This document shows, piece by piece, positions 1 through 64,000 of a stretch of DNA of 64,000 nt (positions are counted from its first letter, which is position 1; the number at the start of each line of letters is the position of its first letter). The DNA lies in assembly GCA_031393505.1 (NCBI GenBank), contig JANMVX010000175.1, forward strand, positions 3,536 to 67,535, in the 5' to 3' direction. The translations under genes and the position numbers were made by a program. The DNA comes from Hyphomicrobiaceae bacterium. GTDB taxonomy: Bacteria; Pseudomonadota; Alphaproteobacteria; Rhizobiales; Hyphomicrobiaceae. Below the pieces are notes generated by a model. It did no database searches and was not told where the DNA came from. It was given only the letters and a program-made list of their open reading frames with translations.

Positions 1-1090
1 CAAGGGCGTCGCCCCGGACGTGCGCGCCGCCATCGCGTTCGCCATCGAGAACATCCGCAACTTCCACCAGGCGCAGAAGCCCGAAGAGATGTGGATGAAG
101 GAAGTGCGGCCGGGCGTGTGGGCCGGCGACCGCTGCTCGGCCATCGATTCGGTAGCTTGCTACGTGCCGCGTGGAAAAGGCTCGTTCCCCAGCGTGCTGA
201 TGATGTCGACCATTCCCGCAAAGGTCGCGGGCGTGCCGAAAATTGCCCTGCTGACGCCGCCGGGGCCGGATGGCACTGTGGATGCGGCAACACTCTATGC
301 GTGCGGGCTGATCGGCATCACGGGCGTTTACAAGTGCGGCGGCGCGCAGGCGGTGGCGGCGGCGGCCTATGGCACACAGACGGTGCCGAAATGCCTGAAG
401 ATCCTTGGCCCCGGCAGCCCCTGGGTGGTCGCGGCCAAACGCCTGCTGGCCGACATCATCGACCCTGGCATCCCCGCCGGTCCGAGCGAGGCGATCATCC
501 TGGCCGATGAGTCCGTCGACGGACGCTTGGCCGGGCTGGACCTCATCATAGAGAGCGAGCACGGCCCGGATTCCTCCGCCTTCCTGGTAACGCCGAGCCG
601 CGCCGTCGCCGAGGCCGCCCGCGCCGCCATCCCCACCTATTGGGCTGAAATGGGCGCGCTCCGCGTCGGCTTTTCGTCAACCACGCTCAGCGGGCCGCGC
701 GGCGGCATCGTGCTGACGCGCGACATGGACGAGGCCATCGCCTTCACCAACGATTACGCGCCGGAACATCTCCAGGTGCTGACGCGCGATCCCTGGGCCA
801 CGGTCGGCCGCCTGCGCAATGCCGGTGAGATTCTAATGGGCCGGCACACGCCGACCACGCTCGGCAACTACCTGCTCGGCCCCAACGCCGTGCTGCCGAC
901 CGGCGGCTGGGCGCGCACGGCGTCGCCGCTGTCCGTGTTCGATTTCATGAAGCGCACGTCGCTGGCCTATGTGACAGAGCCCGCCTATCCGGAGCTGGCT
1001 CGCCACGCGCATGCGCTCGCAACGTACGAGGGGTTCGAAGGGCATGCGCTGGCGGTGTCGAGGGTGCGGGACGCGCTGTTGAAGGGTTAG
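1..1090 (+). CDS. hisD: histidinol dehydrogenase, 5' end cut by window edge
   Basis: ORF 20..1090 stays open in the same frame back to base 2. Translation has HisD-like motifs (YVPRGKGSFPSVLMM, ESEHGPDS, YAPEHLQV, PTGGWARTASPLSVFDFMKR). Confidence 0.85.
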   Translation, partial: KGVAPDVRAAIAFAIENIRNFHQAQKPEEMWMKEVRPGVWAGDRCSAIDSVACYVPRGKGSFPSVLMMSTIPAKVAGVPKIALLTPPGPDGTVDAATLYACGLIGITGVYKCGGAQAVAAAAYGTQTVPKCLKILGPGSPWVVAAKRLLADIIDPGIPAGPSEAIILADESVDGRLAGLDLIIESEHGPDSSAFLVTPSRAVAEAARAAIPTYWAEMGALRVGFSSTTLSGPRGGIVLTRDMDEAIAFTNDYAPEHLQVLTRDPWATVGRLRNAGEILMGRHTPTTLGNYLLGPNAVLPTGGWARTASPLSVFDFMKRTSLAYVTEPAYPELARHAHALATYEGFEGHALAVSRVRDALLKG

Positions 1091-1668
1091 GCCTCGTCGT
1101 CGACCGCCAAATCGAGATCGGCAAGCCGCACGGCAAGCTCACGGCAGAGCGTTGGCGTCAGGAGCTGACCCGGCTGAACTTCTTTGACATCTGAATATTC
1201 ACCTTCGACCGGACTCGTATGTACTGTCGTAACGTAGGTTCGGGCGTTTATGACCCAAAACTCGCGCACGCCGAACAACGCGTACACTGACGATTTGGTC
1301 GCCAGATCAAAATGTAGGCTCGAATCTGCCACTTCGACCGCGAGCAAGACCGTTTTCCCTTTGACCTGAAACAACCTTTCGGAGGCCGAAAAAATGACAA
1401 TGTCCGGCTCCGGTTCGTTGTGCTGATCCAATCGGAGAGGCGTTTCATCCGCGAATTTGTAGAGTTCTGCTTTGCGCTCCGCCCAGTAGTTTACGAGTTC
1501 GATGCGCAAGGTTTCGTGGTGGATACCTTTCGGAGACATGGCAACGATCTCTCCCGCGATCAGCTCGATGCGTTCGCTTTCCGCCACTATCCCAGATAGG
1601 ACCATCTGCCGAAGATCGTCGGCAGTCCAAGGTCGACGGTCAAACGGCTCGTGTTCGTGCTTGTTCAT
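1087..1668 (-). CDS. Uma2 (DUF820) family putative endonuclease
   Basis: ORF 1087..1707. Start moved to ATG 1668 (MNKHEHEPF). Uma2-like pattern (ELIAGEIVAMSP, PDIVIF, LAVEVADSS, FGVREFWVI). Visibly lower GC than the flanks. Convergent 4-bp overlap with the hisD stop. Confidence 0.75.
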   Translation of the reverse strand: MNKHEHEPFDRRPWTADDLRQMVLSGIVAESERIELIAGEIVAMSPKGIHHETLRIELVNYWAERKAELYKFADETPLRLDQHNEPEPDIVIFSASERLFQVKGKTVLLAVEVADSSLHFDLATKSSVYALFGVREFWVINARTYVTTVHTSPVEGEYSDVKEVQPGQLLTPTLCRELAVRLADLDLAVDDEA

Positions 1669-1699
1669 GACCGCTGTGTAGCACGCCAAAGGGCAGCAG

Positions 1700-2464
1700 T
1701 CAGCCACCCGTCATCAGCTTCAAGATCCCCGACCGCAGCAGCTCGGCCGACACGATGGCCAGACACACATTTGCGATCAGGTAGAACCGCTCCTGGGCCA
1801 CGCGCCTGTTGAGCCAGACGCCGCAATAGGAGGCGATCACCGCCATCGGCAGCAAGGTCAGGCCGATGGTCAGGCTGGCGACATTGATCAGGCCAAGCGC
1901 CACGAACGGGCCGACCTTGATGAAGTTCAGCGCGGCAAAGCACATCACCATGGTCCCGGAGAATATCACCGGGGGCAGCTTTTGCGGTTGCAGGTAAATC
2001 TGCGCCAAGGGACCGCCGGCGTGGCTGATGAAACTGGTGAAGCCGGCAGCCGTACACAGAATGAGCGACAGAACGCGGCCGGGCGGTTGCATCTCCATGG
2101 CGCGCGCCTTCAGAAACAGCGCATGCAGAAGAAACACGATGCCGATAGCGCCGAGCAGCACGCGAAAATGCGCCTCGGTGATCCAGGAGGCCGTCAGCCA
2201 GCCGATGGCGAGGCCAATGAGCGCCGTCGGTAGCAGCACCATGAGATGCTTGCGGTCGAACGTGTTCCGGTAAGACCAAACTGCAACCACATCCATCGCC
2301 AACAGGACCGGCAACATGATGCCCGATCCCGTCGCTGGCGGTACGACCAGAGACAGCAGCGGCACGCCCAGCAGGCCGAGCCCGGGCAGAAAGCCGCCCT
2401 TGCTGAGCCCGACCAGAAACACGATCGGCAGCGCGGCGGCGTAGAACCAGGGGTCGGTGAGCAT
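1700..2464 (-). CDS. TauE/SafE family sulfite/anion exporter membrane protein
   Basis: ORF 1700..2536. Start moved to ATG 2464 (MLTDPWFYAAALPIVFLVGLSKGGF). Polytopic hydrophobic protein with the internal duplication typical of TauE/SafE. Confidence 0.8.
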   Translation of the reverse strand: MLTDPWFYAAALPIVFLVGLSKGGFLPGLGLLGVPLLSLVVPPATGSGIMLPVLLAMDVVAVWSYRNTFDRKHLMVLLPTALIGLAIGWLTASWITEAHFRVLLGAIGIVFLLHALFLKARAMEMQPPGRVLSLILCTAAGFTSFISHAGGPLAQIYLQPQKLPPVIFSGTMVMCFAALNFIKVGPFVALGLINVASLTIGLTLLPMAVIASYCGVWLNRRVAQERFYLIANVCLAIVSAELLRSGILKLMTGG

Positions 2465-2615
2465 GTTTGGTCCGGTGGTAGCAATTGGGTGTAGGGCGTA
2501 ATAGGCGCTCTTTCTTCGCGCCGTATTGCGCCGCAAGGGGCCAATACATACGCTTGCGATTGTGGTCCCTCCTGCGGCGCAATACGGCCGAAGTGGGCCT
2601 ATTGCGCCCTACTGC

Positions 2616-5600
2616 CTAATCCTTATCCGGCTTGCCCAACCCTCCGCCGCCGGGCAGTTCCATGATCAGTCGGTCGCCGGCGGGGATGATCTGCTTGCCT
2701 TTTCCGCGCAATTTCTTGCCGGACCCTAGCCGCACCACTCCAGCTTGACCTGGCTTGCCGCCTTGGCGGCCGCGGGCGGGATAGTCGATGCGGTCGAACA
2801 GGGCGTAAACGCCGAAAGGGGCGCCCTCGGCGTGCATGACCTCGATGATCTGGCCGTCGCCGCCCTGTTGCAGGCCAGCACCTCCGGAGCCGGGGCGCAG
2901 TTCCTTGCGCACAAAGATGATGGGGGCGATGGACTCGGTGGCTTCCACGGGCGTTGCGCGCACGCCGGAGGGAAAGGCCGTGGCCGACAGGCCGGGTTTG
3001 CCGGGCCGTCCGCCGGTGCCGCCGGACTGGAACACGGTGACCGAGAACGGCGTCGCCGTCCCATAATCGTGCTCGCCGGTCTGGCCGTGGCCGCCGACCA
3101 CCATCATGGCCCAGAGCGAGGACGAGCCTTCCGCCGGCACCCGTCCTGGTACCGCCTTTTCGAGGCAGCCCAGCACCACGTCGGGCAGCAGCTGGCCGAT
3201 GACGTGGCGGGTGGCGACGGCGGCGGGACGGGGAGCATTGAGGATGCAGCCGAGCGGGGCGGTGACGCGGATGGGCGCCAACGAGCCGGCGTTGTTGGGG
3301 ATTTTGCCGCCGATGACGGAACGCACGCCGAATGATCCGTAGGCCTGCGTGTAGGTTAATGGAACGTTGATGCCGAAGGCCGACACTTTTGACGTGCCGG
3401 AAAAATCGACGTCGATACCGTCCCTGCCGATGGTGAGCTTCGCCTTCAGCAGCACCGGCTTTTCATAGCCGTCGACCATCATCTCGTTTTCGTACACGCC
3501 CTTGGGCAGGGCACGGATTTCCGCCAGCATGCCGTCGCGCGAGGTCGTGATGATGTGCTCGCCGATCTCGTCGAGAGTATCGAGATCGAAGTCGTCCATC
3601 AGTTCCACCAGCCGCTCGCCGCCAACCGCATTGGAGGTGGTGAGCGAATAGAGATCGCCGACGAGTTGCACCGGCTCGCGTACGTTAGCGCGCACGATGG
3701 CGATCAGGTCTTCGTTGATCTCGCCTTTGCGGAAGAGGTGCATGATGGGAACGCAGAGGCCTTCCTCGAACACCTGTCCGGCGTCCGGCCCAAAGCCGCG
3801 CCCGCCGATATCGACGACGTGCACGGTGGCCGCGAACATGGCGACAATCTTCTTTTTACGGAAGATCGGCGTCACGACGGAGAAATCGAACTGGTGCCCG
3901 GTGCCAAGCCAGCTGTCGTTGGTAACGTAAACGTCGCCCTCGGCCATGGTGGCGACGGGGAAGCGTTCGATGAAGAAGCCGACCGAGGAGGCCATGGCGT
4001 TGACGTGCCCCGGCGTGCCGGTGATGGCCTGGGCCAGCATGCGGCCTTTCAGGTCAAAGACACCGGCGGAAAGGTCGCCCGCCTCGCGCACGGTGGTGGA
4101 AAAGGCTGTGCGGATGAGGGCCTGGGCCTGTTCCTCGACGGTCGCGATCAGCCGGTCCCACAGCACTTGGTTGCGGATCTGGGCACTGGCCGCGCTGACG
4201 GACGCCCTCTTGCCGACCAGTTCCAACACTAGATCGCCGCGCGCATTCAACCGCGCCTGAAAACCGGGCGGCACGGCGGTCGTGGTCTGATCTTCCGTGA
4301 TCACTGCAGGGCCGGGCACATGTTGAGTCGTTGTCAGGCCGGCGCGAGGGAACTCGCCAGCAGTCACCGTGCGCTCGGCGCCGGGAAACTGGATCTCGCG
4401 TTTGCTTGCCGCCTTTGCAGCGGATGTCTTGACCATCTTTTCACGTCCCTTCGCAACCTTGGCGACGGGCGCAGAAATCACGCTAGACCAGGTGAGGATC
4501 TCCACATCCAGACCCGGCACCACGCGATGATACTGGCGCTCGTATTCGGCCTCGAACGCGGCGCGGATTTTCTCGCCATCCGCCTTGATCAGCGCGCCCT
4601 CAGGCACCGCTACCTTGATCTCGTGCCCCTGGCCGACATAGCGCGCGTAGGCCCAGCGCCGCTCCTCCAGCTTGCCCTTGGCCGCAGCCAGCCGCACCAC
4701 GGCCTCGGCCTCCTTGCGCATGGCGCCAAACAGCGTGTTCAACCCGGCCGGGTCGAATGTCTTTAGGCGGATGTGCCGGCTACGCACCACCTCATAGGCC
4801 ACCGGCGCCAGCAAAAACCCAATGGCCGAGCCGACGCCCGCGCCCTTCGGAATTATTATCCGCGTAACGCCCAATTTCCCGGCAAGCCGGGCCGCATGCA
4901 ATGGTGCCGCGCCGCCGAACGCAATCATGGTGCGGCCTGCCAGCTCCAAGCCACGCTCTACGGCATGCACGCGCGCTGCGCCCGCCATGTTTTCATCGAC
5001 GATTTCCACCACGCCCTCGGCGGCGGCCACGGCCGACAGTTTCAATTTGCCGCCCACGGACGATAGCAGCGCCTTTTCCGCAGCGCGCGTGTCGAGTTGC
5101 ATCCGCCCGCCAGCAAATCCCGCCGAGGCCAGCCGCCCTAGCACCAGATTGGCGTCCGTCACCGTCGCGCCCGTCCCGCCTTGTCCGTAACAGGCCGGCC
5201 CCGGCTGCGCGCCAGCGCTCTCCGGCCCCACCTTGATGCGGCCCAGCGCATCGACGCCCGCGATAGAGCCGCCGCCCGCGCCGATCTCGACCATCTCCAC
5301 CACCGGGATTTTCACCGGCATGCCAGAACCCTTCATGAAGCGGTGCGCGCGGTTCACTTCAAAGAAGCGGGAGAGCAGCGGCTCGCCATCGTCGATGAGA
5401 CAGATCTTGGCCGTCGTCCCGCCCATGTCGAACGAGACCACATTGTCTTCGCCCAGCTCGCGCGCGATGCGGGCCGCCAGGATGGCGCCACCGGCCGGAC
5501 CGGATTCCACCAGCCGGATCGGGAACTGCGCGGCCGTCTCCACCGTCACAAGATGCCCGCCCGACGTCATCAGCAGGAACGGGCAGCCAAAGCCCTCGGC

Positions 5601-6281
5601 TTTCAAATCCGACGTGAGCTGATTGAGGTAGCTCGCCATCAGCGGTTTCACATAGGCGTTGGCCGTGGTGGTCGACTGCCGCTCGTACTCGCGGATTTCG
5701 GGACAGACCTCCGACCCCAGCGAAAGCGACACTTTTGGCAGCCGCCGCGCTATCACCGCCCCAATGCGCTGCTCATGCGCGGGGTTGGCATAGGCGTGCA
5801 GCAGCCCAACGGCGACGCTTTCCACGCCCGCCTTCTCGATGGCGGCGATAGCTTTATCGAGCGTACCCTCATCCAGCGGCGTCAGCACGTCTCCACGGAA
5901 ACTCATGCGCTCTTTCACGGGCAGCCGCAGCTCGCGCGGCACCAGCGGCGCCAAACGATCCGCTAACAGATCATATTGGTCGAAGCGGCTCTCCGTCCCA
6001 ATCTCCAGGGAGTCCCGATGTCCCTCGGTCACGATCAGGGCGGTTCGCGCGCCCTTGCGCTCGATCAGCGCGTTGGTGGCCAGCGTGGTGCCGTGGATGA
6101 TCAGCGACACATCGCGGGGGCGGGTGTCCGTCTGCAAGAGCAGATCGCGCACGCCCGTCATGAAGCCAAAAGCCGGATTGCCCGGCGTGGTCAGCACCTT
6201 GATCGAGTGCGTCGCGCCATCGCGGTCCAGCACGACATCGGTAAAGGTGCCGCCGATATCGACGGAGAGGCGGGAGGTCAT
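2616..6281 (-). CDS. fused hydantoinase A / hydantoinase B family protein (5-oxoprolinase / N-methylhydantoinase type)
   Basis: 1233-aa ORF 2616..6317. The N-terminal half has the HyuA signature (SVDIGGTFTDVV, FDMGGTTAKI). The C-terminal half is HyuB-like (GDVYVTNDSWLGTGHQFD). ATG 6281 is preferred over GTG 6317, which lies inside a REP-like hairpin arm. Confidence 0.85.
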   Translation of the reverse strand: MTSRLSVDIGGTFTDVVLDRDGATHSIKVLTTPGNPAFGFMTGVRDLLLQTDTRPRDVSLIIHGTTLATNALIERKGARTALIVTEGHRDSLEIGTESRFDQYDLLADRLAPLVPRELRLPVKERMSFRGDVLTPLDEGTLDKAIAAIEKAGVESVAVGLLHAYANPAHEQRIGAVIARRLPKVSLSLGSEVCPEIREYERQSTTTANAYVKPLMASYLNQLTSDLKAEGFGCPFLLMTSGGHLVTVETAAQFPIRLVESGPAGGAILAARIARELGEDNVVSFDMGGTTAKICLIDDGEPLLSRFFEVNRAHRFMKGSGMPVKIPVVEMVEIGAGGGSIAGVDALGRIKVGPESAGAQPGPACYGQGGTGATVTDANLVLGRLASAGFAGGRMQLDTRAAEKALLSSVGGKLKLSAVAAAEGVVEIVDENMAGAARVHAVERGLELAGRTMIAFGGAAPLHAARLAGKLGVTRIIIPKGAGVGSAIGFLLAPVAYEVVRSRHIRLKTFDPAGLNTLFGAMRKEAEAVVRLAAAKGKLEERRWAYARYVGQGHEIKVAVPEGALIKADGEKIRAAFEAEYERQYHRVVPGLDVEILTWSSVISAPVAKVAKGREKMVKTSAAKAASKREIQFPGAERTVTAGEFPRAGLTTTQHVPGPAVITEDQTTTAVPPGFQARLNARGDLVLELVGKRASVSAASAQIRNQVLWDRLIATVEEQAQALIRTAFSTTVREAGDLSAGVFDLKGRMLAQAITGTPGHVNAMASSVGFFIERFPVATMAEGDVYVTNDSWLGTGHQFDFSVVTPIFRKKKIVAMFAATVHVVDIGGRGFGPDAGQVFEEGLCVPIMHLFRKGEINEDLIAIVRANVREPVQLVGDLYSLTTSNAVGGERLVELMDDFDLDTLDEIGEHIITTSRDGMLAEIRALPKGVYENEMMVDGYEKPVLLKAKLTIGRDGIDVDFSGTSKVSAFGINVPLTYTQAYGSFGVRSVIGGKIPNNAGSLAPIRVTAPLGCILNAPRPAAVATRHVIGQLLPDVVLGCLEKAVPGRVPAEGSSSLWAMMVVGGHGQTGEHDYGTATPFSVTVFQSGGTGGRPGKPGLSATAFPSGVRATPVEATESIAPIIFVRKELRPGSGGAGLQQGGDGQIIEVMHAEGAPFGVYALFDRIDYPARGRQGGKPGQAGVVRLGSGKKLRGKGKQIIPAGDRLIMELPGGGGLGKPDKD

Positions 6282-6304
6282 GTGCGGGGGCTCGGAGAGT
6301 GACT

Positions 6305-6384
6305 GGGTGTCAGGCACTTATAGCGCTTGCGCCCCTGTTGCCAACCAGCACGGCTGGCGAAGGCGCCATAAGGTCCTGACACCG
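6305..6384. repeat. REP-like inverted pair (GGTGTCAGGCACTTA ... TAAGGTCCTGACACC)
   Basis: Two arms of about 15 nt related to the GGTGTCAGACAC REP motif seen at 10136, 10881 and 34315, separated by about 48 nt. Confidence 0.45.
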
Positions 6385-6497
6385 AGCGCCACGTGTGGGC
6401 AGGTGAGATAATCAGGAGGCACAAAGAGCTTGACACGGACGGCTGGCCTTTGCCTGTTATGGTTCATGGTGCTATAGTTTTTAGGCTTAGAGGACCA

Positions 6498-6877
6498 ATG
6501 CGGGTTTTCAAGACGCGGACCATGGCGCGCTATTGCAAGGCCGAGGCATCAGTGACGCGCTGCTGGCGGAGGCCATCGCGCGTGCGGAACGTGGGCTGAT
6601 CGACGCCGCGCTGGGCAGCGATCTGATAAAGCAGCGTATCGCACGCCCCGGCAAAGGACGCAGCGGCGGATGGAGAACGATTATCGCCTACTGGTCAGGC
6701 AACCGCGCCGTTTTCCTGTTCGGGTTCGCCAAGAGCAACCTGGACAATATCGACGCCGCTTTGTTGGCGAGTTTGAAGCTGACCGGGGCGGCAATCTTGA
6801 CGGCCAAGAACGCCGTCATTGAAGCGCAGTTGGACGACAAACGCCTGCTGGAGATTCCATATGGCCAAGAAAACTGA
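6498..6877 (+). pseudogene. RelE/ParE-superfamily toxin (COG4737-like), apparently frameshifted near 6545
   Basis: The typical N-terminus MRVFKTRTMARYCKAE is read in the frame of ATG 6498. The rest (GISDALLAEAIARAERGLID...GGWRTIIAYWSGNRAVFLFGFAKSNLDNI) is in the frame of ORF 6533..6877. One extra G in GAGGC (6543-6547) would join them. Confidence 0.55.
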
Positions 6878-7190
6878 TCCTAATCCTCGTCTCGCCGCCG
6901 AGCTGCTCGAGACAGTCGCGGATTTCCGTGGCACGCTGATCGACGAGGCGACGGCGGACAAAATTACGGCCCGCATCCTGGGCAAGGCAGCCAAACTTCC
7001 GACCCCGCCGCCCGAAGAAATCCGTTCCCTGCGCGAGACCGCCAACATGAGCCAGGCCGTATTCGCGCGCCTGCTCAACGTCACCACCGGTTACGTGTCG
7101 CAGCTCGAACGCGGCGTCAAACGCCCAACCGGCCCGGCGCTGGCGCTGCTGACGGTGATCAAACGCAAGGGGGTGGGGGTGCTGATGTGA
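6861..7190 (+). CDS. XRE-family HTH antitoxin / DNA-binding protein paired with the upstream toxin
   Basis: ORF 6819..7190. Start moved to ATG 6861 (MAKKTDPNP). C-terminal HTH (MSQAVFARLLNVTTGYVSQLERGVKRPTG). Overlaps the toxin 3' end by 17 bp. Confidence 0.75.
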   Translation: MAKKTDPNPRLAAELLETVADFRGTLIDEATADKITARILGKAAKLPTPPPEEIRSLRETANMSQAVFARLLNVTTGYVSQLERGVKRPTGPALALLTVIKRKGVGVLM

Positions 7191-7210
7191 GGGGGGAGGC
7201 CTGTTGGAGC

Positions 7211-7774
7211 CTATCGCCACTCCGACGCCAACAACCCGTAGATCGCGCTGTCTGAGATCTCGCCAGAGACAATCCAGCGCTCCCTCAACAAACCTTCGCG
7301 GACAAACCCCAGTCGCTCAAGCATTCGCGCCGAGTTGACGTTGCGCGGATCGATATCGGCTTCGACGCGGTGCAGTCCAAGCGCACCAAAGCCAAACGAC
7401 AACAGCGCCGTCGCCGCTTCGCGCATAAAACCTTGGCCCCATAACCGTCGGTCGAGCAGATATCCGATTTCCGCGCGCCGGCTCTCGGAGATGATAGCGA
7501 AGAGGGTGCAAGTGCCGACCAGTTCACCGGTCAAAAGGGTTTCTATCCCAAACAACACTTCGGTCTCGCTCGGCAGTCTGGCTTGGGCCTTGCTCAAGAA
7601 CTCTTCCGCTTGCGAAACTGCGGTCCAGGGAGGCGACGACCAGTATCGCATCGTCTCGCGGTCGGACATCATCGCAAACAGCGCTGCGCCATCGTCGGCG
7701 GCAAGCGGCCGCAACCACAACCGCTCCGTGGTGATCGGGTTCGAGGTGCTCGCACCCGCCCTCACCGCCCCCAC
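7211..7774 (-). CDS. GNAT family N-acetyltransferase (RimJ/RimL-like)
   Basis: 187-aa ORF with TTERLWLRPL...RYW and the acetyl-CoA motif RRLWGQGFMREA typical of GNAT. Confidence 0.8.
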   Translation of the reverse strand: MGAVRAGASTSNPITTERLWLRPLAADDGAALFAMMSDRETMRYWSSPPWTAVSQAEEFLSKAQARLPSETEVLFGIETLLTGELVGTCTLFAIISESRRAEIGYLLDRRLWGQGFMREAATALLSFGFGALGLHRVEADIDPRNVNSARMLERLGFVREGLLRERWIVSGEISDSAIYGLLASEWR

Positions 7775-8496
7775 TCCTCCCCCGCATTAACCAACTCCGC
7801 ATCCGGGAACTCCGGCGTGCCATAGGTCCGGAACAGCTCCAGCACCCGGCTCATCTCGCGCTTGTCCAGCAGCCGCGGCATGCCGAGCTGGCGCGCCCGG
7901 CAGTACATGCCCGCCAGCGTCTCCACCTCCACCGCCAGTCCCAGCGTTTTGTCCAGCCCCGCTCCCAGGCAGATCAGTCCGTGGTTGGCCAGCAGGCACG
8001 CGCGCCGCCCCTCCAGCGCCTTCAGCACGTTGTCGCTCAGCGCCTGCGTGCCAAACGTCGCATAGCTGGCGCAGCGGATGCTATCTCCGCCGGCCACCGC
8101 CACCATGTAGTGGAACGGCGGGATGCCGCGGCGCAGACACGCCAGCGTGGTCGAGAACATGGAGTGCGTGTGCAAGACGACGTTCGCCTCGGGGCGCGAT
8201 TTCAGGATATCGCGGTGAAAGCGCCATTCGGTGGAGGGGCGTCGGCGGCCGTACCAGCGGCCGGACATGTCCATGACGGGCACGTCGTCGGGGCGCATGA
8301 CGTCGTAGGGAATGCCGGAGGGGGTGATGAGGAAGTGCCCGGCATCAAGGCGCAGGCTGACGTTGCCGGACGGGCCCTGGTTCAGGCCCATGGCGTTCAT
8401 GCGCCGGCAGGTGTCGACCACCTCGGCCGCCAGGTCCAAGCGGGAGCGATGGGCGTAGGGCGGTGGTGCGACTGGCGTGTCGGAATTCGCGGGCAT
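7762..8496 (-). CDS. class II aldolase/adducin family protein
   Basis: 244-aa ORF with GPSGNVSLR, ITPSGIPY and HTHS motifs of fuculose-phosphate-aldolase-like enzymes. 13-bp overlap with the GNAT start. Confidence 0.85.
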   Translation of the reverse strand: MPANSDTPVAPPPYAHRSRLDLAAEVVDTCRRMNAMGLNQGPSGNVSLRLDAGHFLITPSGIPYDVMRPDDVPVMDMSGRWYGRRRPSTEWRFHRDILKSRPEANVVLHTHSMFSTTLACLRRGIPPFHYMVAVAGGDSIRCASYATFGTQALSDNVLKALEGRRACLLANHGLICLGAGLDKTLGLAVEVETLAGMYCRARQLGMPRLLDKREMSRVLELFRTYGTPEFPDAELVNAGEEWGR

Positions 8497-8647
8497 GGGG
8501 GTCTCGCGGGGGCGGTTCAGACTCGGGATCCAGATTCAATCCCATATTCGGATCGGGTTGTCACCGACGCCTGCGGGCAGGAACAGCCAGGTGGCGCGAC
8601 CGGGGCAATCTTGGATACACTGGTGCCGGAAACCGGAGGAGAGACCC

Positions 8648-9415
8648 ATGGCAGGCAGGCTTGACGGCAAAGTGGCGTTGATTTCGGGCGGGGCGACTGG
8701 CATGGGCGGGGCGGCCTCAAGGCTGTTCGCAGCCGAGGGCGCAAAGGTGGGCATCGTCGACCGTAATGTGGCGGCGGGGACCGCGCTGGTCGAGGAGATC
8801 CGGAACGCTGGCGGAACCGCCATGTTCGCGGCCGCCGATGTCTCGAAATCAGCGGATGTGACTGGCGCGGTCGCCGAGGTGAACAAGGCGCTCGGCCCGA
8901 TCCGCGTGCTGTTCAATCACGCCGGCACCATCATCATAAAGCCGTTCCTGGAAACCACCGAGGAAGAGTGGGACTGGCTGATGGCGGTGAACGTCAAGAG
9001 CATGTTTCTGATGACCAAGGCCGTGCTGCCGCAGATGATCGCAGCCGGCGGCGGCTCGATCGTGTGCACCTCGTCGATCTCGGGCGTCGTCTCAACGCCG
9101 CTGGAAGTCGCCTACAGCGCCACCAAGGGCGCCTGCCACATGTTCGCCCGCGCCATCGCGGTGGATTTCCGCGACAAGGGCATCCGTTGCAACGCGGTCT
9201 GCCCCGGTTTCGTGCGCACGCCGCACGGCCTGCGCGAGGTCAAAGAGCTGACGGCGCTCGGCGTCGACGCCTCCGACGCCGCGCTGGCCGTCTCGCAGGG
9301 CCGCATCTGCGAGCCCGAAGAAGTCGCCCGCGCCGCCCTGTTCCTGGCCAGCGACGAAGCGAGCTTCGTCAACGGCACGCATCTGTTCGTGGACAATGGG
9401 TTTACGGCGGTGTGA
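8648..9415 (+). CDS. SDR family oxidoreductase
   Basis: ORF 8477..9415. Start moved to ATG 8648 (MAGRLDGKVALISGGATGMGGA = TGxxxGxG). Catalytic YSATKGA is present. Confidence 0.9.
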   Translation: MAGRLDGKVALISGGATGMGGAASRLFAAEGAKVGIVDRNVAAGTALVEEIRNAGGTAMFAAADVSKSADVTGAVAEVNKALGPIRVLFNHAGTIIIKPFLETTEEEWDWLMAVNVKSMFLMTKAVLPQMIAAGGGSIVCTSSISGVVSTPLEVAYSATKGACHMFARAIAVDFRDKGIRCNAVCPGFVRTPHGLREVKELTALGVDASDAALAVSQGRICEPEEVARAALFLASDEASFVNGTHLFVDNGFTAV

Positions 9416-9433
9416 GGCGCGCGCCGAACCCAC

Positions 9434-10057
9434 CTACGGCTTAGCCACATAGATCGGATTGACCGTCATGAACCGTACCGTCAGCTGTTGCGCCAGCGCC
9501 GGCGAAACCGTCTGCAGGTAGTCCCGCGCCTTGGCGCTATCGTCCTGGATCTTGAGCGAAAAACTCTTGGCCTCGCCGATCCCCATGGCGCGGTCCTCGC
9601 CCACGACCAGGACGTGGCCGACGTAGACCACGTCACCGGGGGACACAGTTAACGACGCCAGCGGAACCCCCAGCATGGCCGACTTGTTCGTCAGGTAGAT
9701 CTTGCCACCGACCATCTGGGTGAACGAGACCAGATCGAGGGGGCCGGCGTCCACCTGCTTGATGGACGGCCGTTCGCGCCGGTCGTCGCTGCCGGACGAT
9801 ACGCCGTTTTGAAGCGCGTCCAGAGCCGTGGAGCCCGGCCGGCCGAACGAGAGCTGCATCGGATTGTCGAGATCGCCCAGAATTCCCGTGATCGAATAGG
9901 AGGACGAAAAGACGATGACGGCCTTGCCGCTTGCCTTCAGGTTTGCCGGCGCAACCGATTTCAACGCGGCGACATCGGGAGCCATTCCGCCGCCGCCACA
10001 GCCGGCCAGCACAACACAAACACACGCCGCAACAACGCTTACCCACGCCCTGACCAT
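9434..10057 (-). CDS. hypothetical lipoprotein
   Basis: 207-aa ORF with a signal peptide and lipobox (VVLAGCGGGG). No family recognised. Confidence 0.55.
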   Translation of the reverse strand: MVRAWVSVVAACVCVVLAGCGGGGMAPDVAALKSVAPANLKASGKAVIVFSSSYSITGILGDLDNPMQLSFGRPGSTALDALQNGVSSGSDDRRERPSIKQVDAGPLDLVSFTQMVGGKIYLTNKSAMLGVPLASLTVSPGDVVYVGHVLVVGEDRAMGIGEAKSFSLKIQDDSAKARDYLQTVSPALAQQLTVRFMTVNPIYVAKP

Positions 10058-10135
10058 GACGCCCCCCTATGATCCGGTCACAGCATAACGTGCCAGGGGT
10101 GACTGAGCAAATGAGGAGGTGACCACGGGACGCCC

Positions 10136-10917
10136 GGTGTCAGACACTTGCGAGCCGCAAGTGTCTGACACCCAGTTACTTTGTCCGGGACATTACCTAG
10201 GTGCGCAACTTGTGGGCAGGACCTAGACAACAGGTTCTGCGCCCGGCACACAGTGCGGTACCGACATGTCCAGACCACAGCGTAACGACTTTGATGGCGC
10301 ATGGCATCATGTCATGAACCGGGGTTCGGGACACCGTCCGGTGTTCCGCGACACGCTGGACCGGATCGTCTTTCTTGAACTGTTGGCGGACGCTGCCCGC
10401 CGCCACCTGGTGGCCGTTCACGCCTATTGCTTGATGGGCAATCACTTTCACATTCTTGTGGAGAACCGCGGCGGCTCGGTCGCCAAGACCATGCAAGATT
10501 TGAGTGGCCGCTACACGCGCCGATTTAACGCCCGTGAAGGGCAAGACGGGCCGATTTTTCGAGGCCGATACCATTCTGTCGAGGTTCGTGGCGATGCACA
10601 TTTGCTGCTGGTCAGTCGTTACATTCACGCCAATCCTGTCGCTGCGGGTCTCTGTTCGGATTGCCGCGACTGGCGATGGTCGAGCGCACCAGCTTATCTG
10701 GGATTGGCGCCGAGACCCGTTTGGCTGATGACATCATTTGTTCTTTCTTTGTTTTCAGAACCAACAACGACCGCTTACGGACAATTCATGGCCGCTGGGA
10801 TCGATGGGCCGACCACCGCCTTCTACGCCGGTGACGGGCTGCGCGTTGTCTTTGATCCTGAGTTTGAACAGGGCGCACTGGGTGTCAGACACCCACGAAA
10901 AGCGGGTGTCTGACACC
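10136..10917 (+). mobile_element. REPtron: RayT (REP-associated tyrosine transposase) gene flanked by REP hairpins
   Basis: Hairpin GGTGTCAGACACTTGCG-AGC-CGCAAGTGTCTGACACC at 10136..10172. Hairpin GGTGTCAGACACCC-N9-GGGTGTCTGACACC at 10881..10917. A Y1 transposase-like CDS lies between them. Confidence 0.7.
10266..10913 (+). CDS. REP-associated tyrosine transposase (IS200/IS605-like Y1 transposase, RayT)
   Basis: 215-aa ORF with the HUH-type motif (YCLMGNHFHILV) and YIHANPV. The 3' end runs into the downstream REP hairpin. Confidence 0.8.
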   Translation: MSRPQRNDFDGAWHHVMNRGSGHRPVFRDTLDRIVFLELLADAARRHLVAVHAYCLMGNHFHILVENRGGSVAKTMQDLSGRYTRRFNAREGQDGPIFRGRYHSVEVRGDAHLLLVSRYIHANPVAAGLCSDCRDWRWSSAPAYLGLAPRPVWLMTSFVLSLFSEPTTTAYGQFMAAGIDGPTTAFYAGDGLRVVFDPEFEQGALGVRHPRKAGV

Positions 10918-10926
10918 AAGTCCCCG

Positions 10927-12384
10927 TCAAGCTTGCCCGCCCGCCTCGCCGCCCTCTTCTTCGGCCAGAGGCCCACTGTCGCGCGCGGCCGCCGGCCGCC
11001 GCGGGACCAGCGGCACCGAGCGCACGTGATCCTCGATGTGTTCGATCATCAGCCCCGCGACGTCGCGGCCCGACAGGCCCTCGATCCCCTCCAATCCCGG
11101 CGAGGAATTCACCTCCAGCACCTTGATGCCGTCGTTCGCCTGCAGCAGATCGACGCCCGCCACCTGCAGCCCCATGGCCATGACCGCCTTGACGGCGATC
11201 TGGCGTTCCTCGCGCGTCAACTTCACCTCCTCGGCCTGCCCGCCCATATGCAAATTGGAACGGAAATCGCCCGCCGCCGCGCGCCGCCGCATGCTGGCCA
11301 CGACCCGGTCGCCCACCACCAGGCAGCGGATATCGGAACCGTCACTTTCCGCGATGAAGTCCTGCACCAGGAAGTCGGCTTCGGCGATCCGGAAGGCGCT
11401 GATTAAGGACTCGGCGGCCGCTTCGGTCGGGGCCAGCACGACGCCACGGCCTTGCGTACTGGCGAGCAGTTTTATGACCATCGGCGCGCCGCCAACCAGA
11501 TCGATCAGCTTTTGCGAATCCTTGCTGGAATGGGCGAACGCGGTCAGCGGCATCGGGATGCGGTGCTGGGCCAGGGTCTGATGCGCCAGCAGTTTGTCGC
11601 GCGAGACACCGATGGCCTGGGCTCGGTTCAGGCAGTAGGAGCCGAGGATCTCGAATTGGCGCACCACCGCCATGCCGTAGTGCGTGATAGAGGAGCCGAT
11701 ACGCGGAATGACCGCGTCGTAGAACGGCAAGGGTTGGCCATCGTGGTGAATGGCGGGGGCGGTGGTGTGGATGGACAGGTAGCAGCGCGCCGTGTCGATG
11801 ACGTCGACGTTGTGTCCCCGCGCAACGGCGGCGTCGCGCAGGCGCTGGCTGGAATAGCTGTCGGGCTCCCGGGTCAACAGGGCGATGCGCAAATTGCGGC
11901 GCAGCGTCGGGCTCGCGGTCGCACGCTCGTAGTGGGTATAACCGGACGAGCCCTGCTGGAACGACAAGGTGGGGCTGACCACCATATCGGACAGGATCGC
12001 CTGCCGGCCCAGCAGCATGCGGTAGGACATGGCCTGGCGGTTGGTCAGTGAAATCTCGATCGGCCAGCTGCGTTTGCCGATCTGCACCTGAGTTGCAATG
12101 ACATAACGCCATTCGGTCTCGCCATTGGACGAGGTGAACTGGCGGCGGTCGGCGACGGTGCCGGTGCAGAACACCTCGATATCGTCGCGTCCAGGCACCG
12201 GATGCACGCCAAAGCGCACCCGCCGGTGCCCTTCGCCGAAGGGCTCAATGGCGAAGGCATGCAGCGCCGAGGTTTTGGCGCCGGTGTCCACCTTCAGTTT
12301 CAAGGCCGGCAGCCCGAGGTCGGGAAGGCTGGCCCATTCTTCCCAGCCGAGCACGAATGCATTTGCGCCAACTGTGCTCGCCAT
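10927..12384 (-). CDS. rimK: fusion of a retropepsin-like (DUF785, 'ATP-dependent zinc protease') domain with RimK-type ATP-grasp alpha-L-glutamate ligase
   Basis: ORF 10927..12786. Start moved to ATG 12384 (MASTVGANAF). N-terminus LGWEEWASLPDLGLPALKLKVDTGAKTSALHA. C-terminal RimK motifs (MVIKLLASTQGRGVVL, DIRCLVVGDRVVASMRR, VAGVDLL, VLEVNSSPGLEGIE). Confidence 0.8.
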   Translation of the reverse strand: MASTVGANAFVLGWEEWASLPDLGLPALKLKVDTGAKTSALHAFAIEPFGEGHRRVRFGVHPVPGRDDIEVFCTGTVADRRQFTSSNGETEWRYVIATQVQIGKRSWPIEISLTNRQAMSYRMLLGRQAILSDMVVSPTLSFQQGSSGYTHYERATASPTLRRNLRIALLTREPDSYSSQRLRDAAVARGHNVDVIDTARCYLSIHTTAPAIHHDGQPLPFYDAVIPRIGSSITHYGMAVVRQFEILGSYCLNRAQAIGVSRDKLLAHQTLAQHRIPMPLTAFAHSSKDSQKLIDLVGGAPMVIKLLASTQGRGVVLAPTEAAAESLISAFRIAEADFLVQDFIAESDGSDIRCLVVGDRVVASMRRRAAAGDFRSNLHMGGQAEEVKLTREERQIAVKAVMAMGLQVAGVDLLQANDGIKVLEVNSSPGLEGIEGLSGRDVAGLMIEHIEDHVRSVPLVPRRPAAARDSGPLAEEEGGEAGGQA

Positions 12385-12516
12385 CGTTGCAGCCCTTGAA
12401 CCGTCCGAACCAGCGGCAGCCTTAGCATGGGCCGAGCGCAGCTGTCCCAATTCGGCCCCTTTCTGCGGCACAACGGTAGCAACGAACGCCGAGAGCCTTT
12501 GCAAGGAGTCTGTGAA

Positions 12517-13035
12517 GTGGGGTTTTGGCCGCATTGGAAGCGGGTGGACGCGCTTGGCGTCGCCATCGCCGCTACGCTTGGCTGTGCGGCTGCCGCTGGC
12601 GCCGCCGACCAGACTGCGGTCAAAGCGCAGCACGGCTTTTGGCAGGTCGTCTGCAAGACGCCGGAAGGCGCCAAGGCTGAACTCTGCGCGCTGGTTCAGG
12701 ACGTGACCAGCGAGAGCAATCCCGATGTGCAGTTGTCGGTGCAATTCCACCAGGCGCCGGACGGGTCCAAAGTGCTGCGCGTGCACGCTCCTTTGGGACT
12801 GCTGCTGCCGCCCGGGCTCGGCCTGCAGATCGACAAGGAAAAGGTTGGAAATGCACCATTCGTGCGTTGCCAGGTGGTCGGCTGCGTCGCTCAGGTGAGC
12901 GTGCCGCCGGACCTGCTGGCGAAGTTTACCGCTGGCAAGACGGCCTGGTTCGTCATCTATCAGACCAAGGAACAGGGCATCGGCATTCCGGTTGCGCTCG
13001 AAGGTCTGGGCGAGGCGCTTGCGGAATTGAAGTAG
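12517..13035 (+). CDS. invasion-associated locus B (IalB) family periplasmic protein
   Basis: ORF 12427..13035. GTG 12517 is preferred (AAGGAG at 12503-12508, signal-peptide-like N-terminus). Motifs WQVVCK...CALVQ, PLGLLLPPGLGLQID, FVRCQVVGCVA. Confidence 0.75.
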   Translation: MGFWPHWKRVDALGVAIAATLGCAAAAGAADQTAVKAQHGFWQVVCKTPEGAKAELCALVQDVTSESNPDVQLSVQFHQAPDGSKVLRVHAPLGLLLPPGLGLQIDKEKVGNAPFVRCQVVGCVAQVSVPPDLLAKFTAGKTAWFVIYQTKEQGIGIPVALEGLGEALAELK

Positions 13036-13042
13036 CGCCAGC

Positions 13043-14233
13043 CTAGGGGTGGTCCGTCTTGACGACGAGCGCCATCAGCGCCACCGCAAACAGGAACACC
13101 GCCAGAGCAAGCATGCCAGCCTGCAGGCCGATGGCCGTCGCCAAGCTGCCCATCACCACCGGCCCAATCAGGAACCCGGTGTATCCGGAGGTTGCCGCCA
13201 TCGCGATGCCGACGGCAGGCGTGGCGCTCAACCGTGCGGCCGCGCTGAACAACACCGGCACCAGGTTGCCCAATCCAAAACCGGCGATGCCAAAGCCGAT
13301 GACGGTCGGCAAGACGCCCAAGGCCGCCGATGCCAGCACCATGCCGGCAGCCGCCATAACGGCACCCGATCCGATCAGAAGCTTGGGCCCGAAGACGCGC
13401 GAGGCGTGATCGCCAATCAGTCGAGCGGCCAGCATCGAGCCGGAAAAGCTGGCGTAGCCGAGCACCGCGCTGGCGGCGTCGGCCTTCACCACCGAGGCCA
13501 GATAGACTCCGCACCAGTCGGCCACCGATCCTTCGCTCAACATGGCCAGGAACACGGCGAGGCAGACAGGCAGGACAGCGCCGCTTGGCATGGCGAGGCG
13601 TGGCCCCGAGGCGGCGCTCTCGCCGCGGCCCAGCGGCAGCCAAGCCGACGCAAACAAAAGCGCCGCCAGCGCGGTGGCCCCGATCAGAATGAAGCTTGGA
13701 TCGCGGCCGCTCACCAACAGCAAGGTCGCCATGCCGGCGCCTGCAAAACCGCCTGCGCTCCAGGCCGCGTGGAACGACGACATGATGGCCGCGCCCCAGC
13801 GCCGTTCGACGAAGCTGGCCTCCACATTCATGCAGACATCCATGCTGCCGTTGGCCGCGCCAAACAGGAACCCGGCAACGCACATGCCGGCCATATTCGG
13901 AACCAGCAGCGGCAGGATCAACGCCAAGACCAGGGCGATGGACAGGCTACGGCTGCTGACGCCGGAGCCGACTTTGGCGGCAAATACGCCCGCCAGGGGC
14001 ATCGACACGACGGCGCCGGCCGCAACGCACAACAGCACGATGCTGAGCGAGGCGTCCGTCAGCGTCAGCCGCGCCTTCATCGATGGGATATAGGCCGCCC
14101 AGCCGCCATTGGCGAAGCCATGGCCGAGAAACAAGGCAAGCGTCGCGAGGCGCTCCGCCACCGGGCGCGCCTGCGCCCCAGTCGTCGTCGCAGCTGTCAA
14201 CGTCATCCCCCCAAACGATGCGGCGAACGCCAA
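13043..14233 (-). CDS. MFS transporter
   Basis: 396-aa polytopic ORF with about 12 hydrophobic segments. Its stop/start abuts the upstream regulator gene by 1 bp. Confidence 0.85.
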   Translation of the reverse strand: MAFAASFGGMTLTAATTTGAQARPVAERLATLALFLGHGFANGGWAAYIPSMKARLTLTDASLSIVLLCVAAGAVVSMPLAGVFAAKVGSGVSSRSLSIALVLALILPLLVPNMAGMCVAGFLFGAANGSMDVCMNVEASFVERRWGAAIMSSFHAAWSAGGFAGAGMATLLLVSGRDPSFILIGATALAALLFASAWLPLGRGESAASGPRLAMPSGAVLPVCLAVFLAMLSEGSVADWCGVYLASVVKADAASAVLGYASFSGSMLAARLIGDHASRVFGPKLLIGSGAVMAAAGMVLASAALGVLPTVIGFGIAGFGLGNLVPVLFSAAARLSATPAVGIAMAATSGYTGFLIGPVVMGSLATAIGLQAGMLALAVFLFAVALMALVVKTDHP

Positions 14234-14234
14234 G

Positions 14235-15191
14235 TCATACCGCCAGCAGCGCGGTCGCAGTCGCCTCGTCGGTGATCAAGCCACTGATCAGCTGGCTTGT
14301 CAGCGCGGCGCGAAGGGCCGGCACTTTGCGAGCGCCCATGGCCGCGCCGATCACAAGGCAGGTCTCGCGCGACGGGATCGGGGCGCTGGCCACGCGCGCG
14401 TTGGTGAGGCCTTCGATCAGATGGCCCTCGGCGTCGAACGCCCAGCCGACGATTTCGCCCACGGCGCCGGCGCGTTGCAGGGCTTCCAATTCAGCGCTGG
14501 TGAGAAAGCCGTCCATCGCCAGCGGAGCCGCAGACCCAAGTTCGCCGACGCCGACGAAAGACACATCGGCGCTGGCGGCCAGCGCCAGCGTATCGTGGAT
14601 GAGTTTGGGACCATGCAACAGGCCGCGCTCATCCGCCGACGAGGCGAACACCGGCAGCGGGAACGGGAAGTGGCGCGCCTTGATCGCATCGGCCATGCTG
14701 AAAATGACATTGTAGTAGGCGGCCGAACCGTCCGGGCCGATGTTGCCGGTGAGCGACACGACGCGGTGCTGCGGGCAATCCATGCGCGGCAGGAGATCGG
14801 CGGCGGCCTTGAGCGTGCGCCCCGTGCCCATGGCGAGTACGAGAGGCTCCACCGAGCGTAAGCGGCGCTCGATCTCGACCGCGACGGCTTCAGCGATGCC
14901 AAGCGTTGTTGATGTTGAGGCCGGATCGCTCGGCACCACCTCGACATGGGCCAAGCCAAAGCGGGCGCCAAGCCGGTCGGCAAGATCCATGGTTTCGGCG
15001 ATGGGGTGTTCGAGCCGGACCCGGATCAGCCCCTCGGTCACCGCCAGCGAGACCAGTCGCTGCGCCGTCTGGCGTGAAACGCCGAGCTTGGTGGCGATGT
15101 CTTCCTGGGTGTTGCCAGCGACATAGTACAGCCAGCCAGCACGCGCGGCGTCGTCAAGTCGCTGGTCCGAAGAGTCCTTGCGCCGGGTCAT
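14235..15191 (-). CDS. SorC/DeoR-type sugar-binding transcriptional regulator
   Basis: 318-aa ORF. N-terminal HTH (QEDIATKLGVSRQTAQRLV) followed by a SorC-like sugar-binding domain (GTGRTL...VSLTGN). Confidence 0.85.
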   Translation of the reverse strand: MTRRKDSSDQRLDDAARAGWLYYVAGNTQEDIATKLGVSRQTAQRLVSLAVTEGLIRVRLEHPIAETMDLADRLGARFGLAHVEVVPSDPASTSTTLGIAEAVAVEIERRLRSVEPLVLAMGTGRTLKAAADLLPRMDCPQHRVVSLTGNIGPDGSAAYYNVIFSMADAIKARHFPFPLPVFASSADERGLLHGPKLIHDTLALAASADVSFVGVGELGSAAPLAMDGFLTSAELEALQRAGAVGEIVGWAFDAEGHLIEGLTNARVASAPIPSRETCLVIGAAMGARKVPALRAALTSQLISGLITDEATATALLAV

Positions 15192-15234
15192 GGCGCGGAC
15201 GGTATAGGGCTATTGGGGCGGCCGCAATGGTGCT

Positions 15235-15428
15235 GGGGACATGATGTTCATCGCCAGCCAGCCAAAGCCCTATGCGGTATGAGACCGGTCCATTGCTGGC
15301 GATGAACTTCGTGTCCCCGGTCTACCGTGGGTGCGCGGCAGACCGGCGACACGAACTTCATGTTCGCCTGCGCAGATGGTTGGTCAGCGGAAGCGGCGGT
15401 GATGGGCGAACATGAAGATCATGTCCCC
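15235..15428. repeat. four copies of a 24-nt motif (GGSGACAYGAWSTTCATSKYSSCC) in alternating orientation, forming two tandem hairpins
   Basis: Copies at 15235-15258 (+), 15295-15318 (inverted), 15345-15368 (+) and 15405-15428 (inverted). A 7-bp stem CCGGTCT/AGACCGG lies between the pairs. Confidence 0.55.
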
Positions 15429-15432
15429 ACCG

Positions 15433-16764
15433 CTAATTCTGCACCGTCTTGTCGCCGCCCTTGCCGACCACGGTGATGATCAGCTGGTCGGGATGCAGCA
15501 GCTTTTTGGCCACGCGCTTGATGTCGTCCATAGTGACGGCCTCGACTTTACCGTTGCGGGTGTCGATGTAGTCAATCGGCAGGTCCTGCATCTGGATGCC
15601 CAACAGCTGGCCGGAAATGGCGCCGCTGGAGGCGAAATTCAGGGCGTAGGAGCCGGTCAGATAGGTCTTGGCGTCGGTCAGTTCCTCGGGCTTGGGTCCG
15701 TCCTTGGCGACCTGTTCAAGCTGGGTGCGGATCACCTCCAGCGACTTGGCCATGGCGTCGGTCTTGGTGGCGACGCCGCCCATGTAGACCGACGAGCGCT
15801 GCAGCGGCAGGATGTAACTGTAGACCGAATAGGCCAGTCCGCGCTTTTCGCGCACTTCGTCCATCAGCCGCGAGGCGAAACCGCCGCCGCCGATGATGTA
15901 ATTGAGAATGTAGGCGGCGATGAAGTCCGGGTCCTTGCGCGCCATGCCGATATGGCCGAAGTGGGCGACCGACTGCGGGATGTCCATTTCCACCGTGTGC
16001 ATGCTCGGGCCGCCCTGCGGCTCGATCTGCGCCACCGGCGCCAGGTCAGCCTTGGCCGCGAGGCCGCCGAACACCTTGTCGAGGAATTTCCCGAGCGTTT
16101 CGGCGTCGATATCGCCGACGACGGCGACTTTCAGGTTGTTGCGGGCGAACACGCGGTCGCGGTATGTCGCCAGATCCGCCGGGACCATCGCCGTCACCGA
16201 AGCCATGGTGCCATCGACGGGACGGCCATAGGGGTGGCCCTTGAAGGCAGTTTCGAACCAGGTTTCCTCGACGACTTTGTCAGGGTCCTTGGAGGCAAAC
16301 GAGATGTTGGCCAGCAACTGGCCGCGGACGCGATCCAGCGCATCGGCGTCAAAGCGCGGTTTCGCCAACGCCAGGGCCAACAGATCGCCAGCTTTCTCGC
16401 GGTTAGCCGTCAAGCTCTGGAACGTGCCGGTCAGGCTATCGCGGCCCGCTTCGTGGCGCATCTTGGCGGTCTGCTCTTCCATTTGTTGCTGGAAGTCCGC
16501 GGACTTGATGTCGCCGGCGCCCTCATCGAGCATGGCGGTGATGAAGTTGGCCACACCCGGCTTGTCGGTGGGATCCTGCGAGGAACCGCCCATAAAACCG
16601 TATTGCATGGTCAGCAGCGGCAGGCCGTGTTCTTCGACCAGCCAGGCTTCGATTCCGCCGGGGCTTTTCACGCTTTGGATCTTCATGGCGTTGGCGGTAC
16701 CCGTGCTGAGATGGAGGCCGAGGGCGAGCGCCCCGAGAGCGGCGATGCGGGAGATCGAATTCAT
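15433..16764 (-). CDS. M16 (pitrilysin) family peptidase, non-HxxEH subunit
   Basis: 443-aa ORF with a signal peptide and M16 C-terminal-type fold motifs. No HxxEH motif. Paired with the upstream M16 gene. Confidence 0.85.
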   Translation of the reverse strand: MNSISRIAALGALALGLHLSTGTANAMKIQSVKSPGGIEAWLVEEHGLPLLTMQYGFMGGSSQDPTDKPGVANFITAMLDEGAGDIKSADFQQQMEEQTAKMRHEAGRDSLTGTFQSLTANREKAGDLLALALAKPRFDADALDRVRGQLLANISFASKDPDKVVEETWFETAFKGHPYGRPVDGTMASVTAMVPADLATYRDRVFARNNLKVAVVGDIDAETLGKFLDKVFGGLAAKADLAPVAQIEPQGGPSMHTVEMDIPQSVAHFGHIGMARKDPDFIAAYILNYIIGGGGFASRLMDEVREKRGLAYSVYSYILPLQRSSVYMGGVATKTDAMAKSLEVIRTQLEQVAKDGPKPEELTDAKTYLTGSYALNFASSGAISGQLLGIQMQDLPIDYIDTRNGKVEAVTMDDIKRVAKKLLHPDQLIITVVGKGGDKTVQN

Positions 16765-16778
16765 GTGAGGGTCTCCCG

Positions 16779-18158
16779 TTAGGATTTCTTGGCGATGGCG
16801 ATTTGGTCGTCCGGCGTTGGCTCAAGCCAACCGGTGACCGATCCCTTGATGTTCAGGTATTTGGCAGCGACCTTCTTGATGTCGTCCGCGGTCACCTGTT
16901 TCAAGCGGTTTGGCCAATCCTCGACGTCGGCAATGGTCTGGCCGTTCACCAGGCCCCAGCCGTAGCGGCGGGCCAGCGCGCCGATGCCGTCGCTTTCGTA
17001 AACGTAACTGGCGATATACTGATTGCGAGCGCTTTCCAATTCTCGCGGCGTCACGCCGTTGGTCACGATATCGGCGATGACCTTGTCCATTGCCGCTTCC
17101 AGATCAACCAGCTTCACGCCGTCCGCCGCCACGCCGTAGAACGCGATCCGCCCGGTATCGAGCGCCTCGCCCGAGTATCCGGCTTCGGCGCTGGAGGCGA
17201 TTTTCTGCTCGACCACCAGCGACTTGTAGAGCCGGCTGGTCGAGCCGCCGCCCAGCACTTTCATCATCAGATCCAGCGCTTCGGCTTCGCGCGGGCCGGC
17301 CTTAGCGTAGGCGGGGCCGATATAGTGGCGCACCAGCGTGGCCTGCCCGGCGCGCTCGTCAACCATGTTCACGCGCTTGGGCGCAACTGACGGCGGCTCG
17401 GATGGGCGCGGCGCGCGCAGCGTCGCCGGATTGGCGGCGATCTTGCCGTAGGTGGCCTTGGCCAGTTTCAGCACGTCCTCCGGCTCCACATCGCCCGCAA
17501 CCACCAGGATCGCATTGTTGGGCGCGTAGTAGCGGTGGTAAAACGTGAAGGCGTCTTCGCGGCTGAGCTTGGCCATCTCATGGAACCAGCCGATGACCGG
17601 CGTTCCATAGGGATGGTTCTGGTACAGCGTCGCGCGCATCTGCTCGTCGAGCTGGGAGCCGGGATCGTTCTCGATGCGCGAGCGGCGCTCTTCGAGAATC
17701 ACGTTGCGCTCGGTTTCGACATCCTTTTCCAACAACTTCAGGTTGGCCATCCGATCCGATTCCATCTCCATGATCAGCGGCAGCCGATCCTTGGCCATGG
17801 CCTGATGATAGGCGGTGGAATCGTTGCTGGTGAACGCGTTGTCCTGCCCGCCATTGCGGGCGATGATCTTGGAGAACTGGCCGGGGCCGATTTTCTCGGT
17901 GCCCTTGAACATCAGATGCTCGAGGAAATGGGCGATGCCCGAAGTGCCGCGCACTTCGTCCGAGGAGCCGACCTTGTACCAGACCATGTGCTGCACCACC
18001 GGCGCGCGATGATCCGGGATCACCACCACCTGCATGCCGTTGTCGAGCTTGTACTCGACGGCGCGCGGCGAGGAGGCAACGCTCAGATTCGGGAAACTGG
18101 CCTGCAAGGTCATGATCACTATGCTTGAAAGGAGGGCAAGGGAGCGGTTGGGACGCAT
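16779..18158 (-). CDS. M16 family zinc peptidase (HxxEH active-site subunit)
   Basis: ORF 16779..18248. Start moved to ATG 18158 (MRPNRSLALL, signal peptide). Contains HFLEHLMFKG. Confidence 0.85.
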   Translation of the reverse strand: MRPNRSLALLSSIVIMTLQASFPNLSVASSPRAVEYKLDNGMQVVVIPDHRAPVVQHMVWYKVGSSDEVRGTSGIAHFLEHLMFKGTEKIGPGQFSKIIARNGGQDNAFTSNDSTAYHQAMAKDRLPLIMEMESDRMANLKLLEKDVETERNVILEERRSRIENDPGSQLDEQMRATLYQNHPYGTPVIGWFHEMAKLSREDAFTFYHRYYAPNNAILVVAGDVEPEDVLKLAKATYGKIAANPATLRAPRPSEPPSVAPKRVNMVDERAGQATLVRHYIGPAYAKAGPREAEALDLMMKVLGGGSTSRLYKSLVVEQKIASSAEAGYSGEALDTGRIAFYGVAADGVKLVDLEAAMDKVIADIVTNGVTPRELESARNQYIASYVYESDGIGALARRYGWGLVNGQTIADVEDWPNRLKQVTADDIKKVAAKYLNIKGSVTGWLEPTPDDQIAIAKKS

Positions 18159-18349
18159 TTGGTCTCTTTTTGCGGTGGCACTCCGGCCCGGGGTCGCGAA
18201 CCGACGCGGGGCCTTTGGCGTTTCCAGGCAAAATCGCATGGCTTTCATGCGAACATGAGGGTCACCATGAGGCCAGGGTGTTCGTCAGGTCAAATTACGA
18301 ATTCTTCATGGCCTAGGCAGGATTTAAGCAGAATTGCGACCGCGCCGCC

Positions 18350-19678
18350 TCAATCGCACAGATCTATCATGTGGAAAAAGCTGCCCGAGACGGATCCGCG
18401 CCGCGCGCCGCGTTCGGGTTGAGGGGCTCCCTCGGCATCGGTGATGTCGGCCAGGGGTGCGTCATCGAGGCTGAGGACGCTGGAATAGTGGAATTCGTGG
18501 CCGCGCCGTTTTTGGCCGCGCTTGCCGATGGCGCAGTCGGCCGCGAGCGTCGCTTGCCGGTAGCCAAGGTGCAGTTTGCGCTTGGCGTAGGAGGTTTCCA
18601 GCGAGAGCAGCCCGGCCATGGCGTGGCGGGTTCCGTCGGCGGTGACGAGGCCGTCGCCAAGCACCATGAAGCCCCCGCATTCACCGTGGACCACCGCGCC
18701 GGCGGAGGCGGATTTGCGCAATCCGGCGAGGAATTCTTCGGCGGCCGCGATCTTTCCGGCGTGCAGTTCGGGATAGCCGCCGGGCAGCCAGATCGCCCCC
18801 GCCGAGGGATCGGGCCTTTCGTCGGCCAGCGGCGAGAAGAGCGAAATCTCGGCCCCGGCGGCGCGCCAGGACGCCAGCATATGCGGATAGACAAAGGAGA
18901 AGGCGGCGTCGCTGGCCAGGGCGATGCGCTGCGCGGGTGGAGCAAGTTGGCGGCTCGGAACGCGCTCAGTAACCAAGCCTGTCGCCGCGAGCGCCCGCAG
19001 GGCAGCAAGCTCAACATGCTCGGCCACGAAGGCGCCAATGGCAGACAGTTTCTCGCGCAGCCCCTCGGTTTCACCGGCCTGCACCAGCCCCAAATGCCGC
19101 TCGGGCAGGGAAATTTCATCGCGGCGTGGCAGGGCGCCCAGAACGCGGAAACCCGCCGTTTCCAGCGCTCCCGCAGCCAGTTTCCGGTGCCGCTCGCTGC
19201 CGACACGGTTCAGGATGACGCCCGCAATGGTCACGTCGGGCCGCAGCGTCGCGCAGCCCAGCGCGACTGCGGCAACCGTCTGCGCCTGCCCCGAAACATC
19301 CAGGACCAGCACCACCGGCCAGCCGGTTGCAGCGGCAATGTCGGCGGTCGCTCCCGTCCCCCACGCGCCCCTGGTTGCAACGCCATCAAACAGGCCCATG
19401 ACGCCTTCGCAGAGGGCCAAATCCGCCCCCGCAGAATGCTCCGCGATAAGATGATCGACAGTCCCGCGTTGCATCGCCCAGCTGTCGAGATTGAAACTCG
19501 GCCGCCCGGTTGCGGCCGCATGAAACGCCGGATCGATATAGTCCGGACCGCATTTGAAGGGCTGAACGCACACGCCCGCCGCCGTCAGGGCGCTTAAGAC
19601 TCCCAACGTCACCGTCGTCTTGCCCCCGCCCGAGCGGGGCGCGGCGATGATCAGGCCCGGGACGGGTTGCAGCAACAT
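18350..19678 (-). CDS. cobB: hydrogenobyrinate/cobyrinate a,c-diamide synthase
   Basis: ORF 18350..19744. Start at ATG 19678 (MLLQPVPGLIIAAPRSGGGKTTVTLG). PFKCGPDYIDP motif and a C-terminal GATase (GECGGFMVLG). Confidence 0.9.
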   Translation of the reverse strand: MLLQPVPGLIIAAPRSGGGKTTVTLGVLSALTAAGVCVQPFKCGPDYIDPAFHAAATGRPSFNLDSWAMQRGTVDHLIAEHSAGADLALCEGVMGLFDGVATRGAWGTGATADIAAATGWPVVLVLDVSGQAQTVAAVALGCATLRPDVTIAGVILNRVGSERHRKLAAGALETAGFRVLGALPRRDEISLPERHLGLVQAGETEGLREKLSAIGAFVAEHVELAALRALAATGLVTERVPSRQLAPPAQRIALASDAAFSFVYPHMLASWRAAGAEISLFSPLADERPDPSAGAIWLPGGYPELHAGKIAAAEEFLAGLRKSASAGAVVHGECGGFMVLGDGLVTADGTRHAMAGLLSLETSYAKRKLHLGYRQATLAADCAIGKRGQKRRGHEFHYSSVLSLDDAPLADITDAEGAPQPERGARRGSVSGSFFHMIDLCD

Positions 19679-19734
19679 GGCGAAATCCAGCGCGAAAATT
19701 GGCGTTCCTGGGCAACTGTTATAGGCTCCGCGCC

Positions 19735-20841
19735 ATGGATGCACCTCTTCCTGATCGCCCGTTGAAGCGTGGCTGGACCACCGGCTGTTGCGCGGCGGCG
19801 GCCACGCGCGGTGCGCTGGAGGCGCTTTGGAGCGGCGAGACGCCCGCGACGGTTCCGGTGACGCTACCCAGCGGCGACCGGCCGGAGTTCGCGCTGGCGA
19901 GCTGCGAGGTCGGCGAGGGTTGGGCGCGTACGGGTGTGGTTAAGGACGCGGGCGACGACCCCGATGTCACCCACGGCGCTTTGATCGTGGCGACCGTCCG
20001 CGCCGGCTCGCCCGGTTCCGGCGTCACCTTCCGCGCCGGTCCAGGCGTCGGCACCGTCACCAAACCGGGCCTTCCGCTCCCCGTCGGCGAGCCCGCCATC
20101 AACCCCGTCCCGCGCAAAATGATCGCCGCCGCCGTCGCCGAGGCCGCCGCAGCGCATGGGAAATCCGCCGATGTGATGGTCGAAATCTCCGTCCCCGGCG
20201 GCGAGGAAATCGCCAAGAAAACCCTGAACGGCCGCCTTGGCATCATCGGCGGCATCTCCATTCTCGGCACCACCGGCATCGTCGTGCCTTACTCCTGCGC
20301 GGCCTGGATCCACTCCATCCATCGCGGCATCGATGTCGCGCGCGGGACCGGCCTGACGCATGTTGCCGGCGCCACCGGGTCCACCTCGGAAGCGGCCGTC
20401 GCCAAGCTCTACGACCTGCCGGAAACCGCCCTGATCGACATGGGCGATTTCGTCGGCGGCATGGTGAAATACCTCCGCACCCACCCGATCCCGCGCGTCA
20501 CCATCGCGGGGGGTTTCGCCAAGATGGTCAAGCTGGCGCAGGGCCGTTTGGACCTGCATTCGCGCAGCGGCGAGATCGATATGGCGGTGCTGGCCGGGTG
20601 GCTCGGCGAGGCCGGCGCGCTGCCCGAGTTAACCGCTCAAGCCGCCGCCGCAAACAGCGCCCTGGAAGTGCTTTCTCTGTCACAACAGGCCGGCGTCGAC
20701 CTGGCGGCCCTGGTGGCGGCTCGTGCCCTCGCAACCGCACAGGCAGCAGCGAAAAACGCGGATTTCAGCCTCGACCTAGCGGTTTTCGACCGTGCAGGGC
20801 GCCTTTTGGCACGCGCCGGGTTAACAGCGCCACCAACCTGA
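19735..20841 (+). CDS. cbiD: cobalt-precorrin-5B (C1)-methyltransferase family protein CbiD
   Basis: ORF 19699..20841. Start at ATG 19735. LKRGWTTGCCAAAATRGALEAL and DAGDDPDVTHG motifs typical of CbiD. Confidence 0.9.
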   Translation: MDAPLPDRPLKRGWTTGCCAAAATRGALEALWSGETPATVPVTLPSGDRPEFALASCEVGEGWARTGVVKDAGDDPDVTHGALIVATVRAGSPGSGVTFRAGPGVGTVTKPGLPLPVGEPAINPVPRKMIAAAVAEAAAAHGKSADVMVEISVPGGEEIAKKTLNGRLGIIGGISILGTTGIVVPYSCAAWIHSIHRGIDVARGTGLTHVAGATGSTSEAAVAKLYDLPETALIDMGDFVGGMVKYLRTHPIPRVTIAGGFAKMVKLAQGRLDLHSRSGEIDMAVLAGWLGEAGALPELTAQAAAANSALEVLSLSQQAGVDLAALVAARALATAQAAAKNADFSLDLAVFDRAGRLLARAGLTAPPT

Positions 20842-20974
20842 TTTGCGATATATTTGCCACACACCACTCGTTATTTTGCTCATTTTGAGGCCCCCACCAA
20901 AGTGTGATCGCAATAAGCCTGCTACGGAGGAAATGCCGCTGATTCCGTAGCGGTTTCAAGGGGAGGATCTTGTC

Positions 20975-21670
20975 ATGATGCAGAAAGCAATCGCAGAATT
21001 CATCGGAACGGCAACGCTCGTGCTGCTCGGCTGCGGCGCGGCCGTGATCGCCGGCGACAAGATCGGCTTCATGGGCATCAGCTTCGCTTTCGGCCTGGCG
21101 ATCGTGGCCATGGCTTACGGCATCGGCCCGATCTCGGGCTGCCACGTCAACCCCGCGGTCAGCCTTGGCGCTCTGATCGCCGGCCGCATGTCGACCGCCG
21201 ATTTCATCACCTATGTGATCGCGCAGTGCCTGGGCGCGGTCGCCGGCGCGTTCATTCTGTACCTGATCGTGACGGGCAAGATCGCCGGCCATGACGTGGC
21301 CAAGGCGGGGCTGGGCCAGAACGGCTGGGGCGTCGGATACCTGGGCGAATACGGCATGGCGTCGGCCTTCATCTTCGAGGTTGTGGCGACCTTCCTGTTC
21401 CTGGTCGTCATCCTGGGCGTGACGCAGAAGGGCTCGCCCTCGACGCTGGCGGGCCTGGCCATCGGCCTGACGCTGGTGGTCATCCATCTGGTCGGCATCC
21501 CGATCGACGGCACGTCCGTCAACCCCGCCCGGAGCCTTGGCCCGGCCCTGTTCGTGGGCGCTGGCGCCCTCTCCCAGCTCTGGCTGTTCATCGTCGCGCC
21601 GGCCATTGGCGCCGCCGCAGCGGGCCTACTGTTCCGCGCTGGCGCGCCGCTCGACGCCAACCAGTCCTAA
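20975..21670 (+). CDS. aqpZ: aquaporin Z
   Basis: 231-aa MIP-family ORF with two NPA boxes (SGCHVNPAVSLG, TSVNPARSLG). Confidence 0.9.
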   Translation: MMQKAIAEFIGTATLVLLGCGAAVIAGDKIGFMGISFAFGLAIVAMAYGIGPISGCHVNPAVSLGALIAGRMSTADFITYVIAQCLGAVAGAFILYLIVTGKIAGHDVAKAGLGQNGWGVGYLGEYGMASAFIFEVVATFLFLVVILGVTQKGSPSTLAGLAIGLTLVVIHLVGIPIDGTSVNPARSLGPALFVGAGALSQLWLFIVAPAIGAAAAGLLFRAGAPLDANQS

Positions 21671-21691
21671 TCTGTTCTAAACTCACGGGGT

Positions 21692-21712
21692 CGAGGGGCA
21701 CGTTGCCCCTCG
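21692..21712. terminator. GC-rich hairpin between convergent aqpZ and cobM (possible bidirectional terminator)
   Basis: CGAGGGGCA-CGT-TGCCCCTCG followed by TCTTCATTTT on the + strand. Confidence 0.45.
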
Positions 21713-21715
21713 TCT

Positions 21716-22474
21716 TCATTTTGGCGACCGATACCGCCGATGATAGTCGGCGCTGTAGAGCGCGCTTTCGCGCTCCAATTGCCCCGACAGCGCCCGCCCC
21801 ACCAAGATCAATGCGGTTCGTTCAATTGGTTGAGAAGCCATTGATTTTGTTATTGTTTTCAGAGTTCCCTTGACGATTTTCTCGTCCGGCCAGCTGGCTC
21901 GATAGACCACCGCCACTGGACAATCCTCGCCATAGTACGGGATGAGTTGCGCCACCACATCGGCCAGGACATGGATCGACAGATGGATCGCCAGCGTCGC
22001 GCCAGTGGCCGCGAAAGCGCTGAGTTTTTCGCGTTCCGGCATGGCCGAGGCGCGTCCCGAGGTGCGTGTCAGCACGACGGATTGGGCGACTTCCGGCAGG
22101 GTTAACTCCCGCCCGAGCGCCGCTGCGGCCGCCGAAAAGGCCGGAACTCCGGGCGTTATCGTATGGGGAATGCCCAGCGTCTCCAGCCTGGCGAGTTGCT
22201 CGCCGAGCGCGCTCCAGATCGAGAGATCGCCGGAGTGGAGGCGGGCGACGTCCGATCCCTCCGTATGCGCCCGCACGAACTCGGCCGTGATGGCGTCCAG
22301 GTCCAGGGGGGCGGTGTCGATGATGCGCGCGCCCGGCGGGCAGAGGGCGACGATCTCCCTGGGCACCAGTGAGCCGGCGTAGAGGCAGACCGGCGAGGCG
22401 GCGACCAACCGTTGGCCGCGCACCGTGATGAGGTCGGGCGCGCCCGGGCCGGCGCCGATGAAGTGGATGGTCAT
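21716..22474 (-). CDS. cobM: precorrin-4 C11-methyltransferase
   Basis: The C-terminal 252 aa of ORF 21716..22864, from ATG 22474 ([20 protein letters not shown]). 4-bp overlap with the cobE stop. Confidence 0.9.
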
Positions 22475-22932
22475 GGGGTGGAAGCTCCGGAGCCGATGGC
22501 GAGAGCGACAGTGACGGTTGCATAGGCGACGCGCGGGGCGAGCAGCATGCCGTCGGGTCCGGCGGCGGCGAGGGCGGCGGCCTCGGCGACCGAGGGCACG
22601 CCGGTGGCCGCCATGGAGCGGTCCGAAAACGTGCTGCATCCCGTTGCGTGCCGCTGCAATTGCGTTGCGCTGAAGACCACCAGCGTTGCGCGCCCGGCAC
22701 GTCCAGTGACGCTCCGGTCCTCCGATGTTGCGTCCGGTGTCGACGCGCCCGTGGCGGCGCCCAAGCGGAGCGCGGCGGCGCGCATGGCGCTCATGGTTTG
22801 CGCACGGTCGAGCGAGGCGAGCACGGCCACCTCGGCGGGGTCGATGCCGTTGCGCCTGCAACAATCCGTCACCGCCATGACGATCTCATCCGCCGTCGCG
22901 CTGGTCCGCGTGCCCACTCCCGCGACGATCAT
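22471..22932 (-). CDS. cobE: cobalamin biosynthesis protein CobE (CbiG C-terminal-domain-like)
   Basis: 153-aa ORF ([18 protein letters not shown]...[15 protein letters not shown]) placed between cobL and cobM, with 4-bp overlaps on both sides. Confidence 0.7.
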
Positions 22933-24137
22933 GGTTTCACCGCCCGCCAGTGCGTGACCGGCATGGCCGGACGCCAGCCGGTGAGGCCGCCCACGGGATC
23001 GGCGCGATCGATGGCCACGCGGGTGAGGCTGCCGCCTTTTCGCGCGTATTCGGCGAGCACGAGCTGTTCGGTTTCCAACGTCACGGCGTTAACCACGAGC
23101 CGGCCGCCGGAGGGCAGCGCGGCCCATACCCGGTCGATCAGCCCGGCCTCGCGCGCGCCGCCGCCGATGAACACCGCCTGCGGAGGATTTAGCCGCGCGA
23201 GCGCCTCACCGATCCCGCCGGTCTCGATGCGCAACCCCGGCACGCCGAACGCCAGCGCGTTGCGCGCCGCCCGCGCCGCCCGCTCGGGGTTGCGCTCGAC
23301 GCCGCTCGCCGTGAGGCTCGGATCGGCCAGCATCCACTCAATAGCGACCGAGCCGGAGCCGCAACCGAGATCCCACAGGTGCTCGCCACGTTTGGGCGCG
23401 AGGCTGGAGACCGTCAGGGTACGGATTTCTCGTTTTGTGATCTGGCCGTCATGCTCGAACCAGTCGTCGGGCAGGCCGGATGTGTACGGAAGGACGCGCG
23501 CCCCGGGATCGTCCGCAACTTCGATGGCCATGACGTTGAGGGCGTTCACGTCTGTGTACGCATAGTGCCGTGCGGGTACGGTTCGCGTCCGCTCCGCCGC
23601 GCCGCCCATCGCCTCCAACACGGTGATCCGCGAGCTGCCGAAACCCCGCGTGGTGAGCAGTTTCGCCACCACGCCGGGCGTCCCCGCGTCGGCCGACAAC
23701 GCCAGTATTCGCGCGCCAAAATGCAGCAGCGGGATCAATCGCTCCACCGCGCGGCCGTTGACGCCAAGCGTCAGCGTATCCTGCAGCGCCCACCCCAGCC
23801 GGTTCGCCGCCAGCGAAAAGGCCGAGGGCTGCGGATAGGCGCGCCATTCCTCCGCCGGCAGATCTTTTACCAATAGCGAGCCGACCCCGTGATGGAACGG
23901 ATCGCCGGTCGCCAAAACAACGACGCGCCGCCCACGCTGGGCGAGCACGAGGCCTCGCGCCGCCTCGAACGGCGACGGCCACGGCGTCGACCAACCCGCG
24001 AGGCTGCCGACCAACGCCAAATGCCGCCGCCCGCCGAACACAACTTCAGCCGATTCTATCAGCGTTTTCGCCGCCGGCGAGAGACCGGAAAGCCCATCCT
24101 CGCCGATGCCAATGATGGACAGCCAGGGGGCGCTCAT
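22929..24137 (-). CDS. cobL: precorrin-6Y C5,15-methyltransferase (decarboxylating), CbiE+CbiT fusion
   Basis: ORF 22929..24233. Start at ATG 24137 (MSAPWLSIIGIGEDGLSGL). C-terminal SAM-methyltransferase motif (LWDLGCGSGSVAIEW). Confidence 0.9.
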   Translation of the reverse strand: MSAPWLSIIGIGEDGLSGLSPAAKTLIESAEVVFGGRRHLALVGSLAGWSTPWPSPFEAARGLVLAQRGRRVVVLATGDPFHHGVGSLLVKDLPAEEWRAYPQPSAFSLAANRLGWALQDTLTLGVNGRAVERLIPLLHFGARILALSADAGTPGVVAKLLTTRGFGSSRITVLEAMGGAAERTRTVPARHYAYTDVNALNVMAIEVADDPGARVLPYTSGLPDDWFEHDGQITKREIRTLTVSSLAPKRGEHLWDLGCGSGSVAIEWMLADPSLTASGVERNPERAARAARNALAFGVPGLRIETGGIGEALARLNPPQAVFIGGGAREAGLIDRVWAALPSGGRLVVNAVTLETEQLVLAEYARKGGSLTRVAIDRADPVGGLTGWRPAMPVTHWRAVKP

Positions 24138-24167
24138 TGCGTCACCACCCATCGCGGCACCCACGGA

Positions 24168-24370
24168 CCTCTCCTCTCCCCGCCTCTTCGCGGGGAGAGG
24201 AGACCGCGTCTCGCAGCCGCCTCTTCGCGACAAGAGCCACGCGGTCGGTGAGGGGCAGCGACTGGCTCCGTCCCCGTCGCAACTGGGGGAAATCTATCGT
24301 CCGTACCCGCTGCTGCCCTTCATCCGGCGCAAGAGCGCCACCTTCTCCCCGTAACCACGGGGAGAAGAGA
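24168..24370. repeat. dispersed palindromic repeats in the cobL/cobK divergent intergenic region
   Basis: 24171-24275 is about 85% identical to 39421-39525 (…GGAGACCGCGTCTCGCAG…AAGAGCCACGCGGTCGGTGAGGGGCAGC…). 24316-24370 carries a CCTTCATCCGG…CCACCTTCTCCCCGTAACCACGGGGAGAAG unit of the family seen at 49.5, 50.1, 59.0 and 59.6 kb. Confidence 0.55.
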
Positions 24371-24495
24371 TCACCGCCTTCGCCGCCTCGTCTTGGTTGG
24401 CTCTGCATCCGAGTTCCGATTGGCAGTTTGTCCTGTGCGCTGGATGGCGCCGGACTTATAGTGTTGGGCCATCCCGTGACCACAACCAAAGCCCC

Positions 24496-25263
24496 ATGCC
24501 CCTCAACATCCTCATCCTTGGCGGCACGTCCGAGGCCAGCGCGCTCGCCGGCCGACTGGCGGGGGACGCGCGCTATAGCGCCACCCTGTCCCTGGCGGGA
24601 CGGACGGTCTCGCCGCGCCTGCCCGCGATCCCAACCCGCATCGGCGGGTTCGGCGGCACGGACGGGCTGGCGGCCTATCTCAAAGCGAACGACGTTCACA
24701 TCCTGATCGACGTCACGCATCCGTTCGCCGAACAGATCAGCGCCAACGCCGCCGCCGCCGCGAACACGACGCATACGCCTCTGATCGTGCTCAGCCGCCC
24801 CGCCTGGCGACCTGTCGCGGGCGACCGATGGACCCTGGTGGAAACCCTCGTCGCCGCCGCAGCCGCGCTCCCCGAAACACCAGAGCGCATCTTCCTCACC
24901 GTCGGCCGGCAATCGCTCGCGCCCTTCGAACGCAAACCTCAGCACACATACATCATCCGCGTCATCGACCCGCCCGACATCCCGGCGGAGATGGTCCGCA
25001 CCGAAATCATCGTCGGACGCGGCCCCTTCGAAGTCGCCGCCGAGACCGAGTTGCTCCGAACGCATCGCATTAACAGCATAGTCACAAAAAACTCCGGCGG
25101 CAAGGCGTCCGCCGCCAAACTGGCCGCCGCGCGCGCGCTCGGCCTGCCCGTCATACTGGTCGAAAGGCCAGCATCCACGGGCGTTTCCGCCGTAACCACG
25201 GTCGACGATGTTCTTACTCTCCTGGCGCAGCATCACGCCTCCTTGGCGAAGCGCTCGGAATAG
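24496..25263 (+). CDS. cobK: precorrin-6A reductase
   Basis: ORF 24397..25263. Start at ATG 24496 (MPLNILILGGTSEASALA). HILIDVTHPFA and VTKNSGG motifs. The 3' end overlaps convergent cobJ by 31 bp. Confidence 0.9.
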   Translation: MPLNILILGGTSEASALAGRLAGDARYSATLSLAGRTVSPRLPAIPTRIGGFGGTDGLAAYLKANDVHILIDVTHPFAEQISANAAAAANTTHTPLIVLSRPAWRPVAGDRWTLVETLVAAAAALPETPERIFLTVGRQSLAPFERKPQHTYIIRVIDPPDIPAEMVRTEIIVGRGPFEVAAETELLRTHRINSIVTKNSGGKASAAKLAAARALGLPVILVERPASTGVSAVTTVDDVLTLLAQHHASLAKRSE

Positions 25264-25991
25264 ACCAGCGGCGGCAGACCCGGCCGGTCAATGATCCGCG
25301 TCGCCTCGCAACCGACAATGATCAGCGTACGCATGTCGGCACGCGCCGGATCGGCCTCGCCCAGGCGCACGACATCGATCCGCTCATCGCGGCGGCCGAC
25401 CGAGGTGGCGAACACGACCGGCGTCTCGGCCCCACGCAAGTCCCGAAGCAGCGCGAACGCTTTGCCGATCCGATCCGGGCGCGCCAGCGAGGCCGGATTG
25501 TAAAGGGCCAGCGCCAGCCCTGCCTCGGACGTCAACCGCAGCCGCTTCTCGATCAGCGACCACGGCTTTAGGTTGTCCGACAGCGACAGGCAGGCGAAAT
25601 CCGCCCCCAGCGGCGCTCCCACGCGGGCCGCCGCCGCCAACATGGCTGTGACGCCAGGTTCGACGCGCACGTCCAATTCGCGCCAGGACGCCGGGCCGCA
25701 CTCGATGGCCTCGCACACGGCGGACGCCATCGCGAACACGCCGGGATCGCCGCCCGAAACGACGACCACCTGGCGGCCCGAGCGTGCGGCCGAAAGCGCG
25801 GCGTTGGCGCGGAGCAGCTCATCGCCATTGTCGGAGGCGTGCCGGATCTGACCGGGGCGTAGTGGCGCGCGCTCGACATAAGGTCCGTAGCCGAACAGAT
25901 CGTCGGCATCGGCGAGCGCCGCGGTGACGGCCGGCGTCAACCAGCCGTCCGGCCCCGGCCCGATACCGACAACTGTCAGACGTCCGCTCAT
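25233..25991 (-). CDS. cobJ: precorrin-3B C17-methyltransferase
   Basis: 252-aa ORF (LTVVGIGPGPDGWLTP, VVVVSGGDPGVFAMAS). Confidence 0.9.
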   Translation of the reverse strand: MSGRLTVVGIGPGPDGWLTPAVTAALADADDLFGYGPYVERAPLRPGQIRHASDNGDELLRANAALSAARSGRQVVVVSGGDPGVFAMASAVCEAIECGPASWRELDVRVEPGVTAMLAAAARVGAPLGADFACLSLSDNLKPWSLIEKRLRLTSEAGLALALYNPASLARPDRIGKAFALLRDLRGAETPVVFATSVGRRDERIDVVRLGEADPARADMRTLIIVGCEATRIIDRPGLPPLVYSERFAKEA

Positions 25992-26719
25992 AGGCAGCGC
26001 CCCCGCCCCGGCACCAGAAGCATCGAGAAATAGGGCGCAACATCGTCCGCCTTGTCGCTCAGCTTAAGGACGATCTCTCCGGCCATGCTGCCGCGCTCAA
26101 CGTAGATGGCGCGCTCCGCCAATCCCGCGACCGTCAGTGCGCGCCGCACTTTGGCAAAGTTGCGGCCGAGTTTCATGATCACAAGCGCGTCGGCCACGCG
26201 CATGCGCTCGATCAGGGCGTCCTCGGACAATGTGCCGGGCAGCACCTGGAGGACGTCGTCGCTGTAGGTGATGGGCGTGCCGGCTTGCGTCCAGCAGGCC
26301 TGCATGCCGGTGATGCCGGGCACGACCTCGATGGCGTGCTTTCCGGCCAGCCGATGATAGATGTGCATGAAGGAGCCGTAGAAGAACGGATCGCCCTCGC
26401 AGGTCAGCGCCACGTGCTGGCCCTGGGTGAGACGTGTCGAGATGGTTTCGGCCGCCGTGTCGTAAAAGGCCGTCATCGCCGCCGAATAGGTCTCACCCTG
26501 GGACGGAACCTCCGTGGTCAGAGGATATTCCAGCGGCAATTCCTCCGCGCCAGGCGCGATATGCCCGCCGATGATGGTGCGAGCGTGCCCCTGATGGCCG
26601 CGCTTGTGGAAATAAGCGACGACGCCGGAGCGGGCGAGAATGCGCGCGGCCTTCAGCGTCATCAATTCCGGATCGCCGGGACCGACACCGACGCCGTAGA
26701 GTTTTCCAGGCGCGCTCAC
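25988..26719 (-). CDS. cobI: precorrin-2 C20-methyltransferase
   Basis: 243-aa ORF (GKLYGVGVGPGDPELMTLKA, LTCEGDPFFYGSF). Confidence 0.9.
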   Translation of the reverse strand: MSAPGKLYGVGVGPGDPELMTLKAARILARSGVVAYFHKRGHQGHARTIIGGHIAPGAEELPLEYPLTTEVPSQGETYSAAMTAFYDTAAETISTRLTQGQHVALTCEGDPFFYGSFMHIYHRLAGKHAIEVVPGITGMQACWTQAGTPITYSDDVLQVLPGTLSEDALIERMRVADALVIMKLGRNFAKVRRALTVAGLAERAIYVERGSMAGEIVLKLSDKADDVAPYFSMLLVPGRGRCL

Positions 26720-27348
26720 TCTCTCTCACTCGCCAACGCATTGAGCGCCGCCGCCGCCATGGCGCTGCCGCCTTTTCGCCCGCGTACAACAGCCCAACTG
26801 AGATCCGTGCGCGCCGCCAGTGCGTCCTTCGATTCCGCCGCGCCAACAAAGCCAACCGGCATGCCGATGATGGCGGCGGGACGGGGGGCGCCGGCGTCGA
26901 TCATCTCCAGGAGACGAAACAACGCCGTCGGAGCATTGCCTATCACGACCACGGCGCCCTTGAGTTTTTCGCCCCACAGCTCCATGGCGGCGGCCGTCCG
27001 GGTGTTGCCGATCTTGGCAGCCAACTCGGGCACGCGCGGATCATGCAGTGTACAGACGACATCGTTGCTCGCCGGCAGCCGGGAGCGTGTTACGCCATCG
27101 GCGATCATGCGCGCGTCGCACAGGATCGGCGCGCCGGAGGCCAGCGCGTCGATCCCGCGTTGAGCGAAATTGGCCGAAAAAGCGATGTCGCGCGCCACTT
27201 CGACCATACCGCAGGCGTGGATGATGCGGACGGCAACGCGCTCTTCCAGCTTGGAGAAGCGTGCGAGATCGGCCTCGGCGCGGATGATCGCGAAGGATTT
27301 TGCGTAGATGGCCGCGCCGTCGCGGACGTAGTTTTGGGGAGCGGTCAT
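26716..27348 (-). CDS. cobH: precorrin-8X methylmutase
   Basis: 210-aa ORF (YVRDGAAIYAKSFAIIRAEADL, IHACGM, VVIGNAPTALFRLLE). Confidence 0.9.
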   Translation of the reverse strand: MTAPQNYVRDGAAIYAKSFAIIRAEADLARFSKLEERVAVRIIHACGMVEVARDIAFSANFAQRGIDALASGAPILCDARMIADGVTRSRLPASNDVVCTLHDPRVPELAAKIGNTRTAAAMELWGEKLKGAVVVIGNAPTALFRLLEMIDAGAPRPAAIIGMPVGFVGAAESKDALAARTDLSWAVVRGRKGGSAMAAAALNALASERE

Positions 27349-28598
27349 CGGCGCGCCTCCGCTTGTCCAAGGACCCGGTCGACAGCGCCGGACAGGGTCG
27401 ACGGATCGAGCGCGCGCTCCACCGGTTCGTCCGTTGGCGCACCATTCAGCACCAGATCATAGCGGCCGTCACGCGCGACAAAGGTCACCGCCGCCCTTCC
27501 GCGATGGGCGCAGCCCTTGGCGCAGCCGGAGACATGGATCGTCCCCGGAGCGATCACGCGCGCGCCAAAATGCTGGGCGATCCGCGCCGCGTCGTCGCGT
27601 GTCGGCGTCGTGCCGTTGCTGCATCCCGGCGCGCCGGTACAGGCGTCGATGGCGAGCCGCGCATCCAGGGGACCGGTGACGAGTTGCAGCCGCAGCGCCG
27701 CCGCCAGCAGGCGCTCAACCTCGGCCTCGGTCGCGCAGACGAAGGCCATCGTCCGCCACGGCGTGAGGCGGATTTCTGCCGCAGGGGCGGCATCGACCAA
27801 CTGCGCCAACTGGTCCGTCGCGATCCGCCCGAACGGCAACCCGATGGCAGTGATACGGACGTGGGCTGACAGATTGAGCGCGCCGACAAATACTTTCCGA
27901 TCTGCTGGGCCCAGGACGGTTTCGCAATGCAATCCGCCCTTGGCGAACATTGCGGGTGCACCAAGTGTCGCCACCGCATCGCGCATCCGTGGCCGCTTCG
28001 TAATCAGAAACGCCTTGGCCAGCGCCAGCATCGCATCGGCGACGGAGTGCCAGTGCAGCGGCTCGGACACGTCGTCCGCCCCCGCAAGCGCAATGCGCCA
28101 GGGAGCAGCGTCATCACACGCATACGCCGTAACATCCGCCCCGGTGGCGCCCAGCGGCCACCGTCCGCCGCCGTCGACGGCGAAACCAAATTTCGCCGGC
28201 AACGCGTGCAAAGACGTGTCCTCGCGCAGTTCCGTCTCCAGCGCGCGGGCCATGACGGAACCGTCCTTGCACGACGCATCGAGCCCCGCGAGCGGCGACA
28301 GGATCACGTTGCGCACCGCCTCGGCCTCGGCGGAGGGATCAATCAGGCCGAGCGCGAAAAGTTCGTCCGTTAACGCCGGGAGCGCATTTTCGCGAATGCC
28401 GCGCAGCTGTAGATTGGCGCGCTGCGTCAAGTCGATGGAGCCATTGCCGAAGCGCGCGGCCAAAATGGCGATACGCCCGGCAGTTTGCGCCGGCAGCGCG
28501 CTGCAGCTAATCCGTAGGCGCACGATCAACCCATCGCCGGACGGCATGGGACGGAGCGCGCCGGGGCACCAGCCTTTGCGTAACGGAAGCGCGCTCAT
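27345..28598 (-). CDS. cobG: precorrin-3B synthase (O2-dependent monooxygenase)
   Basis: ORF 27345..28652. Start at ATG 28598, an ATGA overlap with the cobN stop. Sulfite/nitrite-reductase-like ferredoxin half-domains (CPGALRPMPSGDGLIVRLR, CTGAPGCSNG, VSGCAKGCA). Confidence 0.85.
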   Translation of the reverse strand: MSALPLRKGWCPGALRPMPSGDGLIVRLRISCSALPAQTAGRIAILAARFGNGSIDLTQRANLQLRGIRENALPALTDELFALGLIDPSAEAEAVRNVILSPLAGLDASCKDGSVMARALETELREDTSLHALPAKFGFAVDGGGRWPLGATGADVTAYACDDAAPWRIALAGADDVSEPLHWHSVADAMLALAKAFLITKRPRMRDAVATLGAPAMFAKGGLHCETVLGPADRKVFVGALNLSAHVRITAIGLPFGRIATDQLAQLVDAAPAAEIRLTPWRTMAFVCATEAEVERLLAAALRLQLVTGPLDARLAIDACTGAPGCSNGTTPTRDDAARIAQHFGARVIAPGTIHVSGCAKGCAHRGRAAVTFVARDGRYDLVLNGAPTDEPVERALDPSTLSGAVDRVLGQAEARR

Positions 28599-31500
28599 TC
28601 GGCGGCCTCCGCGGGTTGCAGCATGGCGGCGGAATTGGAGCGCGGACGCCAAAGCCCGCGCCGCATGGCCTCGTCGAAGCGGCGGCGCATGGCGGCGTCG
28701 GCGGCGGGATTGGCGTCGACGATGAAGGCGGCGACGGCGGGGTCGCCGAGATAGGCCTCGTACAGACGGTCAAAGTGCGTCGAGGTGACGGCCCCTGATG
28801 TGGCCGCGAAAGCGAAGGCATTGTCGACGGTGGAGGCGAATTCGGCCGCGCCGCGAAAACCGTGGCGCATCTGGCCGGCGATCCAGCGCGGGCTTGACGC
28901 GCGGCCGTGCACGACGCGGGCGGCCTCTTCGGGAAGCGTGCGGGCTTTTGGCGATTCGGGAACGGCGGTGTCGATGTGGTAACCGGTGAGTTTCGTGTGG
29001 CCGAGCGATTTTGCGGCCGCCAGCGCCCCGCCCTGATGCGCGGCGTAATCGGCAGCCGACAGAATGTCCGCCTCCTTATGATCGTGCACATGTACGAAGG
29101 CGTCCGCCCCCGCCAGCCGGCCCGCGAAGCCGCCGGGAATGTGCGCGGTGTCCTTGTCGCTCCGATAGGCCGTGGGCGTTGCATCGAGATACGTTCTTCC
29201 GAGATCGTCCGCCGACTGCCATTGACCGCTGTCGATGGCGTCCGTCACGCCCGCCCCGTAGGCGCCGGGGGCGGCGCCGAAAATGCGGTCGGTGGCCTCG
29301 GCGTCGGCATGGCGCGAGGCGGCAAGGGGATTGTCCTCGGGCTCCTCGTCAAGGCGCGCGACTTTATCCACGGCGGCGCGGAACAGGCCGAGTTGCATCG
29401 GAAAGACATCGCGGAACAGGCCGGAAATGCGCAAGGTAACATCAATGCGTGGGCGCCCCAATTCAGCCAGCAGCAGCACCTCGAAGCCGGTGACGCGGGA
29501 ACTCTCGTGATCCCAGGTGGGGCGCACGCCCATCAGATGCAGCGCCGTCGCCAGTTCTTCGCCGCCGGTGCGCAAGCTGGCCGAGCCCCACAGGTCCATG
29601 ACGATGGCGCGCGGATATTGTCCGTGGTCCTCCAGATAGCGCTGCAGGATGGCCTCGGCCGCCGCGCGTCCGTGCGTGACCGCAGTGCGGGTCGGCACGC
29701 CGCGCGGCTCGATGGTGGTGAGGTTACGCCCGGTCGGCAGCACGTCGCGGCGGCCGCGCGAGGGCGCGCCCGCGGGGCCGGGTTTGACGAAGCGGCCATC
29801 CAGCGCGGCGATCAGCGCGGCCATCTCGGCAGGGCCGGAGGCGGCGATCAGGGGGTCGTTGCTGACAACGGATTGTCCGAACACGTGCAATCCGTCGCGG
29901 ATGGCCATTTCCTTCACATCGCACAGGAACGCATCAATACGCGCGATGGCGTCGGCGGGTTCGGCGGTGGCGGACAGGCCGAGATCGGCGGCCAGTCCCG
30001 TGCGGTGCGCGGCGTCCACGATGGCGCGCGCCAGGACTTTGCGGCGGCGCGGATCCAGTCCTTGCGCGGCGGAAAACTCATCGATCAGCTGTTCGACATC
30101 CTTGAGCCGGCCATCGAGTTCGGTGGCGACCAGCGGCGGCGTCAGATGGCCGATGGTGACGGCGCTCAAGCGCCGCTTGGCCGCCGCCGCCTCGCCCGGA
30201 TCGTTGACGATGAAGGGATAGATGACGGGGAGGCCGCCGATCAGCGTGCGCGGCGCGCAGGACGGCGAGAGCGCGACGGATTTTCCGGGCAGCCACTCCA
30301 ACGTTCCGTGTGCGCCCAGATGGATCAGCGCGTGCACGCCGGCCGCTTCGCGCAGCCAGAGATAGAAGGCGACATAGGCGTGGCGCGGCGGCAGCGCGGG
30401 ATCGTGGTAGCTGGATTTGCGATCGGCGCTGTTGCCTCGTTCCGGTTGCAGCATCACCAACACCTGGCCAGCGGCGGTTCCCGGCAAGCGGAATTTTCCG
30501 GCGACGACGGAGGGATCGGCCGCGGGCGCGCCCCAGGCGGCGTCGACGGATTGGCGAAAAGCGTCGGGCAGGCGGGCGAAAGACTTGGCGTATTCCGACA
30601 CCGGCCAGCGCACGCCACAATCGGGGTCGGTGACCGCAGCCAGCAATGCCTTGGCCGTGGGCGGCGTGCCCACCGTGTACCCCTCATCCGCCAGCCGCCG
30701 CAAAATGCCCTCGGCGCTGGCCGGGCCATCCAGGCCGACGGCATGCGCGATCTGATCGGGGCGGCCGGGATAGGTCGACAATACCACTGCAATCCGGCGC
30801 TTTTTTCGCGACGTCGTCGCCAGATCAGCCCAACCCGCCGCCAGATCGGCCACGCCGGCGATCAGATCATCCGCCGGTCTGTGCAGATAAGCAGCAAACT
30901 GAAGATCTTCGATCCAGCTGTCGCTCTCCTTGAACGAGATCGCTCCCGCGCTGAGCCGCCCGTCGGCTTCCGGCAACACGACGTGCATGGCGAGATCGCC
31001 GGCGCCGAGGCCGCGGCCGTCCGCCTCCCACTGCTCGCGTCGGCTGCCGGCCATCACGACTTGCAGCACCACCGTGTCGGCCGACTCGAGCGGCGATCCC
31101 GTCCCGTCGTCGGCTGCGGCCGAGAAGGCGGTGGCGTTCAGCACCACGCGGGGTTTCAAGGCGGCGAAGCGCTCGCGAACAAAGTCGGCCGCTCCCGGAG
31201 CTTTCAGGCTCGGCACGAAGATCGCCTCGGCGTCGAGCCCGCGTTGCAAAAGGGCCGCACACAGCGCATCGATCGGCGCGGTGTCGGCGGCGAGCACAGA
31301 GGAGCGATAGAACACGACGGCGACGGGGTGGCCCTTGCCGGTGGCGTGACGGTAGATGCCGCCGTCGGGGAGCGGAACGGCCAGCGGCGCTGCGGCGCTC
31401 GAACCACCAGCCCGGGCGCCAAGAAACGCCACCGCCGCGCGTAAATTCCGTGCGCCGCCCGCCGCCATCAGTCCATCAACCGCGGCCAGATCATCCGCCT

Positions 31501-31903
31501 CCAGCGTGGACATCGCCGACAACCGCCCATCCGGCCTGCCATCGCCCGGAACCAGCGCCAGCACCTGTCCGCCGGCCCGGCACGCCCGCGCCAGTTCCTC
31601 AAGTCCGTAGCGCCAGTATTCGATGCCGCCGAGCAGCCGCGCCAGCACGGCCTTGCTGCCGGAGATGGTCTTTTCCATGAACATGTCCACCGACAGCGGA
31701 TGTTTCATGCGTTGCAAGTTCGCCAGACGCAGCGACGGGCGCGACGCCAAATGCTCCGTAGGCCACGTGTTCCACGCCGCCGCCAGCGCGTTCAAATCAG
31801 AATCCGAGAACGACAGCACGACGACGTCCGCCGGCGCGAGGTTGAGATCCTCAGCCTGCGCCGTTTCGTCGAGGGTTGCCTGTTCGCGGACGATGAGGTG
31901 CAT
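28595..31903 (-). CDS. cobN: cobaltochelatase large subunit
   Basis: ORF 28595..31978. Start moved to ATG 31903 (MHLIVREQATLDE), because the upstream codons lie in a palindromic repeat. CobN/Mg-chelatase H-like throughout. Confidence 0.9.
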   Translation of the reverse strand: MHLIVREQATLDETAQAEDLNLAPADVVVLSFSDSDLNALAAAWNTWPTEHLASRPSLRLANLQRMKHPLSVDMFMEKTISGSKAVLARLLGGIEYWRYGLEELARACRAGGQVLALVPGDGRPDGRLSAMSTLEADDLAAVDGLMAAGGARNLRAAVAFLGARAGGSSAAAPLAVPLPDGGIYRHATGKGHPVAVVFYRSSVLAADTAPIDALCAALLQRGLDAEAIFVPSLKAPGAADFVRERFAALKPRVVLNATAFSAAADDGTGSPLESADTVVLQVVMAGSRREQWEADGRGLGAGDLAMHVVLPEADGRLSAGAISFKESDSWIEDLQFAAYLHRPADDLIAGVADLAAGWADLATTSRKKRRIAVVLSTYPGRPDQIAHAVGLDGPASAEGILRRLADEGYTVGTPPTAKALLAAVTDPDCGVRWPVSEYAKSFARLPDAFRQSVDAAWGAPAADPSVVAGKFRLPGTAAGQVLVMLQPERGNSADRKSSYHDPALPPRHAYVAFYLWLREAAGVHALIHLGAHGTLEWLPGKSVALSPSCAPRTLIGGLPVIYPFIVNDPGEAAAAKRRLSAVTIGHLTPPLVATELDGRLKDVEQLIDEFSAAQGLDPRRRKVLARAIVDAAHRTGLAADLGLSATAEPADAIARIDAFLCDVKEMAIRDGLHVFGQSVVSNDPLIAASGPAEMAALIAALDGRFVKPGPAGAPSRGRRDVLPTGRNLTTIEPRGVPTRTAVTHGRAAAEAILQRYLEDHGQYPRAIVMDLWGSASLRTGGEELATALHLMGVRPTWDHESSRVTGFEVLLLAELGRPRIDVTLRISGLFRDVFPMQLGLFRAAVDKVARLDEEPEDNPLAASRHADAEATDRIFGAAPGAYGAGVTDAIDSGQWQSADDLGRTYLDATPTAYRSDKDTAHIPGGFAGRLAGADAFVHVHDHKEADILSAADYAAHQGGALAAAKSLGHTKLTGYHIDTAVPESPKARTLPEEAARVVHGRASSPRWIAGQMRHGFRGAAEFASTVDNAFAFAATSGAVTSTHFDRLYEAYLGDPAVAAFIVDANPAADAAMRRRFDEAMRRGLWRPRSNSAAMLQPAEAAE

Positions 31904-31945
31904 GGGGTTCTTGCTGTTGTAGCCGTATAAACTCAATGCCCGGAT

Positions 31946-32095
31946 GGTGTCATCCTCGGGCTTGTCCCGAGGATCCATTCATCAGCAGGCGAACGGCTTG
32001 CGTGTGCTGACAGCGGTGCGGCGTGAACGTGCTCCGCCACGGCCTGTTGAATGTGCGGCCCGATGGATCCTCGGGACAAGCCCGAGGATGACACC
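31946..32095. repeat. MITE-like element with perfect 33-bp terminal inverted repeats between cobW and cobN
   Basis: GGTGTCATCCTCGGGCTTGTCCCGAGGATCCAT at 31946-31978 is the exact reverse complement of 32063-32095. Each arm holds its own 7-bp stem (CCTCGGG/CCCGAGG). Confidence 0.75.
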
Positions 32096-32121
32096 GGTGA
32101 GACTTTTGTGACCACGATTGT

Positions 32122-33165
32122 CTAGCCCACCAGCGCGTGTCTGATGCCGGCTTGATCAATGCCCTTCTCGCCGATCACCACCAGTTTTCCGATGCGCGCT
32201 TCTCCTGCCGTCCACGCGCGCTCAAAGCGCTGATCGAACCTTCCGCCCACGCCCTGTACCAAGAGCCGCGTCGGCTTGCCGGCGATGGCGAGGTAGCCCT
32301 TCAGACGTAAAATGCCGAAACGTTCGGCGGCGGCCTTTGCGCGCTCGATCAATCCAGCCGGCGAGCCCATCTCGGCCACCTCCACCACGAACGTATCGAA
32401 ATCGTCGTGCTCGTGCTCGGCCTCGTTGTCGTGGCAGGACGGGCGGTTGGCGATGTCCAATTCAGCCGCCGCCGTCAGCCCCAGCAACACATCCACGGCC
32501 ACGCGCCCCTCGCGCGCCGGCACCAGCTTGACGCGTCCTGGCACGACCGCGCGGATTTCCGCCGACACACGCGAAATATCGTCCGCCATCATCGCATCGG
32601 TCTTGTTCAGCACGATCATGTCGGCGCACAGGAGCTGGTCGCCATACACCTCTTCCAGCGGGTTGTCGTGATCGAGCGAGGGATCGGCGGCCTTTTGCGC
32701 GGCGACTTTTTCCGGGTTTTCGACGAATTGCCCGGCGGCCACGGCCGGGCCGTCCACCACCGTCACCACGCCATCGACCGTCACCTTGTTGCGGATTTCC
32801 GGCCAGGCGAAGGCTTTTACCAAGGGCTTGGGCAGCGCGAGGCCGGACGTTTCGATGACGATGTGCTCAGGGCGGGGCGAGAGCGCCAACAGCTTCTCCA
32901 GCGTCGGCACGAAGTCGTCGGCCACCGTGCAGCAGATGCAGCCGTTGCTCAGCTCGACGATGTTCTCGTCCGGGCAGGTCTCAACGCCGCAGTTGCGTAA
33001 AATTTCTCCGTCCACCCCCACATCGCCGAACTCGTTGATGATCAGCGCGATGCGGCGGCCACCGGCGTTCTGCAGCAGGTTGCGGATCATCGTCGTTTTT
33101 CCCGCGCCGAGAAAGCCGGTAATGATGGTGCACGGAATTTTGCCTGGAACGGCGGCGGTGCTCAT
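32122..33165 (-). CDS. cobW: cobalamin biosynthesis GTPase CobW (COG0523)
   Basis: 347-aa ORF with P-loop GFLGAGKTT, CICCTV metal motif and a His/Asp-rich stretch (HDNEAEHEHDDFD). Confidence 0.9.
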   Translation of the reverse strand: MSTAAVPGKIPCTIITGFLGAGKTTMIRNLLQNAGGRRIALIINEFGDVGVDGEILRNCGVETCPDENIVELSNGCICCTVADDFVPTLEKLLALSPRPEHIVIETSGLALPKPLVKAFAWPEIRNKVTVDGVVTVVDGPAVAAGQFVENPEKVAAQKAADPSLDHDNPLEEVYGDQLLCADMIVLNKTDAMMADDISRVSAEIRAVVPGRVKLVPAREGRVAVDVLLGLTAAAELDIANRPSCHDNEAEHEHDDFDTFVVEVAEMGSPAGLIERAKAAAERFGILRLKGYLAIAGKPTRLLVQGVGGRFDQRFERAWTAGEARIGKLVVIGEKGIDQAGIRHALVG

Positions 33166-33560
33166 GTGACGGGGTCCGGTTGTTTGAAGCCGAGGGGCGG
33201 CACGCGGGCGACCACGCCCTTGCGAAACGTTTGCGGCCGTTCGCGCCAGGGCACGATGCCGTTGTCGGTCGCCGCGTAGGCCTTGCTGGCGTTGACCACG
33301 TCGCCCAGATGCAGCGCGGGGTCGAGGTCGCCGATCAGATACATGAAACGGCCTTCTCCGCTAAGCGCAATCGTGAGCGGGCGCTTGCAGACGGCGAGGC
33401 ATTCGATGGGTTCGACCACGATGTTCTGGCCCTCGAGGCGCGTCAAAAGTTCGGCGGCGAAGGCCGCGCCGGGCGTATCGAAGGCCTCGGGGCCGACGGC
33501 AGGCAGCGGCCGCTTGCAGCTGGTGCAGACGAACACGGTTACGGGCGGGAGCGGGCTCAT
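33162..33560 (-). CDS. DUF1636 family metal-binding (thioredoxin-like) protein associated with cob clusters
   Basis: The C-terminal 132 aa of ORF 33162..33764, from ATG 33560, an ATGA overlap with the cbtA stop. Cys motifs VFVCTSCK and ECLAVCKRP. Confidence 0.7.
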   Translation of the reverse strand: MSPLPPVTVFVCTSCKRPLPAVGPEAFDTPGAAFAAELLTRLEGQNIVVEPIECLAVCKRPLTIALSGEGRFMYLIGDLDPALHLGDVVNASKAYAATDNGIVPWRERPQTFRKGVVARVPPLGFKQPDPVT

Positions 33561-34312
33561 GCGCGCGCCCCCAGTTCGCGCCAGGTCCAGAAGTATCCGG
33601 AAAACGCTCCGATCAGCGCCCAGAAAATGGCCTGGATGGCGAGGCTGCGGGCGACGAACGCCGAGGCGAGTTCGGCCGGGACGGTGCTGGTGAGCAGGAT
33701 CGGATGCGGCGCGCCGATGACGTGGGGGGCGGCCAGCAGGAGAGCGCCGAGCGCGACGGCCCAAGACGTGCGTTTACGGATCATCAACCACAGGCCGAGC
33801 GCCGTCGCCACTGCGGTGCCCACCCACCAGAGTTGGCGCAGGTTGAGATCGCCCGCGGCCGAACCGGGGAGTTCGGGCGCCAGGCCCAGCGCGGGGGCCA
33901 GACCGACGGCGGCGAAACCGGCCGCGCCCCAGGCCAGCGCCGAGAGGGGGGTGACCGTTTCGCCCAGCGCCTGCATGGCCGCCAGCAGCATGAGCGCGAA
34001 TCCGACCGCCGCGCCGACCGTTGCGGCGGTCGTGATGGCGGCGCGGCGGATATCGACGACGCCGGGATCGTGCGTCGCGGCGGGCGCTGCCGGGGCGGCT
34101 TCGACTTCGGCGCCAGTGGTGTCGTGATGATGGTCGGGCGCGGGTTCATAGGTCTCGGCGGCCAGGATCAGCGGTACGACCAACGCCTGCTGCAGTCCGG
34201 ACGTGACGAGGCCAGCGAGTGCGCCCGCGAGCAAGGCGACGAAAACGATGCGGTTGAGCACGGCGTACCCTGATGAAAACGCGGACCGAATTGGCGTGGG
34301 TTGGGCGTGCAC
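33557..34312 (-). CDS. cbtA: cobalt transporter subunit CbtA
   Basis: 251-aa membrane ORF with a His-rich loop (PDHHHD) and a CbtA-like C-terminal half. Alternative GTG start at 34261 (VLNRIVFVALLAG). GTG 34312 abuts a REP hairpin. Confidence 0.8.
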   Translation of the reverse strand: MHAQPTPIRSAFSSGYAVLNRIVFVALLAGALAGLVTSGLQQALVVPLILAAETYEPAPDHHHDTTGAEVEAAPAAPAATHDPGVVDIRRAAITTAATVGAAVGFALMLLAAMQALGETVTPLSALAWGAAGFAAVGLAPALGLAPELPGSAAGDLNLRQLWWVGTAVATALGLWLMIRKRTSWAVALGALLLAAPHVIGAPHPILLTSTVPAELASAFVARSLAIQAIFWALIGAFSGYFWTWRELGARA

Positions 34313-34314
34313 TG

Positions 34315-34389
34315 GGTGTCAGACACTTAGCGCGCTGCACGACAGTCGCTGCACCGGCGCCGAAGTGAGCGCGCTAAGTGTCTGACACC
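34315..34389. repeat. REP hairpin (GGTGTCAGACACTTAGCGCGC ... GCGCGCTAAGTGTCTGACACC) between cbtB and cbtA
   Basis: 21-nt perfect inverted arms at 34315-34335 and 34369-34389. Same core motif as the RayT-flanking REPs. Confidence 0.7.
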
Positions 34390-34398
34390 GAGTAAGCC

Positions 34399-34623
34399 CT
34401 AATGGCAGGGGAACGCCATGGCGTGGCGCGTGTCGTGGGCCGCGTCGTGCAGTGCCGCCGACTGGGCGAACCCGACCAGGAACACCAGGCCAGCGCCGAG
34501 CGCGAAAGCGGCAGCGAGCGAAGCGCGCGTTTTTGCACGCGAAAAATCCACCGGCAGCGCGGCGGCGTCTGCGGTGGTCATGACTTTGGCGTTCGGCTTG
34601 TTGACAGCAGAGTGGCGGTTCAT
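34399..34623 (-). CDS. cbtB: cobalt transporter subunit CbtB
   Basis: 74-aa ORF with one TM segment and the conserved C-terminal HDAAHDTRHAMAFPCH motif. AAGGAGAG lies upstream of ATG 34623. Confidence 0.8.
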   Translation of the reverse strand: MNRHSAVNKPNAKVMTTADAAALPVDFSRAKTRASLAAAFALGAGLVFLVGFAQSAALHDAAHDTRHAMAFPCH

Positions 34624-34644
34624 ATCGGCTCTCCTTTACCGCCC

Positions 34645-34840
34645 CACCGGCGGTCCACAGGGTTCAGTCTCATCGACGGCCGGTCTCCTGGCTCGCGGCT
34701 CGTCTGCTTCCGGTCGCCTTCCCAGCTCACGCCAGTGGCCAAAGACCGAAAACTCGCCGCTTACAGTTGCGGGGGCAGCTCCGGACTACACACCGGATTC
34801 CCAATCGCGCCTTTCAGCGCACCGTCAATCGCTCAGTGAT
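34645..34840 (-). promoter_or_regulatory. cobalamin (AdoCbl) riboswitch leading the cbtB-cbtA-...-cobJ operon
   Basis: The minus strand reads GGTGCGCTGAAAGGCGCGATTGGGAATCCGGTG..TCCGGAGCTGCCCCCGCAACTGTAAGCGG...GCCACTGG...GGGAAGGC...AGCCAGGAGACCGGCC (B12 box at 34678-34695), then the SD and ATG of cbtB. Confidence 0.85.
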
Positions 34841-34915
34841 AGCCTATGACGGGGCGGTGTCAATTGCCCTCCGCGCCGCTTGTTCCTGCGGCCGGCTCGC
34901 GCCTATGGTTCTGTG

Positions 34916-35437
34916 ATGTCCAAACTATCGCTCATTCTCGGCGGCGCGCGCTCCGGCAAAAGCCGGTATGGAGAGTCACTGGTCACGGCGCGACCAGGCC
35001 CCTGGACCTACATTGCCACCGCCGAGGCGTTCGACGACGAGATGCGGGCGCGCATCGCGGCGCACCGCGCCGATCGGGGGGCGGGCTGGCGCACCGTGGA
35101 TGCGACGCTCGCGCTGCCCGGCGCAATCGTCTGCGAACAGGCGGCGGGGCGGCCGATCCTGGTCGACTGCCTGACGCTGTGGCTGAGCAATCTCATGCTG
35201 GCCAAGCGTCCCATAGAACCCGAAGTCGAGCAGCTGCTGGGGGTTTTGCGCGCGGTCAGCGTTCCCATCGTGCTGGTCTCCAACGAGGTCGGCATGGGCA
35301 TCGTGCCCGACAATGCGCTCGCCCGCGCCTTCCGCGATCAGCAGGGCCGGCTCAACCAACGCGTCGCGGCCATTGCCAACACCGTCGTGTTCATGGCAGC
35401 TGGCCTGCCCCTGTTCCTGAAAGGATCCGCCCCATGA
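34916..35437 (+). CDS. cobP: bifunctional adenosylcobinamide kinase / adenosylcobinamide-phosphate guanylyltransferase
   Basis: ORF 34880..35437. Start at ATG 34916 (MSKLSLILGGARSGKSRYGE). ILVDCLTLWLSN and VSNEVGMGIVP motifs. Confidence 0.9.
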   Translation: MSKLSLILGGARSGKSRYGESLVTARPGPWTYIATAEAFDDEMRARIAAHRADRGAGWRTVDATLALPGAIVCEQAAGRPILVDCLTLWLSNLMLAKRPIEPEVEQLLGVLRAVSVPIVLVSNEVGMGIVPDNALARAFRDQQGRLNQRVAAIANTVVFMAAGLPLFLKGSAP

Positions 35438-36042
35438 CCGGCACGCCCGAGGACGACAAGCACAAGCGCAAGATGGAGAACCGCAAGGCGGTGCAGGACG
35501 CCGAGGTGGCCAGCAAGAGCATCGAGAAGGGCCTGTTGATCGTCAACACCGGCCCCGGCAAGGGCAAAACCACGGCCGCCATGGGGCTGGCGTTGCGCGC
35601 GCTCGGCCATGGCTGGCATGTCGGCATCGTGCAGTGGGTGAAGGGCACGTGGGTTACCGGCGAGAAGGGTGCGCTGGAAAAATTCGGCGATCAGGTTGAG
35701 TTCTACGCGCTCGGCAACGGCTTTACCTGGAACACACAGGACAAGACCAAGGACATCGCCGATTGCCAGGCCGCCTGGGCCATCGCCAAGCGCATGATGG
35801 CCGACCCGAAGATCAAACTGTTGGTCCTGGACGAACTGAACATCGCGCTGCGCTACGATTATCTTCCGTTGGCGGAGGTTGTGGCGACCCTGGCCGCGCG
35901 CCGTCCCGAGTTGCATATCGTCGTGACGGGCCGCAACGCCAAGCCGGAGCTGCTCGCTATCGCCGATACAGTCACGGAGATGGGCGCGGTGAAGCATCAT
36001 TTCGCGGCCGGGGTGAAGACCCAGGTTGGGATAGAGCATTAA
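35434..36042 (+). CDS. cobO: cob(I)yrinic acid a,c-diamide adenosyltransferase
   Basis: The C-terminal 202 aa of ORF 34846..36042, from ATG 35434, an ATGA overlap with cobP. GLLIVNTGPGKGKTTAAMGLALRA and LLVLDELN motifs. Confidence 0.9.
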   Translation: MTGTPEDDKHKRKMENRKAVQDAEVASKSIEKGLLIVNTGPGKGKTTAAMGLALRALGHGWHVGIVQWVKGTWVTGEKGALEKFGDQVEFYALGNGFTWNTQDKTKDIADCQAAWAIAKRMMADPKIKLLVLDELNIALRYDYLPLAEVVATLAARRPELHIVVTGRNAKPELLAIADTVTEMGAVKHHFAAGVKTQVGIEH

Positions 36043-36049
36043 GAAAGGT

Positions 36050-36148
36050 GGGGACTAGGGACTAGGGACTAGGGACTAGTAAAAGAAGTAAGAGGGTGGC
36101 TACCTCCTTTCTTTCTTACTAGTCCCTAGTCCCTAGTCCCTAGTCCCT
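36050..36148. repeat. long hairpin built from tandem heptamers: (GGGACTA)x4 ... (TAGTCCC)x4
   Basis: GGGACTA x4 at 36051-36078. TAGTCCC x4 at 36120-36147. The arms extend imperfectly through AGTAAAAGAAGTAAGAGG / CCTCCTTTCTTTCTTACT. Sits between the cobO stop and the cobQ start. Confidence 0.75.
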
Positions 36149-36168
36149 AAACTCCCATTCCCACCCTC

Positions 36169-37701
36169 ATGTTCATGGGCACCGGCTCCGACGTTGGCAA
36201 ATCGCTGATCGTGGCGGGATTGTGCCGGCTGCTGAGCAATCGCGGGCTGCGGGTGCGTCCGTTCAAGCCGCAGAACATGTCGAACAACGCGGCGGTGACG
36301 GAGGATGGCGGCGAGATCGGGCGGGCGCAGGCGCTGCAGGCGCGCGCGTGCCGCGTTGCGCCCAGCGTTCACATGAATCCCGTGCTACTGAAGCCGCAGA
36401 GCCAGATCGGCGCCCAGATCATTGTGCAGGGGCGGATGCGGGGCAGCGCGAAGGCGCGAGAATTCCAGGCCATCAAGCCGACGTTGATGCCGGCGGTGCT
36501 GGAGAGTTTTGCGCGGCTGAAGGCCGAAGCTGAGATCGTGCTGGTGGAGGGGGCGGGATCGGCCTCTGAAATCAATCTGCGCGCCAACGACATCGCCAAC
36601 ATGGGGTTTGCCCGCGCCGCGAACGTGCCGGTGGTGCTGATCGGCGACATCGACCGCGGCGGGGTCATTGCCAGCATCGTCGGTACCCATACGGTTCTCG
36701 AGGCTGGCGATGCGGCGATGATCCGCGGCTTCCTGATCAACCGCATGCGCGGCGACGTGTCGTTGTTCGCCGACGGGGTCGCGGCGATTGAGCGGTATAC
36801 GGCCTGGAAGAGTCTGGGCATCGTCCCGCATTTCGATGCCGCCCACAAACTTCCGGCCGAAGATGCGCTGGCCTTGCGCGATGCGGCGCGGTGGCAGGGA
36901 AAGGCGGGACTCGAGACTCGGGACTCGGGACTCGGTTCACGCGCGCTCGCGCCGTCTACGAGTCCCGAGTCCCGAGTCCCGAGTCCCGGTCGCGTCACCA
37001 TCGCCGTCCCCGTCCTGCCGCGCATCGCGAATTTCGATGATCTCGACCCGTTGCGGCTCGATCCCGCGCTATCGCTCCGCCTGCTGCACAATGGCGAACC
37101 GATCCCGCCCGATACCGATCTCGTCATCCTGCCCGGCTCCAAGGCCACCATCGCCGATCTCGCCGATTTGCGCGCCGCCGGCTGGGACCACGATCTCCAC
37201 GCCCACGTGCGCCGAGGCGGCCGCGTGCTGGGCCTGTGCGGGGGATACCAGATGCTTGGCCGCAGCATCGCCGATCCCGCGGGCATCGAAGGGCCGGCCG
37301 GGTCGGCGCCGGGGCTCGGGCTGCTCAACGTCGACACCGTGCTCACTGGCGCCAAACAGCTGCGCGCCGTCACCGGCGAAACGGTCGCCGATGGCGTGGC
37401 GTTCTCGGGCTATGAAATGCACGTCGGCGAAACCTCCGGCCCGGACGCTGCCCGCCCCCTGGTGCGCTTTGCCGACGGCCGGGTGGACGGCGCCACGTCC
37501 CTGGACGGCCGGGTGTCCGGCGCCTACGCGCACGGCTTTTTCGCCGACGACCGGCAGCGGCGCGCCTGGATCACCCGTCTCGGCGGCGCCAACGGTCCGT
37601 CCACATCCTACGACGCCACCATCGAGGCCACGCTCGACGCGCTCGCCGAACATCTTGGCCGGCATCTCGACATGGACGCGCTGCTGGCGATGGCGGGCTG
37701 A
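36169..37701 (+). CDS. cobQ: cobyric acid synthase
   Basis: 510-aa ORF ([39 protein letters not shown]-terminal GATase [10 protein letters not shown]). Carries an about 27-aa repeat-encoded insert in the interdomain linker. Confidence 0.9.
36906..36987. repeat. heptamer hairpin (GGGACTC/GAGACTC)x4 ... (GAGTCCC)x4 embedded in frame in cobQ
   Basis: Left arm 36906-36935, right arm 36960-36987. Translated as [27 protein letters not shown] within CobQ. Confidence 0.7.
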
Positions 37702-37739
37702 GAGTAGTCCGATAGGATTTCGCTCCCATCGATCCATGG

Positions 37740-37892
37740 GGTGTCATCCCGGATGCGCTGCAGCAGTCTTCATGATGCAGTGCTGATCCGGGATCTCCAT
37801 CGGCTCCAGCCGTGGTGCGACAGGGGCAGGAGCCGATGGCGATCCCGGGCGCGGCGCTCCGTCAAAACGCTGCGCTGCGCACGGGATGACAG
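37740..37892. repeat. nested inverted-repeat element downstream of cobQ
   Basis: Outer arms TGTCATCCCGGATGCGCTGCAGC / GCTGCGCTGCGCACGGGATGACA. Inner arms ATCCGGGATCTCCATCGGCTCC / GGAGCCGATGGCGATCCCGGGC. Confidence 0.5.
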
Positions 37893-38114
37893 GTCTCGTT
37901 CAGTGCGAAAAGAAAAGGACTTGGCCGGGTCAACTGCGACCAAAGGCGCAGGTTTCTGGTGACGGGCATAGAATTGCCCCAAACCGGTCGCAATCTGGCC
38001 GCGAGCCTTACGAACGAAGCCACAGTTCTGCTCGAAATCGCTCCTAGATTCCTGGTTAGTGACAGTGATGAGTCGCCGGCCGCCGCGCCGGAACGATCTG
38101 ACAGGACAGACGCC

Positions 38115-38558
38115 ATGGGTATCGTACCGCAGACCGCCGAGTTCAAATCCGCCGTGGTTTTCCGCGCCGATTGCGATGCGTTGTCGCCGCGCCGCCCCGA
38201 AGGCGCGCAGGCATCCGATTTTCAGTTCTGGTCGGGCCTGTCCGGTCGCAGCTATGTGCACACGATTTTCGATCTGATCGGCTGCCCGCGCGTGCCGGCG
38301 TGCTCCTATGTGCTGGTCAAGCGCGACGGCGACGGCGTCCGCTCGGCTCTGCGCATCGGCACGGTATCGGCCGACGCCTGGTCGCTCAATCTGGCGGAAA
38401 TCCGCCACCGCGCTGCGCAACTGGGCGCCAATGAGGTGCATCTGCACCTGATCGCGAGCGATGCGGCCAGCCAGCAGCGCGTCGCCGAAGATCTGCAAGC
38501 CAAGCAGTTCGCGGAGCTGTCTCCCGAGCCCGCGGCCCGGCCGGCGTATCTTTGCTAG
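38115..38558 (+). CDS. hypothetical protein
   Basis: ORF 37959..38558. ATG 38115 is preferred because the upstream part runs toward the repeat region. No family recognised (FWSGLSGRSYVHTIF...EVHLHLIA). Confidence 0.45.
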   Translation: MGIVPQTAEFKSAVVFRADCDALSPRRPEGAQASDFQFWSGLSGRSYVHTIFDLIGCPRVPACSYVLVKRDGDGVRSALRIGTVSADAWSLNLAEIRHRAAQLGANEVHLHLIASDAASQQRVAEDLQAKQFAELSPEPAARPAYLC

Positions 38559-38595
38559 TCTCTACGGTTTGCTTCCAAGCACGCTCGAAACGCAC

Positions 38596-38623
38596 AAAGG
38601 GCGTCCGCTCAGGGACGCCCTTT
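38596..38623. terminator. hairpin between convergent genes (likely bidirectional terminator)
   Basis: AAAGGGCGTCC-GCTCAG-GGACGCCCTTT. Confidence 0.5.
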
Positions 38624-38690
38624 GGCCTTTCGCAACCCTGTCAAGCCTGGATCAAACTTGGCGGGGCTGCCTAGAGAGTCTGCGCAGCAC

Positions 38691-39224
38691 TTATTCGCTT
38701 TGATCAGAGCACAGGGTGTAATTGGCGGCGGCGGTCGCAGCGGCCGCAACGACAACCACCGGTTCGTTGGTGGTGCCGGCGTCGCCGGACGTTTCGACCG
38801 ACGAATCGGTAGCCGACCCTTGGCCGACATTGTTCGATTCGGTTGTGTCGTCGGCGACCGGGATGGGCTGTTCGGACGCGTTGGCGACCGTGGTCGGCAG
38901 TGGGCGCATGATGCGGGCGGTGTAGACGGCGCCGTCCTCCGGCATCCAGCCGCAGGTCTGAAAGCCCGGGTTGGGCAACGAGGTCGCGCAGGCGACGTTG
39001 TGGGCGTCATCGACAACTTCCAGCGCCACATCCTGCTGATCGGATTCAAGCGTGAAGTGTGACCGCATGGTCGAATCGAGCGTGAACGTCTGCGTCTGGA
39101 TTGCGCCGGACGCCACGGTGCCCGTCGAGCAAACCGGCGTCGCATAAGCCACCTGTGGGGCGACGCCCGCCGTGGAACCGATCAGAGCAATCCCCAAAAG
39201 GATATTTAGTTTGGTGCGGAACAT
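38691..39224 (-). CDS. secreted hypothetical protein
   Basis: ORF 38691..39236. ATG 39224 is preferred (GGAGG 6 nt upstream). Signal peptide MFRTKLNILLGIALIGSTAGVAPQVAYA. Acidic, Thr/Ser-rich C-terminus. Confidence 0.55.
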   Translation of the reverse strand: MFRTKLNILLGIALIGSTAGVAPQVAYATPVCSTGTVASGAIQTQTFTLDSTMRSHFTLESDQQDVALEVVDDAHNVACATSLPNPGFQTCGWMPEDGAVYTARIMRPLPTTVANASEQPIPVADDTTESNNVGQGSATDSSVETSGDAGTTNEPVVVVAAAATAAANYTLCSDQSE

Positions 39225-39403
39225 TGCCACCTCCATAGAATTTCGCCTCTGAAGGAAGACTACACCGCAGGTGAGAACTAACTGTTGTCGGAATGCTTAG
39301 AATTTTATCCGATTGGAATTTTATCTGATGTCGCCGCCACCGCTAAATGATTCGGAACCGAGCAGATACGTAGAGCCACCTGATCCGCACGTAGTGAGCG
39401 TAA

Positions 39404-39645
39404 GAGGCGCTGGCTGACGGTCTCCTCTCCCCCGTTTTCCGGGGCAGAGGAGACCGCGTCTCGCAGGCGCTTCTTCAGCGCCAAGAGCCACGCGGTCGGT
39501 GAGGGGCAGCCGCTGGCTCGGCCCCTGGTGCGACCTGTGCGGAGCAAGCGGCTGCCCCTCACCTGTCGCTTTATCCTCGGCTTCGCCTCGGAGCGACATC
39601 CTCTCCCCCAAAGTTGGGGGAGAGGAGAAGATCAGCCAGCGCCTC
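39404..39645. repeat. 242-bp MITE-like nested palindrome with 30-bp terminal inverted repeats (27/30)
   Basis: GAGGCGCTGGCTGACGGTCTCCTCTCCCCC (39404-39433) versus the reverse complement of 39616-39645. Inner inverted repeat GGTGAGGGGCAGCCGCT / AGCGGCTGCCCCTCACC. The left half is repeated at 24171-24275. Confidence 0.65.
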
Positions 39646-39748
39646 TTTCCTGCGTCAAACCTGATCAGGCGCCAAAGCCAATGGGCGGAAAAGCTGTTCG
39701 CTTTTCCGCCCACCATTTTCATCTTCTCAGCTCAGATCCGTGACACCC

Positions 39749-41656
39749 TTAGTAGGTGATGCGGGTCCGATGGTTGCCGGTGCCGGTGGCAGACGCCAGG
39801 CGGTTGGCGATATCGGTGAACACCGAGATCAGACCGTTCTGCGAGGCGGCGGCCGAGGTCACGTCGTAGAAGTGCTGAGCCACGTTTGCATTCCAAGGCG
39901 AAGCGCAAGCCTGCAGGGCCGTCTTGGACGTTGTATCGGAGCCCAACTCCAAACCGACAGTGAACACCTCAACGCCAGCTGCCTTCATGTTGGTGCAGAG
40001 CGTGGCGGCCTGACTGCGGGACCTGCCGTTGGCGACCGAGGCGTTGGAGTTGTTGTCTTCGGCGATGCTGGCGTAGTTCGTGTCATAGTGCAGGTTGTAG
40101 GCGCCGTCGGTCATCATCAAGACCACTTTCTTGACCAAGGCCGGGTCGGCGGCGGCGGGCTTGCTGCCAGCGGGCCAGAAGCTCGTCCACTTGTCCGAGA
40201 TGGTGTACCAGCCCCAAGCCATGCCGATGTGGCCGGCCGTGTAGCCTGCAGCGTGCTGGGCATCGATGGAGGCGTAGAGATCGGTACGGTTGTTGGTCAA
40301 GGGCAACAGCGGCTTGTCGGGGGCCGTGCAGTTCCGGCTGGAGGCGCTGGTGGTCGTGAAGGCATGGAACAGCTGGGTGGACGGCGCTGCGTCATCGTAA
40401 GCGTGACCGGTCGAAGCGAGACGCTCGGCCATGCAGGTGTTGACGTAGGAGGTGCGCTGGCAGGTGGCCTGGACCAGCTGCGTGGTGCAGACCTGATGCG
40501 AGCCCGATCCACCGCTGTGACCTTGATTGTTGTGACCGTTGCGGTCATAGCCATCGCGATCATAGCCGTCGTTGTCATAGCCGTGACTACCGTAGCCGCC
40601 GCCGTGGCTGCCACCCGTGCAGTTGCCACCGCCGCCGGCGCTGCGGTTGGTGCTCATGGCGCTGCGATTGCCCCAGTCGCTGCTACCGCCGTTGCCTGAG
40701 CCGTTGTGACCATCGTCGCCACCGTTGCCCCAGCCGTTGTTGCCGTGGCCGCCGCCACGGTGATGTCCTTGATCGTCGTCATAGTCACCTTCCTGGTCGT
40801 TTTCCCAATCGCCGCCGCTCCAATGCTGGCCGTTGCCATTGGTGTTGCTGACGGTCTGGCAAACCTGCTGCTGCGTGGTGCAGGTGTAGCTGCTGGTGGT
40901 GGAGGCAGCGACGCCCGTCGCCGCTTCGGCATAGGCGCCGGCGTTGACGTACTCGGAGAACGGCACAATGCTGACGCGCACGTTCGGGTTGGTGGAACCG
41001 GGGGGGATCAACACATCGACCAGGCGCTTGGCGGCGACCTTGGCCGTGGTCAGCTTGGCGTTGTCGTTCATCGATCCTGTCACGTCCATGACCAGAGCGA
41101 TTTCCAGCTTCTGGCTGGTCGCGCCGTCCGTGTCCATCGCCATCGAGGTCTGATTGCTCGTGATGCGGATCGTCGGCATGCCGATGGCCGCCAGGAACAT
41201 GGTCTTGACGTTGGCCCTGGCCGTCATTTTGACGTTGCCTTGGGCGTCGACCTTAACCGAAGTCAACTGGGCTTTGATGTTCTTGGGCAGCGTCTTGAAG
41301 AAGTATTTCTCCGCCACGATGGCGGCGTCCTTCATCTGCATCTGGTTGTTTTGGTTGGCCGTGTTGTTGGCATAAAGCGCGCCGCCGCCATCAAACGTGC
41401 GGCCAGCGGCCAGCGAGGCCTGATCCAGCGCGCGATCCATCGCTTCTTTGGTCGCGTAGCCGCGGCCGAAGTCGACCGTCATGCCCACGAACGCCACAGC
41501 GCACATGATCGAGAAACCGAACACCATGGTCATGTTGCCGCGCTCGTCCTTGGCGAAACCAAGGCGGCCGACATTCAGTGATTTTCCGCTGTTTTCAATC
41601 CGCGTCGCCGTGCGGGTGAATCCGTCGCGCATTATACGCCCCAAGTCGCAAAACAT
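39749..41656 (-). CDS. TadE/TadG-like N-terminal domain + vWA domain protein with a Gly/His/Asn/Asp-rich insert
   Basis: ORF 39749..41689. ATG 41656 is preferred (GGAGG 7 nt upstream). FAKDERGNMTMVFGFSIM...VDFGRG (Tad-like). MIDAS-like LVMDVTGSM. Low-complexity insert at about 40496-40843. Confidence 0.8.
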   Translation of the reverse strand: MFCDLGRIMRDGFTRTATRIENSGKSLNVGRLGFAKDERGNMTMVFGFSIMCAVAFVGMTVDFGRGYATKEAMDRALDQASLAAGRTFDGGGALYANNTANQNNQMQMKDAAIVAEKYFFKTLPKNIKAQLTSVKVDAQGNVKMTARANVKTMFLAAIGMPTIRITSNQTSMAMDTDGATSQKLEIALVMDVTGSMNDNAKLTTAKVAAKRLVDVLIPPGSTNPNVRVSIVPFSEYVNAGAYAEAATGVAASTTSSYTCTTQQQVCQTVSNTNGNGQHWSGGDWENDQEGDYDDDQGHHRGGGHGNNGWGNGGDDGHNGSGNGGSSDWGNRSAMSTNRSAGGGGNCTGGSHGGGYGSHGYDNDGYDRDGYDRNGHNNQGHSGGSGSHQVCTTQLVQATCQRTSYVNTCMAERLASTGHAYDDAAPSTQLFHAFTTTSASSRNCTAPDKPLLPLTNNRTDLYASIDAQHAAGYTAGHIGMAWGWYTISDKWTSFWPAGSKPAAADPALVKKVVLMMTDGAYNLHYDTNYASIAEDNNSNASVANGRSRSQAATLCTNMKAAGVEVFTVGLELGSDTTSKTALQACASPWNANVAQHFYDVTSAAASQNGLISVFTDIANRLASATGTGNHRTRITY

Positions 41657-41957
41657 TTTTTTGCCTCCACAATTGCGATTGGAGGCCAATGTGACGGTTG
41701 CGGGTTTACAAAAGGAACCGGGATTGCTCGCAATTTTATCGAATAGGGAATTAACCGGGTAGCGCGATGTTATTGTAGTTTCTCAATGGCTAATGGGGCG
41801 TCGAGGATTTTACTCAAACCGCTGAGAACCGCCTCCGTGTGCGACTTTGGCACGGGGCCGGAGCATTTGCCTTGGGCCGGTGCGCCCGCTATAGACGGCG
41901 CCAGATCACCCCTTGAACCATCCCGCCGCCGCCCCGAGCGGCCAAACCGAGGCTCCC

Positions 41958-43355
41958 ATGACCGCCACTGAATACAAAGTCGCCGACATCAAGCTCGCCG
42001 ATTTTGGCCGCAAGGAAATCGCCATCGCCGAAACCGAAATGCCGGGTCTGATGGCCATGCGCGCCGAATACGGCAAGGAGCAACCGCTGAAGGGGGCAAG
42101 AATCGCCGGCAGCCTGCATATGACCATTCAGACGGCGGTGCTGATCGAGACCTTGAAGGCGCTCGGCGCCGATGTCCGCTGGGCCTCCTGCAACATCTTC
42201 TCGACCCAGGATCATGCGGCGGCCGCGATCGCCGCCAGCGGAACCCCGGTGTTCGCCGTCAAGGGCGAAAGTCTGGTCGAATATTGGGACTATTCGGACC
42301 AGATTTTCCATTTCGCCAATGGCGAGACGGCCAACATGATCCTGGACGATGGCGGCGACGCCACCATGTACATCCTGCTCGGCGCCAAGGCCGAGAAGGA
42401 CATCTCGGTGCTGGCCAAGCCCGGCAATGAGGAAGAAGAGGCGCTGTTCGCCACCATCAAGCGCCGCATGGCCGCCAGCCCCGGCTGGTTCGCCAAAGCC
42501 AAGGCGCAGATCAAGGGCGTGTCGGAAGAGACCACCACTGGCGTGCATCGATTGTATATGATGGAGAAGGCCGGCGACCTGCCCTTCCCGGCCATCAACG
42601 TCAATGACTCGGTCACCAAGTCCAAATTCGACAACCTCTACGGCTGCCGCGAGAGCCTGGTGGACGCCATCCGCCGCGCTACAGACGTCATGTTGGCCGG
42701 CAAAGTCGCCGTGGTGGCCGGCTTCGGCGACGTCGGCAAGGGCTCGGCGGCCAGCCTCAAGCACGGCGGCGCGCGCGTGCTGGTGACCGAAGTCGACCCG
42801 ATCTGCGCCCTGCAGGCCGCCATGGAAGGCTACGAAGTCGTCACCATGGAGGACGCCGCCCCGCGCGCCGACATTTTTGTGACCGCGACCGGCAACAAGG
42901 ACGTGATCACCATCGAGCACATGCGCGAGATGAAGGACCGCGCCATCGTCTGCAACATCGGCCATTTCGACGCTGAAGTGCAGGTCGGCGCGCTACGCAA
43001 CCTGAAGTGGCACAACGTCAAGCCGCAAGTGGACGAGATCGAATTTCCGAACGGCCGCCGCATGCTGCTGCTGGCCGAAGGCCGCCTGGTGAACCTGGGC
43101 TGCGCCACCGGCCACCCCAGCTTCGTCATGTCGGCGTCGTTCACGAACCAGACCCTGGCGCAGATCGAGCTGTGGAAGCACGGCAAGAAGTACGAGAACA
43201 AGGTGTACACGCTGCCCAAACACCTCGACGAGAAGGTCGCGATGCTGCATCTGGCCAAGTTGGGTGTGAAGCTGACGAAACTGTCGAAGGATCAGGCGGA
43301 TTATATTGGGGTGACGCCGCAGGGGCCGTTCAAGCCGGATCATTATCGGTATTAG
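41958..43355 (+). CDS. ahcY: adenosylhomocysteinase
   Basis: ORF 41913..43355. Start at ATG 41958 (GAGG 5 nt upstream). [28 protein letters not shown] and [10 protein letters not shown] motifs. Confidence 0.95.
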
Positions 43356-43432
43356 GAGGGCGACCATTGTAGCCTAAAGTCTGCGGCGCCTGGTCCAGAG
43401 GTGCCGCAGTGAATGCCCTCACTGTCCTCGAA

Positions 43433-44404
43433 TTATTTCGATGCCATACGTCGCTTGATGGGAGAATAGTTCTTTTCCAACACGATGTGAATCGGATCCA
43501 AGACCGGTTTCGGGTCGCCGCCCTGCGGCCTCGCGTTGCCAAAAGTGTAAATCTGATATCCGAACCCCAAGGGCAGTGACGGCGAGATATCGATCACTGC
43601 GATACCGCTGTTGCCGAATTGCTTATCGACGGAAGTCCCCTCGGGGTGCAGCAATCCTACGCTTGACTCATCGTTTGTCTCACAAGCCGGTACGCGTTCT
43701 GCGCGACACTGATCTGTTGTGCTGAAGACTTTCGTTGGGTCGTCATTCAACTCCTTGCACCCGCATTCTTTCGCATAGGCGTTGTTTGCTTTGATTTCCG
43801 CCATTTTTTCGTCGAAAATCCGACGTCCCGTAGCGATCAATGCCAGTTCCGCTGCTGTCAGTTCGTTGCCCGTTCGCACGTCGTAACGGAATTTGCAGTC
43901 GTGGAAGGGCAATCCTCGCTTGAAGCAGTCTGGCACGACCAAGGGCAAGGCTTCGCTGATAACTCCTACGTCGAATTCCCCCTGTAAGGCCGTGGGACCG
44001 GCTTGTCTGACCGCTTCGATGTCGGCGACCATGTAGCTCGGCAATTGCTGGCCAGTCTCTGGATCATAGGCAAGCGGACTTTGCAGGGCGAGGCACAGAC
44101 TGTTCAGTGAGAACCCTCTCGCCTGGTATTGATTCAAAAAATCATCGGAGACAGAAATGAAGTTGCCGCCAAACCCGTAGTAATAGCATTTGTTCTTGAG
44201 CGGCGCCGTCTTATCCCCGCCGGGACCATAGTTCTGCAACGTGATGCCAAGCCTGCTGAGCTCAGCCGCCGATCCAAAAACAGCAGGATAGTTGGGTTCA
44301 GTGGATTCGACGGTTTCGGTGGTTTCAGCAGCATCCTGTGCGCTGACAGTTGTGGCCGCGCCGATCAGAACCGCGCACACCAGAGTCCGGAAGCAATGTT
44401 TCAT
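43433..44404 (-). CDS. secreted Cys-rich hypothetical protein (8 Cys in mature part)
   Basis: 323-aa ORF. Signal peptide MKHCFRTLVCAVLIGAATTVSA. GGAGG 9 nt upstream of the ATG. Markedly lower GC than the surroundings. No family recognised. Confidence 0.6.
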   Translation of the reverse strand: MKHCFRTLVCAVLIGAATTVSAQDAAETTETVESTEPNYPAVFGSAAELSRLGITLQNYGPGGDKTAPLKNKCYYYGFGGNFISVSDDFLNQYQARGFSLNSLCLALQSPLAYDPETGQQLPSYMVADIEAVRQAGPTALQGEFDVGVISEALPLVVPDCFKRGLPFHDCKFRYDVRTGNELTAAELALIATGRRIFDEKMAEIKANNAYAKECGCKELNDDPTKVFSTTDQCRAERVPACETNDESSVGLLHPEGTSVDKQFGNSGIAVIDISPSLPLGFGYQIYTFGNARPQGGDPKPVLDPIHIVLEKNYSPIKRRMASK

Positions 44405-44542
44405 GGCAAGAAACCTCCAGCTGCATCAAACGTAACAACTGACTAAGAGTTCACTCGACCTGCGGTTAGGCGAACATGCGAGCCTCCATGGATTGCAAGG
44501 GGAACCAATCGTCACGATGTCAGATCTACATGCAGCGCAGCC

Positions 44543-46804
44543 TCACTTCAGCAGCAGACGGTCAACCTCCTCCATCAGTGGATCGTTGAACCCGGCTTTT
44601 CGCAACAGTTCGAAATCGCCGCGAGCCAATTCCGCCCATTTGGCCCCCTTGGAATCGCCGATGCGGTTATGCGCAAGATACAACGTCCGCGCAGCATCAG
44701 TCTGTCCGGCTAACATCAGGACATCGGCGCGATTGATCTCGATCCAGCCCGTCTCTGGAGCCAAGCTGTGCGCATGCTCGGCGGCGGACACCGCACGGTC
44801 GAATTTTCGGTCGAACATGGCGTACCAAGCTAGATTGCCAAGCGCCTCGGCGCGGGTCGCGGGTTTGACCGGGTGCGCCTCTGTGATCGCGTCAAGCTGA
44901 CCGAGCAGAGTTTCGTGCAGTCGGTAGGCCGCATCCCGTTGGCCCAGGGCGACCTGCGCATCGGCCGACTTTCTAACCGTGGCGACCAGTTTTGCATCCA
45001 TATCCGAGCCGCGCTCGGGCGATTGCACCAATGCCAAGGCGATATCGGTCGCCGCCTGCAAGCGCGTCAGAGCTTCCGCCTGCCGCCCGCTGGCCTGATC
45101 CTCATCGCCCAGTGTGATCAGTGCGGAAAACGCCGCCCGTTTCCATTCCGCCCGCTCGCCGGCGTTACCCAGATGAAGCGCCAGTGCGGCCTCGGCAAGT
45201 TTGCGGGCTTCGGATGTCATGTCAGCTGCTGTTGGCCCTCCAGCCGCTGCGGCGTCGCGCAGGGCTGCGGCCAATCGGAGCTGGCCTTGCGCCACCTCCA
45301 GCCGCCACTCATCGCGCGTATCGGTGACCGCAAGCGCCAATGCGATGGCCAGATAGTCACGGTAATACTTGATCGCAGCGGGCAGCTTATTCTGGTCACG
45401 CTCGAAGTCGCCCAGTGTCACATACGTCACGCTCAAGTTGCGTTGCAGATCGGACCGGCCAGGATTATCGCTCGCCACCGGCTTTATTAAATCGAGGCTA
45501 AACTCAAGTTCGTCACGGGACGTTGCAGCGTCCCCGCGCTTCATGGCAAGTTCTGCTAGGCGTTCGTGGGCGAAGGCCAGGTTGCGCAATGTGTCCGGGG
45601 TCTTGGCCATTGCCAGCGACACCCTGATCTTCAGGTTCTGGTCGAGCAACACCTTGGACTTGGCGAACTCCGCTTCACCGGCGTTTGACGCATCTGCGAC
45701 CATGGCGCCGAGCTTTTCGGAGCACAGAGCCACCGTGTCCTGCCACTCAGGCATGTCCGATTGTTCCCGATCCAGCCCGCTGGCAAGGTCATGGCAGGTC
45801 TGGAAGGCCGTGAACGCTGCATCGGTGCGCCGGTCCTCCTTTAGCGCCTCGCCCAAGCGGTCATAGGCATTGGCGAGATCGGCGCGAAATTGGCGATTTT
45901 CCGGTTCCTGCTGCAGCAGACCTTTGAAACTGTCGACGGCTTGCTGCGCCAGCTCGGCGGCTTTTGTTGCCTGCCCCTGCTCGCGCCGCACCGTTGCGAT
46001 TTCCAGCAACGCCACGGCGCCGGTACGCACCACCTCCGGCGTCGGCGTGCTGATTTCCGATAGGGAACGGGTCAGCAATTCAGCCTGATCCAGCACGGCC
46101 AGCGTGACGTCCTGGGGAACGTTCAGGCGCTGCTTCATACTGCCTTCGATCTTGAACACCAGGTTGTTGGCCGCCACGGTCGCCAGCTCCACAGTCCGCG
46201 CCGCCCGGCCCCGCTGCACCTCGGCGATCCAACCCAGCAGCCCCGCCACGACGGCAATCGCCGCGAACACTACCGCCGCCGTGCCCATGGCCCGCACCCG
46301 CAAAGTTTCCTGCTTGGTGTGCTTGAAGCCCCGGATCAACTCGCTGAGGGCATGGCCCGAAGGTGGCCCATCCAGCTGATCAATCGGCTCCTCCAGCCGT
46401 AGCCAGTGGCTCTCCAGCGCCTCTTTGGCGAGCAGCGCGTCGGGCGGGGCCGCCTCGACCGAGCGATTGACGTTGATGATGACGGGCGTATGGCCTTGCG
46501 CCAGAGCCGCATCGACCTCGCGCTTGACCCATTCCGATTTCAGCGCCCGGGGCCGGGCGACCACCACAAGCGTCTTGCTTTTTCGCACCTGCCGGCGGGT
46601 CTCGCGCCGCAGGTCCAGCCCCGGCACATAGTCCGATTGGTCTAGAAAAACGCTGAAGCCGGCCTTCTGCAGGCTCTGACACAGTTGCCTGGGGTAGTTC
46701 GTCCCGTCGCCATGGGAGTAGGACAGGAAGAAGTCATAACCGAACAAATAGTCGGCCAGGCGCTGCAACAGGCCTGGTGGGCGCGGCGGCTTGGCATCCG
46801 ACAT
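44543..46804 (-). CDS. TIR domain - single TM helix - TPR-repeat protein
   Basis: ORF 44543..47392. Start moved to ATG 46804 (GGGAGGG upstream), because the 196-aa upstream extension is R/P/A-rich and overlaps the divL start region. TIR_2-like N-terminus (YDFFLSYSHGDG, FSVFLDQ, TLVVVARP, SEWVKREV). TM helix AMGTAAVVFAAIAVVAGLLGWIA. About 550 aa of helical repeats. Confidence 0.8.
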   Translation of the reverse strand: MSDAKPPRPPGLLQRLADYLFGYDFFLSYSHGDGTNYPRQLCQSLQKAGFSVFLDQSDYVPGLDLRRETRRQVRKSKTLVVVARPRALKSEWVKREVDAALAQGHTPVIINVNRSVEAAPPDALLAKEALESHWLRLEEPIDQLDGPPSGHALSELIRGFKHTKQETLRVRAMGTAAVVFAAIAVVAGLLGWIAEVQRGRAARTVELATVAANNLVFKIEGSMKQRLNVPQDVTLAVLDQAELLTRSLSEISTPTPEVVRTGAVALLEIATVRREQGQATKAAELAQQAVDSFKGLLQQEPENRQFRADLANAYDRLGEALKEDRRTDAAFTAFQTCHDLASGLDREQSDMPEWQDTVALCSEKLGAMVADASNAGEAEFAKSKVLLDQNLKIRVSLAMAKTPDTLRNLAFAHERLAELAMKRGDAATSRDELEFSLDLIKPVASDNPGRSDLQRNLSVTYVTLGDFERDQNKLPAAIKYYRDYLAIALALAVTDTRDEWRLEVAQGQLRLAAALRDAAAAGGPTAADMTSEARKLAEAALALHLGNAGERAEWKRAAFSALITLGDEDQASGRQAEALTRLQAATDIALALVQSPERGSDMDAKLVATVRKSADAQVALGQRDAAYRLHETLLGQLDAITEAHPVKPATRAEALGNLAWYAMFDRKFDRAVSAAEHAHSLAPETGWIEINRADVLMLAGQTDAARTLYLAHNRIGDSKGAKWAELARGDFELLRKAGFNDPLMEEVDRLLLK

Positions 46805-47022
46805 AGTTCCCTCCCGAGTGATCGGCCTGCGGATAAGTATAGTCCGCCAGGCTTGGCACCGTCTATCAGCGGCAAACGAACGGCCGGAAACGCACACATC
46901 GAGCAGCCGGACCAGCCCCGGCAGCGACATCGCCCCGGCTGGCATCGCCGTCGCCACTCCCGCATACTGCCAACCTGATTCGTTGGTTCGCGTCGCCGCC
47001 CTGCAGCCAGCCCCGAGCCACC

Positions 47023-49506
47023 ATGCCCCTCGCCAGCCTCGCCACCCCCCTTGAGCCGCGCCAGGCCCGGCTGATGGCGCTTGCCTCAGCGGCATTGGCG
47101 GGCGGTCTTGGCTTTGTCTCGCTGCTGCAGAGCGAACCCGGCGCCGCCTCCATGGTGCCGACCGCGACCAACCTGTTGCTGCTGGCGGCCACCGCGGGGG
47201 GGGCGGCCCTGGCCACCACGCTCGCCTTGCGGTTTCGCGCTCAGCTGCGCGGCGGCGGGGCGGAACTGTCAGCGCTGCGGGCGGAACACGCCGCCATGGC
47301 CCGGCGTCTGGAGATTGCCGAGACCGTCGGCAGCCCTGCCGCCGAGACGCTGGTTTATTGGGACGCCGCCCGCGAACCCCTGTTGCATTCATCGGGCATC
47401 GATCCGCGCCATGGCGTTCCGTCCAGCGCCACGGCCATCCTTGCCGCCGGCTGGCTCGACCCGGCCGCCGCGCAAGTGTTCCGCACCCACACCGACCGGC
47501 TGGTGCGCGACGGCAAACCCTTCGCTCTGACCGCGGCCACCACCGCCGGCGGCGCCATGCAGCTCTCCGGCGAGGTGCGGGGCGCCTACGCCATCCTGCG
47601 CATCGCCGACGTTTCGGCCGAACGCAAGGCGATGCGCGACATGGAAGAGCGCGGGGTGCGCGTCACCCGCGACGCGGCCCTGACGCGCGCCCTTTACGAA
47701 GCCCTCCCCGTCCCCGTGTGGTTCCGCTCCGCCGACGGCAAGATCGATTGGGTGAACTCGGCCTATGTGCGCGCCGTGGACGGATTTTCGCGCGAGGACG
47801 TGCGCGGCCGCCAAGTCGAACTGCTGGAAACCCGTCAGCGTGCGTCGGTTTCCGCCTCGCTCACGGCCGGCCGCATCCACCGCGAGCGCGTGCATGTGTT
47901 CGTGGGCGGAGAACGCCGGTCCTACGACCTGGTCGCCGTGCCGATGGACGGCGCCAGCGCGCTGATCGCCAACGACGCCGCAGCGCTCGAAACCGCGCAA
48001 GGCGAACTCTCGCGCCAGATGGCCGCCTACGATCGCACGCTGGACCGCGTCGCCACGGCCGTCGCCAACTTCGGCCCGGACCAGCGCCTGGTCTATTGCA
48101 ACGAAGCCTACCGCCAGCTTTGGAAGCTCGACCCCGAGTTCCTGAAATCCCGCCCCAAGGACGGCGAAGTGCTCGACCGCCTGCGCGAACGCCGCCAGCT
48201 CCCCGAGGAGGCCGACTACCGCAAATGGAAAGCGGCGCTGCTGGCGAGCTACACGTCCCAAACCGGTCAGGAAGCCTGGTGGTATCTCCCGAGCGGGCGC
48301 ACGGTACACGTCACAATCGAGCAGCGCCCGGATGGCGGCGTTGCCTATCTCTATGATGACGTGACGGAAAAACTCGCACTGGAACGCCGCTACCACACCG
48401 CCATGAACATTCAGCGCGGCACGCTGGACACCTTGCGCGAAGGTGTCGCGGTGTTCGCCACCGACGGCAGATTGTCCTTGTTCAACCCATCGTTTGCGCG
48501 GCTGTGGAAGCTGAACCCGAACGACCTCGCGCGCGAGCCGCATGTCGACGAAGTGGTGCGCCGCTGCTCCGTGCTGCATACGGACGACGCCACCTGGGCC
48601 AACATCAAGCGCGCCGTGACCACGATCAGCGGCCAGCGCCAGCGCCTGCAGGGCCTGATGGAGCGCCCCGACCAGAGCGTCATCGCCTACGCCGGCCTGC
48701 CCCTGCCCGACGGCGCCATGCTGCTGACGTTCGTCGACACCACGGATACGACGCGTGCTGAGCGCATGCTGCGCGAGAGGAATGACGCGCTTGTGCAGGC
48801 CGACCGCCTGAAGTCGCAGTTCATCTCGCTGGTGTCGTACGAACTGCGCTCGCCCTTGCAGAACATCATCGGCTTCTCTGAATTTTTGGAGAACCCAAAG
48901 GTCGGACCGCTCAATCCCAAGCAGCGCGAGTACCTGCACGACATCCACGGCTCCTCGCGCACCCTGCTCTCGATCATCAACGACATCCTGGACCTGACCA
49001 CCATCGACGCCGGCGCGCTGGAGCTGAAGCGCGCGCCGGTAAAGGTTGCGCATGTCGTCGCCAGCGCGGCGGCCGCCGTGGAAGAGCGCATGACACGCGA
49101 ACGGATTACCTTGCGCGAAAACATCGATCCGTCAGCGTCTGAATTTTTGGCCGACGAACACCGCGTCAAACAGGTGCTCTATAACCTCTTGTCCAACGCC
49201 ATCGGCTTCTCGAAAGAGGGGGACACCATCGTGCTGGATTGCCGCCGCGAGGGCGACACCATCTCCTTCAGCGTCACCGACCGCGGCATCGGCATCCCGC
49301 TGGAAGACCAGCCCAAGGTGTTCGAGCGGTTCGTTTCGCGCGCGCAAGGGTCGAGGCATCGCGGCGCGGGGCTGGGGTTGCCGATTGTAAAACACTTGGT
49401 CGAGCTGCACGGCGGCGCCGTCGCACTCAGGTCCGAGCCGGGCAAGGGCACGCGCGTTACGGTGCGGTTCCCGGTCGGCGCCAAGGGGCTGATGGCGGCG
49501 GAGTAG
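47023..49506 (+). CDS. divL: DivL-type PAS sensor kinase-like protein (Tyr replaces the phospho-accepting His)
   Basis: 827-aa ORF with PAS-like repeats. The H-box reads FISLVSYELRSPLQNIIGFSEFL (Tyr codon TAC at 48838-48840). HATPase_c motifs are present (NLLSNAIGFS, DRGIGIP, GAGLGLPIVK). Confidence 0.7.
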   Translation: MPLASLATPLEPRQARLMALASAALAGGLGFVSLLQSEPGAASMVPTATNLLLLAATAGGAALATTLALRFRAQLRGGGAELSALRAEHAAMARRLEIAETVGSPAAETLVYWDAAREPLLHSSGIDPRHGVPSSATAILAAGWLDPAAAQVFRTHTDRLVRDGKPFALTAATTAGGAMQLSGEVRGAYAILRIADVSAERKAMRDMEERGVRVTRDAALTRALYEALPVPVWFRSADGKIDWVNSAYVRAVDGFSREDVRGRQVELLETRQRASVSASLTAGRIHRERVHVFVGGERRSYDLVAVPMDGASALIANDAAALETAQGELSRQMAAYDRTLDRVATAVANFGPDQRLVYCNEAYRQLWKLDPEFLKSRPKDGEVLDRLRERRQLPEEADYRKWKAALLASYTSQTGQEAWWYLPSGRTVHVTIEQRPDGGVAYLYDDVTEKLALERRYHTAMNIQRGTLDTLREGVAVFATDGRLSLFNPSFARLWKLNPNDLAREPHVDEVVRRCSVLHTDDATWANIKRAVTTISGQRQRLQGLMERPDQSVIAYAGLPLPDGAMLLTFVDTTDTTRAERMLRERNDALVQADRLKSQFISLVSYELRSPLQNIIGFSEFLENPKVGPLNPKQREYLHDIHGSSRTLLSIINDILDLTTIDAGALELKRAPVKVAHVVASAAAAVEERMTRERITLRENIDPSASEFLADEHRVKQVLYNLLSNAIGFSKEGDTIVLDCRREGDTISFSVTDRGIGIPLEDQPKVFERFVSRAQGSRHRGAGLGLPIVKHLVELHGGAVALRSEPGKGTRVTVRFPVGAKGLMAAE

Positions 49507-49516
49507 GGGCGAGTCG

Positions 49517-49665
49517 CCCCCTCATCCGGCCAAAGGCCACCTTCTCCCCGTGAAAAACGGGGAGAAGGAAAAGCGATCCCAGCCTCGCCGGCGAGGCCAA
49601 GGAACGTGTCCTTTCTTTCTCCCCATTTTTCATGGGGAGAAGGTGGCCTTTGGCCGGATGAGGGG
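49517..49665. repeat. 149-bp nested palindrome (CCCCCTCATCCGGCCAAAGGCCACCTTCTCCCC ... GGGGAGAAGGTGGCCTTTGGCCGGATGAGGGG)
   Basis: Outer arms 49517-49549 / 49634-49665. Each arm also forms a local hairpin (CTTCTCCCCGTGAAAAACGGGGAGAAGG). Central palindrome GCCTCGCCGGCGAGGC. Confidence 0.75.
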
Positions 49666-49730
49666 AGGGCTTGCACCGGCGTTCAGTGCAGGGCACGGTC
49701 GGGTCAGCAGATGCAGTCTCAGGCCCGACG

Positions 49731-50096
49731 ATGCGCCCAGACAACTCTCAAACGCTCGCCCGCGCCCGCAGCCTGCGCGCCAATGCAACGCGCGCGGAGG
49801 ATCTGCTCTGGGCGCGCCTGCGCGACCGCCGGCTGGACGATCTGAAGTTCACGCAGCAAACGCCGGTCGGCCCATGGGTGCCAGACTTCGTCTGCCGTCA
49901 GCATAAAGTCATCGTCGAAATCGATGGCGCGACCCACGGTACGCCTGAGGAAATTGCTCGCGATCTGGCCCGGACGTCGGATCTTGTGGCGCGCGGATAT
50001 CGGATCTATCGCGTCGACAATCGCGACGTGTATCGAAATTTGGTTGGGGTGTTGGACGGCATCCTCGATTGCATACGGAACCGGGGCGACACTTGA
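49731..50096 (+). CDS. DUF559 (Vsr-like) endonuclease domain protein, copy 1
   Basis: ORF 49671..50096. Start at ATG 49731. ARSLRANATRAEDLLWARLRDRRL...FTQQTPVGPWVPDFVC...VIVEIDGATH...RGYRIYRV is typical of DUF559. Confidence 0.8.
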   Translation: MRPDNSQTLARARSLRANATRAEDLLWARLRDRRLDDLKFTQQTPVGPWVPDFVCRQHKVIVEIDGATHGTPEEIARDLARTSDLVARGYRIYRVDNRDVYRNLVGVLDGILDCIRNRGDT

Positions 50097-50100
50097 CGAC

Positions 50101-50273
50101 GGAGCAAGTGGCCCCCTCATCCGGCCAAAGGCCACCTTCTCCCCATAAGAATGGGGGAGAAGGAAAATAAACCGTTCCTTGACCTTGCCAGAAAGGCCGC
50201 ACTCGCTATTTCCTTCGCCCCGTACTTACGGGGAGAAGGTGGCCTTTGGCCGGATGAGGGGGCCGCTTGCTCC
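50101..50273. repeat. 173-bp nested palindrome of the same family
   Basis: Outer arms GGAGCAAGTGGCCCCCTCATCCGGCCAAAGGCCACCTTCTCCCC (50101-50144) / reverse complement at 50230-50273. Begins 4 bp after the DUF559 stop. Confidence 0.75.
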
Positions 50274-50356
50274 GCGCCATCGACTGGCGCATCGTCAGCC
50301 GAACACTGGCAAGCTCGTGCCACCCCACCACCAGTCACAAAACAGGCAGCTGACAC

Positions 50357-52357
50357 ATGACACGCACCAGATGGGGCATCATCGGACCCGGAGCCATCGC
50401 GCACAACTTTGCCGACGGCCTGGCCGAATCCAAATCCGGCGTGCTCGCCGCAATCGCCAGCCGCGACGATGCCCGGCGGAAAGACTTCGGCGACCACTAC
50501 AAACTTCCTGCCGCCAAGTGTTACTCCGACTACGCCGCACTCGCGGCCGATCCCGACATCGACGCCGTCTACATTTCCACGCCCCATCCCTGGCATGCGG
50601 AACTCTCCATCATGGCCATGCGCGCCGGAAAAGCCGTCGTGTGCGAAAAACCGGCCGGCATGAACGCGGCCGAAGTCGTCGCCATGATCGAGGTCGCGAC
50701 TCAGCAAAAGGTCTTCTTCATGGAAGCCTTCATGTACCGCTGCCATCCGCAGATCGCGCGCCTGCTGGCGATCATCGCTTCCGGGGAAATCGGGCGCGTG
50801 CAGCATATCCAGACCCGTTTTGGCTTTGCCGCAACGCACGACCCGAAATCGCGGCTGTTCGATCCCGCGCTTGGCGGGGGCGGGATTCTCGATGTCGGCG
50901 GCTATCCGGTGTCTTTGGCGCGGCTGGTGGCGGGAGCGGCCATCGGGAAACCGTTCGATGATCCGGTCACGGTCAAGGGATCGGGCATCCTGGGCACGAC
51001 CGGGGTCGATGAGGTCGCCTACGGACTGTTGGGATTTTCCAGCGGCGTGACGGCGGAAATCGCCTGCGCGACCACCCGGGCCATGGACAATTCCGCGACC
51101 ATCATAGGCGAAAAAGGCCGCATCGAGCTGGCCGACCCTTGGGTGCCGGGACGCAATGCCGGACCTTCGGATACGACCATCACGGTGACCATCAGCGACA
51201 AGCAGCGCGTCGAGCAACTGCGCCACCCGGAACATCTGTTTACGTTCGAGGCGGAGCTGGCCAGCCGCGCCATCGCGGACGGAAAGCTCGAAGCCGACGC
51301 CCCCGCCATGAGCCACGCCGACAGCATTGGCAGCAACCGCACGCAGGATCGCTGGCGGCAGGAGCTGGGCTATGTGACCTTTGCCGAAACACCCAAGACC
51401 AATCGGCGTCTGGCCGGTGTGTTGCCTAATGGGCTGCCGAAAATTCCGCAGCAGCGCATCGACGGTGTTGCGCAGCCCGTTTCCAAACTGATCCTCGGTT
51501 GCGACAACCAGAACGACATCGGCGGCGGCGCAATCGTCTGGGACGCTTGGATGGAAGCGGGCGGCAACGCCTTCGATACCGGGTTCGTCTATGGCGGCGG
51601 ACAGCACGAAAAGGTGCTCGGACAATGGATATCTTCTCGCGGCATCGCCAAGGACGTGGTGGTCATCGCGAAAGGCGGGCACACGCCTTATTGCACGCCG
51701 CGCGCCATCGGGGCGCAGCTCGAGATGTCGCTCGACCGCCTCGGCCTCGATCACGCTCCCATTTACATCATGCATCGCGACAACCCAGACGTGCCGGTGG
51801 GTGAATTCGTCGACGCGCTTAACCGTCTGCATAAAGACGGAAAAATCGGCGTGTTCGGCGGTTCGAACTGGTCGGTGTCGCGATTCCGTGAGGCGGCTGA
51901 TTATGCAGCGAAGCAAAAGCTGAAACCGCTGACGATCCTCAACAACAACCTCTCGCTCGCCGTGATGGAAAAGCCGGTCTGGGCCGGTTGCATTACGTCG
52001 AACACGCCGGAAACGTTAAAAGCCTTGCGGGACGGCGACATTGCGCATTTCAGCTGGTCGTCGCAGGCGCGCGGCTATTTCCTGCCCGAGGCCCTGCGCA
52101 ATCGGCTGCCGGCCGACACCGCGCCGGAGACCTGCTTCGGCAGCCAAGCCAACGCCGGGCGCCGCAACCGTGCGGAAACACTCGCGAAAAAATATGGCGT
52201 ATCGCCCCACAATATCGCCACCGCCTGGGTGCTGGCGCAGAGTTTCCCGTCGTTCGCCCTGGTCGGGTCGCGCACGGCCGGCGAGATCGCCTCGACGTTG
52301 CCTGGGCTGGGTGTGGCGCTGACCGCGCAGGAGGCGTTGTGGCTGAACCTGGAATAG
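50357..52357 (+). CDS. fusion protein: Gfo/Idh/MocA NAD(P)-oxidoreductase (N) + aldo/keto reductase (C)
   Basis: 666-aa ORF. N-terminus WGIIGPGAIAHNF...VYISTPHPWHAE...VVCEKP. C-terminus AFDTGFVYGGGQHEKVLG, LDRLGLDHAPIYIMHRD, GKIGVFGGSNW. Confidence 0.8.
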   Translation: MTRTRWGIIGPGAIAHNFADGLAESKSGVLAAIASRDDARRKDFGDHYKLPAAKCYSDYAALAADPDIDAVYISTPHPWHAELSIMAMRAGKAVVCEKPAGMNAAEVVAMIEVATQQKVFFMEAFMYRCHPQIARLLAIIASGEIGRVQHIQTRFGFAATHDPKSRLFDPALGGGGILDVGGYPVSLARLVAGAAIGKPFDDPVTVKGSGILGTTGVDEVAYGLLGFSSGVTAEIACATTRAMDNSATIIGEKGRIELADPWVPGRNAGPSDTTITVTISDKQRVEQLRHPEHLFTFEAELASRAIADGKLEADAPAMSHADSIGSNRTQDRWRQELGYVTFAETPKTNRRLAGVLPNGLPKIPQQRIDGVAQPVSKLILGCDNQNDIGGGAIVWDAWMEAGGNAFDTGFVYGGGQHEKVLGQWISSRGIAKDVVVIAKGGHTPYCTPRAIGAQLEMSLDRLGLDHAPIYIMHRDNPDVPVGEFVDALNRLHKDGKIGVFGGSNWSVSRFREAADYAAKQKLKPLTILNNNLSLAVMEKPVWAGCITSNTPETLKALRDGDIAHFSWSSQARGYFLPEALRNRLPADTAPETCFGSQANAGRRNRAETLAKKYGVSPHNIATAWVLAQSFPSFALVGSRTAGEIASTLPGLGVALTAQEALWLNLE

Positions 52358-52362
52358 CCGGT

Positions 52363-52458
52363 GGAATAAACGGGGACAGTTTACTTATATCGCGCCGAGA
52401 GATCGCCGGTGTTCGAACGTCGGTGACGTGATATAACTAAACTGTCCCCGTTTATTCC
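52363..52458. repeat. AT-rich hairpin with 29-nt arms (28/29) between convergent genes; possible terminator or REP
   Basis: GGAATAAACGGGGACAGTTTACTTATATC (52363-52391) versus the reverse complement of 52430-52458. Confidence 0.65.
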
Positions 52459-52460
52459 CC

Positions 52461-53732
52461 TCAGTTCGTCAGCACCGGCGTGCTGCTGACCGGCATGGTC
52501 GCGACCGCATCGGCGATCTTTTCGATCATGTGGGTGACGCCGTCGTCCAAGGCGCCGCCGCGCATGTATTTGTCCCAGGCCAGGATGGGCGCCCAGCCGC
52601 TGGTGGGATCGGTGGGTGCAATGCCGCTTTGCGGCAGGCCGTTCGGATAGAAATGCACCAGCAGCTTGTTGGCCTGCGGGATGACGGCGGGATCGCTCCA
52701 CTTTGCGGCCAGGCCCGCATAGTCGCGCGGCATCACGGTGTCGGCCGGATAGTTGGGATTGTCGAGGCTGAACGCATGGCTTGGTTCGTGGGCGTTCTCA
52801 TCCGACCAGATCGCAACCACCGACATGACCGAGGAGGCTGCAACGTCGCCCGAGACCGCCGTGATCGGATCGCCGACTTTGAGCCAGGGCGAGTTCATGG
52901 CTTCGTTCAGGCATTCCAGACCGGATTCGGTGTAGTCGCCGCCGCCCGATTCGACCTCGGGTTGAACGAAGTCCGCGAATAGCGTCTCCTCGAACGGCAG
53001 TTTGAAGAAGCCGGTGGCGGCGCGCAGTGGAACGTCATCGCCATTATTGGTGGGAACGCTTGCGGGCCGCACCTGCCAGCCGAGCGGGAACTTGTCAACC
53101 AGCCAGCCGTCGGCGGCATTGTACCGGACGTTGCCGTCGAAATCGCGAAAGAAGATCGGGCGCACCCGGATTAAATCGAACTCCGGCAGCCCGCGACCGA
53201 CCAGTTCGGAATTCAGATTGCCGTAAAAGCCCAGAGCGCGAGAGATGACGCCGTTGATCAAGAACTGCATCGAGCCCGTCGCATCGATGCACATGGCGAT
53301 GTCGAGGGCGCGCCCGACGTGCTGACTGGTGGCGGTTGCGTCGACCGAAACGTCCATCGCGTCGATGCCGATCACGGGGCTGACATAGCCGCGGACATGG
53401 GCGGTGATGCGGACATGAATGCCGCCGCCCGAGAGCTCTGCGCTGACCACGGCGCCTTCCGCGGTTTTGGGCAATTCCAGTGTCAATGCGGTCTGCAGCG
53501 TCGTTCGTGCAATTGCGACACGATCCGCCACGTTAGGCAAGGGGCTGGCTGCGGCCGCCATGACGGCGCGATCGGCGATCGATTGCAGGGCCGTCTTGTA
53601 GTGAGACGCGTTACCATAGTCGATCGCCAGGCCGGCAAAGGCGGCGACAACCGCAAATCCCAAAGCGAAGACGACGGCGATCGAGCCATTGTGGTCGATC
53701 GCAAAGCTGGTCTGTGGGTTTGGCGCGCGCAT
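52461..53732 (-). CDS. TadE/TadG-like N-terminal domain + vWA-like protein (second orphan copy)
   Basis: 423-aa ORF. NGSIAVVFALGFAVVAAFAGLAIDYG (Tad-like). MIDAS-like AMCIDATGSM. Confidence 0.7.
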   Translation of the reverse strand: MRAPNPQTSFAIDHNGSIAVVFALGFAVVAAFAGLAIDYGNASHYKTALQSIADRAVMAAAASPLPNVADRVAIARTTLQTALTLELPKTAEGAVVSAELSGGGIHVRITAHVRGYVSPVIGIDAMDVSVDATATSQHVGRALDIAMCIDATGSMQFLINGVISRALGFYGNLNSELVGRGLPEFDLIRVRPIFFRDFDGNVRYNAADGWLVDKFPLGWQVRPASVPTNNGDDVPLRAATGFFKLPFEETLFADFVQPEVESGGGDYTESGLECLNEAMNSPWLKVGDPITAVSGDVAASSVMSVVAIWSDENAHEPSHAFSLDNPNYPADTVMPRDYAGLAAKWSDPAVIPQANKLLVHFYPNGLPQSGIAPTDPTSGWAPILAWDKYMRGGALDDGVTHMIEKIADAVATMPVSSTPVLTN

Positions 53733-54037
53733 GTTGGGGTGGAGGCTCAGCGTTTGATCCGTGCTGAGCAGACTGCTTGAAGACTGCTAAGGTTCGATTA
53801 CAGTTAATTTTAAGATGACGAAGACCTCGATCAACTTTCGTTGCGCTCTTTCTGCCAGTAGCAAGACTTGGACTCCTAAGCTAAGTATAGTCCCGAATAT
53901 TGCTGACGTAAGGCGCAACGGCGTAACCGGCGCGACGACACGCCGGCCTGACAGGAGGGGCGGGCGAGCGATAGTCTCGCTCACACGACCTGTTGACGGT
54001 TCATCGGGCTGGCAGGCCAGGACTTCAGGGACTCTCG

Positions 54038-55513
54038 ATGTTTGACTGGACGATTGGCCTTCTCACGCTGCCGGCTCTCGAACGGCTGGCGGACCTTATT
54101 GCGCTCTTTGTCCGCTCGGGCGATCTGATCCTGCTTGAGGGGGACCTCGGCGCCGGCAAAACCACCTTTGCGCGCGCCTTCTTGCGGGCGCTCGCCAACG
54201 ACCCGGCGCTGGAGGTTCCCAGCCCGACGTTCGCACTGATGCAAAGTTACGAGACGCCGCGCCTGGCCGTGCATCACTTCGATTTGTACCGCCTGAGCGG
54301 GCCCAACGAGGTGCGCGAAATTGGCTTCGACGAGGCGCAGGCGAGCGGCCTCGTGCTGGTGGAATGGCCAGACCGGGCGGGCGATCTGTTGGCGGCCGAG
54401 CGCTTGATCCTTCGGCTGGCGGACGGTCCGGCGTCGGACAACCGGCTGGTGTCGCTACATGGCGCCGGCGCCTGGGCCGAACGGCTGGCGCATATCGAGC
54501 GCGTCTTTGGATTTCTCGAAGCGACCGCTTGGCGCGCGGCGACCATTTCGCATCTGGCTGGCGATGCGTCGCGACGTTCCTACGCGCGGCTGCGCAGCGG
54601 CGACGCCACCGCACTGCTGATGGATTCGCCGCCGCTGCCGGCGCACCCGATCGTCAAGGACGGAAAACCCTATTGGGCCATTGCCCGCTCGGCGCCGGAT
54701 GTGCGTTCGTTTGTGGCCGTCGGTGCGGCTTTGGCGGATTACGGATTGTCCGTTCCGGCCATTCTCGCCGCCGACGCGCCCAACGGCCTCCTGCTGGTCG
54801 AGGACCTTGGCGACCGCACCTTTGACGCCGCCCTGCGCGAAGGCTTGCCGATGCGCGATCTCTACCGGGCGGCAGCCGATGTGCTGGTGGCGCTGGCGCA
54901 GCATCCCGCGCCGGCATTTCTGCCGCCCTACGACCTTGACGCCCTGCTGATCGAATGCCGCCTGCTGCTGGATTGGTATTGGCCCCACGTCACGGGCCGC
55001 GCGCCTTCGCCCGCCCAGGTGTGCGAATTCGAAGAGCTCTGGACCGAGGCGCTGGCGCCAATCCTCGCTCAGCCGCCGGCCTGGGTGCTGCGCGATGTGC
55101 ATTCGCCCAATCTCTTGTGGCTGCCCGAGCGCAGCGGTTTGCGGCGCGTGGGCCTGATCGATTTCCAGGACGCGCTGGCGGGCCATTCGGCCTATGACCT
55201 CGCCTCGCTGCTGTTCGACGCCCGGCTCGATGTGCCCGCTGCGGTGGAGGCTTCGCTTTACGCCCACTATCTCGCACAGCGGCGCGCGCGCGATCCCGCG
55301 TTCGACGAGCCCTCGTTCAGGCTCGCCTATGCAACGCTTGCGGCCCAGCGCAACACCAAGATCCTGGGTATTTTCGCGCGGCTGGCCAAGCGCGACGGCA
55401 AGCCGGGATACATCAAACACTTTCCACGCCTGCGGAGCTATCTATTGCGCGCGCTTGCGCATGAGGGGCTGGCGGACCTGCGCGATTGGTACCGGCACAA
55501 CCTGCCGGGATGA
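54038..55513 (+). CDS. tsaE: fusion: tRNA t6A protein TsaE (N) + aminoglycoside-phosphotransferase-fold kinase (AmgK-like, C)
   Basis: ORF 53993..55513. Start at ATG 54038. TsaE motifs GDLGAGKTTFARAFLRAL, VPSPTFALMQSY, HFDLYRL. C-terminal kinase motifs LRDVHSPNLLW, LIDFQDA. Confidence 0.8.
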   Translation: MFDWTIGLLTLPALERLADLIALFVRSGDLILLEGDLGAGKTTFARAFLRALANDPALEVPSPTFALMQSYETPRLAVHHFDLYRLSGPNEVREIGFDEAQASGLVLVEWPDRAGDLLAAERLILRLADGPASDNRLVSLHGAGAWAERLAHIERVFGFLEATAWRAATISHLAGDASRRSYARLRSGDATALLMDSPPLPAHPIVKDGKPYWAIARSAPDVRSFVAVGAALADYGLSVPAILAADAPNGLLLVEDLGDRTFDAALREGLPMRDLYRAAADVLVALAQHPAPAFLPPYDLDALLIECRLLLDWYWPHVTGRAPSPAQVCEFEELWTEALAPILAQPPAWVLRDVHSPNLLWLPERSGLRRVGLIDFQDALAGHSAYDLASLLFDARLDVPAAVEASLYAHYLAQRRARDPAFDEPSFRLAYATLAAQRNTKILGIFARLAKRDGKPGYIKHFPRLRSYLLRALAHEGLADLRDWYRHNLPG

Positions 55514-55595
55514 AACCGCCACTGACAGCGAAAGTTGTGGAACTTCTTCCAAGCCCGCGCGTTCATCGTCGACAGCAACCGAGGAGTAAATTTCC

Positions 55596-55811
55596 GTGGG
55601 AAGCACAGCAGACAAAGTCAAGGGCGTTGCAGATCAGGTCGTTGGCAACGTGAAATCGGGAATCGGCAGCGTCACCGGCTCCGATAAGATGAAGATCGAA
55701 GGGGAAGCCCAGAAGATCAAGGGCAAGGCAGAGGTCGCCGTTGGCAACGCGAAAACCGCGATCAAAAAAACGGCGGATGACGTTGCCGACGCGGTCAAGA
55801 GCAAGCTCTGA
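55596..55811 (+). CDS. CsbD family stress-response protein
   Basis: 71-aa ORF, GTG start with GAGGAG 9 nt upstream. KVKGVADQVVGNVK...EGEAQKIKGKAEVAVG pattern. Confidence 0.8.
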   Translation: MGSTADKVKGVADQVVGNVKSGIGSVTGSDKMKIEGEAQKIKGKAEVAVGNAKTAIKKTADDVADAVKSKL

Positions 55812-55837
55812 CAGTCATTTTCTACCAAAGTGAAGGT

Positions 55838-55872
55838 CCTGCGGCCTCAGCAAATGGGGCCGCAGTTTTTTT
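55838..55872 (+). terminator. Rho-independent terminator after csbD
   Basis: CTGCGGCC-N11-GGCCGCAG followed by TTTTTTT. Confidence 0.7.
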
Positions 55873-55891
55873 GCGACCGCACGCAGATTGG

Positions 55892-57241
55892 CTATTCGCC
55901 CTTCAGCGACTTGACGAACCGGCCAAGGGCGAATCCCGCTCGGCCAGCCAGGGCGAATCCCGGCTGGGTTCGAGACGGTTCTGGCGTTGGCGTCCTATCG
56001 GGGCCTGTCCGCCGGATTTCGACTACGGCCTCTTCCCAATCCCGGGCAGCGTGTTCGCCAACGTTGGCTAAAGGACGCTGACTGACTATTGATCCTATCG
56101 GCACGTCAGCAAGCGGCGCCGGTTTCGCACGCGGAACAATATCCAGCATCGGGCTGGCCGGCCGTTCGACAAAACGGATCTCGGTGGCCTCGGCAACGGC
56201 CGAGATCGGCGGCATCGGTACCGGTCGCTCACGCTTTAGCCGGATTGGCGGCGGCGCAGGGGCCTCGCGCGCGGCCGGCGCTCCGTTCGACTTCGGCTCG
56301 GCAATGCGATTTGCGGCGGCCACGGTTGCCGCGACGGCAGCGGCAACATTGGCCATGGCGCCATCCATCGAAGGCGACCGAGGCTGGACCGTTGGGGGCG
56401 ACGCGAACGCTGCGGCCGCAAGTCTGGCGGCCACTTCTTCGGCAGCCCGCAACTTGGCGAGGCTCGCCATGACCGTCGCCTCCGCCACAGCAATCTCAAT
56501 CATGTTGGACGCTACCTGCACCGGCTCGGGCGGGAGCGCGACCGGAGCTTCCAAATCCAACCTGCCAACTTCGGGCGGTTCGGCAATCGGCCGCTCGATT
56601 GTGGGCGCAGATTGCGCGAGTTCATTTTCCAACAACGGCGGACCGGCAATCTCAGACGCCGCGACTGGAGCCACTCCATCGAACATGGATGCGACAGCTT
56701 GCGAAGCCTCCGCATGAAGATCGTCCGTCTGCCACTGTGGCACTATTTCACTTGGTGCAATCGCTGCAAGCGGGGCGACTGACACAATTGGATTGACCGC
56801 CGGCTCGTGCTGCGGCTCTTGCTCGACAGGCTCGGCAGACATCGCCACAGCCTCGACGTTAGGTTCATCAAATGTGACATCTGTGGCTGCGGCTTGGGCA
56901 ACAATGGGGAGCGCCAGCGCCGCAGGTTCCGCAGCTGCTTGTGCAAAGAGTGCGCCATCGAATTCAGCGTGAAGCGCACGCAGGAGCTGCAACACGCGAT
57001 AGTCTTGCGACTTCGCCAATTCACCGTCCAGATGGGCGCGCAGTTCGTCGCTGGCGATAGCCTCGACTGGCTTGCCGCCGGCCTCGCGTTGCGCCAACTG
57101 CTGCAGGGCGCGGAATGGCTCCAATGCATGCAAGCGCCATTCGAGCTGTTCGCACAGGCCCGGCAAATCGCGCGCAAGATCGGCCAGCTCCGTGGCCATG
57201 CGACTCAACTCTCCCGGCCGTCCGTTTGGCCCGACAATCAT
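55892..57241 (-). CDS. hypothetical Ala/Pro/Glu-rich protein
   Basis: 449-aa ORF, largely low complexity with a helical N-terminal about 100 aa. No family recognised. Called mainly from ORF length and the lack of a better competing frame. Confidence 0.4.
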   Translation of the reverse strand: MIVGPNGRPGELSRMATELADLARDLPGLCEQLEWRLHALEPFRALQQLAQREAGGKPVEAIASDELRAHLDGELAKSQDYRVLQLLRALHAEFDGALFAQAAAEPAALALPIVAQAAATDVTFDEPNVEAVAMSAEPVEQEPQHEPAVNPIVSVAPLAAIAPSEIVPQWQTDDLHAEASQAVASMFDGVAPVAASEIAGPPLLENELAQSAPTIERPIAEPPEVGRLDLEAPVALPPEPVQVASNMIEIAVAEATVMASLAKLRAAEEVAARLAAAAFASPPTVQPRSPSMDGAMANVAAAVAATVAAANRIAEPKSNGAPAAREAPAPPPIRLKRERPVPMPPISAVAEATEIRFVERPASPMLDIVPRAKPAPLADVPIGSIVSQRPLANVGEHAARDWEEAVVEIRRTGPDRTPTPEPSRTQPGFALAGRAGFALGRFVKSLKGE

Positions 57242-57360
57242 GGCTTGCAGGCATAACCGTTAGCGTGCGGGCAGCGCGGCGTCTACAACGACACTGAAAG
57301 TCCGCAAGAATTTGGATCGATCGCGTATCTTGCGCCACACCGGGAAGTCCCGGAACCGCC

Positions 57361-58953
57361 TCATTTCACGTCCCGGCTCCAGTCGCGGCGGGTGCGTTTT
57401 CCGTCTTTGGCCGGTTCCTTGCGGTAGGGCACGCGGGCGCGGCGGTCGGTGTCGTAAAGCTCACCGCCGTAATTGCGGTTGTAGATGCGCGCGGCGTCGA
57501 TGCGCGGCTCCCAATCCCACGGCGTGATGCGGCCGGTGACCAGCGCATCCTGCACCAGCAGGCGGGCGTGCTGCGAGGCGATCACGTCAGCGCGGATGGC
57601 GTCGCTGTCCCAGCGTTTGGCGGCTTCGGTGGTGAGAGCTTTCAGCGCTTTGGCGTGGGCAGGATCGGCCGCGAGGTTGGTCAGCTCGTGCGGATCCTTG
57701 GCGGTGTCGAACAGCTGCACCGGATCGTTCTTGGAGACGATCAGCTTCAGTGTGCCGCGCTTGATCATGAAGACCGGCTCGGTCGTGCCTTCGGCGAGGT
57801 ACTCTCCGTACACCGTATCGGACCACGCGTTGGGCTTGTCGCCGCGCACCAGCGGCATCAGGCTCGCCCCTACCAGCGGGGCGGCGGGAGCTCGCGCGGC
57901 CTCCCCGGCAATATCGATGAAGGTCGGCATCAGATCGATCAGCGAGGCGTTCTGGCTGACACGCCTGGCCTTGGTCTCGCCGGGCATTTTCACGATCAGC
58001 GGCACCCGGATGGAGCGCTCGTTGAACACCATCTTGAACCACAACCCGCGCTCGCCCAGCATGTCGCCATGGTCGGCCGTGACCATGACGATGGTGTTGT
58101 CCATGAGCCCCGTGCGCTTCATCGGTTCCAGCACGTCCCCGATCAGCTGATCGGCGTAACTGATCATGGAATAGTAGCCGTGCCGGGCGGTGCGGATGTG
58201 CTGTTCCGTGACCTCGTACTCGCCGCGGTCGTACATGTCCCACATGCGGCGCGCGAAGGGGGCGCGCTCATTGTGCGACTGGTACGGAACGTCAGGCATA
58301 TCGATATCGTCGTCGCGGTAACGGTCCCAGTAGGCGCGCGGCGCCATATAGGGATCGTGCGGGTGCATGAGCGACACGCACATCATGAAGGGCCGCTCGT
58401 CCGTGGAGCGCCCGGCATCCCACAGCCAGCGCGCGGATTTTTGCGCCACCTCCTCATCATAGTCGATTTCAAGGGTGCGGTCGTAGGGGCCGGCCTCGGT
58501 CACCGACAGCATAGTGTGGAACCACCAGTGCACGCGCTCCGGATCCTCCCAGGTCGGTGTCCAGCCGAAGTCGCCGGGATACATGTCGGTGGTGATGCGC
58601 TCCTCGAAACCATGCAACTGGTCCGCGCCGACAAAGTGCATTTTGCCGGCGAGACAGGTGCGGTAGCCGCCGAGGCGGAGATGATGCGCAAATGTCGGAA
58701 TCGAGGATTTGAATTCGGTCGCGTTGTCGTAGCCGCCGATTTTATGATTGGCCTGTCCGGTCATGAAGGACATGCGCGAGGGGCCGCAGAGGGCGGAGTT
58801 GCAGTAGAAGTTCTCGAACACGGTCCCCTGATCGGCCAACGCAGAGATATGCGGCGTCTGCACCAGCTTGTGGCCGTAGTCGGGCAGCGACTGCGGGGCG
58901 AGTTGGTCCAGCATCAAGAGGAGAATGTTGGGGCGTTTGGATTTGGCGGGCAT
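57361..58953 (-). CDS. betC: sulfatase family protein, choline-sulfatase-like
   Basis: ORF 57361..59022. Start at ATG 58953 (MPAKSKRPNILLLMLDQL). Formylglycine motif LCGPSRMSFMTG. ADHGDMLGERG. Confidence 0.7.
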   Translation of the reverse strand: MPAKSKRPNILLLMLDQLAPQSLPDYGHKLVQTPHISALADQGTVFENFYCNSALCGPSRMSFMTGQANHKIGGYDNATEFKSSIPTFAHHLRLGGYRTCLAGKMHFVGADQLHGFEERITTDMYPGDFGWTPTWEDPERVHWWFHTMLSVTEAGPYDRTLEIDYDEEVAQKSARWLWDAGRSTDERPFMMCVSLMHPHDPYMAPRAYWDRYRDDDIDMPDVPYQSHNERAPFARRMWDMYDRGEYEVTEQHIRTARHGYYSMISYADQLIGDVLEPMKRTGLMDNTIVMVTADHGDMLGERGLWFKMVFNERSIRVPLIVKMPGETKARRVSQNASLIDLMPTFIDIAGEAARAPAAPLVGASLMPLVRGDKPNAWSDTVYGEYLAEGTTEPVFMIKRGTLKLIVSKNDPVQLFDTAKDPHELTNLAADPAHAKALKALTTEAAKRWDSDAIRADVIASQHARLLVQDALVTGRITPWDWEPRIDAARIYNRNYGGELYDTDRRARVPYRKEPAKDGKRTRRDWSRDVK

Positions 58954-59005
58954 TGGCGGGCTCGTTGAATTTTGAAGAGATGATACTTGAAAGTCTCTTG
59001 GCCGG

Positions 59006-59136
59006 TGCAAGCCTGCCCTCATCCGGCCAAAAGGCCACCTTTTCCCGTAAGTACGGGAGAAGGAAAGGGCTGGTATATTTCCTTCTCCCGTACTTACGGG
59101 AGAAGGTGGCCCTTTGGGCCGGATGAGGGGGCGCTT
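59006..59136. repeat. 131-bp nested palindrome, same family as 49517/50101
   Basis: Outer arms GCAAGCCTGCCCTCATCCGGCCAAAAGGCCACCTTTTCCCG / CGGGAGAAGGTGGCCCTTTGGGCCGGATGAGGGGGCGCTTGC. Ends 9 bp from the DUF559 stop. Confidence 0.75.
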
Positions 59137-59145
59137 GCTCGGTTC

Positions 59146-59511
59146 TCAGCGTTCTGGCGCTTTCCGGATAAAGTCGAGGATGCCATCCAGCACGCCGACT
59201 ATGTTTCGATACACATCGCGATTGTCGACGCGATAAATCCGATAGCCCCGCGCCTCAAGATCCGAGGTCCGGGCTATATCGCGAGCAATTTCCTCGGGCG
59301 TCCCGTGCGTCGCTCCGTCAATCTCGACAATAACTTTGACTTCGCGGCACACGAAATCCGCGATCCACGGCCCAATCGGAGACTGTTGGATGAATTTGAG
59401 ATCGTCGAGCCGGCGGTCGCGCAGGCGCGCCCAGAGAAGATCCTCCGCTCTCGTTGCATTGGCGCGCAGGGTGCGGGCGCGTTTGAGACTGGGGGCATTA
59501 CCGGGGCGCAT
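59146..59511 (-). CDS. DUF559 (Vsr-like) endonuclease domain protein, copy 2
   Basis: 121-aa ORF, roughly 80% identical by eye to copy 1 (RARTLRANATRAEDLLWARLRDRRLDDLKF...VIVEIDGATHGTPEEIARD...RGYRIYRVDNRDVYRN). Confidence 0.8.
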   Translation of the reverse strand: MRPGNAPSLKRARTLRANATRAEDLLWARLRDRRLDDLKFIQQSPIGPWIADFVCREVKVIVEIDGATHGTPEEIARDIARTSDLEARGYRIYRVDNRDVYRNIVGVLDGILDFIRKAPER

Positions 59512-59564
59512 TGTCTATCCTAAGGCTTCGTCGGCGGACTATGCAGTGCCTTGTATTGTTGGTC

Positions 59565-59700
59565 GGAGCAAGCAGCCTCCCTCATCCGGCCAAAAGGCCA
59601 CCTTCTCCCGTAAGTACGGGAGAAGGAAAGAGTTCAGGTCTATTTTCCTTCTCCCGTACTTACGGGAGAAGGTGGCCTCTGGCCGGATGAGGGACTCGGA
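59565..59700. repeat. about 135-bp nested palindrome, same family
   Basis: Outer arms CCCTCATCCGGCCAAAAGGCCACCTTCTCCCG (59579-59610) / CGGGAGAAGGTGGCCTCTGGCCGGATGAGGG (59663-59693). Confidence 0.75.
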
Positions 59701-59727
59701 TCTTGCCGCGCTGGATGACTGCGTGCC

Positions 59728-60888
59728 TCACGGCGCCGGCGCATCCTCGACCTTAGGCGGTGGCAACGCCGCAACTACGCCCACCGTCCAGCCGATCAGC
59801 TCTTGCGCCGTCCGGCCGAAGGCGTCGTTCAATCCAGCAGCGGCGGCCTTCGCGTCGCCGGACACCAGCGGCGTCTTGGCCTTGAAAATGCGCCCCGCCA
59901 GCACGCGGCCCTTGGCGTTGATGAGCTTGGCGCTCAGCTCCAGTTCCGCCGCTGGACCGCCGTCGGTTGCGATCCCGAACGAGCGGATATCGCTCTGCAA
60001 CAGATAATCCGAGGACGACCCATCGCCGCGCACCACCGAACCGACCAGGCCTGCGTTCTCGAACGACTGCACCAGCCGGGCCTGCATCAGCTTGGGCAGC
60101 GCGTCAGCCCAACTGGCGGACGCAGCGTCCGCGCCCGCCGCCGGATCGAGCAACAGTTTGTCGGAATCGAGGCTGCCGAGCGCGCTGGGTTCGCTGACGG
60201 CAATCTGCCCGGCCGGAACCTTAGCGATCAGGCTGAGCGTCTTGGGCGGCGTCAGGTCCACCACCAGCCCACCGCTCTTCTTGCCGGCCCCGCCCGACAT
60301 GCGCTCCATGCCGGCCAGAATGCCGTCGACGCGGTCCGAGTTGCGGGCCAACGCTGTCGTGAAACTGTTCAGATTGGCGATGGTGCTCTTCAGCGGATCG
60401 GCGTTGTCCGTCAGCATGCCATCCAATTTCGTCAACGCCGCCCGGACCGACTGTGTCATCGACAGCGAGGCGTCCGCATCGGCTTGGAGGAAGGGCAGAT
60501 CGCCAGGTCGGTTGGGCTGCAAGGGAGCTGCCTTCGGGTCGCCTCCGGCCATGGCGACGGTGGCGGCGCCGGTCAGGCCCTGAAAGTCCAGCGCGACTTT
60601 GGTGTCGGACCGCACCGGCGTGCCGGCCTCAACGCCGATGCCCACCTGCACCTGATGCGGATCGGCGCTGTACAGCGTCACATAGACGACCTCACCCAAG
60701 CGCACGCCATTGAAGGTGACTGGCGATCCGGTGGTGAGGCCTGCGACTGAGCCCTTGAAGAAGATGTTGTAATAGTCGCGCCGCCCGATCCCGCCGGAAT
60801 TGCTGAGCCAGTACACGAACAAAAACCCGGCCGCGATGACGCCGAGCGTGAACAGCCCGATGGTGAGATAGCGTGCGCGAATTTCCAT
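59728..60888 (-). CDS. MCE/MlaD family protein with C-terminal ABC-transport auxiliary-like domain
   Basis: ORF 59728..60900. Start at ATG 60888 (MEIRARYLTIGLFTLGVIAAG). GSPVTFNGVRLGEV and ALDFQGLTGAATVAMAGG motifs. Confidence 0.8.
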   Translation of the reverse strand: MEIRARYLTIGLFTLGVIAAGFLFVYWLSNSGGIGRRDYYNIFFKGSVAGLTTGSPVTFNGVRLGEVVYVTLYSADPHQVQVGIGVEAGTPVRSDTKVALDFQGLTGAATVAMAGGDPKAAPLQPNRPGDLPFLQADADASLSMTQSVRAALTKLDGMLTDNADPLKSTIANLNSFTTALARNSDRVDGILAGMERMSGGAGKKSGGLVVDLTPPKTLSLIAKVPAGQIAVSEPSALGSLDSDKLLLDPAAGADAASASWADALPKLMQARLVQSFENAGLVGSVVRGDGSSSDYLLQSDIRSFGIATDGGPAAELELSAKLINAKGRVLAGRIFKAKTPLVSGDAKAAAAGLNDAFGRTAQELIGWTVGVVAALPPPKVEDAPAP

Positions 60889-61052
60889 GGCGGTCCTCAA
60901 TCCCGTTCAAAAACATCGACGCTAACGCTGTTCTCTCCTCTCACCCCCCCTTTGCTTAGGACACCCGCCAAAACAAATGAATCGTTTCGCACGCTGGTCA
61001 TATGGTGATGTGACTCGGGGTTGCGGGATTTCGAGGCTGGTCTGACAGCAGT

Positions 61053-61364
61053 ATGCCGGTCGGCATAATCGACATGCAAGCGATTCGCCAACTCTGGAAC
61101 GATGTAGGCTCGAAGCTCGATGAGCGTCGGCGCCGATTGTTCGCCGCCGGCGAAGTTCGGGCGGCAGGGCGCGGTGGCCTGGCTGGCCTGGATCCCGGAT
61201 CAGCGTCCAGGACCGCCCGCCTCGGCGGCTGGAACTGCACTTACAAACCACCCGGCCCTAAAACCATGGCGCGCGGCCTCGACCGCCTGTTCGCCCGCAT
61301 CCAATACCAACCTGCATGGATCTTGACCCATTGTCTTGCGAGAGATCAGACGCCCGCAGAGTAG
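61053..61364 (+). pseudogene. possible remnant of an ISAzo13-like transposase N-terminus
   Basis: The translation LDERRRRLFAAGEVRAAGRGGLAG resembles, from memory, the conserved N-terminal HTH region of ISAzo13-family transposases. The rest is degenerate and no transposase body follows. Confidence 0.3.
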
Positions 61365-61446
61365 GGGCGCACAGCAGTGCGCCCGGCGCGCCACATCCGA
61401 CGGACCAACTATGTCGCACGCCGGGCGCGCTGCTGCGCGCCCCTAC
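61361..61446. repeat. 28-nt inverted repeat pair (26/28)
   Basis: GTAGGGGCGCACAGCAGTGCGCCCGGCG (61361-61388) versus the reverse complement of CGCCGGGCGCGCTGCTGCGCGCCCCTAC (61419-61446). Confidence 0.65.
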
Positions 61447-61559
61447 CAATCACCGATGAGTCAACATCAACGGAGTTTGGTATAAGGGTTTACGATTGCT
61501 CAGGAAACGCAACAAGTGTGAATCCGGTAGCTGAAGAAGGGGGAGAGGAGGAAAAAACC

Positions 61560-62696
61560 TCACCCCGGCGAGGTCTTGCCCTGCAGCTGCTTCTGCAATT
61601 CGCCGCAGGGGTCGGGGCGTTCCGTGCGCGCCGTATACCAGACGAAGTCCGCCGCCGGTTTGCCGCTGGCGTCGTGCGGCACGCCGTCGTCCGGATTGTC
61701 GTCGCCGGTGATGACCTCGCTGAACACGATGGTCACGACCTTCAGGCCGGAGGCGCGTGTGCGCAGATACAGCGGCACGCCGCGGTCCGAGCGCACATGG
61801 CCGGCGCCTGCGATCAGCACCACGCCGTTGCCGCTGGATTTGTCGACCGCCTTCAGGATGTTGTCGGCCAGCGCGGCGTCGCGAAAGCGCTGCACCTGCA
61901 CCATGCCCGCGACATCGGCGTCGGGCAGCTGATTGCAGTGGGACGCTTTCAACTCATCGGTGAGCGACGCAGCCAGGGCGGCGGGCAGTTGCGAGCCGAC
62001 GCCGAGCCGCACGCGCTCGCTGTAGGCCAGCGCGCCCATGCCCTGCTGGCTGACCTGACGGACCTGATCCTTGGGCGCATCGCCGGGCAGGATGGTGAGG
62101 TTGTTGCCCAAAGCGGCGTCGACAATCGGCCGGTAGATGCTGAAGGACGGCCAGCCGCTGTTGTCCCAGTCGAGCTTCGTGCCGATCGCATCGGTCGTGA
62201 CATTGCTGGCGAGTTGCACATTGGCGAGGTCGTCGGCTTTGTCGGTACCGATCATTTCCATCACGACGGCGGGATGCTTGCCCTTGGCCGCGAGCTGACG
62301 CAGCAGCCAGGCTTGCAGTTTGTGATGGTCGGGATTGTCGTGGGTTTCGCCCACCAGCACCACGTCGGCCTCGGCGGCGGCGCGCATGGCTTCGGCCGGT
62401 TGCACCCATTCCTGCGCGGCCGGCGACCAGACGCGGCCGACCAGCGGATGCTCCTTGCCGAGTTTTGACACCCAGGCGCTGAGCGGGGCGAGGGCGGTGG
62501 TGATGAGCGTGCCCGGCTTGACGATGGAACCACCGTCCTCGCCCGTGATCGACCCGGTACGGTTCAAGGGCAGCTGGATTTGCGGCAACGAGCCGGGCGG
62601 CAGCTGCGTCTCGGCATATTGGAAGGAGTTGAGCAGCCCCAGGAACAACGCTGTCAGGACGATGGCGACCATGTTGGCTACGCTGTCGTCGATCAT
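61560..62696 (-). CDS. ChaN family (haem-binding/Tiki-like, DUF399) protein
   Basis: 378-aa ORF with an N-terminal membrane anchor and VLVGETHDNPDHHKLQAWLL and IAGAGHVRSDRGVP motifs. Confidence 0.7.
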   Translation of the reverse strand: MIDDSVANMVAIVLTALFLGLLNSFQYAETQLPPGSLPQIQLPLNRTGSITGEDGGSIVKPGTLITTALAPLSAWVSKLGKEHPLVGRVWSPAAQEWVQPAEAMRAAAEADVVLVGETHDNPDHHKLQAWLLRQLAAKGKHPAVVMEMIGTDKADDLANVQLASNVTTDAIGTKLDWDNSGWPSFSIYRPIVDAALGNNLTILPGDAPKDQVRQVSQQGMGALAYSERVRLGVGSQLPAALAASLTDELKASHCNQLPDADVAGMVQVQRFRDAALADNILKAVDKSSGNGVVLIAGAGHVRSDRGVPLYLRTRASGLKVVTIVFSEVITGDDNPDDGVPHDASGKPAADFVWYTARTERPDPCGELQKQLQGKTSPG

Positions 62697-62752
62697 GATG
62701 GGTACTCCTTACACCAGTCCTGTTAAGCCAGTCCGGCACGAAATTTGGCCCG

Positions 62753-63967
62753 CTACGCCGCCTTACGCTCATCGAGCGTGGGAAGCCCGCGTTTGGCGCG
62801 CATATGGTTTACGAAGCGGCGGAACAGATAGTGGCTGTCCTCGGGGCCGGGCGAAGCCTCGGGGTGGTACTGCACCGAAAACACCGGCTTGTCCGCCAGC
62901 TTCAGCCCGCAGTTGGAGCCGTCAAAGAGCGAGACATGGGTTTCCTGCACGGTTTTGGGAAGAGACGCGCTGTTCACGGCAAAACCATGATTCATCGAGG
63001 TTATTTCGACTTTTTTCGTCGTGTGGTCTTTGACGGGATGATTGGCGCCGTGATGGCCCAACTTCATTTTCGCCGTCGTGCCGCCGAGCGCCAGGCCCAG
63101 CATTTGATGGCCAAGGCAGATGCCGAACACCGGCAGGCCCGAAGCCACCAGCGCTTTGATGATCGGAACCGCGTATTTTCCCGTGGCGGCCGGATCGCCA
63201 GGGCCGTTCGAGAGGAAGATGCCGTCCGGTTTGCGCGCCAGAATGTCAGCGGCAGATTCGGTGGCGGGGACGACCGTCACGCGGCAGCCGGCGCTGGCCA
63301 AGCATCTGAGAATGTTCAGCTTTACCCCGTAGTCAATGGCGACGACATGAAAATCGGGGGCGGATTGGCAGGCGTAGCTCTTCTGGTCCCAGGCCCAGGC
63401 CTTTTCGTCCCAGGCGTAGCTCTGCCCGCAGGTGACCTCCTTGGCGAGGTCGAGGCCTTCCAGGCCGGGCCATTTGGCGGCTTCCGCCTTCAGCTTTGCG
63501 AGGTCAAATTTGCCGGCCGGATCATGAGCGATGACCGCGTTCGGCATGCCTTTTTCGCGGATCAGGGCAGCGAGAGCCCGCGTATCGACGCCCGACATGC
63601 CGATGATGCCGCGCTTGGCCAGCCAGACGGAAAAATCGCCTTTGGAGCGGTAGTTCGCGGGCGCGGTGACGGCAGCGCGGAGAACGCAGCCGCGCACGGC
63701 CGAGGCCTGGGCAAGGCTGGACGCCTCGCTGTCCTCCAGGTTGGCGCCGACGTTGCCGATGTGCGGGAAGGTGAAGGTGACGATCTGGCCGCTATAGGAG
63801 GGATCGGTGAGGATCTCCTGGTAGCCGGTCATGGCGGTGTTGAAGCACACTTCGGCGACAGCCGAGCCGGTGGCGCCGAGGCCGACGCCCTCGATGACGG
63901 CACCGTCCGCCAGAACCAATAGAGCGGTGGCGCGTTGCTGCGGCCAAGGGTCGGCGGATTTGGTCAT
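62753..63967 (-). CDS. carA: carbamoyl-phosphate synthase small (glutaminase) subunit
   Basis: 404-aa ORF (FNTAMTGYQEILTDPSYSGQIVTFTFPHIGNVG, GICLGHQMLG, QYHPEASPGP). Confidence 0.95.
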   Translation of the reverse strand: MTKSADPWPQQRATALLVLADGAVIEGVGLGATGSAVAEVCFNTAMTGYQEILTDPSYSGQIVTFTFPHIGNVGANLEDSEASSLAQASAVRGCVLRAAVTAPANYRSKGDFSVWLAKRGIIGMSGVDTRALAALIREKGMPNAVIAHDPAGKFDLAKLKAEAAKWPGLEGLDLAKEVTCGQSYAWDEKAWAWDQKSYACQSAPDFHVVAIDYGVKLNILRCLASAGCRVTVVPATESAADILARKPDGIFLSNGPGDPAATGKYAVPIIKALVASGLPVFGICLGHQMLGLALGGTTAKMKLGHHGANHPVKDHTTKKVEITSMNHGFAVNSASLPKTVQETHVSLFDGSNCGLKLADKPVFSVQYHPEASPGPEDSHYLFRRFVNHMRAKRGLPTLDERKAA

Positions 63968-64000
63968 GGGAGAGCCTGTTTCGTCAATTTCAGCGGGACG

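Follow-up and report, generated by a model that had tools for sequence, protein, structure and literature searches.

An apparently tolerated in-frame copy of a lineage-restricted heptamer-hairpin repeat in the cobQ gene of a Hyphomicrobiaceae bacterium

Introduction

Short G-rich heptamer repeats have been described in Xanthomonas, as (GGGAATC)n, and in Nostoc, as GGGGA(C/T)T; their function is unknown, and the intragenic copies, which are rare, were not analysed as translated inserts (Rehm et al. 2015, PMC4692102). Four-unit heptanucleotide elements of the GGGACCG type are found in Geobacter metallireducens, some of them within genes (Aklujkar et al. 2009, PMC2700814). The RPE of Rickettsia form families of ~100-150 bp in which conservation extends from end to end and includes the encoded peptide (Ogata et al. 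2000/2002, reviewed in PMC10969869). Finally, tandem heptamers occur in the 23S rRNA intervening sequence (IVS) of Coxiella, together with an AG-rich flank and excision by RNase III (Warrier et al. 2016, PMC4990558).

Here, we analyse a palindromic element built of tandem heptamers that is translated as part of cobyric acid synthase (CobQ) in a Hyphomicrobiaceae bacterium. The stretch of DNA analysed (hereafter, the window) comprises 64,000 nt of contig C266 of genome G000, a fragmented, MAG-like assembly of 5.56 Mb with 63% GC and 387 contigs. The element belongs to a dispersed repeat family, is specific to a lineage, leaves the reading frame of its host gene intact, lies in a loop and is free of stop codons in its composition. 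We consider it probable that it is a tolerated in-frame copy of a lineage-restricted heptamer-hairpin family, which persisted as a stop-free insert of 81 nt in a permissive linker.

Results

Within cobQ, the preliminary description of this DNA had reported an 82-bp hairpin-forming element at positions 36906-36987, and its sequence, the composition of its arms and its coordinates were reproduced exactly (Table 1). The palindrome is beyond chance: the GGGACTNGGGACT pattern has 12 matches in the 64-kb window against 0.19 expected, a count reached in none of 100 shuffles. The strong potential mRNA hairpin claimed for the ORF was also recovered upon folding, at -73.6 kcal/mol (z = -7.4), with 0 of 200 shuffles folding equally well. 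An Rfam scan of the heptamer hairpins yielded no family above the gathering threshold, and the sub-threshold matches were miRNA-precursor look-alikes, as any long hairpin would give. Judging from the printed sequences, the flank GGGAAAGGC may represent an outer stem that belongs to the insertion: flanks of the GAAAGG/GGAAG type, read by eye, lie 5' of the left arms in many genomic copies, including GGGAAGGC at the copy in the glycine dehydrogenase gene (see below); a complementary partner is absent on the right side of the cobQ element. The window also carries a cobalamin riboswitch at 34661-34841 on the minus strand (Rfam RF00174, 116 bits), upstream of the divergently transcribed cbtB/cbtA, as well as a candidate RayT-like gene with a REP of a different type, GGTGTCAGACAC.

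Table 1. Features of the cobQ element, its host gene and two related hairpins (positions in the window unless a contig is named)
Feature	Position	Strand	Description	Basis
cobQ (cobyric acid synthase)	36169..37701	+	intact 510-aa ORF hosting the element	ORF list, Pfam, AF2
Left arm	36906..36933	+	GGGACTC GAGACTC GGGACTC GGGACTC	sequence reading
Loop	36934..36959	+	26 nt, GC 0.73, stop-free, unique in genome	loop comparison
Right arm	36960..36987	+	4 perfect GAGTCCC, the reverse complement of GGGACTC	
Codons read from the element	36907..36987	+	27 codons, CobQ residues 247-273, predicted disordered linker loop	
Purine-rich left flank	36897..36905	+	GGGAAAGGC (codons QGKA), candidate outer stem of the inserted element	
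Sister element	36051..36147	.	(GGGACTA)4, 41-nt AT-rich loop, (TAGTCCC)4	cobO-cobQ spacer
GcvP hairpin	G000:C257:8775-8839	-	(GGGACTC)3...(GAGTCCC)3 inside glycine dehydrogenase GcvP	

The CobQ that hosts the element is longer than usual, as had been suspected, its 510 aa comparing with a median of 479 aa among 45 alphaproteobacterial CobQs. Pfam assigns residues 1-232 to CbiA, alongside an AAA_26 match, and residues 277-461 to GATase_3; the residues encoded by the element fall between these matches, that is, in the linker between the ATPase-like and glutamine amidotransferase domains where the preliminary description had placed them. In the alignment of the 45 CobQs, the segment between LPAEDAL and the next conserved stretch is short and variable, and ~30 extra residues are present here. 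A sequence search of the PDB for a solved CobQ structure gave no match, and placement relied on an AlphaFold2 model built from the 45-sequence alignment (mean pLDDT 88.6, pTM 0.89). The sole segment of this model with pLDDT <50 is the coil of residues 245-269, between a helix (233-245) and a strand (276-281), and the insert is predicted to be a disordered interdomain surface loop. On either side of the element, GC3 is 0.83 and 0.86. Within a set of 5.8 billion proteins, the insert region matched nothing beyond the CobQ cluster of the organism itself. The named CobQ most similar to the whole protein comes from a Hyphomicrobiaceae MAG and is 67% identical. From the sequence, we infer that CobQ with the insert is made and active, and that ribosomes melt the mRNA hairpin.

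The composition of the unit bears on the open frame of the element. Since 3 does not divide 7, an array of at least three heptamers passes through each of the three reading phases. Both GGGACTA and TAGTCCC contain TAG, which places a stop in every frame of an array, whereas arrays of GGGACTC and GAGTCCC have no stops in any frame and are always read as permutations of GTRDSGL and ESRVPSP; hence, only the GGGACTC variant survives within genes. The number of stop-free frames is 4 of 6 for the CobQ copy and 6 of 6 for the GcvP copy, and ranges from 0 to 4, mostly 0, across 36 intergenic hairpins. Given that GGGACTC copies are also found in intergenic positions, and that this variant is dominant in the congeneric genome G002, the lack of stops is a pre-existing property filtered by selection rather than a coding adaptation.

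The cobQ element is one of many. Genome G000 contains 68 arrays in which three or more GGGANNN units follow one another, compared with 2 for the reversed control pattern, which supports the original claim of a dispersed hairpin repeat element. Arrays range from 3 to 11 units with a mode of 4 (25 of the 68), and where they are paired, the arrangement is convergent, with the G-rich array 5' and the C-rich array 3' (22 pairs, and 0 divergent). The most numerous unit is GGGACTA (148), followed by GGGACTC (41), GGGATTA (38), GGGATGA (37) and GGGAACA (16), and further heptamer families of the same genome are built of ATTGCCC, ACTGCCT, GTGAGTG and ACCTGTT. All these copy numbers are underestimates, since heptamer repeats break short-read assemblies; contig ends lie in or near heptamer arrays in contigs C22, C71, C274 and C439 of G002, at the end of G004:C97, and at the starts of G000:C86 and C91. 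By contrast with the arms, each copy has a loop of its own; loop GC content averages 0.52, below the genomic 0.63, and no master copy of the cobQ or GcvP loop was found in the G000 genome. With a loop unique to each copy, the element does not look like a typical MITE or REP spread by copy and paste; thus, the label 'REP/MITE' initially given to it captures a dispersed hairpin repeat and is otherwise too specific for a family that shares only heptamer arms. The GGGACTN pattern is concentrated in this genus (3 of 4 congeners), occurs in three other genera of the same family, and was not found in 24 other families of the order, each represented by one genome.

A related GGGACTA hairpin had been noted 760 bp upstream, in the cobO-cobQ spacer, and is indeed present there (Table 1); it folds at -79.8 kcal/mol (z = -8.8) and leaves none of the six frames open. 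Comparison of this spacer (36043-36168 of the window) with the orthologous spacers L082, L083 and L086 revealed a heptamer hairpin in all 4 congeners, each starting right after the conserved stop codon followed by GAAAGG. Yet the units differ: GGGACTA in G000, GGTAACA in G001, GGGATTG/GGGACTT in G002, and a GCTGCCT type in G004. This pattern suggests either concerted renewal of the arms in place or repeated re-colonisation of the same site.

A second in-frame copy resides in GcvP, where it adds ~16-20 residues and is bordered by sequence with a GC3 of 0.82 and 0.88. The insert maps to a surface loop, gapped against the solved P-protein structure PDB 9uz6. The hairpin is absent from G001, G002 and G004, so that this copy is a younger, species-specific event. 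Among 14 candidate ORFs spanning arrays in G000, a coding signature on both sides was detected only in CobQ and GcvP, and 17 loci in G001, G002, G004, G005, G015 and G045 provided no convincing in-frame copies. The sole long spanning ORF at these 17 loci was rejected as a spurious-looking, Arg-rich antisense frame.

The history of the cobQ insert can be followed among close relatives. An orthologous copy with 11 differences in 82 positions occupies the same cobQ site in G001, a member of the same genus, and the insert is absent from G002 and G004, from the five further genera of the family that were compared and, in the broader alignment, from 41 of the 44 other CobQs. The 27-aa segment is therefore lineage-specific, a point that the preliminary description had proposed to check, and the equivalent linkers in distant taxa that it had named as contrary evidence did not emerge from the CobQ alignment. 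The DNA identity of cobQ between G000 and G001 (0.80), G002 (0.76) and G004 (0.74) fits the topology ((G000,G001),G002),G004, and the distribution of the insert over these genomes implies a single putative gain on the stem of the G000-G001 pair. The 498-aa CobQ of G002 was considered as a possible decayed remnant, a reading that gained no support, given that its local alignment with the element was no better than those of shuffles (p ~0.35).

The G001 gene, however, has to be used with care. Its cobQ (L083, G001:C10:608449-609978) carries two indels, of +2 near gene position 622 and of +1 near position 883, neither in a homopolymer, which put ~87 codons, including the hairpin, out of frame and introduce one TGA. 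These indels reflect either a real pseudogene or an assembly error. Accordingly, G001 dates the insert and is not evidence of tolerance, which is demonstrated only by the intact ORFs of G000 and its near strain. Between the two species, 7 of the 27 residues have changed, no compensatory changes of paired positions are seen, and the fold energy rises from -69 kcal/mol in G000 to -51 kcal/mol in G001, a pattern more suggestive of relaxed constraint than of structural conservation. Furthermore, three right-arm units of G001 share the same C-to-T change, which probably indicates homogenisation within the array.

The CobQ linker has received other repeats as well. Three of the 44 other CobQs (L014, L036 and L042) have longer linkers at the same position. 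In L014 (L014:3001-4509), the insert is a 101-nt palindrome with ~40 copies in its own genome, and in L036 (L036:3001-4557), it contains a ~28-nt REP-like motif with >20 copies in its own genome; both are in frame, and both come from other alphaproteobacterial MAGs. Together with the heptamer hairpin, these inserts mean that at least three unrelated repeat families entered the CobQ linker independently. Thus, by sequence comparison, the interdomain linker appears to be a permissive, recurrent landing site for unrelated palindromic repeats. In-frame insertions of REP/MITE-like elements had been called uncommon, an overstatement in view of these 2 repeat inserts among 44 CobQs and the second copy in GcvP, and of the in-frame palindromes of Rickettsia (PMC10969869) and the intragenic heptanucleotide repeats of Geobacter (PMC2700814) already in print.

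Some copies of the heptamer hairpins carry a gene. The hairpins at G000:C91:5005-5513 and G000:C306:2562-3065, in which GGGACTA arms enclose loops of ~410 nt, are 82% identical to each other. The protein encoded by either of them has 136 aa and belongs to the four-helix-bundle proteins of the 23S-rRNA-IVS type (PF05635, 1.6e-37; TIGR02436, 1e-35), and the first TAGTCCC unit supplies its stop codon. A third PF05635 paralogue of this genome (G000:C109:2953-3318) lies between nuoC and nuoD and is flanked by inverted 8-mer arrays, and a PF05635 gene on G002:C45 is located between GGGACTC arms. Reading the flanks by eye, we found short tandem arrays in inverted orientation on both sides of all 18 PF05635 loci that 10 genomes of the family contain, with a locus-specific unit; an automatic search for inverted repeats was positive for 17 of the 18, some of the repeats being only 8-10 nt. 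The cobQ copy has an inverted tandem-heptamer stem like that of the PF05635 cassettes, but its 26-nt loop is without a gene. Some loops of short hairpins retain the GTAAG...CTTAC inner ends seen in the gene-bearing copies. Thus, the short hairpins are plausibly gene-less relatives of the PF05635 cassettes, a derivation that we infer from these shared features.

Discussion

Our analysis suggests the following scenario for the cobQ element. The family has the general form 5'-(GGGANNN)n, variable loop, (NNNTCCC)n-3', is restricted to one lineage, and includes the 82-bp palindrome as a gene-less copy. In the common ancestor of G000 and G001, the cobQ linker would have acquired a copy of the GGGACTC subtype, either by insertion or by growth in place. 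It could have persisted there given that GGGACTC and GAGTCCC are stop-free in any frame, that the added length is a multiple of three, and that the site is a naturally variable, permissive linker connecting the ATP-binding domain to the glutamine amidotransferase domain; translation would simply yield 27 extra residues in a disordered loop at the surface. The element is best regarded as selfish or neutral DNA that is tolerated, rather than as a functional module.

Alternatively, the hairpin could be a local mutational product that arose in place, with heptamer arrays generated by replication slippage and the second arm templated by fold-back or template switching. This is an unlikely explanation, although one to be taken seriously. 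Indeed, a loop unique to every copy, array sizes from 3 to 11 units and the C-to-T change common to three right-arm units of G001, which points to homogenisation within an array, are all compatible with local growth; furthermore, the presence of hairpins with different heptamers in the cobO-cobQ spacers of the four congeners fits turnover at least as well as insertion, and these differing units keep the in-place origin alive. However, the GGGACTC unit recurs at unlinked loci and around the PF05635 gene in G002, the GcvP hairpin has both of its arms, with no intermediate stage seen in three congeners, and the uniform polarity of all 22 pairs suggests a defined element.

A bolder version of the scenario is that the hairpins are gene-less derivatives of a mobile PF05635 cassette that colonises not only rRNA helices but also operon gaps and ORFs, with the stop-free arms being translated as new disordered linkers in essential enzymes and the arms being renewed in concert at a fixed site. 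At present, we regard this combination of events as speculative and rather doubtful.

Retention of the hairpin as a functional RNA or DNA structure inside the ORF, whether for processing by RNase III, for pausing translation at the domain boundary or for regulation through a G-quadruplex, is improbable. The stem is very stable, RNase III cuts the long stems of the related rRNA intervening sequences (PMC4990558), (GGGNNNN)4 repeats form G4 structures in vitro with a preference for four units (PMC4692102), and three of the G001 changes preserve G-U pairs in the RNA. The corresponding G3N4 x4 motif is also present in the heptamer family, but the second G-tract of the cobQ copy is already interrupted and reads GAG. 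Moreover, compensatory substitutions are lacking, stability is 18 kcal/mol lower in G001, most congeners and all the other families examined lack the element, and nothing in Rfam exceeds the gathering threshold.

Finally, an assembly artefact or a native linker that is repetitive by chance, to which the fragmentation of G000 into 387 contigs and the frequent ending of G002 and G004 contigs in heptamer repeats might lend some credence, is refuted to the extent that sequence data permit: the identical structure is found in a slightly different strain, on an independent ENA metagenome scaffold encoding a 510-aa CobQ with 507 of 510 residues identical and differing from the window by 12 SNPs in 1783 nt, with both hairpins unchanged except for one loop substitution, and the diverged orthologous copy in G001, the excess of matches over the chance expectation and the membership in a family of 68 arrays argue in the same direction, leaving this reading with hardly any probability. 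The artefact that the preliminary description had feared is thus not borne out by the independent contig.

Tolerated insertion of a dispersed repeat, the reading that we prefer, makes the locus a clean and datable case of repeat DNA turning into protein sequence outside the obligate intracellular bacteria where the phenomenon is best known. The host is an alphaproteobacterium of the free-living type, with one insertion common to two species and a second unique to one of them. The locus also offers a simple rule for which repeat variants survive in genes, namely, those with a unit that is stop-free in all frames, and, in a single genome, it connects the PF05635 cassette family with the G-rich heptamer repeats, which have so far lacked an explanation. 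For annotation, the implication is that long CobQ variants are not errors, the linker being a recurrent landing site.

Compared with described systems, the finding is a fresh example of a known phenomenon and not a novel type of element or mechanism. The G-rich heptamers of Xanthomonas and Nostoc (PMC4692102) are among the closest published cases: as in these repeats, the G000 family has units of the GGGANTN kind, with GGGA conserved and the 3' positions variable, a preference for four units, a dispersed and mostly non-coding, intergenic location, and frequent convergent pairs. The differences are the alphaproteobacterial host, the units GGGACTA/C, GGGATTA, GGGATGA and GGGAACA, and, at cobQ, the presence of a whole hairpin in frame within an enzyme. 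The GGGACCG elements of Geobacter, a deltaproteobacterium, are single arrays regarded as putative regulatory RNA, and were described without a partner arm and without a lineage or protein-structure context (PMC2700814), unlike the cobQ hairpin. REP/REPIN-RAYT systems and classical MITEs are similarly short, dispersed, hairpin-forming and mostly intergenic, but the family described here has arms of tandem heptamers instead of a fixed palindrome and is without a conserved full-length consensus; among MITE features, inverted arms are present, whereas a target-site duplication is not apparent by eye at GcvP, the one site at which filled and empty alleles were compared.

The 23S rRNA IVS with S23p/PF05635 ORFs known from Coxiella and Leptospira (PMC4990558) resemble the cobQ element in the long terminal-inverted-repeat stem, the tandem heptamers and the AG-rich outer flank. 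They differ in that the cobQ copy is gene-less and lies in a protein-coding ORF rather than in rRNA; excision from RNA has been described for the IVS. In behaviour, the nearest counterparts are the palindromic elements of Rickettsia (RPE; PMC10969869) and Wolbachia, which likewise are palindromic repeats placed in frame in unrelated metabolic genes and translated at sites where the fold tolerates them; in G000, in-frame palindromes occupy structurally permissive sites in the CobQ linker and in the surface loop of GcvP. Unlike RPE, the copies have nothing but their heptamer arms in common, each with its own loop, and do not form a full-length family with a conserved peptide. Thus, judged by the description of RPE, the cobQ element would be one that behaves like an RPE but stands outside the RPE family.

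Follow-up and report, generated by a model that had tools for sequence, protein, structure and literature searches.

A TIR-TPR membrane protein and a secreted cysteine-rich partner: a possible envelope-sensing conflict module inserted between ahcY and divL

What might a bacterial TIR domain do when it is tied through the membrane to a large repeat array and encoded beside a secreted, cysteine-rich protein? The question is raised by two adjacent genes, here called A and B, that lie between ahcY and divL in a 64,000-nucleotide stretch of bacterial DNA (the window; Table 1). The reading that we infer, and to which we give about an even chance of being right, is that these two genes form an envelope-sensing conflict (immune-type) module that arrived by horizontal transfer and uses a TIR domain as its output.

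Table 1. Positions in the window of the insertion, its two genes and their parts
Feature	Position	Strand	Description
Insertion	43357..46950	.	~3.6 kb, between ahcY stop (43355) and conserved divL upstream region; right edge approximate
Possible terminator	43381..43409	-	GC-rich hairpin just 3' of B, between convergent B and ahcY
Gene B	43433..44404	-	exported, 323 aa, family undescribed, 8 Cys in mature part
Signal peptide of B	44339..44404	-	aa 1-22, predicted cleavage between VSA and QD; from sequence, hydrophobic N-terminal segment
Shine-Dalgarno of B	44414..44418	-	GGAGG, 9 nt upstream of start codon; sequence reading
Gene A	44543..46804	-	753-aa bitopic membrane protein: TIR, juxtamembrane helix, TM, TPR solenoid
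TPR-like superhelical array of A	44546..46207	-	aa 200-753, predicted periplasmic; Pfam, AF2, Foldseek; location from topology and fusions
Single TM helix of A	46220..46288	-	aa 173-195; Kyte-Doolittle, AF2; preceded by basic juxtamembrane HTKQETLRVR
TIR domain of A	46385..46747	-	aa 20-140, predicted cytoplasmic; Pfam TIR_2, PDB sequence matches, AF2
E96 codon of A	46517..46519	-	putative catalytic Glu of W92-x-x-x-E96; aligns to AbTir E208, W92 to W204
Shine-Dalgarno of A	46809..46815	-	GGGAGGG, 4 nt upstream of start codon; sequence reading
Sigma-70-like promoter match	46836..46865	-	TAGACG-18-TATACT, ~30 nt upstream of A start; weak consensus match

By sequence comparison, the pair is an insertion and was horizontally acquired, because ahcY and divL lie 210-300 bp apart in two relatives and because B occupies the lowest-GC kilobase. 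The spacing is 3,664 bp in the window as against 209 bp in L014/L015, whose DivL is 83% identical to that of the window, and about 297 bp in L013, whose flanks share 81-84% nucleotide identity with it; no trace of A or B is present in either interval. An earlier note on this DNA had described ahcY and divL as near neighbours in other Rhizobiales and had proposed an insertion on that basis, and the relatives bear it out. The alignment to L013 and L014 breaks off at 43353-43356 and picks up again at 47021, and an upstream motif, CTCCCGCATACTG (about 46956), is conserved in the window, L013 and L014. The left flank encodes adenosylhomocysteinase, as judged from the AdoHcyase Pfam families on syntenic orthologues, and the right flank a PAS/HisKA/HATPase kinase in whose H-box, SYELRSPL, Tyr replaces His as in DivL. 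A target-site duplication, terminal repeats, a tRNA and an integrase were looked for at the insertion and none was found. The insertion contains A and B alone and its flanking genes are housekeeping genes, syntenic in relatives that lack it, which agrees with the earlier remark that the usual partners of TIR proteins are absent.

The region, especially 43.4-44.5 kb, had also been described as AT-richer than its flanks, and this holds mainly for B and the two intergenic stretches rather than for the whole 3.6 kb. Within the 64 kb, only the B region falls below 0.58 GC in 1-kb windows (0.542; mean 0.646, sd 0.031), and the GC3 of B is 0.63 compared with 0.78-0.86 in neighbouring genes; A is mildly deviant (GC 0.631, GC3 0.744). 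Both genes do have the strong Shine-Dalgarno sequences claimed for them. On the minus strand, the stretch that separates A from B showed no terminator-like site, and the hairpin 3' of B has an RNA folding energy of -33.1 kcal/mol (z = -2.7 relative to shuffles).

The product of gene A begins MSDAKPP, and an identical 753-aa product is called in public assemblies (P0001); a longer, 949-aa reading frame was rejected, as it would overlap divL. Its N-terminus matches Pfam TIR_2 over aa 25-122 (E 1.7e-17; 64.5 bits, cut-off 28), and Pfam TIR and ThsB_TIR (1.4e-05) are likewise above cut-off. Sequence matches in the PDB include AbTir, PdTIR, TLR1/2, SARM1 and BtpA/TcpB, and the AF2 model of this part alternates strands with helices at block-mean pLDDT of ~66-90. 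In AbTir, NADase activity needs S140, R151, D167, W204 and E208, mutation of S140, R151 or D167 abolishes it, and the Trp of the WxxxE motif is tied to 2'cADPR production (PMC11374754). At each of the five aligned positions A has the same amino acid (S28, R39, D55, W92 and E96), and four of these (S28, D55, W92 and E96) are invariant among 24 homologues (alignment A2). These identities favour catalysis and suggest that the TIR domain of A is of the NAD-cleaving type.

Beyond the TIR domain, A has a single hydrophobic segment (Kyte-Doolittle maximum 2.48 at aa 176-194) within an unbroken AF2 helix (aa 150-195), and this segment and its basic N-terminal flank recur in 24 of 24 aligned homologues. 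Pfam TPR_12 and TPR_2 score above cut-off on the remainder, which AF2 models as a solenoid of ~550 aa and ~27 helices (aa 201-752, pLDDT about 90); the best Foldseek matches are the TPR-containing proteins or complexes OGT, SPINDLY (SPY), Ski3/SKI and Ctr9/Paf1. Every part of the earlier note's description of A thus stands: the TIR_2 domain, the candidate catalytic Glu at E96, the one TM helix and the long TPR-like repeat region. We strongly infer that A is a single-pass inner-membrane protein with, by prediction, its TIR domain in the cytoplasm and its TPR superhelix in the periplasm. Across the A family, mean pairwise identity is 75% in the TIR module and 40% in the TPR array (65% and 24%, respectively, relative to window A). 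Conservation of the one with divergence of the other suggests receptor-like evolution.

Gene B starts 138 bp 3' of A on the same strand, and the signal peptide and eight mature cysteines previously read in its product were found again. The predicted signal peptide is MKHCFRTLVCAVLIGAATTVSA, followed by QD, and a hydrophobic N-terminal segment is present in 129 of the 152 Met-starting representatives of the B family, which strongly points to export of B by the Sec pathway. The cysteines of mature B (positions 73, 104, 160, 170, 214, 216, 233 and 241) suggest, where conserved, a disulfide-bonded protein. The earlier note could place B in no family; indeed, searches of Pfam, NCBIfam, PADLOC and PHROGs gave no match to B, and its AF2 model (pLDDT 86.6, pTM 0.84) has no fold neighbour in the PDB or BFVD. 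The B family has no invariant Cys/His/Ser-type catalytic set, and no His is invariant or nearly so.

The functional pairing of A and B proposed earlier is strengthened by every further A-family locus whose downstream DNA can be read, since each carries one or two B-family genes after A. The order A then B on one strand, with gaps of 14-138 bp, is seen in the window, L001, L004, L017 (two B copies), L018/L019 and L021, and at L005 two B copies in tandem come after the end of a TPR gene; the loci sit in unrelated genomic contexts. Natural fusions indicate on which side of the membrane the parts lie. P0061 and P0192 are TIR-TM-B proteins, P0219 joins a weakly hydrolase-like domain through a TM helix to B, and P0034-P0038 join the same TIR-TM module to WD40 propellers, so that B and the TPR array would both lie outside the cytoplasmic membrane. 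The two TIR-TM-B fusions, together with a B gene that follows a secreted Sel1-repeat protein (L009), uphold the earlier suggestion of an extracytoplasmic TPR array. B-family proteins are also repeatedly fused to other domains, the commonest N-terminal additions being bacterial SH3 domains of the peptidoglycan-binding type (at least 10 representatives) and, next, LprI lysozyme-inhibitor domains (2).

The distribution of the family is sporadic. B was found in 1 of 185,579 species-representative genomes; the named relatives are metagenome-assembled genomes assigned to Hyphomicrobium/Hyphomicrobiales, plus one plasmid of Rhizobium, and other matches come from metagenome assemblies. The plasmid, CP050566.1 of cultured Rhizobium leguminosarum, carries the A-B pair among conflict-system genes encoding a second TM-TIR protein, a PDC-S60-like protein, a TPR-S (DUF4071) protein that weakly matches a TIR effector model of PADLOC, a patatin effector and a SLATT protein. 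In R. leguminosarum RCAM2802 the pair bears the locus tags HB774_34545/34540. These surroundings look like a defence island and strengthen the case for a putative envelope-sensing abortive-infection or signalling function.

How such a module could work can be sketched from its layout. B would dock onto the periplasmic TPR array as a ligand-recognising co-sensor, and an extracytoplasmic cue, perhaps damage to the cell wall or some component of a phage or a competitor, would alter the state of the TPR-B assembly. The conserved juxtamembrane/TM helix would relay this change through receptor clustering and so bring the TIR domains close to one another, the event that activates other TIR NADases. 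The assembled TIR domains would then cleave NAD+, leading to growth arrest or abortive infection, and a cyclic-ADPR-type signal may also be produced, since A has kept the Trp that is linked to 2'cADPR production by AbTir. Several findings weigh against the immune-type reading. In the window the insertion lies between housekeeping genes rather than in a defence island, and PADLOC and NCBIfam called no recognised defence system: on A they gave only partial TIR-domain matches far under family cut-offs, the best being PADLOC PDC-S66 (81 of 282 model positions) and NCBIfam ThcB4 (Thoeris type III; 44.8 bits, curated cut-off 220), both confined to the TIR core (A ~23-104) and both families without a TM helix, TPR array or B. 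Moreover, B occurs without A in L008 and L006 and therefore has a function independent of A. P0303, in which a B domain precedes a CHAT protease and no TM helix is obvious between the two, departs from a simple rule of sensor outside and effector inside, and AF2 confidence is low over the TM helix and linker of A (pLDDT <50, aa 169-203).

Part of this evidence would also fit a signal-generating half of a Thoeris-like pathway, in which the membrane TIR, on sensing a cue in the periplasm, would produce a cADPR-isomer second messenger that activates an effector encoded elsewhere in the genome, and would not itself kill through NAD+ depletion. The TIR of A is nearest to ThsB-type models (Pfam ThsB_TIR, PADLOC ThsB and NCBIfam ThcB4, the last at 7e-12), the WxxxE Trp is invariant in its family, and SLATT and patatin effector-type genes lie <6 kb from the pair on the Rhizobium plasmid. 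However, the scores are far under family cut-offs, the window insertion holds A and B alone, and none of the loci examined has a ThsA, SLOG, Macro or SAVED receptor gene alongside the pair, which makes this pathway unlikely. A slightly less probable role is non-immune surveillance of the envelope or cell wall, where B would bind peptidoglycan or a wall enzyme and A would relay wall status as a stress or developmental signal, with its output going to cytoplasmic NAD metabolism or partner proteins. The SH3 and LprI domains on B-family N-termini, the B genes without A and the host lineage, which the names of DivL relatives suggest to be Hyphomicrobiaceae, are all compatible with such a role. Against it, the pair is strain-specific, spread by horizontal transfer and sporadic in its occurrence, cytoplasmic effector-type domains (TIR, the weakly hydrolase-like domain) swap on the same TM module, one B protein bears a C-terminal CHAT domain, B is tandemly duplicated and the plasmid context resembles a defence island. 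Domain swaps, tandem duplication, defence-island-like context and sporadic distribution are hallmarks of conflict systems, which favours a conflict system over housekeeping signalling.

TIR domains can serve purely as assembly scaffolds, and the matches of A include the TIR domains of TLR1 and TLR2; its TIR might accordingly be a non-enzymatic adaptor that recruits a cytoplasmic partner, as in animal TLRs, or else B might be a secreted toxin with A as its regulator or immunity protein. Both are improbable: the NADase-critical residues shared with AbTir speak for catalysis, B is tethered directly to a TM helix in several proteins, which is incompatible with a released toxin, and its family has no invariant catalytic set of the Cys/His/Ser type. 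Similarity to the TIR domains of BtpA/TcpB and PdTIR would also fit A as a Tcp-like virulence factor that subverts the TIR signalling of a eukaryotic host, but A is membrane-anchored with its TIR predicted to face the bacterial cytoplasm, there is no evident secretion signal for TIR delivery, and the named relatives are the Hyphomicrobium/Hyphomicrobiales genomes and the Rhizobium plasmid, so that this role is highly improbable.

The preferred reading, an envelope-sensing conflict module, can be set beside systems already described. AbTir, PdTIR and Thoeris ThsB share with A the TIR_2-type fold and the WxxxE catalytic motif, and AbTir the further residues required for NADase activity; they are soluble and cytoplasmic, whereas in A one TM helix joins the TIR to a large repeat array that is predicted to be periplasmic. 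ThsB acts with an adjacent ThsA effector, whereas A has the secreted partner B and no linked ThsA-like gene. Multidomain TIR-TPR and TIR-WD40 conflict proteins (Kaur et al. 2020, PMC7159879; 'group 6' TIR-TPR, PMC7075850) resemble A in an N-terminal TIR with C-terminal superstructure-forming repeats, and resemble A-B in sporadic distribution and swappable effector and sensor modules. In the sections covered, those architectures are built round STAND, vWA-MoxR or GTPase components, with membrane association mentioned only for other components; A instead has no NTPase, a TM helix that splits effector from repeats, so that the repeats are predicted to face the periplasm, and a dedicated, co-occurring secreted partner family. 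Text searches of both papers found no description of the A-B arrangement, and literature searches turned up no published account of the system, in keeping with the earlier view that the architecture had not been described.

In layout, A-B mirrors animal TLR4 with its secreted co-receptor MD-2, and likewise Toll-Spaetzle, by analogy and not by ancestry or chain order: an extracytoplasmic solenoid with a small secreted Cys-rich partner, and one TM helix that leads to a TIR in the cytoplasm. Ligand-induced TIR clustering also matches the predicted activation logic of A-B. The repeats are LRR in the animal receptors and TPR in A, the TIR is N-terminal in A, and no similarity of B to either MD-2 or Spaetzle was detected. 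Unlike these receptors, A retains the catalytic Glu, and its output is therefore probably enzymatic. The envelope-coupled anti-phage system Zorya shares the concept of a complex in the inner membrane whose periplasmic domain is coupled to effectors in the cytoplasm, but its proteins, a MotAB-like motor (ZorAB) and nucleases, are unrelated to A and B and overlap with them neither in sequence nor in domains (PMC11946911). Dictyostelium TirC, a TIR NADase held to the membrane by a single hydrophobic helix, is like A in this tether but is eukaryotic, with an N-terminal helix, no ectodomain and no secreted partner; its membrane tether has been proposed to restrain activation (PMC13142454).

Gene A, the upstream member of the pair that lies between ahcY and divL, encodes a protein with a TIR domain, one predicted transmembrane (TM) helix and a long array of TPR repeats. 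Its N-terminus, which the earlier note had read as TIR from the bare sequence, scores as such in HMM searches: residues 25-122 match TIR_2 (PF13676) at E 1.7e-17 and 64.5 bits against a cut-off of 28, and the TIR and ThsB_TIR profiles also exceed their Pfam cut-offs. The sole strongly hydrophobic segment follows at residues 176-194 (Kyte-Doolittle maximum 2.48). The remainder belongs with the TPR proteins, both by its matches to the Pfam families TPR_12 (45 bits, cut-off 30.1) and TPR_2 (32 bits, cut-off 27) and by the helical-hairpin array of its AF2 model. Built from 24 homologues with a mean pLDDT of 84, this model places a TIR fold at residues 25-139, a long helix containing the TM segment at 150-195 and about 27 helices over 201-752. 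The nearest folds in Foldseek are TPR-containing proteins or complexes (OGT, SPINDLY, Ski3/SKI and Ctr9/Paf1), with E about 1e-8 to 1e-10 against OGT, SPY and Ski3; full-length A retrieves generic TPR proteins only, which confirms the solenoid and nothing further.

Positions of the features discussed
Feature	Position	Strand	Description
Gene A	44543..46804	(-)	ORF, 753 aa, N-terminus MSDAKPP
Gene B	43433..44404	(-)	323 aa, 138 bp downstream of A, same strand
Assembly ends within A	~45860-45900		TPR-coding part of A
Tad/VWA-like protein	39749-41689	(-)	upstream of ahcY
Second strain-variable segment	~49511-54038		right of divL
Repeat copies	49506-49678, 50100-50274		~150-180 nt, both orientations
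DUF559 ORF	49671..50096		small, Vsr-like endonuclease
GFO_IDH_MocA/aldo-keto-reductase fusion	50357..52357		within the second strain-variable segment

An identical product is a called gene in public assemblies (P0001), and an alternative in-frame ORF of 949 aa, which would cross the divL start, finds no support among homologues. Strong Shine-Dalgarno sequences precede both A and B. About 30 nt before A there is a weak promoter-like match; between the two genes no terminator-like site was found, and B is followed by a stable hairpin. A regulatory RNA or small ORF in the A-B gap was considered and rejected, as the fold of the gap does not surpass that of shuffled sequence (z = +0.59). The contigs of L011 and L012, independent metagenome assemblies of this species, both end within the TPR-coding part of A, and these breaks could reflect strain-level variation of the array.

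The earlier note had proposed that the pair is an insertion and that its region is AT-richer than the flanking DNA, and this is largely borne out. Contigs of the same species (L003, L011 and L012, 99-100% nucleotide identity) carry A at this site and are therefore uninformative on the empty site, so that more distant relatives were required; an exact look-up of AhcY yielded no other contig. Relatives on long contigs were found by searching with the right-flank kinase, in which Tyr replaces the His of the H-box (SYELRSPL), as it does in DivL. In GCA_031367715.1 (L014/L015, DivL 83% identical) the order is VWA, AdoHcyase, 209 bp and DivL, and on a 1.03-Mb contig (L013, flanks at 81-84% nucleotide identity) the gap in homology between ahcY and divL is about 297 bp, compared with an ahcY-divL distance of 3,664 bp in the window. 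No trace of A or B was detected by tblastn at either locus. The B region has a GC content of 54.2% against a window mean of 64.6% (sd 3.1%) and holds the only 1-kb windows below 58% in 64 kb; GC3 is 0.63 for B and 0.78-0.86 for neighbouring genes. The AT-richer composition holds mainly for B and the two intergenic stretches; A is only mildly deviant (GC3 0.74). The borders bear no mark of a mobile element or genomic island, as neither target-site duplication, terminal (inverted) repeats, tRNA, integrase, transposase nor recombinase was found there, and the intergenic DNA of the relatives is itself variable. That the pair was acquired is read solely from its composition and from the relatives in which the site is empty. 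A phage origin was rejected: both genes are missing from GenBank phages and IMG/VR, and the PHROG matches of A cover the TIR core only.

Right of divL, a second strain-variable segment carries a DUF559 gene, a GFO_IDH_MocA/aldo-keto-reductase fusion and a Tad-like gene; it is missing in L014/L015, where a TsaE/APH gene directly follows divL, and is present in part in L013. Repeats (78-88% identical), also found in L011/L012, flank the DUF559 ORF, apparently as copies of an intergenic element that bracket this gene. On the other side of the pair, upstream of ahcY, the Tad/VWA-like protein contains a long low-complexity insert rich in G/N/H/D/Y at roughly residues 290-390.

Judged by alignment, A carries a clear member of the TIR superfamily with the catalytic signature of the NADase type. 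Its TIR domain aligns without gaps with AbTir, PdTIR and related TIRs, and S28, R39, D55, W92 and E96 fall on AbTir S140, R151, D167, W204 and E208, every one of which is needed for the NADase activity of AbTir (PMC11374754). The Glu is part of WxxxE, a motif that most bacterial TIR NADases rely on (PMC11374754), and A combines it with the Ser, Arg and Asp that AbTir needs for its activity. S28, D55, W92 and E96 are invariant across the 24-sequence alignment of A homologues. E96, singled out early as the candidate catalytic Glu, is upheld at the alignment level, since it matches AbTir E208 and is invariant.

The partner, B, has a typical signal peptide with cleavage predicted after residue 22 (VSA|QD) and eight cysteines in its mature part. 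Its AF2 model is confident (pLDDT 86.6, pTM 0.84) and shows a mixed alpha/beta domain. No match was found in Pfam, NCBIfam, PADLOC or PHROGs, the B profile has no match at E <= 1 among PDB sequences, and Foldseek returns no fold neighbour (best E 5.3 in PDB, 1.9 in BFVD). When 1.84 billion representatives were scanned in full with an HMM, 314 clusters at 50% identity were found, 154 of them with E <= 1e-30; 129 of 152 Met-starting members have a hydrophobic N-terminus. B defines a new family of predicted exported proteins with no detectable fold relative. Cys 73, 104, 160 and 170 are kept family-wide, including in short forms of 245 aa; the remaining four lie within about residues 205-245, a segment missing from the short forms. 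The reading of B as a hydrolase is rejected for the present. The family has no invariant or almost invariant histidine, which makes a Cys/His hydrolase unlikely, and its conserved cysteines seem to serve a structural role, two core pairs being retained in the 245-aa forms. B is more probably a disulfide-stabilised binding domain. Among its fusions are a signal peptide-SH3_3-B form (at least 10 representatives), a signal peptide-LprI-B form (2) and a B-CHAT form (1); the SH3 and LprI fusions hint that B could be tied to the cell wall or to lysozyme.

A and B recur together in other genomes. About 33 full-length homologues of A (31-42% identity) and, in a word-indexed search, 20 of B were found, and every A-family gene that is readable together with the DNA downstream has a B-family gene after it on the same strand. 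In one unrelated context (L001), a 42% identical A precedes a 53% identical B across a 29-bp gap. A Hyphomicrobiales MAG (L004) has an A-like gene with a divergent TIR and SH3-B downstream, and a Hyphomicrobium MAG (L017) follows P0007 with two tandem short B copies. P0030 is followed by a short B (L018/L019, profile E 1e-39), and on plasmid p_2 of R. leguminosarum RCAM2802 (L021) HB774_34545 is followed by HB774_34540 (E 1e-39). At L005 two tandem B copies lie downstream of what is only the end of a TPR gene, and P0006 is followed by an unannotated 212-aa gene. B also occurs without A (L006 and L008) and, at L009, after a secreted Sel1-repeat protein. Among 185,579 species-representative genomes, the B family is found at one locus only.

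The arrangement of the pair across the membrane can be read from natural fusions. P0061 and P0192 consist of TIR, TM and B, and P0216, truncated at its N-terminus, resembles them; the TIR-TM profile of the A family matches P0061 at E 1.9e-42. In P0219 a GxSxG-type hydrolase-like domain takes the place of TIR (a weak DUF900 match, under the Pfam cut-off), and P0034-P0038 join WD40 propellers to this TIR-juxtamembrane-TM cassette (53-60% identity with A). The motif QRDRAQRxLD after the TM helix is common to these architectures, and the TIR-TM unit is a reusable cassette. Since standalone B is predicted to be exported, and since B in the fusions comes after the TM helix, this helix would have its C-terminal side in the periplasm. 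The TPR array of A would then be periplasmic as well, and its TIR domain would face the cytoplasm, the compartment that contains NAD+. Basic residues N-terminal of the A helix are consistent with a cytoplasmic TIR. Mean pairwise identity in the A family falls from 75% in the TIR domain through 71% in the juxtamembrane segment and 58% in the TM helix to 40% in the TPR array; against the window's A it is 65% in the TIR domain and 24% in the TPR array. Receptors of conflict systems are expected to show such a pattern, with a conserved output attached to an ectodomain that diverges fast or can be swapped.

Two further proteins bear on this layout. P0303, a B-family representative of 869 aa, has a signal peptide or anchor, a B domain and a CHAT (caspase-like) protease, with no obvious TM segment between B and CHAT. 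Its CHAT domain would lie outside the cytoplasm, or its topology differs; either way it fits poorly with a simple scheme of sensor outside and effector inside. In Rhizobium beringeri, the region at 712-723 kb of plasmid NZ_CP140877.1 (L022) includes a TIR-coding stretch with 33% identity to residues 18-169 of A; it leads into an ORF that starts with a TM helix and continues with a cysteine-containing domain of about 760 aa. No B gene lies near it, and it may represent another ectodomain on the same TIR-TM cassette.

Several established systems built on TIR domains were weighed against the pair. Thoeris can be set aside because its ThsA is missing and scores lie under cut-off: A reaches 44.8 bits against 220 for NCBIfam ThcB4, and PADLOC ThsB models match the TIR core only, at E 1.8e-05 or weaker. 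As the earlier note had remarked, none of the usual TIR partners accompanies the pair; the insertion holds A and B only, and no ThsA-type effector (SIR2/SLOG, Macro-TM or similar) adjoins the pair in L001, L004, L017, L018 or L021. A STAND or NLR-like protein (Avs, bNACHT, TIR-NLR) would require an NTPase, and no P-loop STAND NTPase was found in A with Pfam, NCBIfam or PADLOC, a juxtamembrane helix and the TM helix alone separating TIR from TPR. PDC-S66 matches A at E 6.8e-12 in PADLOC over model positions 149-229 of 282, the TIR core alone, and was rejected accordingly. ThsB, AbTir, TIR-STING and TIR-SAVED, the characterised bacterial systems taken for comparison, are all soluble proteins of the cytoplasm. 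TIR-TPR and TIR-WD40 proteins are already known from bacteria (PMC7159879, PMC7075850). The literature searched, including these two papers as far as searched by term, holds no description of a TIR divided by a TM helix from periplasmic repeats and provided with a dedicated secreted partner.

Taken together, the observation that opened this study is confirmed, and its structural and evolutionary interpretation is supported by the TIR/TM/TPR anatomy, the insertion and the conserved pairing. We rate A and B as a putative TIR conflict system with a new membrane-receptor format and a new partner family. A defensive, envelope-sensing function is a well-motivated inference, and we would give about even odds to the pair being an envelope-sensing, NAD+-cleaving receptor. 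More tentatively, and with rather more doubt than belief, some bacteria may possess outside-in TIR receptors, in which a conserved cytoplasmic TIR-juxtamembrane-TM cassette is combined with interchangeable periplasmic sensors and ligand capture in the periplasm leads to NAD+ cleavage inside. Such a sensor would be the B domain alone, a set of WD40 propellers, or a TPR array whose co-receptor is secreted B; B would serve to bind the ligand, as a domain without detectable fold relatives. In function, TLR4-MD-2 is the closest analogy, alike in predicted layout and not in ancestry. If true, receptors of this kind would constitute a prokaryotic counterpart of TLR/MD-2 logic. By linking a TIR enzyme across the membrane to a sensor in the periplasm, they would widen TIR immunity to the detection of threats before or during passage through the envelope. 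It would also offer a bacterial model for how ligand binding by an ectodomain leads to TIR assembly, the central unsolved step of Toll-like receptor signalling.

R. leguminosarum RCAM2802, with HB774_34545 and HB774_34540 on plasmid p_2, provides a cultured, genetically tractable carrier of the pair. There, the stretch at 35.8-48.1 kb of CP050566.1 looks like a defence-island-style cluster with two TM-containing TIR proteins, one of them in the A-B pair. The first TIR gene of the stretch, HB774_34555, overlaps by 4 bp a 262-aa ORF with no family match. Conflict-type genes lie within 6 kb of the pair: they encode the other TM-containing TIR protein, a PDC-S60-like protein (E 1.9e-41), a TPR-S (DUF4071) protein that weakly matches a PADLOC TIR effector model (E 3.1e-07), a patatin phospholipase with matches to effector models of PADLOC (E 1.5e-44), a muramidase bearing a PG_binding_1 domain and a SLATT_1/DUF4231 protein.

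Follow-up and report, generated by a model that had tools for sequence, protein, structure and literature searches.

BoxC, PIT and TM repeats have been known for ~30 years and occur in hundreds of genomes, where they are linked to rearrangement; to our knowledge, neither an origin nor a partner protein or function is known for them. The DUF559 family of proteins is very large, and we likewise know of almost no biology assigned to it. REP/REPIN-RAYT systems combine a few-copy enzyme gene with inverted short palindromic repeats that frame it and that are also found as many gene-less inverted doublets. The homing endonuclease I-Bth0305I is encoded in a phage group I intron and carries an added DNA-binding region.

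Holder et al. (2015) described BoxC, PIT and TM(ECO) as intrastrand-triplex motifs, with triplex formation in vitro for TM(ECO) only, and tied TM sites to rearrangement in general (PMC4666352). The same study noted in E. coli a pairing of two TM subtypes similar to that described below and reported no mobility-type genes near TM(ECO); its text mentions neither ycjD, DUF559 nor an endonuclease (PMC4666352). The titles, abstracts and selected passages of the DUF559 literature that were consulted contain no link to BoxC/TM repeats. Excerpts of a study in Caulobacter report that VsrA (CCNA_02930, DUF559) provokes an SOS response when the cytosine methylase ScmA is missing and that the SOS response in turn induces VsrA (PMC12907096). 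As described in those excerpts, the VsrA-triggered response implies that members of the DUF559 family damage DNA in vivo.

Here we analyse a locus in the 5.56-Mb draft genome (G000) of a Hyphomicrobiaceae bacterium, within a stretch of 64,000 nucleotides (the window) that holds two related DUF559 genes, copy 1 and copy 2. The region 59003-59716 is one self-contained cassette, in which the copy-2 gene occupies the spacer of a head-to-head TM pair. Its repeats share with BoxC/PIT/TM motifs the pyrimidine stem, loop, purine stem and mirror purine third strand (here CCTTCTCCC / GGGAGAAGG / GGATGAGGG); like those motifs they are rich in G/C, occur between genes in many copies and often form inverted pairs of two subtypes. 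They differ in an extra mini-hairpin and a GAGCAAGC extension, in reaching several hundred units per genome and in enclosing a nuclease gene. The cassette resembles REPIN-RAYT systems in that the DUF559 gene is framed by inverted repeats that are also found as gene-less doublets, a likeness of layout only and not of family membership. The DUF559 enzyme is PD-(D/E)XK Vsr-like rather than a HUH/Y1 transposase, and the TM repeats are triplex-type and lack GTAG/CGTC heads.

Insertion sequences and their MITEs offer a further parallel, a gene-bearing unit with inverted ends accompanied by many short gene-less derivatives. Unlike them, the cassette has no DDE or other transposase fold and no detectable target-site duplication, and it ends in complex folded repeats instead of simple terminal inverted repeats. 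I-Bth0305I has a Vsr-like catalytic domain that weakly matches copy 2 in sequence over the E-x-D-G core, and copy 2 would, in the reading proposed below, also be a selfish nuclease gene; copy 2, however, is free-standing, only 121 aa long and placed inside a repeat doublet. E. coli Vsr and Caulobacter VsrA belong to the same fold superfamily as copy 2, and VsrA has a DUF559 domain, but copy 2 is insertion-polymorphic, framed by repeats and without an adjacent cytosine-methylase gene.

Results

Organisation of the cassette

The features of the locus are collected in Table 1. The palindromes that frame the gene are, by sequence design, tail-to-tail pairs of BoxC/PIT/'TM' intrastrand-triplex-type units, each unit of the enclosing pair being doubled into a full palindrome with arms of 35-40 nt that are 95-100% complementary. 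The downstream palindrome (59003-59142, 140 nt) gives a single-strand fold of -66 kcal/mol (z -15) and the upstream palindrome (59562-59707, 146 nt) one of -69.6 kcal/mol (z -16); in both cases 0 of 200 shuffles were as good. A first-pass annotation, made by reading the sequence, had described this framing with distances of 9 nt past the stop codon and about 54 nt upstream of the ATG. The former is correct for the palindrome as it was then delimited, the folded palindrome beginning 3 nt from the stop codon, and the latter (54 nt, 59511 to 59565) is right.

All four units of the copy-2 cassette pass the TM detector, which looks for a Y-stem, an R-stem and a mirror purine third strand; in the upstream inner unit Y-stem, loop, R-stem and mirror third strand were located at 59577-59625. 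A degenerate 'GATCTTGCC' terminal motif closes the upstream outer unit, and the similarity to copy 1 stops at this point. Searches of the cassette flanks and leader for a sigma-70 promoter or intrinsic terminator consensus found none beyond chance, and by eye the leaders contain no motif resembling an alphaproteobacterial LexA box.

The sulfatase, DUF559 and MlaD/MCE-type genes all lie on the minus strand. Alignment with congeners indicates that the sulfatase probably starts at 58953, a start codon 49 nt from the downstream outer repeat. Profile matches of the neighbouring genes agree with the earlier view that copy 2 lies between a sulfatase and an MCE-family gene, in a context unrelated to that of copy 1.

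Table 1 Features of the copy-2 locus, with the copy-1 cassette and the corresponding interval in congeners
Feature	Position	Strand	Basis or remark
Copy-1 cassette, paralogous unit	49506..50274	+	DUF559 gene 49731-50096
Sulfatase gene, downstream of cassette, outside element	57361..58953	-	PF00884 + Choline_sulf_C
Whole sulfatase-MCE intergenic interval	58954..59727	.	774 bp, holds 714-bp cassette; congener comparison
Downstream outer TM unit; with inner unit forms 140-nt palindrome	59003..59068	-	detector, fold
Downstream inner TM unit, head toward stop codon, CCGAGCAAGC before unit	59076..59142	+	detector match 59080-59129
Predicted DUF559 (Vsr-like PD-(D/E)XK) nuclease gene, copy 2	59146..59511	-	121 aa, intact; PF04480 match
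54-nt leader between upstream repeat head and ATG	59512..59565	-	57% identical to copy-1 leader
Upstream inner TM unit, GGATGAGGG-side head toward gene, with GAGCAAGC extension	59566..59631	-	detector match 59577-59625
Upstream outer TM unit; with inner unit forms tail-to-tail 146-nt palindrome	59642..59716	+	detector, fold
MlaD/MCE-type gene, upstream of cassette, outside element	59728..60900	-	profile match
MCE stop to sulfatase start, G000			774 bp with 714-bp cassette
MCE stop to sulfatase start, G003			24 bp
MCE stop to sulfatase start, G002			about 110 bp, unrelated
MCE stop to sulfatase start, G004			about 170 bp, unrelated
MCE stop to sulfatase start, G001			about 900 bp with other small ORFs

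The copy-2 protein

Profile, residues and fold identify the copy-2 product as a predicted DUF559 / Vsr-like PD-(D/E)XK nuclease. It matches the PF04480 (DUF559) profile with 106 bits (E 1.2e-30, cut-off 20.6). Its score against NCBIfam PRK09767 (74 bits) is below the equivalog cut-off of 218, so copy 2 is not a YcjD equivalog. The solved DUF559 protein PDB 3hrl is matched by sequence (E 8e-14) and is also the top Foldseek match (E 5e-8, TM-score 0.90 on target) of an AF2 model of copy 2 with pLDDT 88.6. The next fold match is I-Bth0305I (PDB 3r3p; E 8e-5, TM-score 0.74 on target), and Vsr itself (1cw0/1vsr) ranks behind it with E about 0.03. Nuclease domains from PvuRts1I and AbaSI are also among the ranked matches, which include no transposase fold. 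Seven residues (D52, E63, D65, G66, H69, D78 and R81) are invariant in 10 and in 24 homologues, and all are kept in copy 2. We know of no strand-transfer chemistry for a 121-aa PD-(D/E)XK nuclease, and this counts against reading nuclease and repeats as partners in one element.

The Vsr-Dcm pairing does not recur at copy 2, whose neighbours encode the sulfatase and MlaD. The genome has at least three C5-methyltransferase genes, all on other contigs and none near the cassette; a methylase-adjacent Vsr-like gene or fragment is found on contig C247.

The repeat family and its cargo

A unit consists of a head CCCTCATCC, a mini-hairpin GGCC-AAA-GGCC, a pyrimidine stem ACCTTCTCCC, a loop and a purine stem GGGAGAAGG. 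Read on the other strand, Y-stem, loop and R-stem are followed by the purine block GGATGAGGG, a mirror image of the R-stem except for a T in place of one A. From locus to locus, stem and third strand change in concert (GGGAGAAGG/GGATGAGGG, GGGAGAGGG/GGGTGAGGG, GGGGAGGGG/GGGGTGGGG), a result that is partly circular because the detector requires the mirror. At least 337 units were detected in the genome, compared with 5 in a shuffled genome, giving a density of about one unit per 16 kb; a reversed-pattern control returned 0-1 matches per genome. The repeats flanking the cassette are members of this genome-wide family and are not cassette-specific.

Most of the units form head-to-head doublets that enclose no gene, and they fall into two subtypes. 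R-type units match the cassette flanks in head, stem and GAGCAAGC extension, and the L type, with a GGTGAGGGG head, is the commonest partner half in the genome. There are 110 adjacent head-to-head pairs, of which 98 have spacers of 20-100 bp (40-60 bp in 85 of those). Spacers of 100-2000 bp occur in only three pairs (428-449 bp), and each of these encloses a DUF559 gene; a fourth apparent long-spacer pair proved to be a detector miss inside an array. The three DUF559 genes of the genome, two in the window and one on contig C219, all have a repeat frame on both sides, with one and the same orientation. The head-to-head pairs found in this genome contain no cargo other than DUF559 genes, and gene-less doublets are ~100-fold more numerous than DUF559-bearing units. 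No L-type unit was found beside a DUF559 gene in the draft, which counts against the partner-element reading.

Several other ideas about the repeats were discarded. A 12-mer census allowing one mismatch had returned only six paired elements, and this count was wrong, as partner halves bear a different head sequence. Gene-less doublets with 40-60 bp spacers would be candidates for the uninterrupted sites that homing predicts; their spacers show no by-eye similarity to the leader and were rejected as deletion remnants of it. A motif such as GGAGCAAGC at the junction of head and gene occurs in this genome and has a similar counterpart at the E. coli outer unit; it is not general in the 80 loci of the wider set described below and was dropped as a universal feature. 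RAYT was also rejected as the partner of the TM repeats: 0/6 Y1-transposase (RAYT/IS200-type, PF01797) genes in the genome are TM-flanked, five having no TM unit within 1.5 kb and the sixth having its nearest at 631 bp.

Divergence of the two copies

By eye, the two proteins had been judged ~80% identical in the first-pass annotation, which also saw a repeat-gene-repeat geometry common to both copies and took them for old paralogs under purifying selection. Measured identity is 85% for amino acids (99/117) and 78% for nucleotides. The nucleotide alignment is collinear from outer repeat to outer repeat and ends just outside the outer 'GCTTGC(A/T)CCG' motif; the similarity is therefore not confined to the CDS, and the flanks of both copies are homologous units of one subtype. 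Four methods place dN/dS at 0.10-0.14 with dS of 0.9-1.2, and the differences within the CDS fall 15/12/53 on codon positions 1/2/3. Together with the retention of the family-invariant residues, this dN/dS indicates old paralogs maintained as functional genes, not a recent duplicate or a decaying one. At a dS of about 1 the copies are old, and nothing points to recent movement inside the genome, a further point against the partner-element reading.

The repeat units of the two cassettes are 87% identical over their whole length and 94% identical over head, mini-hairpin and pyrimidine stem, against 68% at four-fold degenerate sites. The leader (57%) is near the level of third codon positions (56%). 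Repeat cores are thus conserved to the degree of first and second codon positions, far above synonymous sites. Since the flanking units are far better kept than neutral sites, the repeats are either constrained or homogenised and are not drifting. The four units inside one cassette are 91% alike in copy 1 and 95% alike in copy 2, where all four have the loop GTAAGTAC in common.

The insertion site in congeners

Synteny of the sulfatase and MCE-type genes extends to four congeners, G001-G004 (73-87% nucleotide identity), and the interval between the two genes varies widely (Table 1). The copy-2 cassette is a lineage-specific insertion at the MCE-sulfatase site, without counterpart in these four genomes. 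No orthologue of copy 1 or copy 2 was found in G001-G004, and the next nearest homologue of the two among the relatives' loci compared is 59% identical. At the site orthologous to copy 1, G001 has a gene-less L-type TM doublet in place of the cassette.

No target-site duplication is visible at the cassette ends, where the surrounding non-coding DNA has diverged too far from that of the congeners for the end points to be fixed at single-base precision. The same holds for the gene-less doublet at 39404-39645, since the intergenic DNA is too diverged from that of G001 to place the ends of an insertion. A C219-type cassette in G001 was considered as an example of a new context; ~200 bp upstream also aligns, so this locus may be syntenic, and the example was set aside. 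In the congener with the 24-bp gap the sulfatase and MCE-type genes are probably co-transcribed. In the present genome the two genes are separated by the 0.7-kb insert, whose two hairpins fold at -66 to -70 kcal/mol.

Occurrence across bacteria

Among 26 DUF559 loci from 14 related genomes, most are preceded by a unit at a distance of 11-95 bp and followed by a second one at 5-58 bp, the heads of both pointing to the gene; in most, the upstream unit is '+' and the downstream unit '-'. A wider set comprised 80 further homologues, the best 80 of at least 570 matches, from Alpha-, Beta- and Gammaproteobacteria, Dehalococcoidia, Binataceae, Planctomycetota, Gastranaerophilales and Desulfuromonadales. 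Correctly oriented units lie within 150 bp on both sides of 48 of these best 80 homologues, on one side of 26 and on neither side of 6. The 80 loci have 9.4 units per kb close to the gene and 0.17 per kb at distances above 400 bp, a 56-fold difference. The GC-rich heads are retained even in AT-rich genomes. The flanks on either side of a given DUF559 gene are alike, and their sequences vary from locus to locus. This layout, with its orientation, recurs across phyla.

Co-occurrence was assessed in 150 genomes, each from a different family of the class. Presence of DUF559 was defined by a strong profile match, and genomes were counted as TM-rich if they had 5 or more matches to a strict TM pattern, which recovers only about 28% of the units found by the detector. 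TM-rich genomes account for 26/39 of those with DUF559 and 7/111 of those without (odds ratio 30, Fisher p 2e-13, related genomes not being independent samples). The exceptions run in both directions: 7/33 TM-rich genomes lack DUF559, and 13/39 DUF559 genomes have few pattern matches. In a set of 31 close relatives, 11/14 genomes with DUF559 are TM-rich compared with 3/17 without; one genome (G006), 100% complete, has 37 pattern matches and no DUF559.

In E. coli, ycjD sits between fabI and sapF, with an intact TM(ECO) unit ~160 bp past its stop codon. A degenerate TM unit overlaps the ycjD stop, and a duplicated 3' fragment of ycjD lies between the degenerate and the intact unit. According to excerpts of a pangenome study, the fabI-sapF site is occupied by ycjD in some strains and by the eefRABCD operon in the others (PMC12817139). 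The ycjD form is present in 3,346/5,426 complete genomes searched, and in eef-type strains the homology to K-12 ends about 40 nt outside the TM unit.

Discussion

We propose, with a probability of roughly 0.45, that the DUF559 nuclease has as its target the repeat heads turned toward its own gene and, by acting there, either propagates the cassette and doublets or homes into doublets. The enzyme would recognise the heads in folded or duplex form and would nick or cut there. Two outcomes can be envisaged. The cassette, and in trans the gene-less doublets, might be propagated in the manner of RAYT for REPINs or an IS for MITEs; alternatively, as in homing, gene-less doublets would be cut and the DUF559 gene copied into them by repair. 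With either outcome enzyme and repeat would be functional partners, which would set the gene apart from housekeeping repair genes and from chance neighbours. By analogy of layout with REPIN-RAYT or MITE-IS, the locus may be a selfish or partnered nuclease-repeat cassette, a description to which we give slightly less than even odds. It is more doubtful whether DUF559 and BoxC/TM repeats together constitute an unrecognised pan-bacterial mobile or self-maintaining element, in which a minimal nuclease would recognise structured ends (hairpin or triplex) and generate gene-less doublets, with 59003-59716 as an autonomous copy.

The DUF559 gene could instead be a passive passenger. If TM/BoxC doublets are spread or kept by some other factor, the DUF559 gene might simply be carried along or land in the same recombination-prone hot spots. 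The excess of gene-less units over genes (~100 to 1), the existence of TM-rich genomes without DUF559 (G006, G073 and G062) and the general link of TM sites to rearrangement (Holder et al., PMC4666352) all fit such passive carriage, as do two observations in G001, the ~900-bp insert with other small ORFs at the copy-2 site and the gene-less doublet at the copy-1 site. A passive cargo would not be expected to be the only one in the head-to-head pairs of this genome, nor to keep its orientation and spacing fixed across phyla with a 56-fold local enrichment; strong purifying selection is unexpected for a functionless hitch-hiker, and the co-occurrence odds ratio of 30 likewise speaks for a closer tie. 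We regard passive carriage as unlikely. Mere chance, the juxtaposition of a very abundant repeat (about one unit per 16 kb) with a small gene, is effectively refuted by the two-sided, uniformly oriented framing of all three DUF559 genes in the genome and by the presence of at least one correctly oriented unit at 74/80 distant homologues (the best 80 of at least 570).

The Vsr-like fold of copy 2, the SOS phenotype of Caulobacter VsrA given in excerpts of that study (PMC12907096) and the at least three C5-methyltransferase genes of the genome would suit a genome-maintenance enzyme, either a solitary nuclease of the VSP-repair type or one that processes structures, with the repeats serving as insulators, mRNA stabilisers, regulators or the structures that it resolves. 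Such a role is distinctly improbable. Both copies are lineage-specific insertions, copy 2 being absent in four congeners, unlike a core repair function, and the canonical methylase-adjacent Vsr-like gene is elsewhere, on C247. A regulatory role of the repeats leaves the symmetric inverted two-sided layout and the hundreds of gene-less copies unexplained, and the flanks have no promoter or terminator consensus. Long, near-perfect arms might also mark an invertible segment, in which site-specific or homologous recombination flips the DUF559 gene as a switch, and excerpts of a survey report that DUF559 is enriched (odds ratio 14) among predicted programmed-inversion targets (PMC9881135). That enrichment is what would be expected of any gene framed by inverted repeats. 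Here the repeats enclose gene and leader together, so that a flip would alter neither the CDS nor an obvious promoter relation, and no invertase gene is adjacent to the cassette; we consider inversion very improbable.

The new elements of this work are the contrast between selection on the paralogs and conservation of their flanks, the census in which DUF559 is the only cargo, the empty site of copy 2 and the class-wide co-occurrence. A physical and phyletic link between DUF559 and TM repeats that is reproducible gives both families a concrete hypothesis, testable in E. coli K-12 (ycjD) or Caulobacter. If DUF559 nucleases and BoxC/TM repeats do constitute the pan-bacterial element considered above, these nucleases would account for the gene-less doublets, unexplained since the 1990s.

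Occupancy of the cassette sites in congeners

The intergenic interval between the MCE and sulfatase genes, which holds copy 2 of the cassette, differs between this genome (G000) and its congeners. In G003 (locus L044) the MCE stop lies 24 bp from the sulfatase start, a gap so short that it suggests the two genes form an operon, whereas in G000 the co-oriented cassette spaces stop and start 774 bp apart (window 58954-59002 being the stretch noted). Any read-through transcript in G000 would have to pass the two very stable hairpins of the cassette. The orthologous site of G001 (L047, G001:C8:131900-133400, about 250-1220) spans ~900 bp and carries several small ORFs, which look like putative toxin-antitoxin genes of DUF433 and PIN-like types. 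Small selfish modules thus seem to gather preferentially in this interval.

Other genomic contexts of DUF559 and TM units

A weak DUF559-like match (E 9.5e-5) directly adjoins a C5 cytosine-methyltransferase fragment in G000, the same arrangement as in the classical methylase-Vsr pair, and in this it differs from the repeat-framed DUF559 copies. [quoted passage not shown] The G000 genome has six Y1-transposase (PF01797) genes; the one in the window is more than 1.5 kb away from any TM unit.

Features discussed, with coordinates
Feature	Location	Remark
C5 cytosine-methyltransferase fragment and weak DUF559-like match	G000:C247:10-478	contig end
Duplicated ycjD 3' piece	L001 (E. coli K-12 NC_000913.3:1349500-1352500) 1833-1862 and 1940-1965	
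L/R head-to-head TM doublet	window 39404-39645	242 bp
Y1-transposase gene (PF01797, RAYT/IS200-type)	window 10305-10631 = G000:C266:13840-14166	

In draft assemblies DUF559 genes frequently lie at contig ends (for example G002:C72:1-237, G002:C16:1-210 and G000:C219, which ends ~200 bp past its cassette), presumably because the flanking repeats break the assembly; draft copy numbers of the gene are therefore underestimates.

Where this genome has copy 1, the orthologous G001 site (L053, G001:C8:139950-140600) is occupied not by a DUF559 cassette but by an L-type TM doublet, ~215 bp long, head-to-head and without a gene. Dozens of copies of the tabulated L/R doublet, at 76-86% identity, are present in G001, G002 and G003, and this doublet family, spacer included, is common to species of the genus.
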